Assembly (NCBI GenBank): GCA_965209035.1
Contig: OZ242372.1
Span: forward strand, 1,408,001-1,472,000
DNA length: 64,000 nucleotides
Origin: Gammaproteobacteria bacterium
Lineage (GTDB): Bacteria > Pseudomonadota > Gammaproteobacteria > CBDBNL01 > JAAOII01
Direction of reading: 5' to 3'
Position numbers and translations under genes: made by a program. Numbering within the stretch: the first letter of the stretch is position 1; every line of letters begins with the position of its first letter. Positions 1 to 64,000 of the stretch are shown here, one piece after another. The notes under the pieces were generated by a model that saw nothing but the letters and a program-made list of their open reading frames with translations, was not told where the DNA came from and ran no database searches.

Positions 1-234
1 GCGGCAACCGGTAACGCGGAGCACTCGGATGCTTTCTTGGCCGGACTGGAAAAGCGCGAAGCCGAACGTGAAGCCGAGCGTAAAGAACAACGCCGTGCCG
101 ATGAGGCACGACATCGTGCCGATCAAGACCGCTTTATCGCGACGGTGCAGCGTGAGCTGACTCTGCAACGCTGGTTTTTGCTTGCCTCTGTTGCGATCAT
201 AGGCTTGGTTGTGACGGCTATTTCCGTGGCTTAA
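1..234 (+). CDS. Small coiled-coil protein with C-terminal TM helix, array copy 1 (5' truncated by window)
   Basis: Frame open from position 1 (AATGNAEHSDAFLAGLEKREAE...ELTLQRWFLLASVAIIGLVVTAISVA); near-identical to the three downstream copies. Confidence 0.8.
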   Translation, partial: AATGNAEHSDAFLAGLEKREAEREAERKEQRRADEARHRADQDRFIATVQRELTLQRWFLLASVAIIGLVVTAISVA

Positions 235-356
235 ATTCCGCTGCTTCTTGTAAAACAAGAGGGACTGCGAAACTGGGATCAGTCGGGAATAATAGAAGGA
301 CGCACCAAAAACTATCAAAAAGAGTTGAATAACTTGTTCACCCGGAGATAGTTGAA

Positions 357-650
357 ATGGCAATGCATATGAGAGAGTCAACCGGCGACGCAGAGCATTC
401 GGATGCTTTCTTGGCCGGACTGGAAAAGCGCGAAGCCGAACGCGAGGCACAACGTCGTGCCGATGAAGACGAGCGTAAAGAACAACGTCGTGCGGATGAG
501 GCACAGCATCGTGCCGATGAAGCTAAACGCAGTGCCGATCAAGACCGCTTCATCGCGGCGGTGCAGCGTGAGCTCACTTTGCAACGCTGGTTCTTTGTTG
601 CCGCCGTTGCGGCCATGGGTTTGGTTGTGACGGCTATTTCCGTGGCTTAA
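357..650 (+). CDS. Small coiled-coil protein with C-terminal TM helix, array copy 2 (97 aa; DUF1640/Bdr-like architecture)
   Basis: MAMHMR start after GGAG; charged E/R/A heptads, then hydrophobic C-terminus RWFFVAAVAAMGLVVTAISVA. Confidence 0.8.
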   Translation: MAMHMRESTGDAEHSDAFLAGLEKREAEREAQRRADEDERKEQRRADEAQHRADEAKRSADQDRFIAAVQRELTLQRWFFVAAVAAMGLVVTAISVA

Positions 651-711
651 ATTCCGCTGTTTCTTGTTTTACAAGAGGGACTGCGGAACTTGTTCGCCCG
701 GGGAGGTTGAA

Positions 712-984
712 ATGGCAATGCATATGAGAGCGGCAACCGGCGACGCAGAGCATTCGGATGCTTTTTTGGCCGGACTGGAAAGGCGCGAAGCCGAACGTGA
801 GGCAAAACGCGAAGCACAGCGTCGTGCCGATGAGGCACAACATCGTGCCGATGAAGCTAAACGCAGTGCTGACCAAGACCGCTTCATCGCGGCGGTGCAG
901 CGTGAGCTGACTTTGCAACGCTGGTTCTTTGTTGCCGCTGTTGCGACCATGGGTTTGGTTGTGGCGGCTATTTCCGTGGCTTAA
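712..984 (+). CDS. Small coiled-coil protein with C-terminal TM helix, array copy 3 (90 aa)
   Basis: GGAGG RBS upstream of ATG 712 (MAMHMR); paralog of copies 1, 2 and 4. Confidence 0.8.
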   Translation: MAMHMRAATGDAEHSDAFLAGLERREAEREAKREAQRRADEAQHRADEAKRSADQDRFIAAVQRELTLQRWFFVAAVATMGLVVAAISVA

Positions 985-1230
985 ATTCCGCCAGTCCTTG
1001 TTTTGCCTCCGGTTTTACAAGAGGCATCGCGAAGCGAAACGGGGCTTAGTCGGGAATAGTAGCGGAACACACCATACCGATTTTTCCGGGATGATGCCCG
1101 TATTTTTAGATTTCTAAAAACAAGTCGTCCTTCCGGTTTCATTCATCATTTTTTGATATAATAATAGTATGTTTTATGTTGGTAAGACATTGATTGGAAA
1201 GATTATTTTATTGGTAATTACTTAGGAGGA

Positions 1231-1500
1231 ATGACTATGACAACATCATCTATCATTGAAATGGCAATGCATATGAGAGCGGCAACCGGCAACGTCGAGC
1301 ATTCGGATGCTTTCTTGGCCGGACTGGAAAAGCGCGAAGCCGAACGCGAGGCACAACATCGTGCCGATGAAGCTAAACGCAGTGCTGATCAAGACCGCTT
1401 CATCGCGGCGGTGCAGCGTGAGCTAACTTTGCAACGCTGGTTCTTTGTTGCCGCTGTTGCGGCCATGGGTTTGGTTGTGGCGGCTATTTCCGTGGCTTAA
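1231..1500 (+). CDS. Small coiled-coil protein with C-terminal TM helix, array copy 4 (conserved start MAMHMR at 1261)
   Basis: AGGAG before ATG 1231; paralog of the upstream copies. Confidence 0.8.
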   Translation: MTMTTSSIIEMAMHMRAATGNVEHSDAFLAGLEKREAEREAQHRADEAKRSADQDRFIAAVQRELTLQRWFFVAAVAAMGLVVAAISVA

Positions 1501-1736
1501 ACTTAAATTCCACTGCTTCTTGTTTTGCTTCCGGCTTTACAAGCGGCATCGCGAAGCGAAACGGGGCTTAGCTGGGAATAATAGCGGAACACACCATACC
1601 AAACTTAGAGTCCAAAACCTTGCCGGGATGACGCAGTTTGTGTATCATTCCCCTCGGCTTTGGATGTCCGCCCTTGCCGGGCTTTTTGAATTCCAAACCC
1701 TTGCGTTTGGATTTGGGCTTACTTTTAGGCTTACTT

Positions 1737-3113
1737 TTAAATTAGCCTTTTGGGGTCCAGGAGTTTGCGCAGTTCTGTCTCGCTCAGATCGGTCATTTCT
1801 TTTGCCACTTCAAGTACCGGTCGGCCTTGCTTGTATGCCTGTTTGGCGATGGCGGCGCCTTTTTCGTAGCCGATGACCTGATTGAGGGCGGTGACCAGAA
1901 TGGGGTTGCGTTCCAGCGGAATACGAATGTTGTCTTCTCGCACCGTGAAATCTTTGATGGCCTTGTCGGCGAGTAGCCTGCAAGAGTTTGTCATCAGGTG
2001 GCAGGATTGAAGGAGATTGTAAGCGATGACCGGCAGCATGACATTGAGTTGAAAGTTGCCGGAGAGGCCGCCGAGGGCGACAGTGGTATCGTTGCCGATA
2101 ACCTGTGCCGATGCCATGCAGACAGATTCGCCGATGACCGGATTGACCTTGCCGGGCATGATGCTGCTGCCGGGCTGTAGGGCGGGCAGTTCAATTTCGC
2201 CCAGACCGGCGAGGGGGCCGCTGTTCATCCAACGCAGGTCGTTGGCAATTTTCATCAGGACGACGGCGAGGCCGCGCAGTTTGGCGCTCGTTTCCACGGG
2301 GGCGTCCTGTGCGGAGAGACCGGCAAAGAAGTTGTTCATCACCGTGAATTTCAGCCCGGTTTTGCGGTTGAGAGCTGCGACAAACTTGCGGGAGAATCCT
2401 TTTTCGGCGTTAATGCCGGTGCCGACGGCTGTGCCGCCTTGCGGCAGGGCGGCAAGACGCGGCAGGGCGTCTTCTATCGCCTTTTTGGCATCGCGCAGCT
2501 GGGCACTCCAGCCGCCCATCTCCTGCTTCAAACTCAACGGCATGGCATCCATTAAATGCGTGCGGCCGGTTTTTATGACTTTGGCGTGTTGGTTCGCCTT
2601 TTTATCGGTTGTTCGGATCAAATGTTCCAATGCCGGTAACAGGGACAGGCGTATGTGGGCAACCGCGCTGACTTTGATGGCGGTCGGGATGACATCGTTG
2701 GAACTTTGGCTCATATTGACATGGTCGTTGGGATGGACGGCCTGCTTGCCTGCGGATGCCAATGAGGCGATGACTTCGTTGGCGTTCATGTTGGAACTGG
2801 TGCCGGAGCCGGTCTGAAAGACATCTATGGGGAACTGGGCGTCGTGCTTGCCGGCTGCGACCGCATTGGCCGCCTGTTGAATTTTTTTGCCGAGGGCCGG
2901 CTTGAGTTTGCCCAATTGCATATTGGCTTCGGCACAGGAGAACTTGATATGTCCGAGTGCTTCAATGAAACGGCGCGGCATTTTCAGGTCGCTGACCGGG
3001 AAGTTGGCAACCGCCCGTCCGGTCTGGGCGCCGTAAAGAGCGTCCGCCGGGATTAGGACTTCGCCCATGCTGTCACGGACTTTTTGATGCTTTGTTGTTG
3101 TTTTGTCGTTCAT
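1737..3113 (-). CDS. fumC: Fumarate hydratase class II
   Basis: DSMGEV...YGAQT, QTGSGTSSNMNANEV, GRTHLMDA and GSSIMPGKVNP signature. Confidence 0.97.
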   Translation of the reverse strand: MNDKTTTKHQKVRDSMGEVLIPADALYGAQTGRAVANFPVSDLKMPRRFIEALGHIKFSCAEANMQLGKLKPALGKKIQQAANAVAAGKHDAQFPIDVFQTGSGTSSNMNANEVIASLASAGKQAVHPNDHVNMSQSSNDVIPTAIKVSAVAHIRLSLLPALEHLIRTTDKKANQHAKVIKTGRTHLMDAMPLSLKQEMGGWSAQLRDAKKAIEDALPRLAALPQGGTAVGTGINAEKGFSRKFVAALNRKTGLKFTVMNNFFAGLSAQDAPVETSAKLRGLAVVLMKIANDLRWMNSGPLAGLGEIELPALQPGSSIMPGKVNPVIGESVCMASAQVIGNDTTVALGGLSGNFQLNVMLPVIAYNLLQSCHLMTNSCRLLADKAIKDFTVREDNIRIPLERNPILVTALNQVIGYEKGAAIAKQAYKQGRPVLEVAKEMTDLSETELRKLLDPKRLI

Positions 3114-3292
3114 TGGATTAGAAAAGAGGTTAAAGGAGGGGGATAAAAAAGCGTGGCGGGAAATCGGGGAGTGGGGAAAAAAGAGCGATTGCGACCCGCC
3201 GATTCCCGGACGGGTTCATTGGTTATCCTTTAAGTAAGTAAGCGGCTGTTATATAAGAGGCGATTCAATAAACCAAGCGGCTATATAAGCAG

Positions 3293-4027
3293 CTATGTAA
3301 CATCTTTCCAGTATTCGCGTTTGACAAGCCAGGCAAGAAAAATTAAGACAAGCAAGAACAGCATCACCTTCCAGCCGAGGCGGATACGCTGAATTTTTGC
3401 CGGCTCGCTCACATATTCCATGAAGTTGACCAGGTCGTTCATTTGGTTATGAAATTCTTTGCGGCTCATGCTGCCCGGCACCGCAAGGGTGAGTTTGACG
3501 AGTTGCTTCTTGCCGTGGACTTCCTCGTAAACGGGGTCTTGAATGCCTTGCGTCGCCGCCAGAATATTGGGCATGGCGGTGCCGGCAAAGATGGCGTTGT
3601 TGAAGCCGCTGGTGCTGTCCGGATCCCGATAAAATCCTTTGAGGTAACTGAGTATCCAGTTGTTGCCGCGCACCCGCGCCCGGAGTGTCAGGTCCGGCGG
3701 TGCCACGCCGTAGGCCTGTAAACCCGCGTCCTCGCTTAAAGGCGAGACGATCGCGTCATAAACACCGCCGCCGAATAGCATCACATTTTTGCGAAGTTCG
3801 TCGTCGTTCCAGCCAAGGTCCTTGCCAACACGGTTGTATCGCATATAGCCGAGCGAATGGCAGGAAAGGCAGTTGATGGCATAAAATTGGGCGCCGCGGC
3901 GCAGGGACTCAATGTCCGTGATGTCCGTTTGTGCCTTGTCCAAGCGGTAGCCGGACTCGGCGGCAAATGCGAATGCGGGCAGCAGGGTTGTCATCAGGAC
4001 CGCCAACAGAGTTGTGCGCAGTTTCAT
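3293..4027 (-). CDS. petC: Ubiquinol-cytochrome c reductase cytochrome c1
   Basis: Signal peptide, CLSCH heme motif, PPDL, C-terminal TM helix ending KREYWKDV; follows petB. Confidence 0.96.
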   Translation of the reverse strand: MKLRTTLLAVLMTTLLPAFAFAAESGYRLDKAQTDITDIESLRRGAQFYAINCLSCHSLGYMRYNRVGKDLGWNDDELRKNVMLFGGGVYDAIVSPLSEDAGLQAYGVAPPDLTLRARVRGNNWILSYLKGFYRDPDSTSGFNNAIFAGTAMPNILAATQGIQDPVYEEVHGKKQLVKLTLAVPGSMSRKEFHNQMNDLVNFMEYVSEPAKIQRIRLGWKVMLFLLVLIFLAWLVKREYWKDVT

Positions 4028-5337
4028 TTGGTTAGTCTGGTGGGTAAGGGCTTGGTTTTGTCAATTCGGCTATAAACCGGCATGGTGATAAAAAACACAA
4101 AATACATAAAAGTGAGGAATTGGGCGATGCCCGTATATAGAGTGGACGGCGGCAGAGTGCCGAGAATGCCGAGACCGATAAAACTCACTACGAGAATCCC
4201 GATGGCGACGCGCGAGATGGGACCCTTATAGCGTATGGAACGCACGGGAGACTTGTCCAACCAGGGCAGAAAAAACCAGACGAGAATGGCAAAGAACATC
4301 ACAAGGACGGCCGGGAACTGGCTGCCGGCAATACTCGGGATTGCCCGCAGCATCGCATAAAAGGGTGTGAAATACCAGACCGGGGCGATGTGTTCGGGTG
4401 TTTTAAGCGGATTGGCTTCTTCAAAATTGGGGGGTTCTATCAAGTAGCCGCCGCCGGTCGGGGCATAAAAGAGAACAAAGGAAAACAGCAGCAGGAAGAC
4501 CATAGTTACAAAAATATCTTTTACGGTCATGTAGGGATGAAACGGGACTCCGTCCACAGGGATGCCGCGCTCGTTTTTATGGTCTTTGATTTCTATGCCG
4601 TCCGGGTTGTTGGAGCCGACATGCCGTAATGCGACCAGATGCAAGAAAACAAACAAAAGGAGAATCAGCGGGATGGCGGCGACATGAAACGCAAAGAAAC
4701 GATTCAGGGTGACATCCGAGATGACAAAATCACCTCTTACCCACTCCGCCAGGCCGGTGCCTATGTAAGGAACCGAAGCGAACAGGTTCACGATCACCTG
4801 CGCGCCCCACAGGGACATTTGTCCCCAAGGGAGGAGATAGCCGAAAAAGGCTTCCATCATCAGCAGCATGTAAATGGTCATGCCGATCAGCCACAACAAT
4901 TCGCGCGGCTTGCGGTAGGAACCGTAAATGAGACCGCGAAAAATATGCAGGTACACAACCGCGAAAAATGCCGAGGCGCCCGTGGAATGCATATAGCGAA
5001 TCAGCCAGCCGAAGTCCACATCGCGCATGATGGACTCAACGGATGAGAAGGCTTTGGTGGCGTCCGGCTTGTAATTCATTGTCAGGAAGATGCCGCTGGC
5101 GAGTTGAATGACCAGCACAAGCAACGCCAAACTTCCCATGAAATACCAAAAATTGAAGTTTTTGGGGGCAAAGTAACTGAGCAGTTGTTTGTCCAGAAAC
5201 TCGCTCATCGGAAAGCGTTCGTCCGTCCATTGCATCCACTTGCTCTTTTGTTCCTCTTTTGTTTGCCCGGAGGTTTGCTTGGAAGATGCCGGTTCCGTTT
5301 TCGTTTTCAATTGATTCTGTGTCTGTTGTTCGTTCAT
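4024..5337 (-). CDS. petB: Cytochrome b
   Basis: GWLIRYMHSTGAS, GYLLPWGQMS, RFFAFH, HIAPVWYF (PEWY equivalent). Confidence 0.97.
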   Translation of the reverse strand: MNEQQTQNQLKTKTEPASSKQTSGQTKEEQKSKWMQWTDERFPMSEFLDKQLLSYFAPKNFNFWYFMGSLALLVLVIQLASGIFLTMNYKPDATKAFSSVESIMRDVDFGWLIRYMHSTGASAFFAVVYLHIFRGLIYGSYRKPRELLWLIGMTIYMLLMMEAFFGYLLPWGQMSLWGAQVIVNLFASVPYIGTGLAEWVRGDFVISDVTLNRFFAFHVAAIPLILLLFVFLHLVALRHVGSNNPDGIEIKDHKNERGIPVDGVPFHPYMTVKDIFVTMVFLLLFSFVLFYAPTGGGYLIEPPNFEEANPLKTPEHIAPVWYFTPFYAMLRAIPSIAGSQFPAVLVMFFAILVWFFLPWLDKSPVRSIRYKGPISRVAIGILVVSFIGLGILGTLPPSTLYTGIAQFLTFMYFVFFITMPVYSRIDKTKPLPTRLTK

Positions 5338-5420
5338 AGTTCGTTTTTCGTTTTTGGAGTTGCTTGAGCTGTTGCTGTTTAAGTTGTTTAAGAAACTTTA
5401 AGAGACCTTGATAAGAGGCC

Positions 5421-6011
5421 TTAAGAAATCGGGTCCTCGCCGATGATCACCGTGGTGTCGTCCGCATATCGGTGCGGCGGAACTTCCAAGTTAGATGGCG
5501 CGGGCATGTTTTTATAAACGCGGCCGGCCATGTCAAATTTTGAGCCGTGACAGGGGCAGAAGAAACCGCCGTTCCAATCGTCACCAAAATCCGGATCCTG
5601 CGGCAGCGGCTTATATAAGGGCGAACACCCCAGATGCGGGCAGATCCCGACCAGGATCAGATATTCCGGTCTAATCGCCCGGCTTGTATCTGAAATGTAC
5701 ACGGGTTGTGTGCTGATTTTGGAGTTCGGATCCGCCAAGACGGCGGCATTTTGTGCCAGATTGTCCAGAACATCCCCGGTGCGCCGGATGATCCATACCG
5801 GCTTGCCGCGCCACCCCACTACTTTTAATTGTCCCGGTGCCAGATCGCTCAAACTGACTTCCAAAGGAGCACCGAGTGCCTTGGTTAGTTCATTGGGGAA
5901 GAGGGCACGCACAAACGGCACCATCGCAAAGATGCCGCCAAGCACGGTGAATCCCCCCAAAACTCTGTTGAGAAATCTGCGTCTTTTGATATCAACTGTT
6001 TGTTGTGCCAT
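5421..6011 (-). CDS. petA: Rieske iron-sulfur subunit of bc1 complex
   Basis: Tat motif RRRFL; CPHLGC and CPCHGS Rieske boxes. Confidence 0.97.
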   Translation of the reverse strand: MAQQTVDIKRRRFLNRVLGGFTVLGGIFAMVPFVRALFPNELTKALGAPLEVSLSDLAPGQLKVVGWRGKPVWIIRRTGDVLDNLAQNAAVLADPNSKISTQPVYISDTSRAIRPEYLILVGICPHLGCSPLYKPLPQDPDFGDDWNGGFFCPCHGSKFDMAGRVYKNMPAPSNLEVPPHRYADDTTVIIGEDPIS

Positions 6012-6567
6012 AATGACTTTTGTTTTCTTATTTTTCTTTTAGGTTCCTTGCCTTTTCATAGGATTTATTTTACCTTATCTTTCTCATTATATGGTGATAT
6101 TGTCCTATCTTACCTGGTTTTGATATTTTTTGGTAAAAACCGAAGCGGCGAGAGTGGCTATTTTCACGCAGATCCCGTGTTGTTGCTTCGCCTTGTCAGG
6201 CTGTCGGGTGTGCGAGTGAGGGTGGTGGGCGGAGAGGATGGAGGACTGTGCTTGTCTTGTGCTTGGCTTCCAATCTCCAATCCTTCCTTTACAGCACCCG
6301 ATTGATAAGATCTTGATAAAGGATTAATAAGAACTTGCCGGTAGTTTGTATCTCGGCTTTTATCTCGGGTTCGGCAACTTTTTAAAAAACCCTGATTTTA
6401 TAAGGGTTTGCGTGCATTTTTTATACACTGCCAGCCTGGCCTGGCACTCAGTGCCGGTTGCGAACAGATTGCATCAAGCGGTTTGTTTGGCTCGCCGAAG
6501 GCAGCCAAACGAACTCTTGGTCTGCTTTAGATTCCGCTTGCCCGCTGCTGACTTCCGACTTACCTGC

Positions 6568-8994
6568 CTACCTGCCTTGCGCCGAGAGGCCGTCCGGCAT
6601 GCAGTTCAGGGCGGGATATTGGCTGCTCGTGCCCAGATCCCAAACACTTAAGAATCCGTCCGGCTGGGCATCCACTTCCATTACTGCGCCCGTATCCGGA
6701 TGACACCAGATGCCACCCCAGTCTTCATAGATACCTGCGAAAGTAAGCGGGCTTTTCAGCTGGGCGGTGGTCTGCCCCGTACCCAAATTAGCAGCACTGT
6801 TTGACTGTTGGGTGGTTTGAGTATCCCAATAGGAGGCAGTGACGACAGCCGGAGGACTATCAAATATCTGGCCAATCAAGCCTCCAACCTGGGGACTAGA
6901 AGAGGTAATTAAAATCTGCCCGGTAGCGGCATAAGAATAATAAGTTTGACTGAGCTCCCCATTCCCTATTAGTCCGCCAGCACGAATATCCCCGGTAACA
7001 CTTCCGCCGGATACATAAGTATAGCGAGCGGACGCGAATTGCCCCAGCCCAATTAGCCCGCCAACACTAACCCCCGTTCCGGAAACATCTACGCCGAGCA
7101 CATAGGCATAGCGAATATTTGTCGCCCCACTTCCAATCAGTCCGCCACCATCAGAATCAATCGTGTTAACACTTCCGCTAGAAGCATAAACATAGCGAAT
7201 AGTAGCCCCTCCTCCAGCCCCAGTCAATCCGCCAACAGCAGTACTCCCGACAACATTTAGACCGGATACACCGGCATAGCGAATGGTAGTACGCGACCCA
7301 TCCCCAACCAGCCCGCCCACGCTGATGGCGGACGGACTCATCACACTGACATCCGTAACTGACAGATTCTCATAACGGCCATTCTGACCATTGCCGACCA
7401 GTCCGCCCACAGCAGCTGCACCGCCACGGACAGTTGCATTCCGGAGATGCAGATTTTGCACACTGCCATTGAACGCACCGAATAAGCCCACTCCATTGGC
7501 GGTATCCTCCGCCGAAATGAACAGATCAGCAAGAGTGTGATCCCGACCATCAAAGATTCCCGCATAAGGGGTGCAATCATTAGGGGCAACACAGGAGCCA
7601 ATCGGCACCCAGCCGCTGCCGGTCGTCCAGGCAGTATTAACGGTGCCGTCGGCATAGGAAGCCGCATCGCTAAAATTGAGCGAGCGGGTCAATTCATAAC
7701 CCACACAGCCATCTGGGACCGGACAGCCCACAGATTCCACAGTAATTGCATCAATCTCATTGTCATCCATCCCATTGCCATCCAGATCATCGCGCAGCAG
7801 GGCCAGTTGATCCAAATTGTGAATCTCGATCAAGCCGTTATTGTTGTCATCCGAATCACAGGCATCCCCGAGTGTATCTGTATCGTTATTGAACTGCTCC
7901 GGATTTCCAACTAGCGGACAATTATCCATCCCATTCACCACATCATCGTCATCATCATCGGCATTCGGATCCGCTCCGATTGTGTGCTCAACCGCAGCCG
8001 AAAGGACGGGATCTGGACGACCCGCATAACGCACCGCAACTGTGATCTCGTAGGTGGCATCATAAATAAGCCCCGTAATGGTGTCCGTATTATCCGAAGC
8101 ACCCGCCGCAACATTCACTTCGTCAGAATCAAGTTCCTCTGTGCCGCTATCGGCATCATCATCAACATTGACCCAATTAATATTGAACCCGATAATCTCA
8201 CCCTGACCATCCTGACTCGGATTGGTCCAACTCACGGTAATGGTATTCCCGCTGACCATGGCTTGGACATCGGAAACAGCCGGGAACCTGGGATCACCAC
8301 CGCCATTCGGATCCGCCCCGGCCGTGCCTTGAGTGGAAACAGAAGTAGAGGATGAGCCATCCATATAAAGCACCGCAATCGTGATCCGGTAGGTGATGCC
8401 ATTGGTTAGACCCGTAATGTTGAACATCACCAGACTCCCGGGCTGCAGCAAATCCGCCGCAGGCGTCAGCAGCCGCACATCGGTGGCATTAAGGATAATT
8501 CCCTCAACGCTCATATCGTCGACGTTAAACAAAGTGATATTGAACCCGGTGATATTCTCCCGGTTCGGATTGGTCCAACTCACGAGAATATTCTCCTCAC
8601 CGACCATGGTTTGAATGTTGGAAACAGCCCGGCCATCACCGCCGCCGCCACCGGAACCGCCGCCTCCGCCGCCGGCACAACCGGCAAGGACCAAACCGAA
8701 CATACCTGTAAGCAGAAGGGTACACCCTAAACTTCCGAAACGCCCCAAACGAGCCAAATTTCGCAAACGAGCCAGCCGTTTCATCCGCAGGCCGGCATTA
8801 AAAAAGGCTGCCGCTAGCGGCGATAGAACCCGCCCGGCAAACAACCTTAGCGACCGCCAAGCATTGATGGGGTAAAAGATTAGAGGCATTGCCTTGAAGT
8901 TATTATTATTAAAGGAGACACGCGAATTTCGGGCGTCTTTGCCGGCGATGCATTGCTTGCACCGACCGGACAGGAAAAGAGATATCTTGTTCAT
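6568..8994 (-). CDS. Surface lipoprotein, FN3 x2 + TSP3-like Asp-rich linker + GLUG-repeat beta-helix (family member 1)
   Basis: Lipobox VLAGC after a long leader; VSWTNP...ITGL...Y.ITIAV FN3 pattern; DNCP...DACD; repeated VGGLVG/IGGLIG; C-terminal WDLG..QYPALNC. Confidence 0.8.
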   Translation of the reverse strand: MNKISLFLSGRCKQCIAGKDARNSRVSFNNNNFKAMPLIFYPINAWRSLRLFAGRVLSPLAAAFFNAGLRMKRLARLRNLARLGRFGSLGCTLLLTGMFGLVLAGCAGGGGGGSGGGGGDGRAVSNIQTMVGEENILVSWTNPNRENITGFNITLFNVDDMSVEGIILNATDVRLLTPAADLLQPGSLVMFNITGLTNGITYRITIAVLYMDGSSSTSVSTQGTAGADPNGGGDPRFPAVSDVQAMVSGNTITVSWTNPSQDGQGEIIGFNINWVNVDDDADSGTEELDSDEVNVAAGASDNTDTITGLIYDATYEITVAVRYAGRPDPVLSAAVEHTIGADPNADDDDDDVVNGMDNCPLVGNPEQFNNDTDTLGDACDSDDNNNGLIEIHNLDQLALLRDDLDGNGMDDNEIDAITVESVGCPVPDGCVGYELTRSLNFSDAASYADGTVNTAWTTGSGWVPIGSCVAPNDCTPYAGIFDGRDHTLADLFISAEDTANGVGLFGAFNGSVQNLHLRNATVRGGAAAVGGLVGNGQNGRYENLSVTDVSVMSPSAISVGGLVGDGSRTTIRYAGVSGLNVVGSTAVGGLTGAGGGATIRYVYASSGSVNTIDSDGGGLIGSGATNIRYAYVLGVDVSGTGVSVGGLIGLGQFASARYTYVSGGSVTGDIRAGGLIGNGELSQTYYSYAATGQILITSSSPQVGGLIGQIFDSPPAVVTASYWDTQTTQQSNSAANLGTGQTTAQLKSPLTFAGIYEDWGGIWCHPDTGAVMEVDAQPDGFLSVWDLGTSSQYPALNCMPDGLSAQGR

Positions 8995-9183
8995 GATTGT
9001 TTTTTATTGTTAAAAATATTAATGGTTATGGTATGAAGCATACTATTATTATAACTTTAATTTCCAAAATTATGCAGAGATTGTCCAATTCCGCCCGGCC
9101 TTGATTTTTTTGTAAAAACCGGATTGGCGAGAGTTATCTATGAGAATCATTGGGACTTGAGAAAGCCGTCTTTTTTGTCTGTG

Positions 9184-11820
9184 TTAGGGTGTTGTTCTGC
9201 CTTGGGATTCCGGGCCGCCGGGTGTGCAGTTCAGGACGGGGTATTCTGTGTCGCTGCCAAGATTCCAGACATACTCGGTAAAACGGCTATTCGCCGGTAT
9301 AGATCCATCGGCAGATTCCATTACATCGCCCGTGTCCGGATCACACACGAAATTACCCCAGGCCGCATAGATATTATCCGTGCCGGTAAAAGTGACGGGC
9401 GTTTGCAGTTCGCTTGTGGTTTTACCTTCGCCGCCGCTGCCCGCACTGTCAGACTGGCCTGTGGTGTCTGTGTCCCAATAAGAAGCACTTATATCACCGA
9501 ACTGGCCGTGGAATATCAATCCTATTAATCCGCCGATGCCGTTATCACCGGATAGGCTGTCAACAGCCGCATAAGAATACTCAATATTTGTGCCCGTGCC
9601 GGTTCCCGTTAGTCCGCCGATGGATCTGTTCGTGCCGGTAACACTGCCACCGGTCGTGTAAGAATGGCTAATCGTTGCGGTGCTGCCGCCTCCGATTAAT
9701 CCGCCGATTACGGAATCTCCGGTTACATTGCTATTGGTTACATAGGAATAACGAATGCCGGTTTCTGCGCCTTGTCCGACCAGACCGCCTACGGTGTGGG
9801 AAGATCCTTCTATGCTACTGGCGGCCACATAAGAATAACTAATTTTAGCATCCTGCCCGAAACCGACCAGACCGCCTAATGAGTCTTCGGTTCCTTCTAT
9901 GTTGCTATTGGCTACATAAGAACCACTAATCTTAACACCAGGTCCGTGTCCGACCAGCCCGCCCAAAACTCTGGTGCCGCTTACATTACTGTCTTTGACG
10001 ATGACTCCGATGATGGTCGCACTGGTGCCGGCAGCTCTGGTATCTCCGGTATCTCCGACGAGATCTCCCACACTGCGGCCTCCCGAGATCACTCCCGAAA
10101 CCAAAATATTTTCAAAACGGGCATTGGGGGCATAACCCGCTAACAAGCCCGCATCGTTGCTATTTTTGTCACTGATAGCGACATTCGCATCCTCCAGGCG
10201 CAAATTACGCGCTGTTCCGATGAGTGCGGCGAACAACCCAATTCCATTGACTCTTTCATTCCTCATGATATGCAGCCCGACAATACTATGGTTGTTGCCG
10301 TCCAGGATACCGGCATAGGATAACGGACATGTGCTATCGCCCGTACAAGAGCCGATCAGTTCCCAGCCATTGCCACTCGTCCAGACAGACATCTTGTCGC
10401 TGTCTGTGGCATAGGAATCCGCATCATTAAAATCGAGCGAGCGAGTCAATTCATAGCCGATACAGCCGCCGTCGTCATCGTTATCCGGGTCGTCCGGGCA
10501 ACCCATGGATCCCACGGATGTTATCTCGGCAATTCTGCTCTCATCCTCGCCATCGCCGTTCAGATCATCGCGCAGCCGTGCCAGATCGTCCAGAGTACGA
10601 ATCTCTATCAAGCCGTTATTGTCATCGTCCGCATCACAGGCATCGCCGACTTCGTCATCATCGTTATCATCTTGCCCCGCATTGGCAACCGCCCGACAAT
10701 TATCTATCCCGTTCGGCAGACTATCCCCATCATCATCAGCAGTCGGATCTATTTCGGTGGTGCCTTGAACCGGAGCAGCAACCACGGATGTGCCATCCTC
10801 ATAAAGCACCGTAATCGTAATCTCGTAGATGGTGTCATATTCCAGGTCCGCAATGGTATGCATCCTGTCGTCCGCATCAAGTACCATGACTCCGTTATCG
10901 CTTGCGTCTTCAATGGCGGTCCAATTGATACTGAGCCCGGTGATGTCATCCTGATCCGGATTGGTCCAACGCACGATAATTGTATTTCTGCTAGCGGTGG
11001 TTTGGATACCGAAAACAGACCGGTCTGCTTTTAAAGATGTCGTGCAACCTGCAATCAGACGATCCGGCATGCCATCTTCATCCGTGTCGGCACTCGCACA
11101 AGCATCCAGATGAAACGCATCTTCGCTATTCCCAACACCGTCATCATCAATGTCCGAGTCCGTACTGTCCGTTCCCGTCGTCCTTCGCACAGGTTCCGAA
11201 TCCACAGAATCGCCGTTCTCATAGATCACCGTAATCCTGATCTCGTAGTCTACGCCATTGGTTAGACCCTTAATGTTGTAGATCACCCGTTCGCCGGGCA
11301 GCAGCAAGCTACCGACGGGTGTACGCAGATCCGCATTGGTGGAATTAACTGAAATCATTTTAGGATCAGTCCGATTTACGGTATTGTTCGCAGCATTGAT
11401 CGAAGTAATGCTGAAACCGATGATATTCTCCCGGTTCGGATTGGTCCAACCCACCAGAATACTATTCTCACCGACTATGGTTTGGATCTTGGAAACAGCG
11501 CGGGGATCACCGCCGCCGGAACCGCCGCCGGAACCGCCACCACCACAGCCGGCAAGGACCAAAGCAAGCATGCCGGTCAGCAGAACGGCATAAAAACGAG
11601 CCGGCCAATGAGTCTGCCGAAAAGCGGCAAAGACTGTCGTTAGCGGCGATAATGTGGTAACCCACCCGGCAAACAACCGTAGCGACCGCCAAGCATTGAT
11701 TGGGCAAAAGATTAGAGGCATTGCATTGAAGTTATTAAAGGAGACACGCGAATTTCGGGCGTCTTTGCCGGCAGTGTATTTCTTGCACCGACCGAACAGG
11801 AAAAGGTATATCTTGTTCAT
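9184..11820 (-). CDS. Surface lipoprotein, FN3 x2 + TSP3 + GLUG repeats (family member 2)
   Basis: Same architecture and leader as member 1; lipobox VLAGC. Confidence 0.8.
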   Translation of the reverse strand: MNKIYLFLFGRCKKYTAGKDARNSRVSFNNFNAMPLIFCPINAWRSLRLFAGWVTTLSPLTTVFAAFRQTHWPARFYAVLLTGMLALVLAGCGGGGSGGGSGGGDPRAVSKIQTIVGENSILVGWTNPNRENIIGFSITSINAANNTVNRTDPKMISVNSTNADLRTPVGSLLLPGERVIYNIKGLTNGVDYEIRITVIYENGDSVDSEPVRRTTGTDSTDSDIDDDGVGNSEDAFHLDACASADTDEDGMPDRLIAGCTTSLKADRSVFGIQTTASRNTIIVRWTNPDQDDITGLSINWTAIEDASDNGVMVLDADDRMHTIADLEYDTIYEITITVLYEDGTSVVAAPVQGTTEIDPTADDDGDSLPNGIDNCRAVANAGQDDNDDDEVGDACDADDDNNGLIEIRTLDDLARLRDDLNGDGEDESRIAEITSVGSMGCPDDPDNDDDGGCIGYELTRSLDFNDADSYATDSDKMSVWTSGNGWELIGSCTGDSTCPLSYAGILDGNNHSIVGLHIMRNERVNGIGLFAALIGTARNLRLEDANVAISDKNSNDAGLLAGYAPNARFENILVSGVISGGRSVGDLVGDTGDTRAAGTSATIIGVIVKDSNVSGTRVLGGLVGHGPGVKISGSYVANSNIEGTEDSLGGLVGFGQDAKISYSYVAASSIEGSSHTVGGLVGQGAETGIRYSYVTNSNVTGDSVIGGLIGGGSTATISHSYTTGGSVTGTNRSIGGLTGTGTGTNIEYSYAAVDSLSGDNGIGGLIGLIFHGQFGDISASYWDTDTTGQSDSAGSGGEGKTTSELQTPVTFTGTDNIYAAWGNFVCDPDTGDVMESADGSIPANSRFTEYVWNLGSDTEYPVLNCTPGGPESQGRTTP

Positions 11821-11845
11821 GATTGTTTTTTATATTAATTATCTA

Positions 11846-12581
11846 GGGGCTAGACTAACTGAGAGGTAGAATATGAGCATAAATGCCAGTAAATACAAGG
11901 AAAAATCGGTATGTTTTTCGTTCCAGAATCTCGGAGCGGAAATTTCGGCAGTTGGTCAAGCTATTTGCACTGGATCTGGAGGCCAATAAGATAGCTATAC
12001 TGACTGGATTGAATCGTAATACGGTGAACAAATATTTGATGATGTTTCGGCAACGGTTAGCGGGGGCGTGTCGCTGTCAAAAAAAGTCTTGTGGAGAATT
12101 TGAAGTGGATGAGAGTTATTTTGGACCAAGGCGTATTCCCGGTCCTCGTGGTCGCGGTGCCGGCAACAAGACCATTGTCGTTGGTGTGCTCAAACGCGGT
12201 GGCAAAGTGTCTACGGAGATTGTGCCGGACTGCTCAAAAAGCCAGTTATTACGCGTGATTCGTGGTCGTATCGGTGAGGATAGTATCATCCACACGGATA
12301 GCTGGCCAGGTTATAATGGATTGATTGATATGGGTTATAAGAAACATTATCGGGTGCGTCATGGAGACCATGAGTTTGCTGTGGGAACGAATCACATCAA
12401 TGGGATAGAAAGTTTTTGGAGTTATACCAAGACGCGTCTGGCACGTTTGCATGGCTTACGCGCCGAATATTTTTTGTTGCACTTGAAAGAATGTGAGTTC
12501 CGTTTCAATCACCGGAACAAAAACTTCTATCAAGTCATGCTAAAATTGTTAAGAAAAAGACCTCTCAGTTAGTCTAGCCCC
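11846..12581 (+). mobile_element. IS1595-family insertion sequence, IS1016 group (736 bp)
   Basis: Perfect 22-bp terminal IRs GGGGCTAGACTAACTGAGAGGT (11846-11867, 12560-12581); 7-bp direct repeat TTATCTA (11839-11845, 12582-12588); single transposase. Confidence 0.95.
11883..12572 (+). CDS. IS1595-family (IS1016-type) DDE transposase
   Basis: EVDESYFG, RGRGAGNK, IHTDSW, HINGIESFWS, LKECEFRFN motifs. Confidence 0.95.
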   Translation: MPVNTRKNRYVFRSRISERKFRQLVKLFALDLEANKIAILTGLNRNTVNKYLMMFRQRLAGACRCQKKSCGEFEVDESYFGPRRIPGPRGRGAGNKTIVVGVLKRGGKVSTEIVPDCSKSQLLRVIRGRIGEDSIIHTDSWPGYNGLIDMGYKKHYRVRHGDHEFAVGTNHINGIESFWSYTKTRLARLHGLRAEYFLLHLKECEFRFNHRNKNFYQVMLKLLRKRPLS

Positions 12582-12793
12582 TTATCTATTATCATTTAAG
12601 GCATCATTCAATGTCTGTTATTATTATAACCTCAATTTTGAAAATGTTTCCAAAATGATGCACAAAATGACCCGGCTATTTTTAGCCCGCCCGCCTAGAT
12701 CCCAAAATACAACATTAAAAAATTACCGATTTTTTTGTAAAAACTGAACCGGCAAGAGCTGCCGGTTCTAACGGAAATCCCGCGTGATTGCCT

Positions 12794-15289
12794 TTATTGT
12801 CGCTGCTGGGCCGGGGTGAGGGGCATGCAGTTCAGGGCGGGATATTGGTCTGCCTCGCCGAGATCCCACAGGCGAATGTAGGGGACACCGGGGTCGGCGG
12901 CATCTGTGTTTTCCAGGATCTCGCCGCTTGCAGGATCACACCAAAAGTTGCCCCAGTCGGCATAGATGCCCGTGAAGGTGGTCGGGGTTTGCAGTGCGGC
13001 GGTGGTCCGGCCATCGCCGAAATCGCCGGCACTGGCCGCCTGCCCGGTGGTTTGATTGTCCCAATAGGAGGCGTTGATTGTTGCTGTGGACCGGAATAGA
13101 ATAAAGCCAATCAAGCCACCAGTGAAGTTATTACTGCCCGGGACAACAGTGCTATTGACCGACACAGTGCCATTGGCCGAGACAGTGATACTGGTCGAGA
13201 CAACGCCACTGGCCGAGACATTGCCACCGGCCGCATAAGCATAATAGATCTCAGGGTTCCTCCCCAAGCCGATCAGACCGCCGATTCTATTCTCACCGGA
13301 AACAGTTCCGCCGACCACATAGGAATGTCGAATCTCAGCACGAATCTCCTGTCCGCCGATCAGACCGCCCACATTAATGTCTTTACCGGCAACAGCGGTG
13401 TTGGAGACGGACACAGCCTGAATCTTAATATTCGGACTCCAGCCGACCAGACCACCGACATTACGATTGCCGGAAACAGCAACATCGGACACGGACACAG
13501 CGCGAATATTGGCATTTTCTCCCCGTCCGACCAAACCGCCGACATTACCATTGCCGAAAACAGCCAGATCGGAAACGGTGATAGCACGCATCATAGCATG
13601 CGTTCCATCGCCGAGCAGACCACCCACACTGAAACTCTTTGGACTCATCACTTGCCCGCCGGTAACCGACAGGTTTTTAAATGTGGCATTCTTGCCGTAG
13701 CCCGCCAGCAGGCCCACACCATTGGCACCGCCGTTAATAGTCGCATTCGCCAGATGCAGATTTTGGATCTGACCGGTTAACGCGGCAAACAACCCCACAC
13801 CATTGACGCTATTATTTGCCGAGATGAACAGATCGGCAAGAGTATAGCCCTTGCCATCAAACATAGCCGTCCAAGAGGTGCAATTATTATTATTAAAGCA
13901 GAAACCGATCGGCACCCAGCCGCGGCCATCGCGATTCGTCCAGTCGGCCATATTATCGCTGCCCTCGGCATAGGAAGCCGCATCGCTAAAATTGAGCGAG
14001 CGAGTCAATTCATAACCCACACAACCGGCAGCCGGGCAGCCGGCGGATCCAATGGCATCCGTCTCGGCAAACCTGCCATCATCTTCGCCATCGCCGTTCA
14101 GATCGTCGCGCAGCCGCGCCAGGTCATCCAGAGTACGAATCTCTATCAAGCCGTTATTATTATCGTCCGCATCACAGGCATCGCCGAATCCATCATCATC
14201 GTTATCATCTTGCCCCGCATTGGCAACCGCCCGACAATTATCTATCCCGTTCGGCAGACTATCCCCATCATCATCAGCATTCGGATCTATTGCGGTGCTG
14301 CCTTGAACCGGAGCCGAAACCACGGATGTGCCATCCGTATAAAACACCGTAATCGTGATCTCGTAGATGGTGTCATAATCCAGAGCCACAATGGTATGCA
14401 TCCTGTTGGCAAAAGACCTAATCATGTCGCCCGAATTAAATACGATTTCCCCGCTATCGCTTGCGTCTTCAATGGCGGTCCAATTGATACTGAGCCCGGT
14501 GATGTCATCTTGATCCGGATTGGTCCAACGCACGATAATTGTATTCCCGCTGGCGGTGGTTTGGATACCGAAAACAGACCGGTCTGCTTTTAAAGATGTC
14601 GTGCAACCTGCAATCAGACGATCCGGCATGCCATCTTCATCCGTGTCAGCACTCGCACAGGGATCCAGACGAAACGCATCTTCGCTATTCCCAACACCGT
14701 CATCATCAATGTCCGAGTCCGTACTGTCCGTTCCCGTCGTCCTTCGCACAGGTTCCGAACCCACAGAATCGCCATTCTCATAGATCACCACAATCTCGAT
14801 CTCATAGCCGACGCCATTGGTTAGACCCTTAATGTTGTAGATCACCCGTGCCTTGGGCAGCAGCAAACTACCGCCGGGTGTACGCAGATTCGCATCGGTG
14901 GAATTGAGTGAAATGGTTGTGATACCGCTCCCATTTGTGATTGCGGTATTCATCCAAGTGATATTCAACCCGATAATGTTCTCCTGATCCGGGTTAGTCC
15001 AACCCACCAGAATACTATTCTCACCGACTATGGTTTGGATCTTGGAAACAGCCCGGGGATCACCGCCGCCACCGCCGCCGGAACCGCCACCACCACAACC
15101 GGCAATGACCAAAGCAAGCATGCCGGTTAGCAGAACGGCATAAAAACGAGCCGGCCAATGAGTCTGCCGAAAAGAGGCAAAGACTGTCGTTAGCGGCGAT
15201 AATGTAGTAACCCACCCGGCAAACAACCGTAGCGACCGCCAAGCATTGATTGGGCAAAAGATTAGGGAATTATATGCTTTGTGACCCAT
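12794..15289 (-). CDS. Surface lipoprotein, FN3 x2 + TSP3 + GLUG repeats (family member 3; leader truncated)
   Basis: N-terminal half near-identical to member 2; lipobox VIAGC; C-terminal WDLG..QYPALNC. Confidence 0.8.
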   Translation of the reverse strand: MGHKAYNSLIFCPINAWRSLRLFAGWVTTLSPLTTVFASFRQTHWPARFYAVLLTGMLALVIAGCGGGGSGGGGGGDPRAVSKIQTIVGENSILVGWTNPDQENIIGLNITWMNTAITNGSGITTISLNSTDANLRTPGGSLLLPKARVIYNIKGLTNGVGYEIEIVVIYENGDSVGSEPVRRTTGTDSTDSDIDDDGVGNSEDAFRLDPCASADTDEDGMPDRLIAGCTTSLKADRSVFGIQTTASGNTIIVRWTNPDQDDITGLSINWTAIEDASDSGEIVFNSGDMIRSFANRMHTIVALDYDTIYEITITVFYTDGTSVVSAPVQGSTAIDPNADDDGDSLPNGIDNCRAVANAGQDDNDDDGFGDACDADDNNNGLIEIRTLDDLARLRDDLNGDGEDDGRFAETDAIGSAGCPAAGCVGYELTRSLNFSDAASYAEGSDNMADWTNRDGRGWVPIGFCFNNNNCTSWTAMFDGKGYTLADLFISANNSVNGVGLFAALTGQIQNLHLANATINGGANGVGLLAGYGKNATFKNLSVTGGQVMSPKSFSVGGLLGDGTHAMMRAITVSDLAVFGNGNVGGLVGRGENANIRAVSVSDVAVSGNRNVGGLVGWSPNIKIQAVSVSNTAVAGKDINVGGLIGGQEIRAEIRHSYVVGGTVSGENRIGGLIGLGRNPEIYYAYAAGGNVSASGVVSTSITVSANGTVSVNSTVVPGSNNFTGGLIGFILFRSTATINASYWDNQTTGQAASAGDFGDGRTTAALQTPTTFTGIYADWGNFWCDPASGEILENTDAADPGVPYIRLWDLGEADQYPALNCMPLTPAQQRQ

Positions 15290-15489
15290 AAAAAATAAGT
15301 ATTATTATTATCTCATTAAATGAGAGTTGAGGAGTAAAATATGAGCATAAATACAAGAAAAAAGAGGGTTATTTTCTGTTCACGACCTTCAGAATGGAAG
15401 TTTTGGCAGATCCCCAGGCTGTTTGCAATGCATCTTGAGGTAAATGGCAAATTTTTTGAAGCCCATAGGTTGTCAAGTGTATAATTCCC
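15265..15489. mobile_element. Degenerate IS1595-family MITE-like element containing a transposase remnant
   Basis: Imperfect IRs GGGAATTATA...ACC at both ends; 15341-15484 translates MSINTRKKRVIFCSRPSEWKFWQIPRLFAMHLEVN, homologous to the N-terminus of the transposase at 11883; no TSD seen. Confidence 0.6.
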
Positions 15490-15796
15490 CAATTTTAGAC
15501 CAAAAAGTGTAAATTTCACACAATTAAAGGATATAACAACCTTAAAACCAATTATAATAGTATTCCGTAGACGCTTTGGTAGAGAGCATAAACGGGAGCC
15601 GGAACATATTTTGTATGACCTTTTTTTTAGTTTTGTTGTTGATTATCGGCTCAGAGTTATTCGGTTCAAACCGCCGGGCGATGATGAAACGATGAAGGAA
15701 TGTTGTTGATATTGTTTGGTATTTATTAAGGCGCCTCATATTTTTAAGTAGATTATTTGTATTGACATACAAGACATAAGCAAGATAAAAAGAAAA

Positions 15797-17209
15797 ATGA
15801 CAGAAAATGCAATTAAACTGATCAGAGATCACAAAGCAAAATGGGTAGCCCTGCGTTTTGCGGATTTGCGCGGCAAAGAGCATCATATTGCGGTGCCGGC
15901 AAGCAAAGTGGACGCGGAATTTTTCAAAACCGGCAAGGCTTTTGACGGCTCTTCCATCGTCGGCTGGAAAACTATAGACGATTCGGATATGCTACTCATC
16001 CCGGAGCCGGATTCGGCGGTACCGGATCCGTTTCGCGAACAACCCTCGGTGATTCTGCACTGCGATGTGGTGGAACCCGGCACCGGCGAACCCTACTCTC
16101 GGGACCCGCGCGGCCTGTGTAAGCGGGCCGAGGCCTATTTGCGCTCCACGGGTATAGGGGATCTGGCAATATTTAGCCCGGAACCCGAGTTTTTTGTGTT
16201 TGACGATGTTCGCTGGAAGGTGGATATTAATGGCGCTTTTTACGAAGTGGACAGTGAGGAAGGCGCTTGGAACAGTGACGCCGATTACGAACAGGGTAAT
16301 ATGGGACACAGACCCGGCGTGAAGGGCGGGTATTTCCCGGTGCCGCCGGTGGATTCGGCAATGGATATGCGCGTTGCCATGGCACAGGCGATGGAAGATA
16401 TGGGGCTGGATGTGGAGGCGCATCATCACGAAGTTGGCACCGCCAACCAGAATGAAATCGGCACTTCCGCCAATAGTATGTGCAAGAAGGCGGATGAGGT
16501 CTTGATATTTAAGTATTGCGTCCATAATGTTGCCCATACCTACGGCAAAACGGCAACCTTCATGCCGAAGCCGATTGTGGGCGACAACGGCAGCGGTATG
16601 CATTGTCACCAGTCTATTATGAAGAAGGGCAAGAATGTGTTTTCCGGCAACAAGTATGCGCATCTTTCCGATATCGCGCTTTACTATGTCGGCGGCCTTT
16701 TGAAGCATGCCCGGGCTTTGAATGCCTTCACCAACGCCTCAACCAATTCTTACAAGCGACTGGTGCCCGGTTTTGAAGCCCCCACTATTTTGGTTTACTC
16801 CGCCAAGAACAGGTCGGCCGCCATCCGCATTCCGTTTTCCGATATTTCCAAGGTAAAGGAAAGACGCATTGAGACGCGTTTTCCGGATGCTTGCGGCAGT
16901 CCTTATCTGATGTTTGCCGCCCAGTTAATGGCGGGGTTGGACGGTATTAAGAATAAGATTGAGCCGGGTAACCCGGTTGACAAGGATCTGTATGAGATAT
17001 CCGCGGAAGAAGACAAGAAGTATAACCATGTCTGCGCCAGTTTGGGTGAGGCGATTGATGCCTTGAACAAGGATCGCGCTTTTCTGAAAGAAGGCGGTGT
17101 CTTTTCGGACGAGATTATAGATGCTTATATCTCTCTTAAGCAGGAGGAATTAATGCGTTTTCGGGCGACCACACATCCGGTGGAGTTGGATATGTATTAC
17201 AGTTTGTAA
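15797..17209 (+). CDS. glnA: Glutamine synthetase type I
   Basis: [48 protein letters not shown]; ends DMYYSL. Confidence 0.98.
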
Positions 17210-17283
17210 TCTGTTGTCGCCGTCTTTTACCCGTATCGCCGTTTTTCCCGGTCAATTCGTTGTATCATATGCGGACAGATTGA

Positions 17284-17356
<73 letters not shown>

Positions 17357-17408
17357 TTTTAATTTGTTTATAATTATTAAAGAAAACATTAAAAAACTAA
17401 AACTAAAA

Positions 17409-18173
17409 ATGAAAAAAGTAATTGTTCTTATTTGGGGTTTTTTGGCATTTTTGGCCTTTTTGGCCTTAGTTTCTTGCACAAGATCCTGGGTGCCAGGGGC
17501 CGATAATGACAAAACCCTGACAAATCAAAGTGCCGGTGGCGCGCTTTTGTTTACCGGTATCACCGAAGAAGCCGATCTCGCGGACGAGCAAGAGAGGTTG
17601 AGTTATGCTCTCGGTGCCTATTTTGGCACGCAACTGGCATTGTTTGATGAATTGGATTTTTCCATTTTTCTTGCCGGGCTGAAACATTCCTATAATGATC
17701 AGGGTGAAGCTATCTTGGATGAGCAGCAAATCAGCCAGATCATCATTACCGGACAACAACGGGCGATTTCCCAAGCCGGTGAGAATGCTCTGAAAGAGGG
17801 GGGGGACTTTTTGGAAACAAACGCCCGCCGAGACGGTGTGACCTCGTTGGACAACGGTATCCAATACCGAATTCTGACCGAAAGCACCGGAGCCAAACCG
17901 AAACCTACCGATACGATTGAAGTCCATTATGAGGGCACTCTGGTGAGCGGGGAGGTCTTTGACAGCTCCTATCAACGCAACGAAACAGCGGTGTTCCCGC
18001 TGCAGGGAGTGATCCAAGGTTGGCAAGAGATCTTGCCGTTGATGCCGGTTGGCTCTGTTTGGGAAGTGATCATTCCGCCGGCACTTGCCTATGGCGAGCA
18101 AGGATCCGGTCGTATCGGGCCGAATGCCGTATTGATATTCAAAATAGAACTGGTCGCTATTGTCACAGAATAG
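17409..18173 (+). CDS. FKBP-type peptidyl-prolyl isomerase (FkpA/Mip-like), probable lipoprotein
   Basis: LSYALG N-domain; VHYEGTL..GEVFDSSY, VIQGWQE, IPPALAYG; lipobox LVSC. Confidence 0.93.
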   Translation: MKKVIVLIWGFLAFLAFLALVSCTRSWVPGADNDKTLTNQSAGGALLFTGITEEADLADEQERLSYALGAYFGTQLALFDELDFSIFLAGLKHSYNDQGEAILDEQQISQIIITGQQRAISQAGENALKEGGDFLETNARRDGVTSLDNGIQYRILTESTGAKPKPTDTIEVHYEGTLVSGEVFDSSYQRNETAVFPLQGVIQGWQEILPLMPVGSVWEVIIPPALAYGEQGSGRIGPNAVLIFKIELVAIVTE

Positions 18174-18190
18174 GCACAAACGGATCGCCA

Positions 18191-19099
18191 ATGGGGGAAA
18201 CGAGTTTTCGCACCGAGATACCGGCTTATCGGAACAGAGAACGGGAAGGATTCGTTTTTTCTTCGTTCGTATCCGTTCTGATGCATCTGGTGATCATTTT
18301 GGGTGTTTCTTTTTTCTCTCCCCAAACGGTGCGGAGCATTACCGTGGATCTGGTGCCGGTGCATGATCCTTCCAAAGAAACGCCGCATGCAAGCGAGTAT
18401 GAATCCTATGCCGATCAGCGCGGCAGCGGCGTGCAAACAGAGAACCGGCCGGCAAGGGTTCCGCTGATGCCTTTGGTGGTGCGGCACGAACTTCTTCCGC
18501 AGAGTCGCCTGGTATCCGGTCGTCCGGATTCGGCAAGAGACCCCGGCAACTCGCCGGGGGTGCGTGCGGACGAACTTCGCTCCGTAGCCGGTCCGCCAAC
18601 TTACGATACGGGCGCTCGCGGCGCCGAGGCACAGAGTCAATCAGTGAACACGGCACGCGACAGTCTGGAAGCGGAAATCATTGGTTTGGAAAGTTACCTG
18701 GGTACTCTGGAGGAACAGTATGCGCGGCGGCCGCGTATCAAGCGATATACTTCCATTGCCGCTCGCGGTTCGCCGGCGGCAGCCTACATTCATAATTGGG
18801 TCAAGCGCGTGGAGCGAGTGGGTAACTTGAATTATCCGCGTCAGGCTGTGCAACAAAAACTAAACGGTGACTTACGGTTGCTGGTGGTATTAAATGCACT
18901 GGGCGAAACCGCGGCGGTGCGTATTTTGGAGACTTCCGGGCATCCGGAATTGGATGATGCGGCACTGCGCATTGTTCGGCTTGCCGAGCCGTTTGGCGAG
19001 TTTCCGACGGAGTTGCGGGATGAGGCGGATGTGATCGAGATCATTCGTACCTGGCGTTTCGTTTCGGAATACGAGGGAGGGCGTTTGGAATTTGAATGA
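18191..19099 (+). CDS. TonB-family energy transducer protein
   Basis: N-terminal TM with SVLMH; C-terminal WVKRVERVGNLNYP...SGHPELDDAALRIVRLAEPF...IIRTWRF. Confidence 0.85.
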   Translation: MGETSFRTEIPAYRNREREGFVFSSFVSVLMHLVIILGVSFFSPQTVRSITVDLVPVHDPSKETPHASEYESYADQRGSGVQTENRPARVPLMPLVVRHELLPQSRLVSGRPDSARDPGNSPGVRADELRSVAGPPTYDTGARGAEAQSQSVNTARDSLEAEIIGLESYLGTLEEQYARRPRIKRYTSIAARGSPAAAYIHNWVKRVERVGNLNYPRQAVQQKLNGDLRLLVVLNALGETAAVRILETSGHPELDDAALRIVRLAEPFGEFPTELRDEADVIEIIRTWRFVSEYEGGRLEFE

Positions 19100-19159
19100 G
19101 AGTTCTTCCGCGGCCGCGCAGCGCGTGCCGCAGCATCCAATAAGGATATCTCCTCATCT

Positions 19160-19738
19160 ATGATGATGCCCGATAACCCGTCCGGTTATGACGGGTTGGC
19201 CGCAATGACCGGCCGCTTTGGGCTGACACCGACCGAATTGGATGCGTTGAGTTGGGGGCGTGTGGTTGGCGGGCCGTCGTTTGAAGACGAAAGGCAACTC
19301 TTGGAGCATTTTGTAACTCGGGATCTGCCGGACGATGAACTTTGCCAGTTGTTTGACGAACGACTGGAGGCGAACCGAGCGGGTTTGCAGCTGGACGAGG
19401 TGCGTTTTCTTCTACCCGATGACGATGCTCCTATGGAAAAACGACTGGACGCAATTTCGGTTTGGTGTCAGACTTTCTTGGCATCGTTGGGGTTTAGTAA
19501 GTATCTGAAAGACGAAGATACGGCGTTCAAGATATCCGCGTTGCTTGCCGACTGTCGGTCGATCGGCGCTTTGGACCCTCAAAGTTATCGCGATTACGGC
19601 ACTTTGGAAGAGGCGGAAACGGGCTGGGCGGAGATTCATGAATTCTTGCGAGTGAACATCATGCTGCTGTATGCCGAATTGGCGGCACAGGATCAAGCCG
19701 ATGACGGCGGCGATGACAATGAATTGCCCGCGGAATGA
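19160..19738 (+). CDS. UPF0149 (YgfB/YecA)-family protein
   Basis: LLPDDDAP...RLDAISVWCQTFLASLG and EIHEFLRV..MLLY patterns. Confidence 0.75.
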   Translation: MMMPDNPSGYDGLAAMTGRFGLTPTELDALSWGRVVGGPSFEDERQLLEHFVTRDLPDDELCQLFDERLEANRAGLQLDEVRFLLPDDDAPMEKRLDAISVWCQTFLASLGFSKYLKDEDTAFKISALLADCRSIGALDPQSYRDYGTLEEAETGWAEIHEFLRVNIMLLYAELAAQDQADDGGDDNELPAE

Positions 19739-19782
19739 CTAAGCAATTATTATTAAAAATCTATTAATAAAAAACAAGAAAG

Positions 19783-21036
19783 ATGAAACAGAAAAAGTAT
19801 CTTTTATTATTGGCGGCGGTTCTCTTTGGTGTTGTGACCGCATGTCAAAAACCCGCATCGCCGGCAGAGGCAAGTTTGGACGCACCCGATCTTTCGCCTG
19901 CCGATTGGCCGGCCGTTGTCGCGGCGGCCCGCGGGCAGACCGTTTATTGGCATGCCTGGGGTGGCAGTCCGACAATTAACAACTACATTCAATGGGTTGG
20001 GTCGGTCCTCAAAGAGGAGAATGGAATCACCTTGCAGCATGTGAAAGTCAGCGATACCGCCAATGTGGTGTCCCAGGTTCTCGGTGAAAAGGCCGGCGGG
20101 ATTCACCGGGGAGGTTCGGTGGATTTGATCTGGTTGAACGGCGAAAACTTTAAGAACATGAAAGACAATGATCTTCTTTACGGCCCTTTTGCGGAGCAAT
20201 TACCAAACTTTGCATATGCGGATATCGAAAACAAGCCCACTGTGCTGACGGATTTTACCGAGCCTACCGAAGGCTATGAATCGCCTTGGGGAATGGCACA
20301 GTTGAATTTTGTTTATGACAGTAACTACCTGCCTGATCCGCCCAAATCCGTGAATGCCCTGTTGGCTCACGCCAAAAGCCGCAAGGGACGCGGGCGAATT
20401 ACCTATCCCGCACCGCCGGATTTTATCGGCAATACCTTTCTTAAACAGATTCTTTATGAAACGATTGAGGATCCGGGGGTGTTGCAAAACCCGGTGGTGC
20501 CGGCAGACTTTGAAACGCATACCCGCGGCATGATAGAGTTTCTCGATGAGATAACGCCTTTTCTTTGGCAAAAAGGGAGAAACTATCCGAACGACCTGAC
20601 TCAGTTGGAAAGGCTGTTAGCCGATGACGAGGTGGATATTGCTATGAACTTTAATCCCGGCCAGGCATCCGAAGCCATTATTGCCGGCCGCCTGCCGCCT
20701 TCGGTGCGTGCTTATGTGATGGACGGCGGGACAATCGGTAATACGCATTTTGTTGCCATTCCCTATAACGCCAATGCAAAAGAAGCCGCAATGGTTACCG
20801 CCAATTTCTTGTTGTCCCCGCGGGCACAGGCGCGCAAGGAAGATCCGAAAGTATGGGGAGATCCGACAGTGCTTGCCATGCACAAACTCTCCCCGGCAGA
20901 TAAGGAGTTTTTTGACAAGTTGGATATCGGCCCCGCCACCTTGAGATCGGCAGACCTGGGCAGGACTCTGCCTGAGCCGCACCCTTCCTGGGTAATGAGT
21001 GTTGAAAAGTTGTGGCTCGAGCGCTACGCCAGATAA
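19783..21036 (+). CDS. ABC transporter substrate-binding lipoprotein (YnjB-like)
   Basis: Lipobox VTAC; ARGQTVYWHAWGG, GSVDLIWLNGENF, YPAPPDF, GTIGNTHFVAIPYNA, WGDPTVL. Confidence 0.88.
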   Translation: MKQKKYLLLLAAVLFGVVTACQKPASPAEASLDAPDLSPADWPAVVAAARGQTVYWHAWGGSPTINNYIQWVGSVLKEENGITLQHVKVSDTANVVSQVLGEKAGGIHRGGSVDLIWLNGENFKNMKDNDLLYGPFAEQLPNFAYADIENKPTVLTDFTEPTEGYESPWGMAQLNFVYDSNYLPDPPKSVNALLAHAKSRKGRGRITYPAPPDFIGNTFLKQILYETIEDPGVLQNPVVPADFETHTRGMIEFLDEITPFLWQKGRNYPNDLTQLERLLADDEVDIAMNFNPGQASEAIIAGRLPPSVRAYVMDGGTIGNTHFVAIPYNANAKEAAMVTANFLLSPRAQARKEDPKVWGDPTVLAMHKLSPADKEFFDKLDIGPATLRSADLGRTLPEPHPSWVMSVEKLWLERYAR

Positions 21037-21087
21037 GGAAAACATCGCTCCGCATCACTCCACATTGCTCGTCCGCATGCACCGAGT

Positions 21088-22821
21088 GTGACCCGTATTA
21101 CTCGGCGGGTGTATCAGCCACAGTCCGCCAATTTCTCGGATCGGGTTCCGAATTTCCTTAGGCCTGTTTTGATGGCGCGGGGGGTCTATTCCGATGCGGG
21201 TTTGCGCACGGATTTTGCGGATCTGCCGCAGCCGGATCACCTTGCCGACATAGACAAGGCGGCGTCTCTGCTCGCGGATGCGATTATGGCGAACGAGAAG
21301 ATTTTGATAGTCGGTGACTATGATGCGGACGGGGCCCTGTCCGTTGTGTTGGCACTCAAGGCCTTGAAAGACATGTCGGCACAAAACACGGATTATGCGA
21401 TCCCGCACAGAGTGCGCGACGGCTACGGCCTGACCGGCGAACTGGCAAAACGCCTGACAGACGAGAGATCGCCGTGCTTGGTGTTGACCGTGGATAACGG
21501 TATTCGCAGTCATGCGGCGGCCGAGCTGTTTAAGCAAAAAAACTTTCGGTTGATCATTACGGATCACCATTTGCCGGAAGATCGGCTGCCGCCGGCCGAT
21601 GCAGTCGTCAACCCCAATCGCAGTGACTGCCCGTTTCCCGCCAAGAACCTTGCCGGGGTGGGTGTTTGTTTTTACCTGATGTGTCATCTGCGACGACTGC
21701 TGCGCGAGCGGCGATACTTTCTTTACCGGGGAGTGACACCGCCGAATATGGCAAAATTTTTGGATCTGGTCGCACTCGGCACCCTTGCCGATATGGTGCC
21801 GATGGACAAAACAAACAGAATTTTAACCCAGCGAGGTCTTGATTTGATCCGTGCGGGAAAGACCAGGCCGGGCATTAAGATGCTGCTTAATCATCGGCAC
21901 AGGTATTCGGATGCGGTTCGACTGGCGTTTAATGTGATCCCCGTCCTAAATGCCGCGGGTCGGATGGAGGATATGTCTTTGGCGGTGGATTTTTTGACGG
22001 CGGAATTGCCGGCGACCGCGGAGCCTTATCATAAAAAATTGCAGTCATTGAACCGGCTGCGCCGGCAACGATTTGCGGCAATGCGGGCGGAAGCGGAGAA
22101 GATGCCGGGCGATGTGCCGACCGACGGTTGTTTGTGTTTTGCCGATGCGTCTTGGCATGTGGGGCTTACCGGCGTTCTTGCCGGCTCCTTGTCGGATGAG
22201 CATTCTTGTCCGGTGGTGGTTTTTGCCGGGGAGGGGTTGCCGGATGATATCCTGCGCGCGTCGGCACGCACCCCCGCTTCCGTTAGAGCCGATGCCCTGT
22301 TTGAAGAGATTCGGACGGCGGAGCCGGACCTGCTGCTGAGATACGGAGGGCACAAGCATGCGGCCGGGATTAGCATTCGCAGAGAGCATCTGGACAAATT
22401 TAAGGCCGTTTTCAAACAAGCTGTTGCGAAACAAAAGACATCGTCATTCGGTGCGGCTGCGCCGGTTTTGACGGACGGCAGCTTGCCGGTTGAGCGGATG
22501 ACCCGGGAGTCGGCGCGCCTTCTTGCCGAGTTTATGCCCTGGGGGCAAGAATTCCCGCCGCCCCTGTTTGACGACGAGTTCACCTTGTTGCATCAAGAAC
22601 ACACCGCCACAGGGACTTTGAAACTCAAGTTAAAGCGGGCGGAAGCCGATGCGTCCGTTGCGTCTGATGTGTCTTTTGTGGCGTGGAAGTTTCGCCACTC
22701 GGCCGCCTTGTATCCGCTAAAAGCAAAGAAGGTGCGCTTGGCATACAGTTTGCTGTCCGAGCCGCAGTTCAACGGCGGCGGTCTTGTCCTTAAAACACAA
22801 TATCTGGAAGAATTATCTTAG
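21088..22821 (+). CDS. recJ: Single-stranded-DNA exonuclease RecJ
   Basis: GDYDADG, DGYG, TVDNG, TDHH (DHH), LGTLADMV, NAAGRM, GGHKHAAG. Confidence 0.95.
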   Translation: MTRITRRVYQPQSANFSDRVPNFLRPVLMARGVYSDAGLRTDFADLPQPDHLADIDKAASLLADAIMANEKILIVGDYDADGALSVVLALKALKDMSAQNTDYAIPHRVRDGYGLTGELAKRLTDERSPCLVLTVDNGIRSHAAAELFKQKNFRLIITDHHLPEDRLPPADAVVNPNRSDCPFPAKNLAGVGVCFYLMCHLRRLLRERRYFLYRGVTPPNMAKFLDLVALGTLADMVPMDKTNRILTQRGLDLIRAGKTRPGIKMLLNHRHRYSDAVRLAFNVIPVLNAAGRMEDMSLAVDFLTAELPATAEPYHKKLQSLNRLRRQRFAAMRAEAEKMPGDVPTDGCLCFADASWHVGLTGVLAGSLSDEHSCPVVVFAGEGLPDDILRASARTPASVRADALFEEIRTAEPDLLLRYGGHKHAAGISIRREHLDKFKAVFKQAVAKQKTSSFGAAAPVLTDGSLPVERMTRESARLLAEFMPWGQEFPPPLFDDEFTLLHQEHTATGTLKLKLKRAEADASVASDVSFVAWKFRHSAALYPLKAKKVRLAYSLLSEPQFNGGGLVLKTQYLEELS

Positions 22822-22858
22822 TCCGATTTTGGTATATCGCCGAAACGAAAAAAAGAGG

Positions 22859-23341
22859 ATGAACAAACCGGAGAGTTTTTACAGACCCAATGTTGTTATG
22901 GCGGTGATGAAAAACGGCCGCCTACTCTTGTTGGAACGGGTCAAAAACCGGGATAATTGGCAGGTGCCTCAGGGCGGAGTGGATGAAGGCGAAGGGGCCG
23001 AAGAGGCCATGTGGCGCGAACTTAAAGAGGAAACCGGTCTTTTACCGGGTATGGCAAAAATTCACGCAGTGACAAAAAGTGACGACTTGCGTTACGACAT
23101 ACCGCCGCAATACCGGAGAAGAGGAAGCAATTATAAAGGGCAAAAACAGCGTTGGTTTTTGTTGGAACTGCATGCGGGTGACCAAAATATTCACTTTGGC
23201 AATATGCGGCGACCGGAATTCTTGTCCTGGCGTTGGTGCGGCTATTGGAGTGCCATTTACTATGCCGTGGATTTTAAAAGAGAAGTTTATCGCGACGCCC
23301 TTTTGGAACTACTCCCGCAGGCACTCAAACTGGGTGTTTGA
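22859..23341 (+). CDS. rppH: RNA pyrophosphohydrolase
   Basis: YRPNV, WQVPQGGVDEGE...RELKEETG Nudix box, KGQKQRWF, VDFKREVY. Confidence 0.92.
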   Translation: MNKPESFYRPNVVMAVMKNGRLLLLERVKNRDNWQVPQGGVDEGEGAEEAMWRELKEETGLLPGMAKIHAVTKSDDLRYDIPPQYRRRGSNYKGQKQRWFLLELHAGDQNIHFGNMRRPEFLSWRWCGYWSAIYYAVDFKREVYRDALLELLPQALKLGV

Positions 23342-23356
23342 ATCCGGGGTTATCGG

Positions 23357-24115
23357 TTATCCGCCGAATAACAACACAAAGATGAAAATTAGCCCCCAAA
23401 GAATCGGCTGGTGCAGCATATAAATCAGCAGACTGTGACGACCCATACGAGCGAGAGGGGCAAGTAGGGCGTTGCTTGCCGCATAAATCCTGTCTCCCAG
23501 CAAGCGGGCAATGAATATTCCCAAGGGAACCATACCGAACCAGGGGAAGATCGGAGTAAAGTCGGCGGAACCGGTTGGGATGGTTAGCATGCCAATCCAG
23601 CGTAATGGGAAATTGTTGAATATAGAGTTTTCGTAAGTAAAGCCGAAGAACAGGATGCAGATCCCCAAGGGCAGGTTCAGCCAAGTGAGCCGGACAAACA
23701 AAAGGCCGAGCACCGAGGCAACCGCAATTAGATGAAGAATGCCGAAGTAAATAAATTGGTCACCCAAGGTCAGATAGGTAGTGAGCGTTATTAAAGCAGC
23801 GCAGGCGATCAGAAAGAAAAGACGACGACCGTAGGAGTGCCAATGTATTCCGCGGCGATAGTGCAGAAACAAACTCATTCCGACCGAAACGAGAAAGAGT
23901 GTGAGAATGATATAGCGAAATGCAATCCATTCGGCGGAAGAGTATATTGGGATCTCCGCCAGGTTAAACAGAGTTAGATCATAAAAGAAGTGAAAGACAA
24001 CCATCAGCAGGACGGCCAGGCCGCGCAGGGCGTCCAGTAAGGAACTGCGGTTGTAATCGGAAGAGCGCCGGGCGAGAAAACTCAAACTTCTTGTCTTATT
24101 TAAAGGAGAAGGCAC
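23357..24115 (-). CDS. DUF1624 / heparan-alpha-glucosaminide N-acetyltransferase-like membrane protein
   Basis: LDALRGLAVLLMVVFH, FGILHLI, DFTPIFPW, GRHSLLIYMLHQP. Confidence 0.88.
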   Translation of the reverse strand: MPSPLNKTRSLSFLARRSSDYNRSSLLDALRGLAVLLMVVFHFFYDLTLFNLAEIPIYSSAEWIAFRYIILTLFLVSVGMSLFLHYRRGIHWHSYGRRLFFLIACAALITLTTYLTLGDQFIYFGILHLIAVASVLGLLFVRLTWLNLPLGICILFFGFTYENSIFNNFPLRWIGMLTIPTGSADFTPIFPWFGMVPLGIFIARLLGDRIYAASNALLAPLARMGRHSLLIYMLHQPILWGLIFIFVLLFGG

Positions 24116-24188
24116 TTTTTCACTTTTTCACTTTTTAATGAGTCAGTTAATCGGCAAGAAAGAGTTTTTAGATGAACTTGGCGATTGA

Positions 24189-24944
24189 TTACAGCAAGAA
24201 AGGAATGAGCGCGCGTCGCCGTTTTGGATAGTCCGCAAACTTGGCATGATACCACTTGTGGTGGGCGAGGGCGCGCGGCAGAAGGTTGGCGATGGTCCAG
24301 ACGGCGAAAGCGAAGCACGGGAATGCCATGGTCATCAACGCAAAGCCGACCCATTCCGTGATTTCTCCCAGAAGGTTGGGACAGGAAATATGCTTAAAGA
24401 GGCCGCCGGTCGGAATCACATAGCCGGTGTCATTTTTTTTCCTGAGTCGGATCAGAATGTTATCGGAAGTGATATTGAGAAGCGCGCCGCCGCCAAAAAG
24501 CAAAAGACCGATGATGAAAGCGGGCCGCATTAGAAGGTCCGCCGTGTAGTTTGCGTAGTTTGCATAGTTGCCAAAATAGTAACCGCACAAAAAACCGTTT
24601 GTCAGATTAAAACAAAGTGCCATCAGCAGGATGCCGAGTGGCATGGTTTTGCCGGTTGTGTGGATGCGGAACGGGAAAATACAGGAGCGGTTAAAATAGT
24701 GCGCGATCCAGAGAATTACAAAGAAGGTCCCGATCATGCCGGGGCTGCCGGCAAACGCGAATGCGGGCATCACGATGAGTGCCGGCAGTTCCATCACAAA
24801 CCAGGCAAGGCGATTTGAAACCGGCAGCCCCCAACCTTTGGCGGTGTGTCTGCCGAACGGCGCTTTTATTTTGAACAGAAGCACGAATACCGGCAAGGAG
24901 ATCAATAGCCAGATGAGAACCGTCCAAAAATACCAAGGATCCAC
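24189..24944 (-). CDS. 3-oxo-5-alpha-steroid 4-dehydrogenase (steroid 5-alpha-reductase family)
   Basis: APFGRH..GWG, AWFVMELP, HYFNRS.IFP, SDNILIRLRK...YVIPTGGLF..ISCPN..GEITEW, HHKWY..KF..YP..RRALIPF. Confidence 0.9.
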   Translation of the reverse strand: MDPWYFWTVLIWLLISLPVFVLLFKIKAPFGRHTAKGWGLPVSNRLAWFVMELPALIVMPAFAFAGSPGMIGTFFVILWIAHYFNRSCIFPFRIHTTGKTMPLGILLMALCFNLTNGFLCGYYFGNYANYANYTADLLMRPAFIIGLLLFGGGALLNITSDNILIRLRKKNDTGYVIPTGGLFKHISCPNLLGEITEWVGFALMTMAFPCFAFAVWTIANLLPRALAHHKWYHAKFADYPKRRRALIPFLL

Positions 24945-24978
24945 TTTCGTTTGTCTTTCGTCTTTTGTCTTTTACCTT

Positions 24979-25995
24979 TTACGCGGCTTCTTGTAAATCA
25001 CCGTGCCGGCGAAACCAATCATAGGTGTCCGCCACCGTGTCCCTGAGAGGACGCAACCGGTAACTCAGGTCGCGCCTTGCCGGGGTGTCGTCAATTGTCT
25101 GCGGATGATGACGCAGGACGCTCAGAGATTCGTAGGTGTAAAGAGGAGGCACTCCCGTCAAATAAGCAAAACCGCGCAGGAAGGGCAAGCCAAGCAATGC
25201 CATTTCGTATGGCAGTGTGGGGGGGGTGGAAAGTTTGAGAAGTTTTGGAAGTTTGGCGGGCTTCTCACAGAATTCTTTTGCGATGTCCGCCAACTCGGCA
25301 ACTGTGGCATAGTGTCCGCCGAGCAAATAGATATCTTCTTCGGTTTTGGCATCCAGCGCGCGGATTGCGGCGGCGGCTGTGTCGCGGACATCCGACCAAT
25401 GAAACGCGCCGCGCACCAGAGCGGGCAATTTTTTTCGGTACAAGTTGACAAAGAAACCGCCCATCAGCGAGAACTTGTAGTCTTCCGGTCCCAGTAAGCC
25501 GACCGGACAGAGAATGACCGCATTCAATCCGTTTGCGATGGCGCGTTGCACACCGAGCAGGCCGTCGCGCTTAGACCTGTCATAAGCGAAGCCGCGGTCT
25601 TCAACAAGAGAGTCGCTCCCGCAGAGGGTGGTTGCTTTTTTTAAGTTAAACGCATGCACGGAGGAAATGTGCACCAGGCGCGGGATGCTCAGTTGGCGGC
25701 AAAGGTCCGCCACACATTCGGTTCCCCGCACATTGGTGCGCCGGACCTCCCCGTCCTTGTCGCCGTCTATGGAAATTTTGGCGGCGCAGTGGATGACCGC
25801 GCCGGCACCGCGCAACGCCTGTCGCATAAATTCCTTGTCCGTGATCTCACCGAGGAGTTCTTCCGCGGGTGTATTGGCAAAGGCTTTTGACGGCAGGCGA
25901 TGGATCGCCCGCACCCTGTGACCTTTTTGCAGTAACTGGGTGCAGATGTTAACACCCAGATGGCCGCTGGCACCTGTGACCGCGACGAGGTTCAA
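24979..25995 (-). CDS. Extended SDR, NAD-dependent epimerase/dehydratase (DFR / 3-beta-HSD-like)
   Basis: TGASGHLG, HCAA, NVRGT, HISS, YDRSK catalytic motif. Confidence 0.85.
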   Translation of the reverse strand: MNLVAVTGASGHLGVNICTQLLQKGHRVRAIHRLPSKAFANTPAEELLGEITDKEFMRQALRGAGAVIHCAAKISIDGDKDGEVRRTNVRGTECVADLCRQLSIPRLVHISSVHAFNLKKATTLCGSDSLVEDRGFAYDRSKRDGLLGVQRAIANGLNAVILCPVGLLGPEDYKFSLMGGFFVNLYRKKLPALVRGAFHWSDVRDTAAAAIRALDAKTEEDIYLLGGHYATVAELADIAKEFCEKPAKLPKLLKLSTPPTLPYEMALLGLPFLRGFAYLTGVPPLYTYESLSVLRHHPQTIDDTPARRDLSYRLRPLRDTVADTYDWFRRHGDLQEAA

Positions 25996-26957
25996 GGCTC
26001 CGATTTTTTCAACCCTTTTCGCAGGTAAAATTGTTCGTGCAAGGTGAGCAGGTGTCCCAGGATTTTCAGCGCGTCGTTATCTTCCGCCGGACACTTTATG
26101 GCCGCATAGGCACTGAGGCAATTATCGCGTGTGATGGGCGGGTTCTTTATCCATTTTTCACACAGGCCCGCCATTATGAAGGACATTTTTTTATTCATTG
26201 GCAAAACAAGGCGTCTTTTGCCGAATTCATGACGAGCGATCATTTGGAGGAGCCGTCTCATATTCGTCGCTTCCGGCCCCGCCGCCGCCAAGGTCTTCCC
26301 GCAAAACTCTTCGGGTTTTTGCAGGATATGCAAGATGAGGTCTCGCAGATCTTCTACCATGATCGGCTGGGTCACAGAACTGCCGGCCGGTAACCAAAGG
26401 CACGGCAAGTAGCGCAGCATACCAAGCATTTGGATGGCAAAGGGGCTGTCGTTGCCGTACACCAAAGAAGGACGAATGATTGTCCGGTGCCGGTAGGCGG
26501 TGACTTTCTGTTCGCCGGCGTATTTGCTGCGCAGATATTCGCTTTTTGCGTCCGCGCTTGCCCCAAGCGCGCTGATATGCACCAGATGCGGCTTTTTGTT
26601 ATTGCTGTTGTTATTGCTCGGTACTTTTTTGGTGGCAGCCGTAATTGCAGCCGGCCAGTCTTCGTGACTTTCCCGGAAACCGCGCTCTTTGTTTGGGTTC
26701 AAGATGCCGATCAGATTGACGACCGCATCCGCACCCCGGATGACTTCTTCCAAACTATCGGGGTTTCCCAAAGAGCACCCGAAAACCTCCGCCAGAGGAT
26801 GTTGGGAATCCTTTGGCAGAATGGCACGCTCACTGGCGACTGCCAGTCGGACCCGGTGGCCGCGCGCACAAAGACGCTTGAGCAGATAGCCGCCGATGAA
26901 ACCATAACCACCGAACAGGGTAATGCATTGGCTCGTAGAATATTTGGCAGGAAGCAT
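25992..26957 (-). CDS. NDUFA9-like atypical SDR (NAD-binding)
   Basis: FGGYGFIG, VVNLIGIL, HISALGA, YLRSK..GE, IIRPSLVYG. Confidence 0.85.
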   Translation of the reverse strand: MLPAKYSTSQCITLFGGYGFIGGYLLKRLCARGHRVRLAVASERAILPKDSQHPLAEVFGCSLGNPDSLEEVIRGADAVVNLIGILNPNKERGFRESHEDWPAAITAATKKVPSNNNSNNKKPHLVHISALGASADAKSEYLRSKYAGEQKVTAYRHRTIIRPSLVYGNDSPFAIQMLGMLRYLPCLWLPAGSSVTQPIMVEDLRDLILHILQKPEEFCGKTLAAAGPEATNMRRLLQMIARHEFGKRRLVLPMNKKMSFIMAGLCEKWIKNPPITRDNCLSAYAAIKCPAEDNDALKILGHLLTLHEQFYLRKGLKKSEP

Positions 26958-27632
26958 ATATAAAGATTATCTTAACAATTTTAACTCGTCAAAATTGCAT
27001 TTTTTAATGGTTAGTATATCGGGGGTGTATAAATGATAAATCCCGCTCTGTTTTGGGGTTTCCTGTTTTTGTCCGCATCGAGCCATCTGTTGGGGTTTAT
27101 AATCCCATCCGCCGCATAATCCTACACGGTTTCGGGCTTTTCCCGTTTTTGTCCGCGCCGAAGCGCCGAGAGTTGTTTGTGAGAATCATATATGAGGGCG
27201 TTTGAAAGTACCCCAAAGAAGCCGGTCAGTCTATCGGATAAGGAAACTATTTTGTAGTTTTTGTATGCCTGGCTTGACGGTTGATTTGGGGCGAGCATCC
27301 AAACCAATTGCGGAGGGAATTTGCCACTTTTAATTTTCAATCAAGTCGTTCACTTGTTATTTGGAACTGCCGAATTGAATCGATAGGGTATTCGTTTATC
27401 ATCGTCCGGTGAGGGCAAGAACTTGCGAAGTGATGCCGGAGCCGGTTGCTGCCGTCATCTATCCTCGCCCGGTTGGGTCAGGACATTGAGAACCATAAGA
27501 AAGGCATTGAAATCTGCGGGTTAACAAGAACACCGGCATATTTTAGTTTTCTGCCGCCTCCGAAACCGGGCGAGGTTGTATACTCGCGGCGGTTCGGGTC
27601 CCAGGCCCCCGACTTAGATTGGGTATTTTTTA

Positions 27633-27855
27633 GGGAATTATATACAATACTCCCCAATTTGATCCATACTTTATTTCACTAAATCACAATACTTGATCCG
27701 TTTGCCCCGAAGGGCAATACAAAGGGATTTCAATCGATCTAAGGTATCAATCGCACAATTTGTTTTTTCTTCTTGTCTTCATAGTGGTATGAATACCATT
27801 ATTATACTGTGAAATATTTACTTTTTAAGGTTGGGGAGTATTGTATATAATTCCC
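27633..27855. mobile_element. MITE (223 bp), probable IS1595-family (ISNwi-like ends) derivative
   Basis: Perfect 25-bp IRs GGGAATTATATACAATACTCCCCAA (27633-27657, 27831-27855); 8-bp TSD ATTTTTTA (27625-27632, 27856-27863); no intact ORF. Confidence 0.88.
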
Positions 27856-27879
27856 ATTTTTTAAGGTTTAAGGCGTTCC

Positions 27880-29268
27880 TTAGTTATCGCCGCCATAGAT
27901 GTAGATAGCGAATTCACGGAGGCCCACAACGGCATCATCGTCATCTCCGGGAGGTAAGCCATAATTATCTTCCCGAGTTAATTGTCCCGCCGAATTGTAG
28001 GTGTAAGTATTATATGAAACTAATGTTCCGTCAAAATCGTAATCATTCGTCCTGTTTACTTGCTCCGCCGCATTGTAGATGTAAGTGCTGGATTCCGTGA
28101 GATTTCCGCCAGAATCGTAATCATTTACTCCGGTGAGTTGCCCCGCCGCATTGTAGGTAAGGTTGGTATGTCCTGTGAAATCTTCACTTGGACCGGAATA
28201 GCTATCAAATCTGGTGAGTTGCCCCGCCGCATTGTAGGTAAAGTTGTTACTTCTGAATAAGTTACTTTCGTTCTCATCGATTAATTGCCCCGCCGCGTTG
28301 TAAGTATAGTTTCTATAGTTAGTGCCAGCCTCAAGCTCGGCAAAAAAGCGGGATTCTGATGCAAAAATCACTTCCGTCGGTTGTTGTCCGCTTATGTCAT
28401 AGATGATGTTAGAGGCTAATGGTTCAGATATAACTGCCGTAAAGTTATAGTAAACTTCCTGAGTCGGCTGCCCGTCCGCATAATAGTTATAAGTTGTAGA
28501 GACTAATAGGCTTCCGTTATTAGTGCGGAGATCTGCCCGAATTACTTGTTGTGCGTCATTGTATGTCAAATTGGAACAAGTATTAAATGTCTCATTTCCC
28601 CGATCGAAGCCGGAGCTGATGCATATTTGCGTCAAACGATTGTTGCCGTCAAGTGGGGCCAGCGGTTCTGCCGGATTGTTCGGTTCCGGATCACAGACAT
28701 CGCCGATACCATCATTGTCGGCATCGTCCTGCCCTGAATTGGACATTGAAGGACAGTTGTCTAGACTGTCCGGCAGATCGTCTCCGTCCGTATTCACTCC
28801 GGGTCTTCTGCTTTCGGGTTTTGATGGGGCCGAACGGCCGTCACCATAAATGACGACGACAGTCACTTCATAGTTGTTATCATTATCTAGATCGCGAATG
28901 GTGTAATTCACAGCAGCTTCGGATGAGAGAGCATTCGCGGAGTTCAGTATGAACGATTTTACATCCCCCGGATTACTCTTGTCAAACCAGGTAATGTTAA
29001 GCCCTGTAATGTTATCACTTTTCGGGTTGGTCCAACTGAGCATCAAGGTCTCATCGCCCGGGATTGCTCTGAAATCGGAAATGGAGGGAGGCCCGGTCCT
29101 GCTGCCATCATTACTGCCGCTCTCGCCGCAAGCGGTGAGAAGGACGGTGAATAATCCGCCGAGCAATAAAGGCAGAATGATTAAAGAGGGTCTTCTGTTG
29201 TTGCCCGAGCGTGTATTGGCGAGGTTTACAGGCTTCAAAAAGGTGAAGAGATTACTGATTGTTTTCAT
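27880..29268 (-). CDS. Surface lipoprotein, FN3 + TSP3 + YD/RHS-like repeats
   Basis: Lipobox LTAC; LSWTNP FN3; DNCP...DVCD; five TYNAAGQL-type repeats. Confidence 0.8.
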   Translation of the reverse strand: MKTISNLFTFLKPVNLANTRSGNNRRPSLIILPLLLGGLFTVLLTACGESGSNDGSRTGPPSISDFRAIPGDETLMLSWTNPKSDNITGLNITWFDKSNPGDVKSFILNSANALSSEAAVNYTIRDLDNDNNYEVTVVVIYGDGRSAPSKPESRRPGVNTDGDDLPDSLDNCPSMSNSGQDDADNDGIGDVCDPEPNNPAEPLAPLDGNNRLTQICISSGFDRGNETFNTCSNLTYNDAQQVIRADLRTNNGSLLVSTTYNYYADGQPTQEVYYNFTAVISEPLASNIIYDISGQQPTEVIFASESRFFAELEAGTNYRNYTYNAAGQLIDENESNLFRSNNFTYNAAGQLTRFDSYSGPSEDFTGHTNLTYNAAGQLTGVNDYDSGGNLTESSTYIYNAAEQVNRTNDYDFDGTLVSYNTYTYNSAGQLTREDNYGLPPGDDDDAVVGLREFAIYIYGGDN

Positions 29269-29400
29269 TGTTCTTTTTTTAATAAATTACAAAAATTAAA
29301 TATAATGATTATTGTAAGGTTACCTGTAAAATTTTTACGAATATGCAGATTTTTTCTTTTAAAGGTGTCGTCCCTCTTTATTTTTGTATGATGCTCTTTT

Positions 29401-29575
29401 GTTATGCTCAGTTCAAGCGATTGCCGGTGGGTTCCGCCCGAGATGTTGTGTGGGATGCTTTAATGAGGCCCGCGGATCTGCGTCTGTCCGCAGATTCGGT
29501 GCACCGCCAATGACATCCAATCTCGGCATAGTTTCTACGGACATCTTCCGCCTGCCGCTGCTTGGCGGCACTAAC
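29401..29575 (+). ncRNA. Candidate rod-shaped structured RNA (6S-like size and shape)
   Basis: Seven nested helices found by hand, with internal bulges; TATGAT -10-like element just upstream; strand not certain. Confidence 0.45.
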
Positions 29576-29611
29576 GGCATTTAAGACGGCGTAATTTTTA
29601 CGGACAGACAG

Positions 29612-30163
29612 ATGCAAGTTGCGGGTGTGGACGAAGCCGGGCGAGGTTGTCTTGCGGGTCCTGTGTATGCGGCTGCGGTGATCTTGCGACAGCCGGTTGC
29701 GGGTCTGCGAGATTCCAAACAACTTTCGGCGTCCAGGCGGGAGCAACTCGCCATAGAAATTCGCGCCGCTTCCGTGTGGGCTTTGGGGCGGGCGAGTCCC
29801 CGCGAGATTGAGAAACTGAACATTCTGCAAGCCAGTTTGTTGGCGATGCGGCGGGCGGTGTTGTCCTTGTCGGTTGTGCCGGACTTGGCACAAGTGGACG
29901 GTAACCACTGTCCCGCGCTGCCATGTCCGTGTGAGGCAATTATCGGCGGAGATGCTCTGATTCCGGCAGTGATGGCGGCTTCCATTTTGGCAAAAACGGC
30001 CCGGGATCAATGCATGCGGCGGCTGGATCATCGCTATCCCGGTTACGGTTTTGCGCGTCATAAGGGATATCCGACGGCCGCGCATATTGTTGCCATGCGG
30101 CGGCTGGGTGTTTCACCGGTGCACAGGCGCACCTACAAACCGGTGCGCGCTCTGTTGGAATGA
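29612..30163 (+). CDS. rnhB: Ribonuclease HII
   Basis: [23 protein letters not shown]...AASILAK..RD, HKGYPT, HRRTY. Confidence 0.96.
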
Positions 30164-30301
30164 AGCCCGCCCTGCCCCGACATTAATTGCGATTGCGATT
30201 GTGATTTTGTGTTCTGCTCAGCTCAGCCTTGACAAAAAGCCACCGCCTGTTGGAATGAACCCCGCCCTGCCCCGACATTAATTGCGATTGCGATTGTGAT
30301 T
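30152..30301. repeat. 55-bp direct repeat duplicating the rnhB 3' end
   Basis: 30152-30206 matches 30247-30301 with one mismatch and includes the rnhB stop codon. Confidence 0.9.
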
Positions 30302-30319
30302 GCCCGCACTTGCCGGTCA

Positions 30320-31195
30320 TCACAGTAATCCCGCCCAGAGACCGAGCAGAATCATCCAACCAAAACGGTTGTTGTCGCGAAACGAGTCGAGACAAGCGTG
30401 CGTGTGTGTATATCCGGCTGTTCGTCGCCAATGCAGGAAGAAGAGAATTGCCCCGCAGCCGGGCGCAACATAAAAGGACGGGTGAAGTTGTTGCCACAGA
30501 CCGAACAGAGTCAGTCCGCAAAGAAGAAGAGTTTGCAGGAAGACGATGGCCGCCGGAGTATGCTTGCCAAAAAATAACGCGCCGGAATGCATACCCATCA
30601 GGCGGTCATCTTTTTGGTCGCAGAGCGAATATTGAATGTCGTAAGCGAGAATCCAAATCAGGTTTAATCCGTAGAGTGCCCATGCCTGTAGTGGCAAAGC
30701 GTCCGCCTGCGCGGCGTATGCCATTAAAACGCCCATACCAAAGACCAGACCTAAAACGAGTTGCGGTAAAAAGAAGAATCTCTTGCATAGCGGATAAAGA
30801 ATCGCGCCCGGCAAGGCGAAAAGGGCGACAAGCTGCGCCCGGGAATTAAGAAACAACAAAAGAGCCAACGCAATGGAGATCAAGATCACAAAGAGAGCCA
30901 GCGCGTCGCGCCTTCCCAGGGCACCGCTTGCCAGGGGTCTTTGTTTGGTGCGTCGGACTTGTCGGTCCAGTTTGAGGTCCCAGAAATCATTAATCACGCA
31001 ACCGGCACTGCGCATGACAAAGCAGCCGCCGGTAAAAATTAGAAAGAGAGATAAGTCCGGGCTGCCGTTGCCGGCGAACAACAATGCCCACCAGGTCGGC
31101 GTGAGGATCAGATAAAAACCGATGGGCTGATGCCAGCGCATCAGGCGGGCACAGCTTGTCAAATAGGCGGTCGGGAACTTGTCGGCAGATGGCAT
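30320..31195 (-). CDS. ubiA: 4-hydroxybenzoate octaprenyltransferase
   Basis: RLMRWHQPIG, RSAGCVINDFWD..LDRQV.RT..RPLASG, AYDIQY...D..DD; start moved to ATG 31195 because the longer ORF overlaps rnpB. Confidence 0.93.
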   Translation of the reverse strand: MPSADKFPTAYLTSCARLMRWHQPIGFYLILTPTWWALLFAGNGSPDLSLFLIFTGGCFVMRSAGCVINDFWDLKLDRQVRRTKQRPLASGALGRRDALALFVILISIALALLLFLNSRAQLVALFALPGAILYPLCKRFFFLPQLVLGLVFGMGVLMAYAAQADALPLQAWALYGLNLIWILAYDIQYSLCDQKDDRLMGMHSGALFFGKHTPAAIVFLQTLLLCGLTLFGLWQQLHPSFYVAPGCGAILFFLHWRRTAGYTHTHACLDSFRDNNRFGWMILLGLWAGLL

Positions 31196-31208
31196 AAGAT
31201 TCAAAAAA

Positions 31209-31538
31209 GCGAGGCAGTCTGTAAGCCGGGTTCTGGTATAGACAGTCATCCATCTTTGCGGCCTACCTGTGTCCATGCGAGCAACATCATTGACTCTGTT
31301 TGGCCTTGCTTCGGACGGGGTTTACCCTGCCGCTTGCGTTACCGCAAGCGCGGTGCGCTCTTACCGCACCTTTTCAACCTTACCCGAACATCCAAAGATA
31401 ACATCCAAAGATGCGGGGGCGGTGTGTTTTCTGTGGCACTTTCCGTAGGCTTGCGCCCCCCGACCTCCGTCGGCGTCCCGCTCTGTGAAGCCCGGACTTT
31501 CCTCTTTTCTGCGAAAAGCGACTGCCCGACTGCCTCGC
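31209..31538 (-). ncRNA. rnpB: RNase P RNA, type A
   Basis: GAGGAAAGTCCGGGCT, AAAGTGCCACAGAAA, GGTGCGGTAAGAGCGCACC, GGTAAACCCC, AGCAAGGCCAA, AGAACCCGGCTTA; P1 GCGAGGCAGTC/GACTGCCTCGC. Confidence 0.96.
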
Positions 31539-31603
31539 TTGTTTTTATTTTACAACTTTTTTAGAGGAGTAAATGGCGCGGTCTGAGTGCGTATGACGAT
31601 TTG

Positions 31604-32542
31604 TTACAGATCGGCAAGTAAAGACTCTAATTTTTTCTCGAAGGTCTTATATGTTTTTTGGTGTGTTTTTGGTAATTTTTTATGCGGAATTTTTAATTGC
31701 TTTAATACTTCTTCAAATTTTCTAAATCCTAACTCACTTCTAAATTCAACCCATGCGATGCCTCGCTCCGTTAGTTGTCTTTTGTTCATATCGGAAAGTT
31801 TGTCCGCCACAAATATCTTGCTATCCCGTGCAATCACGGCATCGGCACTTTCCGGATTACCTCTTCCCATTAGTTTCACTTCGCATTTATACTTGTGATG
31901 TTCGGGGCTCCCGGAAATCAAATAAAAATCTACTTCTCGCTCAAAACTGTCGGCTCCCGTATTTTTGCCGAGCGTTTTGCATAAGTAGTGTTTTTTAGGA
32001 ATGTTGTATAGCCCGCATAAGATCAGCATTAAGGGTTCTTCAACTCGTTTCCCGGCCGAGCTCCAAAGACCGCCTCTTAATTCGGCTCTTTTCACGGCAA
32101 GGCTATTAATAACGATCAAACTTTCGCTTAGAGTTAAGTCCGCATTGGCTTTATTTAACTTGAGCGTCAGATTGATATCCAAATCCGGTTCCGTATCTGT
32201 GATTTCCTTAATGATCTTGTAAAGCATCTCATAGTTCTTCTGCGATGCCTCGATCACTATTTCTTTTCTCGCGGAGTTGAACATATTGTGGATCGTTTTC
32301 TTGTTTATTCCGGCATGAATGGCAATGTCCTTGGCGGGTAATGTCGGATCCAGAAAGTGTTTTTTATACCAGTCCGTGGTAATGTTTTCGTTTTTCAGTT
32401 TGGCGGCGGCAACTTTCTGAAAAAAGTCAATCGTATATCTTAGAAACTCGTCATTTATTAGGGAGACAACAAGAATACGATAGTCTTCACCGTTTAGGAG
32501 TTTTTTGATAATATCTTTGGTAACCTGTTTAGTTATGGTCAT
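31604..32542 (-). CDS. Type II restriction endonuclease, CfrBI family
   Basis: LWSSAGKRVE.PLM, REVDFYL, CEVKLMGRGNPESAD (PD-(D/E)XK); coupled to an upstream MTase; family recalled from memory. Confidence 0.75.
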   Translation of the reverse strand: MTITKQVTKDIIKKLLNGEDYRILVVSLINDEFLRYTIDFFQKVAAAKLKNENITTDWYKKHFLDPTLPAKDIAIHAGINKKTIHNMFNSARKEIVIEASQKNYEMLYKIIKEITDTEPDLDINLTLKLNKANADLTLSESLIVINSLAVKRAELRGGLWSSAGKRVEEPLMLILCGLYNIPKKHYLCKTLGKNTGADSFEREVDFYLISGSPEHHKYKCEVKLMGRGNPESADAVIARDSKIFVADKLSDMNKRQLTERGIAWVEFRSELGFRKFEEVLKQLKIPHKKLPKTHQKTYKTFEKKLESLLADL

Positions 32543-33956
32543 GTGTTTGTTGCGCTATGGACGAGAATGTTTTGGCATCTGTGAAATGAGCGGAGCAGTT
32601 ATTGGCGAGCAACTTTTCTTCAATTCGCCGAATGTATGCTTTTTGCTGTTCTACCAGGAAAAATTTTCTGTCCAAACTGACAGCGGCATTGCCGAGAGTC
32701 CCGCTGCCGGCAAAAGGATCAAATACCAAATCGCCGACATACGAATAAAATTCGATGACGCGGTGACATAATTCAATAGGAAAAACGGCACTGTGGACTT
32801 TATCGAAAGTTGGATCAATTTTCCAAATATTAGTTGTTTCATATTTTCCCGATATCTTGCTTTGGTTTACCGTATCCGGAGGATATTGACGCATATTCCA
32901 ATCTGTCAATTTGTCTGTTTTCTTTCTGTAAACCATTAACATTTCTGTTATGGCGTTTGGTTTATAACCGAGAGGTTTTCTGTGTTGCAAGAAGCCGGCG
33001 TTTCTGTTTTTCACGCTGGCTTCCGGTTTGACCCATACGATATCATCAATAAACTCCCAACCTATGTTTACCAACAAAGGATGAATGTCGTATGGTATGG
33101 GATATCGCTTGCTGGCATGTGATCTGCTAATTCTGGGGATGATAATCGGCGAAGTATTGAGAACAAAAAATCGGCCTTCTTTTGTAGTCCGATAGAGGTC
33201 TTTGAAGAGGCTTTCCAAAAAATCCAAATATTCTTGATAACTTCGATAAATTGAATAATCTCGGGCATTATAGTAAGGGGGCGATGTAAATGTCAGATGC
33301 ACGGATTCATCCGGGATATTTTTCAATACTTCCCGCACATCGCCATGAACCACTGTATTTGATAAAAAAGACGGGAAACGGATCTGAGACGGGTCAATTC
33401 CGCTTTTTTGAGGAGAGGCAATGGCTTCGCCGTTGCGTCGCGTCGTTTCTTTTCTTATCATTTCAATGACTAATTCATTCGGGTGCTCGCGCAGATTTTC
33501 CAATGCTGTTATCACTTCCGCTCTTTTTGAAAAAGCCAAGAGACCGCGAATTGCTTGCAAGATCACTTCAGGATCTTCATCTTTCAAGAAGCCAATCAAA
33601 ACAGATATTATGTTTGCGTCTTTTAGTCTGCCTATGGCAGAGACCGCCTCTTTCCTTATTTCTGTTTTGTTGTTTTCTTTTGTGCAGTCAACAAAAATCG
33701 GTAGCAAGGAGATATCGGATAACTTTGCCAGATTCTTTATGGAAAGAACACGAATTTTATCATTCGGTCTTTTTAGCAGATCTAATAAAAGTTCCTTGCT
33801 ATGATTGTTCTCAAGGCGTCCCAGGTTTTTTAAAATACGCACTACTTGGCTGTCATTTTGATGTTTTACGAATGCTTGAAATGTCGGGACATCGTCTTTT
33901 AGCATGTCAATGGTTACCCGGTCCGTTGAATTTGTGACTTTGTGGATATTTTTCAT
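32529..33956 (-). CDS. Beta-class N4-cytosine DNA methyltransferase with N-terminal HEAT repeats
   Basis: HEAT-like units (KIRVLSIKNLAKL, EIRKEAVSAIGRL, EVILQAIRGL), then FTSPPY and DPFAGSGT. Confidence 0.88.
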   Translation of the reverse strand: MKNIHKVTNSTDRVTIDMLKDDVPTFQAFVKHQNDSQVVRILKNLGRLENNHSKELLLDLLKRPNDKIRVLSIKNLAKLSDISLLPIFVDCTKENNKTEIRKEAVSAIGRLKDANIISVLIGFLKDEDPEVILQAIRGLLAFSKRAEVITALENLREHPNELVIEMIRKETTRRNGEAIASPQKSGIDPSQIRFPSFLSNTVVHGDVREVLKNIPDESVHLTFTSPPYYNARDYSIYRSYQEYLDFLESLFKDLYRTTKEGRFFVLNTSPIIIPRISRSHASKRYPIPYDIHPLLVNIGWEFIDDIVWVKPEASVKNRNAGFLQHRKPLGYKPNAITEMLMVYRKKTDKLTDWNMRQYPPDTVNQSKISGKYETTNIWKIDPTFDKVHSAVFPIELCHRVIEFYSYVGDLVFDPFAGSGTLGNAAVSLDRKFFLVEQQKAYIRRIEEKLLANNCSAHFTDAKTFSSIAQQTHDHN

Positions 33957-34233
33957 TTGTTATTCACCTCCGCTAAATAAATTTCCGCTAGTTGTTATAT
34001 TGATTCAAAATTAAAAATATTCTTTTTTGTTAATTATTATACTCTCATTAAACCTGCTATGTTTTCATTTCTCGCATATGTCATTGGCTCATCGGCGTAT
34101 CGTTGAAGCGGTAAAACTCGGTTGGGGCGGCTATTGTCATACATATCGTATCCTTCCGGGCTCGTTTGCCTTATAATTTTTACAGACAAGACAACATGCA
34201 ATACTTCCCGATAACGCCATATCCGCGCACCAA

Positions 34234-35094
34234 ATGAACCCGGATTTTTATGATAAGGTGTTTTATCACACTGCCGCGGATATGCAAGAACTGCCGAATG
34301 GCTCGGTTCAATTGATTGTCACTTCGCCGCCTTACTTTAATGTGAAGGATTATGCCAAAAACGGCTATCAAGATAGCGCGCATTCCAATAAGAAAGAATT
34401 GGATCTGGGCGGTATCAACGATTATGAAGATTACCTGAATGGACTGCTCGCTATTTGGCGAGAGTGCGAGCGAGTGCTGAAACCGAACGGCAAACTTTGT
34501 ATTAATGTTCCTCTGATGCCCATGCCAAAAAAGGTGTATCAGACACACTACAACCGGCATATTTTTGATTTGCAAAGCGGTATTCAAAACAGTATTTTGA
34601 AAAATACAAAATTGTTTTTGTTGGATATGTATGTATGGAATCGGACTAATTCTTCCAAGAGTTTAATGTTTGGCAGCTATCCTTATCCGCACAATTTTTA
34701 TGCCCAAAATACGACCGAATTCATTGCCGTATATGTTAAGGACGGATTGCCGGCAAAGAATACGAACGCTCCAAATAAAGAAGCCAGTCGTTTGACGCAA
34801 ACCGAATGGGTGGAGTTCACCAAACAAATATGGAATATCCCGATTCCCGGCAAGGATGATATCGGTTACGGAGAGCATGCGGCCTTGATGCCCGAAGAGA
34901 TCGCCTATCGTTGTATCCGGTTGTATTCCTTAAAGGATGATTTGGTTCTGGATCCTTTTGCCGGCAGCGGCACTACTTTAAAGGTGGCAAAGGAAAATGA
35001 CCGCCATTATGTTGGTTATGAAATTTACGAATTTTATCGCAGTTTGATTAACCAAAAACTTGCCGTTTCTACCAAGCGTCTGCTGTTTGGCTGA
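34234..35094 (+). CDS. Beta-class N4-cytosine DNA methyltransferase
   Basis: VTSPPY (motif IV), HAALMP, LDPFAGSGTT (motif I). Confidence 0.9.
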   Translation: MNPDFYDKVFYHTAADMQELPNGSVQLIVTSPPYFNVKDYAKNGYQDSAHSNKKELDLGGINDYEDYLNGLLAIWRECERVLKPNGKLCINVPLMPMPKKVYQTHYNRHIFDLQSGIQNSILKNTKLFLLDMYVWNRTNSSKSLMFGSYPYPHNFYAQNTTEFIAVYVKDGLPAKNTNAPNKEASRLTQTEWVEFTKQIWNIPIPGKDDIGYGEHAALMPEEIAYRCIRLYSLKDDLVLDPFAGSGTTLKVAKENDRHYVGYEIYEFYRSLINQKLAVSTKRLLFG

Positions 35095-35112
35095 TGCCGA
35101 TGGATCAACCAA

Positions 35113-35916
35113 ATGAACCAGTTACTGAATAAAATTCTTCTTGAAGATTGTTTTACTTTCTTCAATCGGTTACCGGATGCCAGCTTGGATTTGGCAATTA
35201 TAGACCCGCCCTACAACATGCAAAAAGGCGATTGGGATAAATTTTCAGGGGAAAAGGATTTTTTTACTTTTACGCAACGCTGGATTGATGCGTTTTTACC
35301 CAAGATGAAAGCGGACGGCAGTTTTTATATCTTTAATACGCCGCTTAATAGTGCGGTTATGTTGCCGATGCTGTTGAAACAAGGCACACTGTTTCTTAAT
35401 TGGATTACCTGGTATAAAAAAGACGGCTTGGGTGGTTCGAAAAAGCGGTATGTCAATAATCAAGAAACAATTCTTTTCTTTGCGATGGGGGGCGATTATT
35501 ATTTTAATGCCGAAGAAATTCGGTTGCCTTACCTGTCCCGGTCTCGTATCGCACATGCGGAACATAGGGGAATTATCAAAAACGGCAAACGATGGTTTCC
35601 AAATAAGAACGGGCGACTGTGTGCGGATGTTTGGGAATTTTCAAGTTATCGCCATAATAATAAAATTAATGGTAAGACAACAAAATTTTTGCATCCGACA
35701 CCCAAGCCCGAGGCGATGATAGAAAGAATGATTCTTGCCAGTAGTCGTTCCGATAATCTTGTTCTCGACTTGTTTAGCGGCAGTGGCACTACGGCGGCGA
35801 TGTGCATTAAGCATAACAGAAACTTTGTCGGTTGTGAGGCGGTTCCCGAGTTTCATAGCCACATAGAAAAACGAATCAACCCGGAACAACCCGGAACAAC
35901 AGAGCAGTGCGGTTGA
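35113..35916 (+). CDS. Beta-class N6-adenine DNA methyltransferase
   Basis: IDPPY, HPTPKP, LDLFSGSGTT. Confidence 0.9.
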   Translation: MNQLLNKILLEDCFTFFNRLPDASLDLAIIDPPYNMQKGDWDKFSGEKDFFTFTQRWIDAFLPKMKADGSFYIFNTPLNSAVMLPMLLKQGTLFLNWITWYKKDGLGGSKKRYVNNQETILFFAMGGDYYFNAEEIRLPYLSRSRIAHAEHRGIIKNGKRWFPNKNGRLCADVWEFSSYRHNNKINGKTTKFLHPTPKPEAMIERMILASSRSDNLVLDLFSGSGTTAAMCIKHNRNFVGCEAVPEFHSHIEKRINPEQPGTTEQCG

Positions 35917-37325
35917 TTAGAAACTTGTATCAAGACACACAAGGGCATGAAGATGTTTTGATTGATCGGATTAAGACAGCACAAGATATTAAACTCCTTG
36001 TTGCCTATGTTAATAGCGGGGTTGTTTCCAAACTCAGGCCTGTTGCCGATATACTTAAAAAGAAAACAAAGAAACAGTTAATTTGTAACTTGGACATGGG
36101 GATTACGGATCCCGGGGCTCTGCAAGAGTTCATCCGGTGGGGTTTTGAAATCAAGCGATATGAAATGAGCCGAGGAACATTTCATCCCAAAGTTTGGTTA
36201 TTCTTAAGTGAGGGCGGAAGTTCTTGTATCATCGGATCCGCAAATGCCACGGGTGCGGCACTAAGTAATAATATAGAGGTCGGAGTTCTTATTGGTCGCG
36301 AAGAAAACGAAAGTTTTTGGGAGCAGACGGTGGGTTATTTTGATTATTTGTGTAAGGAACCAAATAGTCAATTTTTGTCATTGCCTGTGTTGAAAGAGTT
36401 GGCAGACCAAAAAGAGCGCGCCAAACGATGGAAATCTCAAAGAAGAAGGGAGGCATTATCGCAAACAGAAGATTCTGTTGAAGATAAAGAATTGAGTTTG
36501 GCAAAAGATTTTGTGGAAGGTTGGATTAACCTATGGAATAAAGAGATAGCATCCGGTTTGGTTCATTCGCGCCACCCGGCGATAGGACGCGGTTGGTATA
36601 TTATCCCGGACCAAGGGTATATAAACGATGAAACGATGTTGCTCTTGCAAAAGATTACACGGATTATGGAAGGGGGCTTGTTGATGCCGTCGGGTTCTCC
36701 CAATCCGAAACTGCGGAAGATTTTGGATTTAATTTCTTCAAAATTTGTTGGTAAGAAACAGAAGATGGATTCTCGTAGTAAGTTCGTGCGCCAAGAAAAA
36801 AATTATCTTATCCGCTTGGGGTTTTGCTATCACCCCCTAACGCAAACAGGCACAAAAAACGCCGCGGAACTTCTTCTTACCGATTACGGGAGGCAGCTTA
36901 GTGAAGCAAAAAACATTGCCGAGATAAAAAGCGTCTATACGGATGCAATGACCGAATACAGATATCAAGGGCTTCCGCTGTTAGAGTTTATTCGAGTTTT
37001 GTTGACAAAACTGGAATATGTGACATTTGATGAATTTAATTTTTTTGTTAAGCATGCCTGGTCTGCGGATGATTTGGACAGAGTTTGTGAGATCATCCGT
37101 GTTTTTCGTCATGCAAGCGCGGAACAAAAGAAGAATTTTGTGGAACGGACGAACCGATTGCTTAGAGAGAAGGTAGAACGCAGCGGGGCTTCTGTTGTCA
37201 GCAACTATAAAAAAAGCGCGGGACACACACTGAGTGCGTTGGGGTGGTGTGAAGGTTTGGATTTTGATTTTGATGACGAACGGTTATGCTTGCGCCCCGG
37301 TGCGGGACAGGCGGCGCTGCGTTGA
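35907..37325 (+). CDS. Phospholipase D-domain (HxK) nuclease, probable restriction endonuclease
   Basis: VAYV, FHPKVWLF, IGSANAT...NIE; overlaps the stop of the second MTase. Confidence 0.75.
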   Translation: MRLIRNLYQDTQGHEDVLIDRIKTAQDIKLLVAYVNSGVVSKLRPVADILKKKTKKQLICNLDMGITDPGALQEFIRWGFEIKRYEMSRGTFHPKVWLFLSEGGSSCIIGSANATGAALSNNIEVGVLIGREENESFWEQTVGYFDYLCKEPNSQFLSLPVLKELADQKERAKRWKSQRRREALSQTEDSVEDKELSLAKDFVEGWINLWNKEIASGLVHSRHPAIGRGWYIIPDQGYINDETMLLLQKITRIMEGGLLMPSGSPNPKLRKILDLISSKFVGKKQKMDSRSKFVRQEKNYLIRLGFCYHPLTQTGTKNAAELLLTDYGRQLSEAKNIAEIKSVYTDAMTEYRYQGLPLLEFIRVLLTKLEYVTFDEFNFFVKHAWSADDLDRVCEIIRVFRHASAEQKKNFVERTNRLLREKVERSGASVVSNYKKSAGHTLSALGWCEGLDFDFDDERLCLRPGAGQAALR

Positions 37326-37367
37326 AGATTTTTCATTTTTCATTTTTGATGTTTAAGGCCGAGAAGT

Positions 37368-39242
37368 TTGGGTGTGAGTGTGATAAATAGCGGCTTGGCG
37401 AATAAGGACAAGATTCTTGCCGAGTTGGACCGGGTGTTGGCCGAATTGCAAAAGGCAAAGCTGATGACAACCCCGCCGAAGTCGGTGGCGATTCGCGGGG
37501 TGCCTCCTCATTTGGGCGCGGACTATGCCACCAATGTCGCGTTGGTGCATGCGGCGACTGCGGGCTTGAAACCCGTGCAACTGGCGGAGGAAATTGTCGC
37601 TCGCTGGCGGCTGTCTTCGGTGCGGGCGGAGGTCGCGCCGCCGGGGTTTGTTAATTTTTATTGTGACGGCGGCGGCGAAGAGGTGCTGCGTGAAATTTTG
37701 TTCACGGGCGACCAGTACGGCGCGGGCATATCCCGCGGCAATGAAAGACGCATTCTGGTGGAATATGTTTCCGCCAACCCGACCGGCCCCCTGCATATCG
37801 GCCATGCGCGGATGGTGGCAATCGGTTCTGCGTTGGTTAATGTGATGCGTTTTGCCGGCTACAAGACGGACAGCGAATATTATGTGAACGACAGCGGCAG
37901 ACAAATGAAGGTGTTGGCGTTCAGTTTTTGTGTGCGTGTTGCGGCGGCACAGAGCGGTAAAAAAATTGAAATGCCGACCGGCTGCTATCGGGGAGATTAT
38001 TTGAAGGACCTGGCGCGCGAGTGGTTGGGGTGCGAAGAGAATCATTTCTCAGAAGAGACAGCGGCGGAGATCGTCCGCCGAGCGGAAGACCCGGCAAAGA
38101 ATACCGGGGCGCAGACGGATGCGGATACCGGGGCGCAGGCGGACGCGGATACCGGGGCGCAGGCGGACGCGGATACCGGGGCGCAGGCGGATACTGATGC
38201 CGAATTGGATGCCGCCATAGCGTTGGTGTTTGCCGAACTTGGCGAAGAGCGGGTCGGCGAGATCAGCGAGTACCTTTTGGAGCGTATGCTCGGGGTCATC
38301 AAAGAAGACCTGCGGTCCTTTGGTTGTCAAATAGATTATTGGAAGCGAGAGAGCGAAACGGCGTCCGGCGATGAGGCGGAAGAGACGATGGCGGAACTGC
38401 GCAGCCGCAAGGTTGTGTATGAAAAAGACAAGGCTCTTTGGTTTGCCGGCAGCGAGTTTGGAGACGACAAGGATCGGGTGCTGCGGCGCGGCAGCGGCGA
38501 GCCCACTTATTTTGCCAATGATATTTTTTATCATCGGGATAAGTATCGGCGCGGCTACGGGCGCCTTGTCAATATCTGGGGGGCGGATCATCACGGTTAC
38601 ATTGCGCGCATGCGTGCCGCGATGCAGGCACTCGGCAATGACGAGGGTGCCTTGGAGATTCTTTTGGTGCAGTTGGTTTTTTTGAAGAACGAAGGTGAAC
38701 GGTTGTCTATGTCCACGCGGGCGGGTCAGTTTGTTTCTCTTGAGGATTTTGTCCGGCATGTCGGCAAGGATGCGGCGCGATTTCTGCTCCTGATGCGGAA
38801 GTCGGATCGCTCGCTGTACTTTGATGTGTCGCTGGCTCTTTCGCACAGCCGGGATAATCCGGTGTACTATGTTCAGTATGCGCATGCGCGCTTGGCAAAC
38901 ATTTTGGCGGAACTGCGCCGGCGCGATATGGATCCGAAAAAGGAAACGGAAAAGGGACTCGGACACATGAGTCTTCTTAACGAAAAGCGCGAGCAGGATC
39001 TGATCACCGCTTTGACAGAGTTCCCCGAGTTGGTGCAGAAAATTGCCGTTGGTTGCGACATCTCCAAACTGACTTTGTATCTGCGCAAGTTGGCGGGCGA
39101 TTTTCATGCTTACTATAATGCGGTGCGTGTGCTGGGTGCGGGCGAGAAGACCCCGCCGAGACTTTGTCTGTGTTTGGCAATTAAACAGGTTCTCGCGAAC
39201 GGTCTGCGGCTGTTGGAAGTTTCCGCGCCGGATCGTATGTGA
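37368..39242 (+). CDS. argS: Arginine--tRNA ligase
   Basis: EYVSANPTGPLHIGH, EYYVND.G.Q, WGADHHGY, MSTRAG, NPVYYVQYAHAR; ends APDRM. Confidence 0.97.
   Translation: MGVSVINSGLANKDKILAELDRVLAELQKAKLMTTPPKSVAIRGVPPHLGADYATNVALVHAATAGLKPVQLAEEIVARWRLSSVRAEVAPPGFVNFYCDGGGEEVLREILFTGDQYGAGISRGNERRILVEYVSANPTGPLHIGHARMVAIGSALVNVMRFAGYKTDSEYYVNDSGRQMKVLAFSFCVRVAAAQSGKKIEMPTGCYRGDYLKDLAREWLGCEENHFSEETAAEIVRRAEDPAKNTGAQTDADTGAQADADTGAQADADTGAQADTDAELDAAIALVFAELGEERVGEISEYLLERMLGVIKEDLRSFGCQIDYWKRESETASGDEAEETMAELRSRKVVYEKDKALWFAGSEFGDDKDRVLRRGSGEPTYFANDIFYHRDKYRRGYGRLVNIWGADHHGYIARMRAAMQALGNDEGALEILLVQLVFLKNEGERLSMSTRAGQFVSLEDFVRHVGKDAARFLLLMRKSDRSLYFDVSLALSHSRDNPVYYVQYAHARLANILAELRRRDMDPKKETEKGLGHMSLLNEKREQDLITALTEFPELVQKIAVGCDISKLTLYLRKLAGDFHAYYNAVRVLGAGEKTPPRLCLCLAIKQVLANGLRLLEVSAPDRM
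38101..38196 (+). repeat. In-frame 24-bp tandem repeat x4 inside argS (TGAQADAD)
   Basis: ATACCGGGGCGCAGRCGGAYGCGG repeated four times, the last copy imperfect. Confidence 0.95.
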
Positions 39243-39257
39243 TTGCAATGAGAGTTT

Positions 39258-39812
39258 ATGAAAGACTATGCCAATTTCCCGTCATCGCCGCCGCCAGGCA
39301 CAGGCGGCCGTTCGCGCAAACCGTTGTTTTTACTTGGCGCTTTGTTGTTGTTGGCGTTGGCGGTTGCGCTCATTGCCCGTCATACCCTTCGGCGTTTGGC
39401 AACCGAGGAAGCAGTTGTTCTGCGAGCGGAGAATGCTTCGGTCGCGGAAATTGCGCCTCCTCTGCCGGAAGACTATCAATTTTATTCGCAACTGACGGCG
39501 GAAAAGCCGCTCCGTTTGGACGAGGGCAGGCCCAAAGATGCCGAACAGCAACCCGCCGCGGTTCCCGGCAGCAGGTTCTACATTCTGGTGGAATATTTTC
39601 CCGTTTATGCGGAAGCGTCCCGGCGCGCCCGGGAGATCAAGGATCTGGGTATGGGCGATGCAATCCCGATCAAAACCGAGCCGTATCTGCGCGACGGCAC
39701 GCTGGTATTTCGGATTCGCGTGGGACCCTATGCTTCGCGGTCGGCAATGAACGGGGCGCGGGACAATCTCTACCGGGTTGAGATCCCCCACCGAATTCTT
39801 ACCGATTTTTAG
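39258..39812 (+). CDS. SPOR-domain cell division protein (FtsN-like)
   Basis: MKDYA start, TM helix, YQFYSQL, FRIRVGPY; argS-SPOR synteny typical of proteobacteria. Confidence 0.75.
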   Translation: MKDYANFPSSPPPGTGGRSRKPLFLLGALLLLALAVALIARHTLRRLATEEAVVLRAENASVAEIAPPLPEDYQFYSQLTAEKPLRLDEGRPKDAEQQPAAVPGSRFYILVEYFPVYAEASRRAREIKDLGMGDAIPIKTEPYLRDGTLVFRIRVGPYASRSAMNGARDNLYRVEIPHRILTDF

Positions 39813-39840
39813 GACGGACATTCAACTCGCTATTCATTAA

Positions 39841-42654
39841 ATGACAACGGAACAAACCGGGATAAAACTCCATCCGCGTTTACTTGAAGCCTTGCGGGAA
39901 GATATTCCAAACCCGCCCGCCGTGTTGTTGCCGAGTGGCAGAATGATTCGTCAAATACGGGAAATGTGCGGCGAGCGGTTTGGGATCTGTCCGGAGCCGC
40001 CTCTGTTTGTTGGGGCGGATTGGGTGACAGAACAGGCCCGCCCGTTACTCTACCGGCAGGGCAAGACCTTTCTGGCGGATGACCGGGCGTTTTGGATTTG
40101 GGAAGAGGCGCTTGTCGGCTTACCGCAAGGGACACGCAACATGATCGCACCGGAATTTTTTATTGAGGACGAGGCGCGCACGCGTCTCATTCAACGGGCC
40201 GCGCATGCCCGGCACAGTTTGCATCAACATTGTGCGGAGTTGAGTGCCGATCATTTTTCTTCTGCCGAATCGCGGATGGGCGAATTCTTTTATCGTTGGG
40301 CAAGCGCTTATTTGGAGATCTGTCGTCAAAGAAAGTTGGCGGACAGTGCGGACGTCGAGCGGATATTGAAAGACGCGCTGTCGCGCGGCGCGACGCGCTT
40401 GCCGCCCTCTCTTTGGGTGGGCTTCACCTTGCCCTTGCCGTCCCTGCGGGTTCTTTATGAATTAATTGGCAAGGCCGGCGGCAAATGCGAGAAACTGGAT
40501 AGCGCATTTGTATCGCCAAATCAGAGACGCACTGTCGGCGAGTACCCGAACGAGAAGGCTGAGTTATTCGGCACGGCACGGATGGTGGCAAAACTGCATG
40601 CCGAGATGCCGGATCGGCGCATCGGGGTGGTGATTCCCGACTTGGAAAACCAATGGCGGAGTGTGCGGCGGGTGTTTGCCGAGGCGATGCGACCGGAAAC
40701 TGCAGTCTCTTCCGCGGACCTTCCGTTTGATATTTCCTGGGGTGAGGCACACAACTCCTATCCGCTTGTCGGCGACCTCCTTGCCCTGTTAGAAACCGAT
40801 GATGCTCTTCGCCCGTTGGAAAGTTTCTTGCATTTGTTTGTATCGCCTTACTTGCGAGGCCATGCGGCGGAGCGAGTTGGCCGCAGCCGTTTGAAAGATC
40901 GCCTGCTGAACCTGAGCGAAAGTCATCGTTATTTTAGATTGTCCCGGTTGGCGAAAAAGACGGATAGCGATTCCCGGCAGGCGAGCTCGCTTGCCAACTG
41001 CAAGTTGTTGTGCGGTGTCTTGCGAAGCTATCTTGCCGTCCCGCATGCCTTCGCGGAGAGTGCGTCACCGGCGGCCTGGGCGGAGATTTTTATGAAACAG
41101 ACACGCGCCCTGGGCTGGGGAGCGGAGGTGAAATGGAGTTCGCGCGAGGTTCAGGTTTGGGACAAGTGGCTGCGGGTTATGGATAACCTCTATGCGGCCG
41201 GGTCGGTCAGGGAAGTCTGCTCGCGACGCGATGCCTTGCTGTTTTTGCGCCGCCAAACGGACGAGGTGTTTCAGCCGCGCTTACGCTCCTCGGCGCGGGT
41301 GCATCTGCTGAGCATCAATTCCGCCCGCGGTCTGGGTTTTGATGATTTGTTTCTTTGCCGTATGCACGAGCATGCTCTGGCACGGCCGCAGCCGAACTTT
41401 TTTGTTCCTTACAAACTGGCGCGTGTCCTGGGTATGCCCTGGGCGAGCCGCGAACACCGACAACGGGCGGATGAAGATCTGCTACGACAACTCGGTTATG
41501 CGGAAGACATTCGCATCAGTTATGCGGCAACCGCGGACGGCGAGGAGAAGAGCATTCATCCGCTGCTGCTGCCGGCAGGAACCGAGATCGCTCGCCGGGA
41601 AAACGAGTGGCACGGCACATATGCGCCGCAGGATTTTGAAGAATTGGAGGATATCTGCGCGCCCCCGGTGCATCACGAGAAGGAACTCAAAGGCGGATTG
41701 ATTGCGTTGGTAAAAGAGCAGGCGGCATGTCCCTTTCGGGCATTTGCTATGGTGCGACTGGGTATTAAGACCCCGCCGTCTTTGGTGCGTTGGGTCACGC
41801 CGCAACAGCGCGGGAGTTTGCTGCACGCCCTGCTGCGCAATATTTGGGAAGATCTTGCCGACTTGAAAACACTGCGCGAGATTACGGACGAAGAACTGTC
41901 GGCGCGTATTGACAAGTCCGCGACCGCTTTGCTAATAAAGAGCACGCGAAGACTGGTCTTTTTACGCGACGAGATGATTCGCACCGCGGAGAAAAGATTT
42001 TTGACCGAGATGGCGGAGATGCTTTTGTTGTGGGAAAAACACGAACGCAGCAAGGGCTTTGATGTGGATCTGCTGGAAGAAAAAACATCCGCGGGCGTGC
42101 GGGAGCTTCCGCCCTTGGCAACCTTGGTATCCGATGCCGAGGGCGGAAGTCGGTTTGAACTGCGAGTTGACAGAATGGATGTTTTTGAAAAAGGCAAACT
42201 GTTGATTGATTACAAGACATCGCGCAATATTTCTTCCGCCAATTTGAGAGGAGCAAGGCCGCGCGAACCGCAGTTAATTATCTATTCTTTGGCACTCAAA
42301 GACATTAAAGGATTTGGTTTTGTGTCTTTTTCGCTGCGCGAGGGAGTCAAAACCGACGGCTATGCGATGTTTGATAACGAACTGTTTCCTGTGTCGCCGA
42401 CCAAAGACGCCGGACAGTCGCCGCACATTCGGTTGCCCAAAAAGACCTGCCTGATTTCCCCGGCGGAATTGGAAAAGATGCAATTGGCGGTGAAGAATCT
42501 TCTTGCCGAACATCTGCGGGGACAGGCGGCCGTGGATCCGCGCGAGGCGGCCGACTGCCGTTATTGCGGTTATGCGTCCTTGTGTCGTATCGGCGAGAGC
42601 GCGAAAATTATGAATGACGGTATGGAAGCCCCGGCTAATTCCCCGGCCAACTAA
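39841..42654 (+). CDS. AddB/RexB-like PD-(D/E)XK nuclease with 4Fe-4S staple
   Basis: QAACPFRAF, RGSLLH, LRVDRMD, IDYKT, QL..Y, CRYCGYASLCR. Confidence 0.85.
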   Translation: MTTEQTGIKLHPRLLEALREDIPNPPAVLLPSGRMIRQIREMCGERFGICPEPPLFVGADWVTEQARPLLYRQGKTFLADDRAFWIWEEALVGLPQGTRNMIAPEFFIEDEARTRLIQRAAHARHSLHQHCAELSADHFSSAESRMGEFFYRWASAYLEICRQRKLADSADVERILKDALSRGATRLPPSLWVGFTLPLPSLRVLYELIGKAGGKCEKLDSAFVSPNQRRTVGEYPNEKAELFGTARMVAKLHAEMPDRRIGVVIPDLENQWRSVRRVFAEAMRPETAVSSADLPFDISWGEAHNSYPLVGDLLALLETDDALRPLESFLHLFVSPYLRGHAAERVGRSRLKDRLLNLSESHRYFRLSRLAKKTDSDSRQASSLANCKLLCGVLRSYLAVPHAFAESASPAAWAEIFMKQTRALGWGAEVKWSSREVQVWDKWLRVMDNLYAAGSVREVCSRRDALLFLRRQTDEVFQPRLRSSARVHLLSINSARGLGFDDLFLCRMHEHALARPQPNFFVPYKLARVLGMPWASREHRQRADEDLLRQLGYAEDIRISYAATADGEEKSIHPLLLPAGTEIARRENEWHGTYAPQDFEELEDICAPPVHHEKELKGGLIALVKEQAACPFRAFAMVRLGIKTPPSLVRWVTPQQRGSLLHALLRNIWEDLADLKTLREITDEELSARIDKSATALLIKSTRRLVFLRDEMIRTAEKRFLTEMAEMLLLWEKHERSKGFDVDLLEEKTSAGVRELPPLATLVSDAEGGSRFELRVDRMDVFEKGKLLIDYKTSRNISSANLRGARPREPQLIIYSLALKDIKGFGFVSFSLREGVKTDGYAMFDNELFPVSPTKDAGQSPHIRLPKKTCLISPAELEKMQLAVKNLLAEHLRGQAAVDPREAADCRYCGYASLCRIGESAKIMNDGMEAPANSPAN

Positions 42655-42708
42655 AGACGATTAAACCCGCTATTTAATTTTAATTTCATTTAGTTTCATA
42701 CCACTTTA

Positions 42709-43950
42709 ATGTTTCGTCCCCTGTCCTTGTTTATCGGCTTGCGCTATATGCGCGCGAAAAAGCGCAATCATTTTATTTCGTTTATTTCCGTGTTCGCTAT
42801 TCTCGGTTTGTTGATCGGCACCTCCGTTCTCATTTTGGTTCTGTCCGTGATGAACGGGTTTAATCGCGAAATCAATCAGCGCATTCTCGGTGCCGTGCCG
42901 CACATTATTTTGCATGCCAGAACGCCGCTTAAGGACTGGCAAACAGCGGCCCGGTCCGTAGAATTCCTGCCGGGTGTGGAGGAGGTCGCCCCTTTTCTGA
43001 GAATGCAAGGGATGTTAACCTCGGGCGGTCGCTCGGCGGCGGTTCTGGTGATGGGTGTGGATCCGCCGTTTGAAGAAAAGGTGTCTATTGTGGATGACTT
43101 TATGACCCAAGGCGAGTTGGGGAACTTGCAACCGGGCGAGTTCGGCGCGGTCTTGGGAAACTTGATCGCCGCCCGGCTGCGCGTTTTTGAGGGCGAAGAT
43201 GTCACCTTGTTCATTCCCCAAAGCACCGCAACCCCGCTCGGCAGTGTTCCGCGGCTGCGCCGGTTTACCGTGCGCGGTGTGTATAACCTGGGTTCCGAAA
43301 TAGACAATACTCTGATTTTGGTGCATCTTGCCGATGCGGCATCTCTGTCAAGATTGAACGGCGAGGCGAGCGGTCTGCGCATTAAACTAAAAGATGTGTT
43401 TGACGCGCCGCGGATGAGCGACTTCTTGCGTCTCAATTACGGCGAAGATTTTTGGGTCGAGGATTGGACCCGAACTTACGGTAACCTGTTTGCCTCTATT
43501 CGGTTGGAAAAGCGATTGGTCGGGCTGCTCTTGTTTTTGATCATCGCAGTGGCGTCTTTTAATATTGTTTCCACTCTGGTGATGTTGGTCACCGACAAGG
43601 AGCGGGACATTGCGATCTTACGCACTATGGGGGCGGGTAGTTCCACCATCCTGGCAATTTTTGTGATCAACGGGGCTCTTTCCGGATTGATTGGCACGCT
43701 GGGCGGTGTTCTGCTGGGGATCATTCTTGCGCTCAATGTTGAATCGTTGGTGATGTTTATAGAGGAAGTTTTCGGCGTGGATTTTCTGAGCGCGGAAACT
43801 TACTTCATAGATTATCTGCCGTCTCAGTTACTCTGGAGTGATGTGTTGACGGTTGCCGGGGCGACATTTTGCTTGAGTTTGCTGGCGAGTATCTATCCGG
43901 CTCTGCGCGCCTCCTACATTCGTCCGGCCGAAGCCCTGCGCTATGAATAA
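42709..43950 (+). CDS. lolC: Lipoprotein-releasing ABC transporter permease LolC/E
   Basis: FIGLRY.RAK..NHFISF, SVMNGF, IAILRTMGA, PAEALRYE. Confidence 0.9.
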   Translation: MFRPLSLFIGLRYMRAKKRNHFISFISVFAILGLLIGTSVLILVLSVMNGFNREINQRILGAVPHIILHARTPLKDWQTAARSVEFLPGVEEVAPFLRMQGMLTSGGRSAAVLVMGVDPPFEEKVSIVDDFMTQGELGNLQPGEFGAVLGNLIAARLRVFEGEDVTLFIPQSTATPLGSVPRLRRFTVRGVYNLGSEIDNTLILVHLADAASLSRLNGEASGLRIKLKDVFDAPRMSDFLRLNYGEDFWVEDWTRTYGNLFASIRLEKRLVGLLLFLIIAVASFNIVSTLVMLVTDKERDIAILRTMGAGSSTILAIFVINGALSGLIGTLGGVLLGIILALNVESLVMFIEEVFGVDFLSAETYFIDYLPSQLLWSDVLTVAGATFCLSLLASIYPALRASYIRPAEALRYE

Positions 43951-44788
43951 AAAGAATAAAAAAGACCGGGCAATAGAGAGTGAGGCGAAAGAGAGCGAGG
44001 CACTTTCCGTCCCCGTTCTTGCCTGTCGGCATCTGTGCAAGACCTTTCGTCTGCCCGGTGCGGGGGGCGGCTCAAAAACAAACGCGATTAATGTTTTGGA
44101 TGGGGTGGATTTTGAGCTGCCCGCCGGCCGCAGTGCGGCAATTACGGGTGTGTCCGGGGCGGGGAAGACAACTCTGCTGAGCATTCTCGGCGGCCTGGAA
44201 AAACCGGATGCGGGCGAGGTGTTTGTGAGCGGAACCAATCTGACAAAACTTAATGCGAATCAACTGGCAAGATTGCGCAACGGCAAGATAGGGTTTGTGT
44301 ATCAGTTTCATCATTTGTTGGCGGAGTTTACCGCTCTTGAAAATGTGGCTATGCCGTTGCTGTTGCGCGGCCTGCGCCCTTCGGCCGCCGGCAAAGAAGC
44401 CCTGCATATGTTGGATCTGGTCGGCCTGTCCGCCCGTGCCGATCACAAGCCGGCGGAATTGTCCGGCGGCGAGCGACAACGAGTGGCGGTGGCGCGCGCC
44501 CTTGCGGGTAAACCGATTTGTGTGATGTTGGACGAGCCGAGCGGGAACCTGGATACCCGCACGGCGACGGAGATGCACGAATTGTTGGTGCGTCTGAATC
44601 GGGAGTTGGGTGTGGCGATGCTCACAGTGACCCATAACACCGGGTTGGCAGCTATGATGAAGGAACAATATGTGCTGCAAAACGGGAATCTCTTGCGGGT
44701 GCGGCGCAAACAGAAGCAACGGCCGGAACCAAAAACAAAAACCGGCACTGTGTCAAAGATTTTGCGGAGACCTCAAAAAGATAACTAG
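43943..44788 (+). CDS. lolD: Lipoprotein-releasing ABC transporter ATPase
   Basis: GVSGAGKTT, GFVYQFHHLLAEFTALENV, LSGGERQR, DEPSGNLD. Confidence 0.93.
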   Translation: MNKKNKKDRAIESEAKESEALSVPVLACRHLCKTFRLPGAGGGSKTNAINVLDGVDFELPAGRSAAITGVSGAGKTTLLSILGGLEKPDAGEVFVSGTNLTKLNANQLARLRNGKIGFVYQFHHLLAEFTALENVAMPLLLRGLRPSAAGKEALHMLDLVGLSARADHKPAELSGGERQRVAVARALAGKPICVMLDEPSGNLDTRTATEMHELLVRLNRELGVAMLTVTHNTGLAAMMKEQYVLQNGNLLRVRRKQKQRPEPKTKTGTVSKILRRPQKDN

Positions 44789-44851
44789 TCTTTTGGGCTT
44801 TCCATATAATGAGAGAAAATTAACTGTCTAAAAATATTTCTGATAACAAAA

Positions 44852-45856
44852 ATGACAAAAATAGCAATTAACGGCTTTGGCCGTATAGGAAGAATGGTTT
44901 GCAGAGCCTGGTTGGAATCTGCTCATAAAAACACACTGCAATTGGTCGCCATTAATGATTTGGTGAGTGCCGAGACATGTGCGCATCTCTTAAAGTATGA
45001 TTCCGTTCACGGTAAGTTGGATATGGATGTGCGTGCGGACGGAGACGGTATTGTGATGGGAGGCACTCGCGTTCAATTGGTTTCCGTGCCTAACCCGAAG
45101 GATTTGCCCTGGAAAGAAGTCGGGGCGGACCTGGTGTTGGAATGCAGCGGTCGGTTCACCACGCGCGCATCGGCCGGCGCGCATCTGGAGGCGGGCGCAC
45201 AGCGTGTGATTATCTCGGCACCGGCAACAGACCCGGACATCACGGTGGTGTTGGGGGTCAATCATAAAAAAATTACAGCCGAACACAAGGTGATTTCCAA
45301 CGCTTCTTGCACCACAAATTGTCTGGCGCCTTTTGTCAAGGTGTTGCAAGCGGAATTGGGGATTAACAAAGGCTATATGACGACGGTGCATTCTTATACG
45401 GGAGATCAGGTGACCGTGGATACGGGGCACAAGGATTTGCGCCGTGCCAGAGCGGCCGCGTTGAATATGATCCCAACTTCTACCGGGGCGGCCAAGGCGG
45501 TTGGGTTGGTATTGCCGGAATTGAAGGGGCTGTTGGATGGCTGTGCGGTGCGTGTGCCGACGGCAAATGTTTCCATGGTGGACCTGACTTTTGAGGCGGC
45601 GCGCAAAACCGATGCGGATGAGATCAACGGGATGATGAAGTCGGCAGCTGCCGGCGAGCTAAAGGGCATTTTGGCGGTGAATGAGGAGCCTTTGGTGTCT
45701 CAGGATTTTTGCCACAATCCGTATTCTTCGATCTTTGATGCCACCCAAACCCGGGTTGTCGGCGGCAATTTTGTGCGCGTTCTTTCCTGGTATGACAACG
45801 AATGGGGTTTTTCCAATCGGATGGTGGAACTGGCGGCGTTTCTGGCGAAGTCTTAG
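44852..45856 (+). CDS. gap: Glyceraldehyde-3-phosphate dehydrogenase type I
   Basis: AINGFGRIGR, SNASCTTNCL, TGAAKAVG, WYDNEWG. Confidence 0.97.
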   Translation: MTKIAINGFGRIGRMVCRAWLESAHKNTLQLVAINDLVSAETCAHLLKYDSVHGKLDMDVRADGDGIVMGGTRVQLVSVPNPKDLPWKEVGADLVLECSGRFTTRASAGAHLEAGAQRVIISAPATDPDITVVLGVNHKKITAEHKVISNASCTTNCLAPFVKVLQAELGINKGYMTTVHSYTGDQVTVDTGHKDLRRARAAALNMIPTSTGAAKAVGLVLPELKGLLDGCAVRVPTANVSMVDLTFEAARKTDADEINGMMKSAAAGELKGILAVNEEPLVSQDFCHNPYSSIFDATQTRVVGGNFVRVLSWYDNEWGFSNRMVELAAFLAKS

Positions 45857-45915
45857 TTTGTCTTAATCCTGTTGCATCGCTCATTTGTTAAACGAACGGT
45901 AAACTAGCGGAACCG

Positions 45916-47340
45916 ATGGATCGCCAGGCCAAGATTATTGCCACTTTGGGGCCTGCGACCGACAGCAAGACCGGCATCGTCTCCTTGCTAAAGGCGGGAG
46001 CGGATGTGGTGCGGATCAACTGCTCGCACGGCGACGAAACGGACAGAGAAAGACGGATTGAGATGGTGCGCGCGGCCGCCGCCGATTTGAAACGGCATGT
46101 GGCGGTGATGCTGGATTTGCAAGGTCCCAAGATTCGCATCGGTCATTTCAAAGAAGGGAAAGTGATGTTGCATCGGGGTGCCTCCTTTGTTTTGGATGTA
46201 TCCAAACGCTCGGCGGGCGACCAAGAATCGGTCGGTGTTTTCCACAAGAACTTGCCGAAAGACTGTCGCCCGCAAGATATCCTGCTGCTGGATGACGGGC
46301 GTCTCACCATGCGGGTGCAAAGCGTTAAAGGAACACGCCTTTACTGCAAGGTGATGAACGGCGGCATGCTTTACAGTCGCAAGGGGCTTAACAAAAAGGG
46401 CGGCGGCTTGTCCGCGGGTGCACTGACATCCAAAGACAGATCGGATATTCGCTTTGCGGCAAAAATAAAAGCCGATTATGTGGCGGTGTCCTTTCCGCGG
46501 TCCGCCGAGGATATGAAGACGGCGACACGGCTGCTGCGGGCGGCGGGCAGCGATGCCGGTTTGATCGCCAAGATAGAAAGAGCCGAGGCGGTGATTAATT
46601 TTGATGTTCTGCGCTCCATTGTTCTGGCAAGTGCCGGTGCGATGTTTGCCCGCGGTGACCTGGGAGTGGAAATAGGCGAGACGGCTCTGATTGGCCTTCA
46701 AAAAGATATGATCGCCTTGTGTCGCACTCACGACCGGTTTGTTATCACGGCAACGCAAATGATGGAGACGATGATTGAAAATCCGCTGCCGACTCGCGCC
46801 GAGGTGTTTGATGTTGCCAATGCCGTTTTGGACGGCACGGATGCGGTGATGTTGTCGGCGGAGACGGCAACCGGTCGCCATCCGGACCTGGTGGTGAAGA
46901 CCATGGCGCGCATTTGCCACAGTGCCGGCGGCTATCGCGGCGGTTTTTTTAGTCGCAAACTGCAAGTGCCGGACAAGATCACGGACATCCATCGCGGCAT
47001 TGCCATCGCGGCCGTGCGAGCGGCGCATCGGGTTGAGGGGGTGCGGGCGATGGTCAGTTTGACCGAAAGCGGCAGTACGCCCTTGCTGATGTCCCGTGTT
47101 AGTACGGATATCCCTATTTACGCGCTGAGCCGCCACGAAAAGACCCTGCGGCGAATGGCGATTTATCGCGATGTGGTTCCGGTCTTTTTTGAGCAGCCGC
47201 AAAAGAATGTGGATCAAGCGGTTCTTATTTTCTTAAAAAAGAATAAACTAATCAAAAAAGGTGATAGAATAGTATTTACTTTTGGAGATCAGTGGTTGAC
47301 ACGCGGCTCCACCAACACGCTTCGGATCTTACAAGCATGA
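45916..47340 (+). CDS. pyk: Pyruvate kinase
   Basis: KIIATLGPA, DLQGPKIR, AKIE, ARGDLG, ATQMME, DAVMLSAE. Confidence 0.96.
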   Translation: MDRQAKIIATLGPATDSKTGIVSLLKAGADVVRINCSHGDETDRERRIEMVRAAAADLKRHVAVMLDLQGPKIRIGHFKEGKVMLHRGASFVLDVSKRSAGDQESVGVFHKNLPKDCRPQDILLLDDGRLTMRVQSVKGTRLYCKVMNGGMLYSRKGLNKKGGGLSAGALTSKDRSDIRFAAKIKADYVAVSFPRSAEDMKTATRLLRAAGSDAGLIAKIERAEAVINFDVLRSIVLASAGAMFARGDLGVEIGETALIGLQKDMIALCRTHDRFVITATQMMETMIENPLPTRAEVFDVANAVLDGTDAVMLSAETATGRHPDLVVKTMARICHSAGGYRGGFFSRKLQVPDKITDIHRGIAIAAVRAAHRVEGVRAMVSLTESGSTPLLMSRVSTDIPIYALSRHEKTLRRMAIYRDVVPVFFEQPQKNVDQAVLIFLKKNKLIKKGDRIVFTFGDQWLTRGSTNTLRILQA

Positions 47341-47373
47341 AGCAGGATTAATTAAAAGAAAAAAAATAAAATT

Positions 47374-48291
47374 ATGGACGGACATATATTTGTTCAGCAA
47401 TTAATTAACGGTTTGATTTTGGGTTCCGTTTACGGTCTCATCGCCGTCGGCTATACGATGGTTTACGGCATTATCGGTATGATTAACTTTGCTCACGGCG
47501 ATGTTTATATGATTAGCGCATACCTTGCCGCAATCGGCATTGCCATCCTTGCCTTCTTTGGGATCACTTGGGTGCCTTTGGTCATTCTGTTGGCGTTGGC
47601 TTTTACGGTGCTGGTAACTTCCGTATATGGCTGGACGATTGAGCGACTTGCGTATCGCCCCTTACGCCAATCCACCCGGTTGGCGCCGTTGATTTCCGCC
47701 ATCGGTATGTCGCTGTTTTTGCAAGATTTTGCGCGCGTCAGCCAGGGTGCGCGCGATCAGGGGGTGCCGAGCATGATTGAAGGTGCCGTGCGCATCGGCG
47801 ACAAGAACGATTTTGTGCAGATGACTTATGTGCAGATATTCATTGTCGTTGCGGCGTTTACCGGGATGTTTTTTCTGCACCGCCTGATTAACAAAACTTC
47901 TTTGGGACGGCAGTGTCGCGCCACCCAACAGGACAGGATGATGGCGGAAGTTTTGGGAATTAACACCGACAGAATTATTTCGCTTGTTTTTGTGATGGGT
48001 GCGGCCATGGCGGCCCTTGCCGGTCTGCTGGTCACCTTAAATTACGGGACATTTAATTTTCATATCGGATTTGTGACCGGAATTAAAGCATTTACGGCGG
48101 CTGTGCTGGGCGGGATAGGCTCCTTGCCGGGTGCGATCCTTGGCGGAATTGTGCTGGGGATGTCGGAGTCGTTGTTTTCCGGTCTGATTAATACGGATTA
48201 CAAGGATGTGTTTGCGTTCTTTTTGTTGGTTTTAATCTTGATTTTTAGACCAAGCGGTCTGCTCGGCAAGCCCGAAGTGGAAAAGGTATAG
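47374..48291 (+). CDS. livH: Branched-chain amino acid ABC transporter permease
   Basis: QQLINGL..GS.YGLIA.GYTMVYGI, INFAHG, KAFTAAVLGGIG. Confidence 0.94.
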   Translation: MDGHIFVQQLINGLILGSVYGLIAVGYTMVYGIIGMINFAHGDVYMISAYLAAIGIAILAFFGITWVPLVILLALAFTVLVTSVYGWTIERLAYRPLRQSTRLAPLISAIGMSLFLQDFARVSQGARDQGVPSMIEGAVRIGDKNDFVQMTYVQIFIVVAAFTGMFFLHRLINKTSLGRQCRATQQDRMMAEVLGINTDRIISLVFVMGAAMAALAGLLVTLNYGTFNFHIGFVTGIKAFTAAVLGGIGSLPGAILGGIVLGMSESLFSGLINTDYKDVFAFFLLVLILIFRPSGLLGKPEVEKV

Positions 48292-48321
48292 GCGCCTGTT
48301 TTTTTGGAACCGGAAACTGAC

Positions 48322-49677
48322 ATGCAAAAAACACACAACATACACAACACAGGCGACCGGCAGTTTCAAATGATACCCGCGCTGCGGCGTGCGTTGCCCG
48401 ATGCTTTTCTCGCCGGTATGATTGCCATCGTTCTCTTTGGTCCCATTATTGGTCTCGTGTTGGACGGCTACGGCTTGCGTAACAACTTGCCGTTCGCTTT
48501 TGGGATCGCCGGTCTGGTGACCGTGGGCCGATTTTTCTCTTCGTTGTTCTTTCAAACCTCAACGGGAGAGGCCGTTCTGGCAAAATTTGCCGCCGGCAGA
48601 AAAGTTCGGGTAACGGTAGCCGGGGACGAGAAGGCATCCCGCGGGAAGGTGTTTCTTGCCCTGTTTGTGATTTTCGCCTTGGCGTATCCGGTGTTAGCGC
48701 ATCTGGCGCCGGATGCCTTGGGGATTTTTGGCGGTCGGTACGGACTGACCATTGTCATTTTGGCATTAATTTATGTGTTACTCGGTATGGGACTGAATGT
48801 GGTAGTGGGGCTTGCCGGTCTTTTGGATCTGGGTTATGTGGCGTTTTACGCCATAGGCGCCTATTCGTTGACGATCGGCTATGCGGAGTTGGGTTTGGGA
48901 TTTTGGAGTGTTTTGATTATCAGTCCTATTTTGGCCGCCTGTTGGGGGGCGGTGCTGGGCTTTCCCGTTTTGCGTATGCATGGCGATTACCTTGCCATAG
49001 TCACTTTGGGCTTTGGCGAAATTATTCGTCTTGTATTAAACAACTGGATTTCTTTTACCGGCGGGCCGAACGGTATGACCGCGCCGGATGTGACTTTTTT
49101 CAATATTCTTTCGTTTTCGCGCAACGGGTTGGGCGGCTTGCCGCCGTTCCACGAGTTTTTTGGCTTGGAATACAGCAGTATGTACAAGTATATGTTCATT
49201 TATTGGCTGCTGCTGTTTGTGGTTGTCTTGTCTTTTTATATTAAGCAGCGTCTGATTCGCATGCCCGTGGGTCGGGCCTGGGAGGCACTGCGCGAAGACG
49301 AGATCGCTTGTCGTTCGCTCGGGCTTAACCATGTGTTGGTAAAATTGTCCGCGTTTATGATCGGCGCCAGTGTCGGCGGGATTGCCGGCGTATTTTTTGC
49401 CGCTTATCAAAAGTTTGTTAATCCGTCTTCGTTCACTTTTTTTGAATCGGCATTGATCGTTGCCATAGTCGTTCTCGGCGGGCTCGGCTCCACCGTGGGC
49501 GTGGTGATTGCCGCTTTCATCCTGACAATCCTTCCCGAGGTTCTGCGCGAGTTTGCCAATTATCGTGTCATGCTATTCGGCATTTTGACAGTCTTAATGA
49601 TGATCTGGCGGCCGCGCGGTTTTATCACTCCCGTTCGGTTGAAATATCCGAGAATTAAAATCAAGGATGCCGGCTGA
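48322..49677 (+). CDS. livM: Branched-chain amino acid ABC transporter permease
   Basis: GLNVVVGLAGLLDLGYVAFY, GDYLAIVTLGFGEI, GRAWEALREDE; start may be TTG 48304. Confidence 0.93.
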   Translation: MQKTHNIHNTGDRQFQMIPALRRALPDAFLAGMIAIVLFGPIIGLVLDGYGLRNNLPFAFGIAGLVTVGRFFSSLFFQTSTGEAVLAKFAAGRKVRVTVAGDEKASRGKVFLALFVIFALAYPVLAHLAPDALGIFGGRYGLTIVILALIYVLLGMGLNVVVGLAGLLDLGYVAFYAIGAYSLTIGYAELGLGFWSVLIISPILAACWGAVLGFPVLRMHGDYLAIVTLGFGEIIRLVLNNWISFTGGPNGMTAPDVTFFNILSFSRNGLGGLPPFHEFFGLEYSSMYKYMFIYWLLLFVVVLSFYIKQRLIRMPVGRAWEALREDEIACRSLGLNHVLVKLSAFMIGASVGGIAGVFFAAYQKFVNPSSFTFFESALIVAIVVLGGLGSTVGVVIAAFILTILPEVLREFANYRVMLFGILTVLMMIWRPRGFITPVRLKYPRIKIKDAG

Positions 49678-50536
49678 GTCGCCTCTTTTGCGGGTGAGTA
49701 ACCTGGGGATGAAGTTTGGCGGTTTGACTGCGTTGAAGTCCGTTAACTTTGAGGTCGCCAAGGACAGTATCACCGCTCTCATAGGTCCGAACGGCGCCGG
49801 CAAGACAACGGTGTTTAATTGTTTAACCGGCTTCTATCGTGCCACTCGCGGTAGTAATGTTTTTTTGTCTTTTGAAGGCGAACGGGTCGACCTGATGGAA
49901 ATACTGGGCAAGGACTTTGCCCTTGGCGATCTGGTCAATCCGATTTCTTTTTTTAGGATTCTTTTTTATAAGATGTTTGGTGGCACCCATCAAGTGAATC
50001 GCGCCGGGCTGGCGCGCACCTTCCAAAACACGCGGCTGTTTAAGGAAATGACGGCGGCTGAAAATCTTTTGGTGGCACAGCATATGCGGTTGGACCGAAA
50101 CTTGCTAAAAGGTATTCTGAATACCGATTCCTATCGCAAGTCTTTGGAAAATGCCAAAGAAGTGGCGTACGGATGGTTGGATTTTCTCGAACTCGGCGAC
50201 ATTGGCGATCGCCTGGCGGGCGAATTGCCTTACGGGATGCAAAAGCGGCTTGAAATTGCCCGCGCACTTTGCACGGTCCCCCGTTTGTTGTGTTTGGATG
50301 AGCCGGCCGCCGGCTTAAATTCTTCGGAAACCTCGGACCTGAGTAAAATGATTAAAAAACTTCGGGACGAACACGGGGTGACCATACTCATCATTGAACA
50401 CGATATGTATATGGTGATGGAGATTTCCGATAAAATTGTGGTGCTGGATCACGGCGATGTTTTGTTTGCCGGTACACCGGACGAGGTTAAGAATAACCCG
50501 GATGTGATTGCCGCCTACTTGGGCGAGGAAGAATAA
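49667..50536 (+). CDS. livG: Branched-chain amino acid ABC transporter ATPase
   Basis: GPNGAGKTT, RTFQN, LPYG.QKRLEIARA, DEPAAG, AYLG. Confidence 0.93.
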   Translation: MPAESPLLRVSNLGMKFGGLTALKSVNFEVAKDSITALIGPNGAGKTTVFNCLTGFYRATRGSNVFLSFEGERVDLMEILGKDFALGDLVNPISFFRILFYKMFGGTHQVNRAGLARTFQNTRLFKEMTAAENLLVAQHMRLDRNLLKGILNTDSYRKSLENAKEVAYGWLDFLELGDIGDRLAGELPYGMQKRLEIARALCTVPRLLCLDEPAAGLNSSETSDLSKMIKKLRDEHGVTILIIEHDMYMVMEISDKIVVLDHGDVLFAGTPDEVKNNPDVIAAYLGEEE

Positions 50537-50556
50537 AGCACAAAGTACAAAGCATA

Positions 50557-51294
50557 ATGCAAAAATCCAAAACATCCGGCGGCGGGGAGCCTCTGTTGCG
50601 GTTTGAAAAGGTCAACACCTACTACGGGCCGATTCACGCGCTGAAAAATATTTCCATGCATGTTAATGTCGGCGAGATCGTGACGATCATCGGCTGCAAC
50701 GGCGCGGGGAAATCCACTCTTTTGATGACCACTTTTGCCAATCCCGGGGCGCGCAGCGGTTCCGTCATGTATGAGAACACGGAGATTACGCATTATGCCA
50801 CCAATCAAGTTGCGAGTCTGGGGATTGCTTTGGTGCCGGAAGGCAGAAGGATTTTTTCGGCAATGACCGTGGAGGAAAATCTCCTAATAGGCTCTCTCAA
50901 AATACCGCTTGCGTCGGCACGCAAAGAATTGGAGCATATCTTTGAAATGTTTCCGTTGCTCCGGGAGAGAAGAACACAGCGTGCCGGCACTCTGTCGGGA
51001 GGCGAGCAGCAGATGCTTGCGATTGGCAGAGGCCTTATGAGCAGGCCGAAGTTACTGCTGCTGGACGAGCCCAGTTTGGGGCTGGCGCCTTTAATTATTC
51101 GCCAGATTTTTGAGAAACTTAAAGAAGTCGCCGAGCAGGGGGTTACCATTCTTCTGGTGGAACAAAACGCCAACTTGGCTCTCAAACTTGCGCGGCGCGG
51201 CTATGTGCTGGTGAACGGTGAGATTGAAATTGCCGGCGACAGCCGGACCCTTCTTGCCAACAAAGAAGTCCAAGCCGCCTACCTGGGCGGATAA
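50557..51294 (+). CDS. livF: Branched-chain amino acid ABC transporter ATPase
   Basis: GCNGAGKST, VPEGRRIF, LSGGEQQM, DEPSLGLAP, VEQN. Confidence 0.94.
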   Translation: MQKSKTSGGGEPLLRFEKVNTYYGPIHALKNISMHVNVGEIVTIIGCNGAGKSTLLMTTFANPGARSGSVMYENTEITHYATNQVASLGIALVPEGRRIFSAMTVEENLLIGSLKIPLASARKELEHIFEMFPLLRERRTQRAGTLSGGEQQMLAIGRGLMSRPKLLLLDEPSLGLAPLIIRQIFEKLKEVAEQGVTILLVEQNANLALKLARRGYVLVNGEIEIAGDSRTLLANKEVQAAYLGG

Positions 51295-51567
51295 TTCGGG
51301 CGAGTTAGAAGCAGAAGTTAGAATCGGGCATTAAGCGGGAATCGGACCTTCCCGCATACACATTTCGGTATTTTGGAGGGGCTTTTTGTTTGTGCTTTTT
51401 ACTTTTATCTTCCTTGTCCCGGGAAGTTATCTTTCTGTCAGTTTCCCGCTTCTCGCTTTCCCGAGTCACCGACACAGGGTAGATTAAACACCTAAAATAT
51501 CCAAAACATCTATCGAGATCTATCGCGGCTGAATGATTGAATCACCCGCAGGTTGGATCTGTTTTAA

Positions 51568-52233
51568 TTGAGCGAATACCAAGTATTTTTTGCCTTGGCG
51601 GGCTTTCATCTCCTTGCGGTCATGAGCCCCGGACCGGATATGGCAATCATCGTTCGGCACGGCCTGGTGCATGGCAAGACACCCGCCACCTACACCGCCA
51701 TCGGCATCGGCACGGGTATTTTGGTGCATGTTCTTTATTCCGTTTTGGGGCTGGGTTTGATTCTTGCAACCTATCCGTCTGTCTTTGTATTGCTTAAGTA
51801 TCTCGGGGTGGCTTATCTGATCTTTCTGGCATATTCCGGTGTGCGAGACGGCTATGCCCGTCTCTCGGCACAGGCCGCGGGCGATTTGGCCGCGAATAAT
51901 GACACCCCGCTTCTGCCGTTGTCCGCGACCTCGGCATTCCGCACCGGCTTTCTAACCAACGCACTCAATATTAAGGCGACAATGTTTTTTCTTTCCGTTT
52001 ACTTGCTGGTCGCCCAACAGAGCCCGCCGGTTCTGCGCGTTGTTTACGGAATGTACATGGCGGTGGCGACGGGACTTTACTTTGTTGTTTTGGCGCGTTT
52101 GGTTGGCAGATTGCGCCCTTTTTTACGGGCATATACGGGTCAGGTAGAAATCCTTACCGCTATATTAATGGCGGTTCTGGCTCTGTTGTTGGCATGGACC
52201 GATGTGCCGGCTTTTGTGCGGGCATCTTCTTAA
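51568..52233 (+). CDS. LysE/RhtB-family exporter
   Basis: SPGPD, GIGTG..VH, GVAYL, FRTGFLTNALNIK. Confidence 0.9.
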   Translation: MSEYQVFFALAGFHLLAVMSPGPDMAIIVRHGLVHGKTPATYTAIGIGTGILVHVLYSVLGLGLILATYPSVFVLLKYLGVAYLIFLAYSGVRDGYARLSAQAAGDLAANNDTPLLPLSATSAFRTGFLTNALNIKATMFFLSVYLLVAQQSPPVLRVVYGMYMAVATGLYFVVLARLVGRLRPFLRAYTGQVEILTAILMAVLALLLAWTDVPAFVRASS

Positions 52234-52351
52234 AAAAACCCTTAAACCTTTAAACTCGCCCGGAATCGCCCCGCCTATTCCGGTCCCGGGCGGCGCGAAT
52301 CTTCGAAAACCCTGTTGTCTGTATTGTCTAAGGTCTTAATGTCTTAATGCC

Positions 52352-55300
52352 TTATTCGGAGCCGCCCACCCGAACCTCCAGTCCGATCGTGCAGATGTTG
52401 CTTTCATTCGGCACCGGATCGTTTTGGACTTGATCTTCATCGGCTTCCGTGCAGGCACCATAATAGTAGGTGCCGGCATCGTTCGGTGCCGTTATATTAA
52501 TGGAATAGGACCCTTCGCCGCCCGGAGTTCCCCCGGCAGGCCGTTCTTGAGTTCCCAACTCAAAATCATCCGGACTAATGAGCGCATTATCGGAGCGGTA
52601 GAAACTGATGATGGACGGAAAACAAGAGGCACTTACCACGCAATCAAAATCAACGCTAATATTAAGCATTTCCTCGGTTGCCGGCGAACTGCTATTGACT
52701 TCCAAATTTTCCAAGACATAGTTACCGCGCTTTGTCACCTGAACGGGGACTGAGCAGTCTTCCGGCAGGTGTTCAAAACAACTGCCGTAATAGTAGGTTC
52801 TTGCTGCCAGACCCGGGAGCTCGTTAATTTCGCTACTATAACTGGCATTATCATAGTGATTCGGCGCTGATACGGAGAAAAAACTTCCTGCTATGGGATC
52901 CTCGCTGCCGTTGATGGTCTCATTATTGGAGCGGTAAAAGGATAAGGAACTTGGACTCAAACCGCAGTCGCCGCCGCGACAACCGACCATTCCGCTGAGA
53001 CGAAAAACATTCGGCAAGTTTTCACCGAGGGCGAGGCGATTCAAGGCTGAATCAAAACGAAAAGTGTTGGCAGTGGAATTAGTCGTGCCGATATGCCGCA
53101 GCAGACCTTTCACCGTAACAGGAACAGAATCGTGTTGGGTGCAAACCGGGGGATTGGTGCCGTCTATACAGGCGAAGTAATAATAGTTGCCGTTCGTTGC
53201 GGCGGCATTAATCCGCGTTGAAATAGTCCGGCTTGCACCGGCGGCAAGAGGAGCAACCGGGACAGGAGATCCAATGGTTTTCATATTCGCATTGGAAGGC
53301 AGCGGAGGGTCAGAATATGTGCTACTAACATAAAAGCTAACATCGGCCATTTCACAGTCTTGGGTGTTCGCGGAACAAAGGATCTCAACCGAGAGGTTTA
53401 GCGGTTCTCCCTGTGCGGCAAGACTGATATTTGTTATGACCCGCTCATCATTAAAAGACAGAACCCCGTCCGGCAGGCTCACTGTGATGGTGGCAATTTT
53501 TACACAGCTGTCGTCATCTCCCGGCAAACAAAGACCATAATGATAGGTGCCGGGGGTCAAAGGGGCGGTTGTGTCAATTGGCGGTGTGGAATGGTGTCTG
53601 CTCTCCTCGATGGCGGGGATAAGAGTACTGCCTTCTTCGTCATCCGAAGTGTTTATCGTATCATCATCCGAACGATACAAAATCACTTGAGATTGGGCAC
53701 AAGGACCGTCCTCACAGAAGAGGAACGCCATAAATTCCAAAGAATCACCCGCGCGAATACCGTCTTTGTCTTGATTGGGGCCTACGAAAGTTAAACGACC
53801 GGGATTAGCGGGTGGCATGAGATCTGTTAGGACAACCGGATCGGACAGCATACCGCACAGATCCGGTTCGGGGCCGGTGATGCAAGCAAAATATCGATAG
53901 GTCCCTGCTTCGGACGGAGTCGTAATATCCGGGGTAACGGTTTGTTCTCCGCTGTCATTCAACGGAGGAACGGGAACCGGTTCGCCAAGAGGATTATCGA
54001 AAAAAGTATTTAACTGACCCTGAGTAGCATAAAACTGAAGGGTGTCGCCGGCACAATCGCCGCCACTGCAAGAGATGGCGACGGACAATTGCAAAGGATC
54101 ACCCGAGTTCAAGGCGGTTGCATTAACGCCGACCTTCCCGACAGACAACATTCCGATCACGGAGGGTATAGTCACCATTAAAGATTCGGAAAGATTAGGC
54201 AGAGAAGGAGGGGTCAGGCAATCATTCGCTTCCAATAAAATACAAATAAAATATTGATATGTGCCCGCCTCTTGCGGAGTGTTCGTATTCAAAGAGATCA
54301 TCATAGATCCTCCGTCCGTCAAGGGCCCAACATCTGCCGCAGGGCCGATAGCAGCTGACATCCGGGTGAGTTCACCTTGGGTGTTTGTGTCTTCATAAGT
54401 GACATAAAATTGAGCCGTTGCCGCCGCGCAGTCGCCGCCAGCGCAAAGAATGGTTGCGGTTAATTCCAAAGGCACGCTTTGGCCGGCCTGTGCGTTACTG
54501 ATATCTATTGTCGTCGCTCCGTCCGGTCGCAGAGTCCCGGCTGCCGAACCCGGCGGCGCGGGGACTGCCGTCACGGTGATCTCAGCCGATGGACCACTGC
54601 AGACATTCGTGTTTTCATAACATGCATGGTATCCGTAAGTCCCGCTTACGCCGGGTATGTCAAAGTCAGTGGCATTCACCGTAACTGTATCTCCGCCTTC
54701 CGGGTTTGTGGGAGAAGTGACATCGAAGGGCGGACCGACCGCGGTTCTTTCGCCCGCGTTCGTGCTTCCCGTCGTCCCCGGTGCGGATGTCCGATAAAAC
54801 TGAACCCGGCGAATTCTGTCCACCGGGCAGACCGCACCCTGACATAGGATGTTTACGGACAACACCGCATCTTCTGTTGTCGTATATTCATTCTTGTCGG
54901 TCGTAACATTGTCGCGAAAAATAACAAAAGGCTCATTGACAGAAAGAGAACTAACAGGAGAACACGCATCGTCAATACAAGAATAGTAATAATAGCCGTT
55001 ATTTCGTGTGACAGGCAAGGGGGGAGCGAAGGTGATGGGTATCTCATCGCCATTAACAAAAAGAGCGGGAAAACTTCTTCCCAATTCCTCATCATTGGCA
55101 GCAACCGTCACATTATTTGTCGAGCGATAAAAAGTGACGATAAAATCGCGACAGAAGTCTATCAAACATCGGACAGTGGTATTCAAAGATACCAGATTAC
55201 CGGGACCGCCTTGTTGTAGAGCGGTATTCAATTCCACTTGCGGAGGAATAGGGGGATTGTCGGCATTGTCATCGGGATCGGCACAGCCGGTTACAAACAA

Positions 55301-55423
55301 AGCGGCTGTCAATAGAAAAATAAATGAAAAATTCCTTAATCCCGGCCGGAGGCCGGGATGGAAGGAATTAGTTACAAAGCGGCTGATGCGCTTATTATTA
55401 TTGTTATTAATGTTATTTGGCAT
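52352..55423 (-). CDS. Surface lipoprotein with eight Cys-containing Ig-like (CARDB-like) repeats
   Basis: Lipobox VTGC; eight ~120-aa units C-x4/6-C...FY(R)S...GTYxYxxC-xn-C; frame open to TTG 55495. Confidence 0.78.
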   Translation of the reverse strand: MPNNINNNNNKRISRFVTNSFHPGLRPGLRNFSFIFLLTAALFVTGCADPDDNADNPPIPPQVELNTALQQGGPGNLVSLNTTVRCLIDFCRDFIVTFYRSTNNVTVAANDEELGRSFPALFVNGDEIPITFAPPLPVTRNNGYYYYSCIDDACSPVSSLSVNEPFVIFRDNVTTDKNEYTTTEDAVLSVNILCQGAVCPVDRIRRVQFYRTSAPGTTGSTNAGERTAVGPPFDVTSPTNPEGGDTVTVNATDFDIPGVSGTYGYHACYENTNVCSGPSAEITVTAVPAPPGSAAGTLRPDGATTIDISNAQAGQSVPLELTATILCAGGDCAAATAQFYVTYEDTNTQGELTRMSAAIGPAADVGPLTDGGSMMISLNTNTPQEAGTYQYFICILLEANDCLTPPSLPNLSESLMVTIPSVIGMLSVGKVGVNATALNSGDPLQLSVAISCSGGDCAGDTLQFYATQGQLNTFFDNPLGEPVPVPPLNDSGEQTVTPDITTPSEAGTYRYFACITGPEPDLCGMLSDPVVLTDLMPPANPGRLTFVGPNQDKDGIRAGDSLEFMAFLFCEDGPCAQSQVILYRSDDDTINTSDDEEGSTLIPAIEESRHHSTPPIDTTAPLTPGTYHYGLCLPGDDDSCVKIATITVSLPDGVLSFNDERVITNISLAAQGEPLNLSVEILCSANTQDCEMADVSFYVSSTYSDPPLPSNANMKTIGSPVPVAPLAAGASRTISTRINAAATNGNYYYFACIDGTNPPVCTQHDSVPVTVKGLLRHIGTTNSTANTFRFDSALNRLALGENLPNVFRLSGMVGCRGGDCGLSPSSLSFYRSNNETINGSEDPIAGSFFSVSAPNHYDNASYSSEINELPGLAARTYYYGSCFEHLPEDCSVPVQVTKRGNYVLENLEVNSSSPATEEMLNISVDFDCVVSASCFPSIISFYRSDNALISPDDFELGTQERPAGGTPGGEGSYSINITAPNDAGTYYYGACTEADEDQVQNDPVPNESNICTIGLEVRVGGSE

Positions 55424-55697
55424 GAGTTGTTTATTGATTATTTGTTGTTTTTTTAATGACTTCTTTTGTAAAGAATAATATGTATCCGCAGGCAACTTGC
55501 GAATAAGACAAGATGCGCGTGCGGAGGATGTATTGGCTGAATTTCACTTGCCATACGGTTATTTTAGCACAAGTTCTTATTTTTGTGTATTTTTGTATGG
55601 CCCCACCCATTTCCGGACTTTTGTTGTTTTTGCAAAAACCGGATCGGCGAGAGTTGTTTGTGAGTGTTAGTTAAAGGAAGACTCTTGAAATTGTTCT

Positions 55698-56767
55698 TTA
55701 ATTATTGAGCAGGCGTGTGAGTTCTTCGTTCGGCCAGGTGTAATAGTTGTTCAGGTATTTGATCGCCTTTTCCCGTTCTTCGTTTCTTGCGTGTGTTGTG
55801 TAGTTACCCGGATTGCGATCGCCGATGCTGTCGGTATTGCTTTTGTGAAGGCCCGCAGCTTCGTTCGGGTTCAAACCCAAAAAACAGAGCGTCTTTTTGG
55901 CAACCGAGATCGGGTCGGCAAAGAGCTCCTCACTGCGAAGCACGAGAAGTTGTTTGTTGGGAAAGAGTGTCCGATATCTTTGCAGTTGCTTGGCATAAAG
56001 ACCGCGCTCTCGGTAGGCAAACAGCCGCAGGATATCATAGTCGCGCGGCGAGCTCGGCTCCTTCTTGCAGTGTCCGCACGGCGGCAAGTACGCGCGGGTC
56101 CTCGCCGGTAAGAGCCTCAAGAATGCCGCGCGTTTCTCGCACAGATTCCGCCACTTCCGGCTGCGGGGTCTTCGGGGATGGATAGCCCCGGGTTGCATCA
56201 TAATCCCGGTCCCGGTTGCAATTAAAGTAGTAATCGGAGATTGCCCGCTTTGTCGGATCCTTGATGAGAACAATTAACTTGGCAGCCGGTATCAGTTTAT
56301 GAATGGCGGCCGCACAACCGGGAAAGAACAGATAGTTGACCGACTTGTCCGGGCGGACGGGGTATTGTCGTAACCGCGCTTTCCGAATTCCCCGGCTGTA
56401 GAGCAGCAAGTAGAGCAGCAAGTAGTGAATTGCTCTCGCAGTGTCTGCGTCCGTCTTGTTCAGCCCCCAAACAGGCGACATGCACAATTGCGAAAAGTGC
56501 TCCGCATCCGCCCAACGGTCAAAAAAGCGGATCTCATCGCTGTGTTCGGGTGCGTAAACGGCCGGATGTTGCATGAGAAGTGTTTTTAGCTGCCCGGTGC
56601 CGCAGCGTTTCCCGCCCAAAATAAAAGTATTTGGCAAGAGAGCATTCCAGCCGGGCGGCGGGGGCAAGGGCACGCGGTCAATAAGACGATACCCAATAAG
56701 AAAGAGCACAGGGAAGATAGCGCAGTATATAGCGAGCGCGCAAAAATCGGTGGTGTGTTGTCAACAT
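55698..56767 (-). pseudogene. Frameshifted PAPS-dependent sulfotransferase (HS3ST-like)
   Basis: GGKRCGT (5'-PSB), EIRFFD, KLIVLIKDP.KRAISDY in ORF 56035-56709; ERGLYAKQL.RY...EELFADP continues in ORF 55698-56273; possible second shift near 56712 linking to ATG 56767. Confidence 0.75.
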
Positions 56768-56895
56768 CTTAAAACCGAGTTATTATATCCTTTCCGAGAT
56801 GATGCGGGTCTTTTTGAAAACAACACTCACAAGTGCCTAACGGGGGCAAACAAACATACACATAGTTATCCAAAATTGTTTATAATGGACAACAT

Positions 56896-59133
56896 ATGAA
56901 ATTAAAGGTCGGGCTTTTTTGTGTTCTAGCCCTTACCGCTTTTAGCGGCTGTGCGCAGGTAGAAGATGCAACTTTATCGATCCCCGCCCGGGATAATCAA
57001 GCTACTTCTTCCATGTCCCTGGCTATTCCGATGCGAGAGGGTATGCGATTGGAATGGACGAATCCGTCCGATGCACAGATCTCGGGCAATATTGAGAGGT
57101 TTAACATATCTTGGGAAAGGCTGTCCGACAATGAAAAGGATATGGTTGATAAGTCGAATCAAACGGGAGCGGGAGTCGATGCTTCTTATGATTTCGCCAA
57201 CTTAACGGATGAGGAGGAGCATCAGTTTCTTGTGCGCGCGATAATTTCGGGTGAGGATCCTATTCTTGTTTTGAATCTGACCGCAATGACCGGAGCAAAT
57301 TACGACGGTGATGGCGAACCGGACTCTTCGGATGATGACGATGACAATGACGGTGTACTTGACGCTACTGATCTCTGTGCCACAAATGCGACAGACTGGA
57401 CATCCAATTCCACTACGGACTATGATGGCGATGGTTGCCGTGATAGTGACGAGGACTCGGACGATGACAATGACGGTGTACTTGACGCTACTGATCTCTG
57501 TGCCACAAATGCGACAGGCTGGACATCCAATTCCACTACGGACTATGATGGCGATGGTTGCCGTGATAGCGACGAGGACCCGGACAATGACAGTGACAAT
57601 GACGGTGTACTTGATGCTACCGATCTCTGTGCCACAAATGCGACAGACTGGACATCCAATTCCACTACGGACTATGATAGCGATGGTTGCCGTGATAGTG
57701 ACGAGGATCCGGACGATGACAATGACGGTGTACTTGACGCTACCGATCTCTGTGCCACAAATGCGACAGACTGGACATCCGATCCCACTACGGACTATGA
57801 TGGCGATGGTTGCCGTGATAGTGACGAGGACACGCCGATCTTTGAGCAAGACTCTTATGCTTTTGAGTTTCCGCCGGGCAGAACCGGTAGGATCAACGAG
57901 GTCACCGTTCGTAATCCTGTTACGGCGTTTGTGTTGGGAGGAATGACGACAAACCTAACCATCGACACACAAGTGCAAACAGGAGTTCTTTCCGCCGTTG
58001 GGGTATTAGCTGCCGGCGTGTATATGTTGCATGTTAATGCGAGCAACGCAGTTGGCGAGACCCGGGCGAACATCACTTTAAATGTGACGGACACGCCTAC
58101 AATGCAGCCGGTCTTTTCGCGAGAACGGACGGTGATTCGTTTGTCCCCCGGTGATACTTACACCGGCGAACCGAACCTGTTCTTTCAAGATTCTGTTACG
58201 ATTGCCGAGGCCGAGTATGGCGGCGAGAAGGTTCCGGGTCGCGGCAATTTTACCGAGCTTGGTGATATTTTCGGTTTTGACGCCGCCGGGAACTTTTCAA
58301 TCAATCAGTCGATTGATGTGTCTGACACCCGCGGGCTATTTTTACGCATTAATGCAAGCAACAGCACGGGTGAATCCGAAGCCTTTGTTCATATTTTGGT
58401 TACGGATCCAAGCAATCGCACTTTGTATTTTGCAAGTGACGGCAGTGTTGAGACCATTGGCGAGGTGCACCCGGTGATGCCGGACAATGCCACACGCCGT
58501 TTTAACATTACGTCCGGGAATCAAACACTTTTTGGTATCAATAATACCGATGGTACACTGTCAGTCCAAGATGCCCCGCAGGACCGGACGCACTATTTGG
58601 GAATTGAAGAAGAATATGCGGGAGGAACCCGGTTCTTTGCCAATGTAACGGTGTTTGGCAAGACACCCGACGGCGGGAACATAACGCATTATGTCTATTG
58701 GTTGGCGGAAAACGAATGGTTGAAGCCGGATCGCAGTGAAGCCTTGCCGAATATTAATGCCTCTGCGGGAGATCAACTGGTGTTTCTCTGCCCGCGCCCG
58801 ATGTTGGCAACGGCATTTCCCGGCCCCAATATTTGGTATACCCAAAACAGGACGGTTGCGGATAACTGCCGGCCGGATCGGTTTGCCGAAGCCGCCCAAG
58901 CGTTTTTTATCGGGGCATGCGACGCAGCCGGCAAAGAAATCACAGTTCCTTTAGAAGTTCCTTTGGACGCCGGCAATCCCGTTCGGTTTGAAGCGGACAA
59001 TTCTTATTACTTGATGTCCTTTTCGGGTGGGGCAGAGGAGGAAACTACTTCCCGCGAGTTCAAGACGGGTGCAGCCTGTCAGTCCGGGATGAAGTTCCGG
59101 TTAAATGTATTGCCGCCTAACATGTCGCCTTAG
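56896..59133 (+). CDS. Surface lipoprotein: FN3-like + 4 TSP3-type repeats + cadherin/Ig-like modules + C-terminal ephrin-like (cupredoxin-fold) domain
   Basis: Lipobox FSGC; LEWTNP; DNDGVLD..DLC...DYDGDGC x4; PIFEQDSYAF and FNITSGN..LFGIN..DGTL cadherin-like motifs; C-terminal 4-Cys domain. Confidence 0.8.
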   Translation: MKLKVGLFCVLALTAFSGCAQVEDATLSIPARDNQATSSMSLAIPMREGMRLEWTNPSDAQISGNIERFNISWERLSDNEKDMVDKSNQTGAGVDASYDFANLTDEEEHQFLVRAIISGEDPILVLNLTAMTGANYDGDGEPDSSDDDDDNDGVLDATDLCATNATDWTSNSTTDYDGDGCRDSDEDSDDDNDGVLDATDLCATNATGWTSNSTTDYDGDGCRDSDEDPDNDSDNDGVLDATDLCATNATDWTSNSTTDYDSDGCRDSDEDPDDDNDGVLDATDLCATNATDWTSDPTTDYDGDGCRDSDEDTPIFEQDSYAFEFPPGRTGRINEVTVRNPVTAFVLGGMTTNLTIDTQVQTGVLSAVGVLAAGVYMLHVNASNAVGETRANITLNVTDTPTMQPVFSRERTVIRLSPGDTYTGEPNLFFQDSVTIAEAEYGGEKVPGRGNFTELGDIFGFDAAGNFSINQSIDVSDTRGLFLRINASNSTGESEAFVHILVTDPSNRTLYFASDGSVETIGEVHPVMPDNATRRFNITSGNQTLFGINNTDGTLSVQDAPQDRTHYLGIEEEYAGGTRFFANVTVFGKTPDGGNITHYVYWLAENEWLKPDRSEALPNINASAGDQLVFLCPRPMLATAFPGPNIWYTQNRTVADNCRPDRFAEAAQAFFIGACDAAGKEITVPLEVPLDAGNPVRFEADNSYYLMSFSGGAEEETTSREFKTGAACQSGMKFRLNVLPPNMSP
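57337..57831 (+). repeat. Four near-identical 123-129-bp in-frame TSP3-type repeats
   Basis: Units start at about 57337, 57460, 57589 and 57712. Confidence 0.93.
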
Positions 59134-60093
59134 GAGAACGCCTCTTAGTTAGAAGGAAGAACGATAAAGAACAACTAACGCCGAGTAATTGGAGGTAATT
59201 GGCATCACCGGCACCATAAAGGTAAAAACTTCCAGTCGTCCAATCTTCCCGGCAAGATCGCAAACGACAAAAGAATCTTAACCGGGTTACTCATTCCATC
59301 CCGGCGTAGTTGTGCGCCGCCTCGCCCTCGCCTTAGGAGAAGGCCGCTTAGTTAGAAGGAAGAACGATAAAGAACAACTAACGCCGGGTAATTGGAGGTA
59401 ATTGGCATCACCGGCACCATAAAGGTAAAGACTTTCGGTCGTCCAATCTTCCCGGCAAGATCGCAAACGACAAAAGAATCTTAACCGGGTTACTCATCCC
59501 GGCATAGTTGTGCGCCGCCTCGCCCTCGCCTTAGGAGAACGCCTCTTAGTTAGAAGGAAGAACGATAAAGAACAACTAACGCCGAGTAATTGGAGGTAAT
59601 TGGCATCACCGGCACCATAAAGGTAAAGACTTTCGGTCGTCCAATCTTCCCGGCAAGATCGCAAACGACAAAAGAATCTTAACCGGGTTACTCATTCCAT
59701 CCCGGCGTAGTTATGCACCGCATCGCCCTCGCCTTAGGAGAACGCCTCTTAGTTAGAAGGAAGAACGATAAAGAACAACTAACGCCGGGTAATAGGCATC
59801 AGCAGCACCATAAAGGTAAAAACTTCCAGCCTCCCCGGCAAGATCGCAAACGACAAAAGAATCTTAACCGGGTTCCTCATTCCATCCCGGCGTAGTTGTG
59901 CGCCGCCTCGCCCTCGCCTTAGGAGAACGCCTCTTAGTTAGAAGGAAGAACGATAAAGAACAACTAACGCCAGGTAATAGGCATCAACAGCACCATAAAG
60001 GTAAAGACCTCCAGCCTCCCCAACAACATCGCAAACGACAAAAGAATCTTAACCGGGTTACTCATCTCGGCATAGTTGTGCGCCGCCTCGCCC
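59125..60093. repeat. Tandem array of five 180-203-bp units derived from the trkH 3' end plus intergenic DNA
   Basis: Units start TCGCCTTAGGAG at 59125, 59328, 59526, 59729 and 59914; the last unit is the genuine trkH C-terminus. Confidence 0.95.
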
Positions 60094-61400
60094 AAGGCGG
60101 GCCCCAGGTTGTTGAGCATTGCGATGGTGACAGACCAGGCGGTGATATGGCTGCTGCCGCTAACCAGCAGCAACGACAGGACCACAAAGAAAACAAACAG
60201 GTAAACGGCGCAAAAACCCCAGACCGCATCCAGAACCCTGCCGGAAACACTGGTATTGGCAAGACGCACATTGAACATACCGTGAGGATGCACCACCCGC
60301 TTGCATTCGCGATAGCCTTGCTTGATGACCAAAAGAAACCGAATCGCCTTGATACCGCCGCCGGCGGAGCCGGCACAACAACCCACTATGGCAAAAGTGA
60401 ACAGAAAGAAAAGAAGCCCAAACGGAAAATTGTTGTAGTTTTGCAAGGTGAACCCTGTGGTGGTGACGATGGAGAGGCTTTGGAAGAGAACGGCGACGAG
60501 CGAGTCGTAGCCGGTGATGCGCGGCAGTGAAATTAGGACGCTAAAAGTGAGGAGGATAAAGATCCAGAGAGCAAAGAATTTCCATTCCGGGTCGGTGAAA
60601 TAGGGGCGCAGGCTCTTGCGCCGCCACACATAAAAGTGCAGGGAGAAATTCATCGCCGAAAGAAGCATAAAAAATATTGCCACCCATTGAATTTTGCTAT
60701 CGGTAAAATGCCCAAAGTTGTTATCATGCGGCGTAAAACCGCCGATGGACACCGTGGAAAAGCCGTAGTTGATCGCTTCAAAAACAGTCATTCCCGCCAA
60801 GCGATAGGCGAGGATGCAAAAAAGCGTCAAGATGATGTAGATCACCCAAAGGAACTTTGCCGTCTCCGTGATACGCGGTGTCAGTTTGGTATCTTTCACG
60901 GGACCGGGAATTTCGGTGCGGTAAAGTTGCATGCCGCCGACACCAAGCAAAGGCAAGATCGCAATTGCCAACAGGATAATCCCCATCCCGCCGATCCACT
61001 GTAAAAACTGGCGGTAAAAAAGAACGGACGGCGGCAAAACGGAAACCTTCTCATAAATGGTTGCGCCCGTGGTGGTGATACCGGACATGGCTTCAAACCA
61101 GGCATCGGTAAATGTGAGAGGGTGATCCAAAAACAAGAACGGCAGGGTCGCGCCGAGTGTTATGAACAGCCAAGAGGATATGGTAATGATAATGCTATCG
61201 CGCGGTTTGAGGTGGCGTGTTTCGCCGCCGGAGCATCCCCACAGTAATAATCCGACCAGGAGTATGACGAGCATTGCCTTAAAAAAAGCGAAATGGGCAC
61301 CGTCTTGAAAGTAAAAAGAAAACAACAGAGGCGCGGTCAGTGACAGACAAAACAAAGTTAAAAGAGTGCCGAGCACCCGGGCGACAAAACGCAGGGACAT
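59964..61400 (-). CDS. trkH: Trk potassium uptake permease
   Basis: FEAMSGITTTGA, QWIGGMG, STVSIGGF, TTTGF, GSAGGGIK, LNNLGPA, MLLGRLE. Confidence 0.95.
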   Translation of the reverse strand: MSLRFVARVLGTLLTLFCLSLTAPLLFSFYFQDGAHFAFFKAMLVILLVGLLLWGCSGGETRHLKPRDSIIITISSWLFITLGATLPFLFLDHPLTFTDAWFEAMSGITTTGATIYEKVSVLPPSVLFYRQFLQWIGGMGIILLAIAILPLLGVGGMQLYRTEIPGPVKDTKLTPRITETAKFLWVIYIILTLFCILAYRLAGMTVFEAINYGFSTVSIGGFTPHDNNFGHFTDSKIQWVAIFFMLLSAMNFSLHFYVWRRKSLRPYFTDPEWKFFALWIFILLTFSVLISLPRITGYDSLVAVLFQSLSIVTTTGFTLQNYNNFPFGLLFFLFTFAIVGCCAGSAGGGIKAIRFLLVIKQGYRECKRVVHPHGMFNVRLANTSVSGRVLDAVWGFCAVYLFVFFVVLSLLLVSGSSHITAWSVTIAMLNNLGPALGEAAHNYAEMSNPVKILLSFAMLLGRLEVFTFMVLLMPITWR

Positions 61401-61476
61401 TTATTGTTTGTGTAAGCGGGGGAGTGTTATTAAGTGATCAGTGATAAGCGCTAAGTCCTAAGTTCGAGGACGGAAT

Positions 61477-63132
61477 CTATACGGGCGGACGCAGAGAAAC
61501 GGGTTTCAAACCTTTTATGACAACTTCCGACTTGGTCACTCGGATATCCTCGGGGGACGGCGGATTCTCGTTGAAGTCATAGTAAACCTGCCATTGGCCG
61601 GCCTCGGCAAGACGGAAGTAATCGGCGGCGGCTTGCCGCGTCGCCCGTTGTTTTTTGGTGCCGCCGGCAAGTTTCTTTTTGCCGATGCGTTTGGCATACA
61701 GTCGCTTTGCCAGACGCGGCGAGTAAACCACGGCTGTGGCATTGTTTCCGCCAAATCCCTTGGCATTGATGAGCGCGGCTTCCGGGCATTCTTCCGCCAG
61801 CGGAAGATGTTGTAAAACAAACGCCAGACGGTCTTGGCTGACATCTTCGGCAAGTTGCTCCACTGTGACGATGCCCGGCAGAATGCCGTATCGCCAAACA
61901 CCCAACGCGACCGCCAGTTGATCGCCACCGGCGGCCGCTTGCGAATGACCGACAAAGGATTTGATGGCGACCACCTTCCAATCGGCAATGCCGAACGCGC
62001 CGGCTACGGCGGAAAAAATGCGCGATTCGGTCACCCTGTTTTGCGGTGTGGAAGTGCCGTGCGCGAGGATGTATGATTTCTTTTGCAGAATTTCGGCACC
62101 CTGTTCGGCCGCAAGAGCCGCCGCCGCTCTGCCGACCGTGATGTAATTGCCGGGACCGGGCGAAGAGATAGATCGCTTCACCCCATCCGCATGCACGAAG
62201 ACATCACCGACCATACCAAAAACTGTGGCGCCGGTTCGATGCACCGCTTCTTCGGATGCCAAAACAACGAACTGCGCCGATTCGCCCATCACAAATCCGT
62301 GGTTGTCGCCAAAAGGCATTGCCGCATGTGCCATCTTCCTGTCGCCCAGGGCGGAGTTGCCGATCATCGCGCCCATGTTGTAAAAGGCGGCGATGACCGA
62401 AGAAAGAATGGGGGCCTCGCTTGCCCCGACAAACGCCAAATCGGTCTCGCCCTGTTTGATGTCCGCGGCGGCCGCGGCCAGGTTATACAAAAAAGTGGCA
62501 CAGGCGCCGCAGTGGTTTCCGGTCCGTCCCACATTATTTAAGATATAAGCATTGACAAAGTCCGCGGCCATTTGCGGGTAACTAAAAGGCAAGTTTTTGG
62601 TAATTATTTTTTGCTTTCTCAGTTCCGCCGTCAGGACGCCGCCCATGCCCCGGTCATCCAACTGCCCGAGAGCACTGCCCGCATAAACCGAGATGCGTTC
62701 CGGCGCCACCGCTGCCCTTAGCGCTGCCGGTGTCAGTCCCGTAGAGTTGATGGCGTCGGCTGCGGCAAATACCGCCATTTGTAAGCCGCGCGGATGATGG
62801 CGAGAAGGATAATGGTCGCCCGGCTGAAAGCCGGCGGCCAAACCTGCGGCAAAACCTACCGGAAAGGGTTCGGGTTTGCCGTTCACCCGATAATAGGGGG
62901 CTGTGTTGGTATTAAAGTGCGTATCTTTGTGGATCGGCCGGATAAAACTGGCGGCGCGCACTTCCCGGCCATTGAGTTTCCCGCCGGTTAACGCGCTCAA
63001 AGAGGCAAGAAGTTTTTCTTGCTCGGCCGTGCCGAGGGCGGGGAATACCATATTGCGGTATCCTTGACAATTGGAAGAGATGCCCGCGGAATTCATACCG
63101 CCGTAACCGATAATGAGTGGAAGGTGTTTCAT
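61477..63132 (-). CDS. fabY: Beta-ketoacyl synthase, FabY type
   Basis: LPLIIGYGGMNSAG, HHPRGLQM, ADFVNAY.L, GACATFLYNL, AHGTSTPQNRVTES, GHS, KGFGGNNA. Confidence 0.85.
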   Translation of the reverse strand: MKHLPLIIGYGGMNSAGISSNCQGYRNMVFPALGTAEQEKLLASLSALTGGKLNGREVRAASFIRPIHKDTHFNTNTAPYYRVNGKPEPFPVGFAAGLAAGFQPGDHYPSRHHPRGLQMAVFAAADAINSTGLTPAALRAAVAPERISVYAGSALGQLDDRGMGGVLTAELRKQKIITKNLPFSYPQMAADFVNAYILNNVGRTGNHCGACATFLYNLAAAAADIKQGETDLAFVGASEAPILSSVIAAFYNMGAMIGNSALGDRKMAHAAMPFGDNHGFVMGESAQFVVLASEEAVHRTGATVFGMVGDVFVHADGVKRSISSPGPGNYITVGRAAAALAAEQGAEILQKKSYILAHGTSTPQNRVTESRIFSAVAGAFGIADWKVVAIKSFVGHSQAAAGGDQLAVALGVWRYGILPGIVTVEQLAEDVSQDRLAFVLQHLPLAEECPEAALINAKGFGGNNATAVVYSPRLAKRLYAKRIGKKKLAGGTKKQRATRQAAADYFRLAEAGQWQVYYDFNENPPSPEDIRVTKSEVVIKGLKPVSLRPPV

Positions 63133-63298
63133 TGGATATTGTTTTATTTTACCAAACTACAAACACTTTAAACACTTTGTTCGTGGCGGCATCTGCGGCG
63201 ACATCTGTGACGACTCTGCGCCGGTGCTTTTTCTCTCCCCGCCGGCCTTTGTTTTATTCTGCTTTGACGGCCCGCTTTGTCCTTTCTCTTTTACTTGC

Positions 63299-64000
63299 TT
63301 ACCGGCCTTGTGCCGAGAGGCCGCCCGGCATGCAGTTCAGGGCGGGGTATTGGCTGCTTGTGCCAAGATCCCAGACGCTTAAGAATCCGGCCGGCCGGGC
63401 ATCCACTTCCATCACTTCGCCCGTGTCCGGATCACACCAGATGCCTCCCCAGTTGGCATAGATGCTCCCGGCAAACTCGGTCGGCGATTGTAAGTCTGTC
63501 GTGCTATGACCCTCGCCCAAATTACCGGCACTCGTAGTCCGGTTGGTGGTTTCAGTATCCCAATAGGAGGCATTGACGAGAACAAGATCGAAGATAGAAC
63601 CGATCAAACCGCCCGAAGTACCGGAACTTGCAACTTGCCCGGGGGCGGCATAAGAATAACGAAGATCTGTTTGCGATGCCCCTGTCCCGATCAGTCCGCC
63701 AACATTATCATCCCCGGAAATAACTCCGCCGGACACATAGGCATAGCGAATAGTCCCTCCCGTTACTTCTCCAATCAGTCCGCCAACATCCTGACTCCCG
63801 GAAACAACTCCGTCGGACACATAGGCATAGCGAATATTCGGAGGTATTGCTCCCCCGATCAGTCCGCCAACATTCTGACTCCCGGAAATAACTCCGCCGG
63901 ACACAGTAGCATAGTGAATTTCAGAACCTCGACCCCGCCCAACCATGCCGCCAACCATGCCGCCAACGAAATCATCCCCGGAAACAACTCCGCCGGATAT
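63299..64000 (-). CDS. GLUG-repeat surface protein, C-terminal part (family member 4, 5' truncated by window)
   Basis: Frame open to the window end; 28-aa (84-bp) repeats IRYAYVS.GV.SG...VGGLIG; last ~50 aa near-identical to the 6568-8994 product. Confidence 0.82.
   Translation of the reverse strand: MSGGVVSGDDFVGGMVGGMVGRGRGSEIHYATVSGGVISGSQNVGGLIGGAIPPNIRYAYVSDGVVSGSQDVGGLIGEVTGGTIRYAYVSGGVISGDDNVGGLIGTGASQTDLRYSYAAPGQVASSGTSGGLIGSIFDLVLVNASYWDTETTNRTTSAGNLGEGHSTTDLQSPTEFAGSIYANWGGIWCDPDTGEVMEVDARPAGFLSVWDLGTSSQYPALNCMPGGLSAQGR

Follow-up and report, generated by a model that had tools for sequence, protein, structure and literature searches.

A divergent ephrin-like domain at the C-terminus of a modular, probable bacterial lipoprotein

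Signalling between ephrins and Eph receptors is treated as an invention of animals (holozoans), and the G-H loop of animal ephrins docks into Eph. The ephrin receptor-binding domain (RBD) contains two cross-sheet disulfides, which connect the first cysteine to the third and the second to the fourth, and the aromatic residues W, F, Y, and Y near the interface loops (Krishnan 2019). In the literature searched, bacterial ephrin domains are described from Endozoicomonas only and are interpreted as recent transfers from corals, and AnnoTree gives PF00812 (Pfam Ephrin) as specific to the Endozoicomonas clade. The ephrin-like proteins of Endozoicomonas have been reported in several papers (PMC4781883, PMC9743535, PMC6993872, PMC6511854); they are reported to be 31–46% identical to cnidarian ephrins (PMC4781883, PMC9743535), and their genes have been hypothesized to act in Eph binding and endocytosis (PMC4781883, PMC9743535, PMC12491435). 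An ephrin-like sandwich is also found at the surface of apicomplexan parasites, in SRS and 6-Cys antigens, which are thought to descend from a host gene (PMC6485061).

Here we describe P0001, a protein encoded in the 64,000-nucleotide stretch of DNA that was analysed (the window). The bacterium has a genome of 2.2 Mb and is a marine-type gammaproteobacterium of an order other than that of Endozoicomonas; its GlnA is at most 65% identical to that of any named relative. The C-terminal head of P0001 is very probably truly homologous to the ephrin RBD of animals, from which it has diverged strongly. Bacterial ephrin domains are already known from Endozoicomonas; the P0001 family is far more diverged, belongs to another order, and carries the domain in reversed mounting on an adhesin stalk. 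The existence of a second bacterial family would mean that the ephrin fold was recruited by bacteria repeatedly, or has long been kept by them.

Architecture of P0001 and ephrin homology of its head

The modules of P0001 follow one another in the order given in Table 1, and the head at the end of the chain lacks copper ligands. The lipobox, read by eye, ends in LTAFSGC at residues 13–19 and has alanine in the +2 position. A lipobox-type sequence ending in SMLIGC is likewise present in the paralogue P0006, and genes for LspA, LolA, and DsbB were all found in the genome. P0001 is accordingly named a probable bacterial lipoprotein, as in an earlier note on this DNA, with lipidation predicted from the lipobox. 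A lipobox alone does not give surface exposure in a Gram-negative lipoprotein. The search of the genome for SlipAM (Slam) was empty, and its control was silent as well. The protein ends seven residues past the RBD and has no hydrophobic tail; it contains no C-terminal GPI or transmembrane tether, and the predicted anchor is N-terminal.

Table 1. Positions of the P0001 gene and its modules within the window
Feature	Positions	Strand	Basis
Whole gene of the modular lipoprotein P0001 (745 aa, open reading frame with stop codon included)	56896..59133	+	ORF list, translation; no in-frame start further upstream
Signal peptide and lipobox, Cys19 at its end (codon 56950-56952)	56896..56952	+	MKLKVGLFCVLALTAFSGC, read by eye
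fn3-like module, aa ~41-135	57016..57300	+	homologous segments of P0003 and P0006 match Pfam fn3
Four tandem TSP type-3-like repeats, Asp-rich, Cys-containing, aa ~148-312	57337..57831	+	TRF, Pfam TSP_3
Middle region of ~3 beta-rich Ig/cadherin-like modules, aa 313-596	57832..58683	+	shared with paralogue
Ephrin-RBD-like head, aa 597-745	58684..59130	+	Pfam Ephrin, PDB profile matches, hhalign, reciprocal searches, conserved columns
Cysteine codons of the head	58789-58791, 58867-58869, 58918-58920, 59077-59079		

The earlier note had placed the head on an FN3/TSP3/cadherin stalk. The first two components stand as fn3-like and TSP3-like modules, mainly by virtue of matches in the orthologue, the paralogue, and sister proteins. 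The corresponding segments of the orthologue P0003 and the paralogue P0006 match Pfam fn3 with E-values of 1.6e-10 and 1.3e-9; the sequence of P0001 itself has no Pfam fn3 match, and its fn3-like segment can be aligned to P0006. The TSP3-like repeats have a unit of 41 residues (123 nt), 4.0 copies, and 93% matches in TRF, and the pattern DxDxDGxxDxxD is visible in them. Pfam TSP_3 matches P0001 only weakly (E 0.35); its match to P0003 has E 2.6e-4, and those to sister stalk proteins are clear, up to E 4.4e-10. The cadherin component of the proposed stalk found no support, since Pfam Cadherin had no match in P0001 at E<=10 and none genome-wide at E<=0.001. The middle region had no significant match in Pfam or the PDB (best PDB E 0.59), and only two ORFs of the genome, those of P0001 and its paralogue, have it. 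Modules of the fn3/TSP3 stalk occur in 51 ORFs, or 7.6% of the genome, two of which combine them with the three spacer modules and an ephrin-like head. Pfam annotation of ten other stalk ORFs found fn3 in five, TSP_3 in five, and Glug in five, the last as GLUG-motif heads. The literature searched held nothing usable on a bacterial lineage with a comparable fn3/TSP3/GLUG expansion.

The isolated head matches Pfam Ephrin with 28.4 bits (E 1.8e-6) over profile positions 6–140 of 140, above the gathering cut-off of 25 bits, and the whole protein scores 23.5 bits, just below it. In the same search, the cupredoxin families Copper-bind, Cu_bind_like, and Cupredoxin gave no match to P0001 at E<=10. 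Two orthologues score 27.2 and 27.0 bits. The head of the paralogue reaches 15.4 bits (E 0.018) and the member from genome G004 is unmatched, so that the family straddles the cut-off. A profile of four family sequences searched against the PDB had ephrin-B2 in the top ten of its 13 matches (E 0.007–0.015). When the most divergent member, that of G004, was included, all 15 matches were ephrin-B1, -B2, or -B3, the best with E 1.5e-6. The hhalign probability of the head family was 96.5% against rotifer ephrins, 97.1% against a cnidarian alignment (10 cnidarian-type rows plus P0074, which is identical to an Endozoicomonas locus), and 98.0% against Endozoicomonas ephrins, over 118–141 columns. The C-terminal domain had previously been called ephrin-like from motifs recognized by eye, and these searches, together with the reciprocal search of Endozoicomonas genomes described below, bear the assignment out. 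The Greek-key beta-sandwich fold of the head and its disulfide pairing are predicted from the alignment.

The four cysteine columns of ephrins, which are 98–100% conserved among 55 ephrins, are occupied by cysteine in the head family; the one exception, in the G004 member, is a two-residue alignment offset. The agreement of all four cysteines noted earlier extends approximately to their spacing, which, counted from the alignment, is 26/17/53 in the head and 27/12/52 in the ephrin-B2 chain 6p7y_B. The head would be expected to form two disulfides. Residues W6, F102, Y108, and Y109 of the head align to the four conserved ephrin aromatics. Within the family, F102 varies as F/F/L/V/F and Y108 as Y/Y/Y/F/H, and Y109 is invariant. 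The motifs quoted in the earlier note (YVYW, GDQLVFLCPR, ADNC, IGAC, FEADNSYYLMSFSGG, and GAACQSGMKFRLNV) are all present in the translation of 58684–59130, and the ephrin-B strings it had given for comparison, from GDKLDIICPK onwards, occur in the PDB ephrin-B2 chains aligned to the head. Its start of the domain at 58684 holds; its end at 59112 falls six codons short of the stop, and the domain extends to about 59130.

Proposed function and partner of the head

Based on the module order and the homology of the head, a mode of action can be proposed. P0001 may be a lipid-anchored, modular protein of the adhesin type, probably located in the outer membrane and exposed at the surface. From the anchor outward, it would consist of the fn3-like module, four TSP3-like repeats of the calcium-binding type, about three beta-rich spacers, and the C-terminal head. 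The head would be a copper-free, two-disulfide homologue of the ephrin RBD, held off the cell by the N-terminal lipid and the long stalk. Its most likely task would be protein-protein recognition of a partner on the surface of a eukaryotic cell, the first candidate for which is an Eph-type receptor. Recognition may lead to attachment and perhaps to uptake, as proposed for the ephrin genes of Endozoicomonas. This explanation as a whole, in which an Eph-type receptor is only the first candidate, is tentative and slightly more apt to fail than to hold. Its parts differ in strength: the head is probably the surface-displayed head of an adhesin, a view that includes predicted surface exposure, and an Eph-type receptor as its partner is rather unlikely. 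Mimicry of a host Eph ligand, which the earlier note suggested, would be plausible.

The region of the head that corresponds to the G-H loop bears on the choice of partner. Its length is similar to that in animal ephrins (about two to three residues shorter in P0001), and an invariant Asn lines up with that of the ephrin-B2 motif S-P-N-L. No residues of P0001 align to the L-W-G tip of ephrin-B2. Among orthologues, no other stretch varies as much as this loop, which has 53% identity over 17 aligned residues in comparison with P0004. The head may instead have an ephrin fold and a partner other than Eph, as a generic, fast-evolving beta-sandwich binder of a surface molecule of a host or prey, of the extracellular matrix, or of another bacterium, mounted on a stalk type that carries other, exchangeable heads as well. 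We regard this as possible, if somewhat doubtful. The evidence for ephrin homology applies to it equally, the tip of the G-H loop is not conserved and differs between orthologues and between paralogues, and about four substitutions per site separate the head from any sampled ephrin. The heads of the two paralogues (33% identical) are more diverged than their spacer modules (45–47%), and the genome carries the same stalk with other heads. To our knowledge, however, the sole documented role of an ephrin RBD is Eph binding, which counts against a partner of another kind. The similar length of the G-H loop and its invariant Asn speak against it as well, as does the retention of the four aromatics beside the interface loops (Krishnan 2019). 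The Endozoicomonas precedent was interpreted in print as Eph binding, in passages that contain no binding experiments.

The anchored adhesin with an ephrin-RBD head remains the reading that we prefer. If the head engages a host Eph receptor, it would represent a case of molecular mimicry in a bacterium with a reduced genome; if it does not bind Eph, it would illustrate the extent to which an ephrin scaffold may change with its core kept. With 149 residues and four cysteines, the head is a compact, testable domain for questions about its partner. Counting against an Eph partner, nothing points to a life with an animal; no ankyrin-repeat genes were found in the genome. Ephrin_lbd (PF01404) was not found there either, in a search that matched no control.

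Family, origin, and less probable explanations

The head family is very small: the genome holds two paralogues, a related genus has one member, and three further proteins come from metagenomes. The second copy in the genome has the same architecture, lies 220 kb from the P0001 gene, and is diverged from it, with 33–43% identity (43% over 504 residues, head included). Orthologues with the same fusion of head and stalk occur on other contigs and in G004, a genome of another genus. The head was not found in three of the four other genomes of the taxonomic family of the bacterium, even by search with the family profile, which makes its distribution patchy. The codon distance of the gene lies at the 18th percentile of the genome and its GC content is 0.51, compared to a mean of 0.507, both of which are typical. 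The head taken alone is likewise typical in its GC and codons, at the 26th percentile of genome pieces of the same length. The typical codons, the diverged paralogue, and the member in another genus demonstrate long residence of the head gene in the lineage.

The P0001 gene is located at a synteny break and adjoins a tandem array. No empty site can be defined, because the trkH-side regions of G001–G003 share no ORF with positions 43–64 kb of the window. The P0001 region was found in three sequencing runs from one study and one sample, with no RNA run among those listed. Reads from an independent sample are thin and carry no weight here: there are 21, of which 17 are only 90–95% alike.

In the phylogeny with animal ephrins that the earlier note had suggested, the head family forms its own clade (100/99) outside the clade of cnidarian and Endozoicomonas ephrins (98/96), and both this clade and that of the rotifers (99/97) exclude it. 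The tree is unrooted. The separate placement persists without the two longest rows, subject to long-branch caveats, since the branch of the family is about four substitutions per site away from every ephrin sampled. Because the tree is unrooted, the codons are typical, the paralogy is deep, and two genera are involved, we leave room for an improbable reading, in which the family is an old, independently kept, copper-free bacterial lineage of ephrin-like domains and not a recent theft. It could then be the sister group of the animal ephrins as a whole and a surviving intermediate between them and the cupredoxins, or even the donor of the animal ephrins, so that the two-disulfide fold would have arisen in bacteria and passed into the animal stem.

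The family profile searched against 1.84 billion representatives had one convincing match outside the family, a rotifer-type ephrin aligned over its full length (E 2.8e-4). P0007, P0008, and P0010 from the same search are repeat proteins with short partial matches and were set aside by eye. Scans with the family alignment produced 85 pattern matches in genome contigs and 100 in metagenome contigs, none of which was confirmed. Genome G014 contains a weak PF00812 match (17 bits) with one internal stop, and G005 contains a weak match to the family profile (E 0.015) within a 6081-residue frame.

The scores of the head are modest (28 bits, with the whole protein under the Pfam cut-off), the PDB search with the single head sequence of P0001 returned no match at E<=10, and two family members fail Pfam. 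These results would fit a chance or compositional likeness of an unrelated, cysteine-containing beta domain, which we nevertheless consider highly improbable. An HMM of 55 ephrins, built without any member of the P0001 head family, scores the real head at 34.3 bits; of 5000 shuffled versions none exceeds 6.9 bits, and the reversed sequence scores -1.8 bits. Among the 2429 ORFs of at least 150 residues in the genome, this HMM finds the P0001 gene alone (E 2.1e-7), with no other ORF at E<=10. The six-frame search of the genome with PF00812 likewise gave a single match (27.7 bits), and none of 14 control genomes matched. Scores climb as more divergent members join the profile. In five whole Endozoicomonas genomes, the family profile matched 14 places, all 14 of which are PF00812 genes. 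There was no match in 400 genomes of the same class, 400 other genomes of the phylum, or 14 controls.

Ephrins and cupredoxins have a fold in common, and the type-1 copper site requires two histidines besides a cysteine (PMC6485061). A redox-active type-1 copper cupredoxin of the azurin or plastocyanin kind, fused to a lipoprotein in the manner of lipid-modified azurin, would agree with this common fold and with the Cys and Met four residues apart near the C-terminus of the head (CQSGM). The head has one His, in position 2 at its N-terminal edge, in agreement with the earlier statement that the copper-ligand positions hold none. With this single His, the head cannot form a type-1 copper site. 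Among four other family members, two also have one His at the N-terminal edge, and another has two, both in the first strand. No copper family matched in Pfam at E<=10, the hhalign probability against 12 bacterial Copper-bind domains was 1.6% over 17 columns, and a PF00127 gene was found in none of five genomes of the taxonomic family. We therefore rate a copper protein as extremely improbable; the 1.6% compares to 96.5–98.0% for ephrins.

That eukaryotic host DNA was mis-joined to a bacterial gene at assembly, as the animal nature of ephrins and the synteny break and tandem array next to the gene might suggest, deserves almost no credence, given the unbroken reading frame from lipobox to head, the typical codon usage of the head, the diverged second copy, the orthologues with the same fusion, and a public-run contig that spans 57802–59154 with zero differences (from a run that may be the source sample).

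Comparison with described systems

The likeness of the head to the animal ephrin RBD (PF00812; ephrin-B1, -B2, and -B3 structures 6p7y_B, 1iko_P, and 1kgy_E) is detectable across the whole domain. Both have four cysteines at closely similar spacing, the W/F/YY aromatics, and no copper ligands. In contrast to animal ephrins, the head is only about 20–25% identical, sits on a separate long branch, and does not conserve the tip of the G-H loop. Animal ephrins begin with the RBD, which is followed by a GPI or transmembrane anchor, whereas the head of P0001 is C-terminal on a 745-residue lipoprotein. In both, the RBD would be held away from the membrane by a chain anchored at its other end, and the polarity of that chain is reversed in P0001.

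The ephrin-like proteins of Endozoicomonas, such as EfnB2_1 and EfnB2_2 of E. montiporae and the expansions of clade B, resemble the head of P0001 in being bacterial, secreted, copper-free, and from a marine gammaproteobacterium. Their PF00812 scores are 47–86.5 bits, compared to 28 bits for the head, and in the tree they are interspersed among cnidarian ephrins, whereas the P0001 family stands outside. In Endozoicomonas, the domain begins 26–95 residues into the frame and has 190–500 residues behind it, so that it is near the N-terminus, unlike the C-terminal head on the fn3/TSP3 stalk. A search of 63 genomes for PF00812 gave 29 matches in 6 of them; the Endozoicomonas genes lie in tandem clusters in genomes of 5.4–7.4 Mb, whereas the genome that encodes P0001 measures 2.2 Mb and is from another order.

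Among more distant systems, the monodomain cupredoxins of bacteria belong to the same broad fold class and include a precedent for the lipid anchor, in lipid-anchored azurin (PMC6485061). Unlike them, the head lacks copper ligands and has two predicted disulfides instead, and its similarity to them is undetectable (1.6%). The 6-Cys protein P41 produced insignificant PDB matches only (E 0.37–0.52, N-terminal 45 residues, four-sequence profile) and was not among the 15 matches of the better profile. With the modular fn3/TSP3/GLUG adhesins of Gram-negative bacteria, P0001 has in common the stalk modules, which 50 other ORFs of the genome also carry; the ephrin-like head occurs in two of the 51.

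A putative lipoprotein with a modular stalk and an ephrin-like head

The ORF list and the translation agree on a single open frame of 745 codons for the window protein. In its N-terminus, MKLKVGLFCVLALTAFSGC, a short basic stretch precedes a hydrophobic core that leads to a lipobox-type ...SGC; alanine follows the cysteine, and the whole was read by eye as a putative lipoprotein signal. LspA, LolA and DsbB are encoded in the genome (2.24 Mb in 2 contigs, 92.7% complete), so that the protein could be processed and sorted to the outer membrane, and disulfides could form in the periplasm. Pfam fn3 gives no match to the module behind the signal in the window protein itself. TRF resolves the TSP type-3-like array into 4.0 copies of a 123-nt unit with 93% matches; Pfam TSP_3 gives E 0.35 in the window protein and up to 4.4e-10 in sister stalk proteins. 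The 284-aa middle region received no family assignment in Pfam and PDB searches. The cadherin that the earlier note placed in the stalk was not supported, since no Pfam Cadherin was found in the genome, and neither were flagellin and Ank_2 ankyrin.

The fn3/TSP3 stalk is the house style of this genome: modules of the fn3-like or TSP3-like type occur in 51 ORFs, which make up 7.6% of the genome, and just two of these combine the middle region with an ephrin-like head. Ten other stalk proteins were sampled, with Pfam fn3 in five, TSP_3 in five and GLUG motifs in the head region of five. The sister genome G001 contains more matches of the fn3, TSP3-like and GLUG expansion than the genome holding the window (118 vs 96).

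Features of the window protein and its surroundings (window positions)
Feature	Position	Strand	Description
DNA methylase	32529-33956	minus	fused to HEAT repeats; within low-GC stretch
PLD-like/AlwI-type nuclease	35907-37325	plus	within low-GC stretch
Repeat protein	52352-55495	minus	1047 aa; lipobox-like N-terminal region (...LFVTGC)
Sulfotransferase	55698-56709	minus	Pfam Sulfotransfer_1/_3; two overlapping ORFs, 56035-56709 and 55698-56273
Window protein gene	56896-59133	plus	745 codons
fn3-like module			after signal; Pfam fn3 E 1.6e-10 (orthologue P0003) and 1.3e-9 (paralogue P0006) in equivalent segments
TSP type-3-like repeats			four tandem, 41 aa each, Asp-rich, Cys-containing
Ephrin-like head	58684-59130	plus	C-terminal, 149 aa
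trkH	59964-61400	minus	
Further fn3 proteins	6568-8994, 9184-11820, 12794-15289, 27880-29268	all minus	four genes

Homology of the head to ephrins

All sequence motifs quoted in the earlier note are present in the translated head. The isolated head matched Pfam Ephrin (PF00812) with 28.4 bits (E 1.8e-6), in an alignment spanning positions 6-140 of the 140-position profile, and beyond Ephrin no Pfam family, cupredoxins included, matched it at E<=10. The whole protein scored 23.5 bits, just below the cut-off of 25 bits. Searching all six frames of the genome with PF00812 matched the window gene alone, and none of 14 control genomes gave a match. An independent HMM was built from 55 ephrins, none of them a member of the window protein's family: 29 Endozoicomonas loci, 15 rotifer-type proteins and 11 proteins from a cnidarian-type search, one of which is from Endozoicomonas. 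Among the 2429 genome ORFs of at least 150 aa, this HMM detected the window gene alone (E 2.1e-7), with no second ORF at E<=10. With this HMM the real head scored 34.3 bits, as against 6.9 bits for the highest-scoring of 5000 shuffles and -1.8 bits for the reversed sequence.

A four-member profile of the family searched against the PDB found ephrin-B2 weakly (E 0.007-0.015) as the top 10 of 13 matches. After addition of the member from G004, a genome of another genus in the same bacterial family, all 15 matches were ephrin-B1, -B2 or -B3, with a best E of 1.5e-6; the G004 member alone has no Pfam match, and the gain is the kind of improvement expected of true homology. Profile-profile comparison of the family gave probabilities of 98.0% with Endozoicomonas ephrins (E 2.2e-13, 118 columns), 97.1% with cnidarian-type ephrins (E 6.8e-11, 130 columns) and 96.5% with rotifer-type ephrins (E 8.8e-10, 141 columns). 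The family profile matched five whole Endozoicomonas genomes 14 times, each time on a PF00812-marked gene. Among 1.84 billion representative proteins it found seven at E<=0.001: three family members, three repeat proteins, which were set aside by eye, and a 306-aa protein aligned end to end (E 2.8e-4), which shares 75% identity with Brachionus 'Ephrin-B2' and reaches 97 bits with PF00812.

According to Krishnan et al. 2019 (PMC6485061), ephrins conserve two disulfides, linking the first cysteine to the third and the second to the fourth, together with four aromatic residues near the interface loops and the length of the G-H loops. We compared the family at 17 columns that are at least 80% conserved in the 55 ephrins. 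The four cysteine columns hold cysteine throughout the family, the single exception in the G004 member being a two-residue alignment offset. W6, F102 and Y108-Y109 of the head match the ephrin W, F and YY positions, and the cysteine spacing is 26/17/53, as against 27/12/52 in ephrin-B2 chain 6p7y_B. An ordinary cupredoxin is the alternative, and its copper needs one cysteine and two histidines, with glycine and methionine more variable (PMC6485061). The window head contains a single histidine, at its second residue, which excludes a type-1 copper site for the window protein; other members have 1, 1, 2 and 6. Profile-profile comparison of the family with 12 bacterial Copper-bind domains gave a probability of 1.6% over 17 columns, and the ephrin groups matched those cupredoxins no better (0.2-0.6%). 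PF00127 (Copper-bind) was found in none of the five genomes of the bacterial family and in 12 of 61 sampled relatives, a tally that includes one genome marked unpublished (G044). Judged from its sequence, the head is an ephrin homologue and not an ordinary cupredoxin, which supports the core of the earlier reading: an ephrin-like head that lacks copper, carried on the stalk of a lipoprotein.

Distribution, ancestry and gene surroundings

The distribution of the family is patchy. The same genome encodes a paralogue, P0006 (953 aa, G000:C1:1241887-1244769), which shares 43% identity with the window protein across 504 aa and 33% within the head. Three metagenome proteins, one of them a fragment, share 77-82% identity with the window protein, and G004 contributes one partial gene. 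Three other genomes of the bacterial family (G001-G003) yielded no member, even when searched with the family profile; nor did 400 genomes sampled from the class, searched with both PF00812 and the family profile, 400 further genomes of the phylum or two contig collections. The order of the organism is represented by six genomes in the collection searched; GlnA places the organism in the gammaproteobacteria, with a best identity of 65% and no close named relative. Among the sequencing runs that contain the sequence, no RNA run was listed. Residues 41-115 of the 180-aa metagenome protein P0005 match the head; the sequence beyond its YYF motif is unrelated, which suggests a copy that is either frameshifted or chimeric, from a short contig.

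The family forms its own clade (100/99) in two trees, of 60 and 58 domains, on a branch separated by about 4 substitutions per site from every ephrin included. In the 60-row tree it falls outside both the clade of cnidarian and Endozoicomonas ephrins (98/96) and that of the rotifers (99/97); in the 58-row tree the family still forms its own clade and the rotifers remain intact (100/98). Because the tree has no root and brings long branches together, we conclude from the placement only that the family does not nest within the groups sampled. The gene has a GC content of 0.51, ordinary for the genome, and ordinary codon usage (18th percentile of distance for the whole gene; 26th for the head against same-length pieces of the genome). 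These values, the deep paralogue and the presence of a member in G004 favour a long history in the lineage over recent import.

No ORF within window positions 43000-59963 is shared with the genes that lie 3' of trkH in three same-family genomes (loci L149, L150, L151), which places the ephrin-like gene at a rearrangement break. The break coincides with a tandem array of the trkH tail at 59125-60093 (period about 185-203 nt, 5 copies, 90% matches), which begins 6 nt before the ephrin-like stop codon and extends into the trkH 3' end. On the minus strand its unit resembles repeated copies of the trkH tail, and the array has no Rfam match. The split sulfotransferase directly upstream, in divergent orientation, is probably a frameshifted pseudogene. 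In the 1047-aa protein a Cys-containing unit of roughly 95 aa recurs about 10 times, each copy closing with a G-x-Y-x-Y-x-x-C motif; the protein matches no Pfam family at E<=0.001. A low-GC stretch at 32000-37400 (GC 0.405-0.418 vs about 0.51) is probably an imported restriction-modification island.

Comparison with bacterial and animal ephrins

EfnB2_1/2 of E. montiporae are described as copper-free secreted proteins sharing 34-39% identity with Nematostella proteins, and are proposed to bind coral Eph receptors and trigger endocytosis (PMC4781883). Arcas et al. interpreted these genes as HGT (PMC6993872), and ephrin expansions are described in Endozoicomonas clade B (PMC9743535, PMC12491435). 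In AnnoTree, among >27,000 bacterial genomes, PF00812 is restricted to the Endozoicomonas subtree (PMC6511854). The literature found on ephrin domains in other bacteria consists of Endozoicomonas work, although supplementary tables might list more. Our PF00812 survey agrees with this record: 6 of 63 Endozoicomonadaceae genomes gave 29 matches of 47-86.5 bits, often in tandem clusters. Clusters of 3-6 copies lie at G404:C1:700762-705590 and 4377313-4379875, G447:C1:1435262-1443087 and G446:C22:126292-131175; the database protein P0074 is identical to the Endozoicomonas locus L094. The Endozoicomonas domain starts 26-95 residues into its open frame, with 190-500 aa behind it. On present sequence evidence, the window family is a strongly diverged group of bacterial ephrin-domain proteins, new in architecture and in lineage.

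Eph receptors have a precedent as bacterial entry receptors in Chlamydia (PMC4408118). We speculate, with low confidence, that the head may mimic a host Eph ligand, as the earlier note proposed. No Eph ligand-binding domain was found in the genome by a search that was also silent in every control genome. The G-H loop is the least conserved stretch relative to the orthologue P0004 (53% over 17 aligned residues, flanks 84-85%). Its asparagine (N98 of the head), invariant in the family, aligns with that of the ephrin-B2 S-P-N-L, where P0006 and the G004 member have S-A-N-L; the loop tip of the window protein is shorter than in ephrin-B2, and L-W-G is without counterpart. Identity of the head to animal ephrins is about 20-25%. 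Whereas animal ephrins are anchored at the C-terminus by GPI or a transmembrane segment, the window protein would carry its lipid anchor at the N-terminus and its head at the C-terminus, so that the chain polarity is reversed and the geometry of a head far from the membrane is kept.
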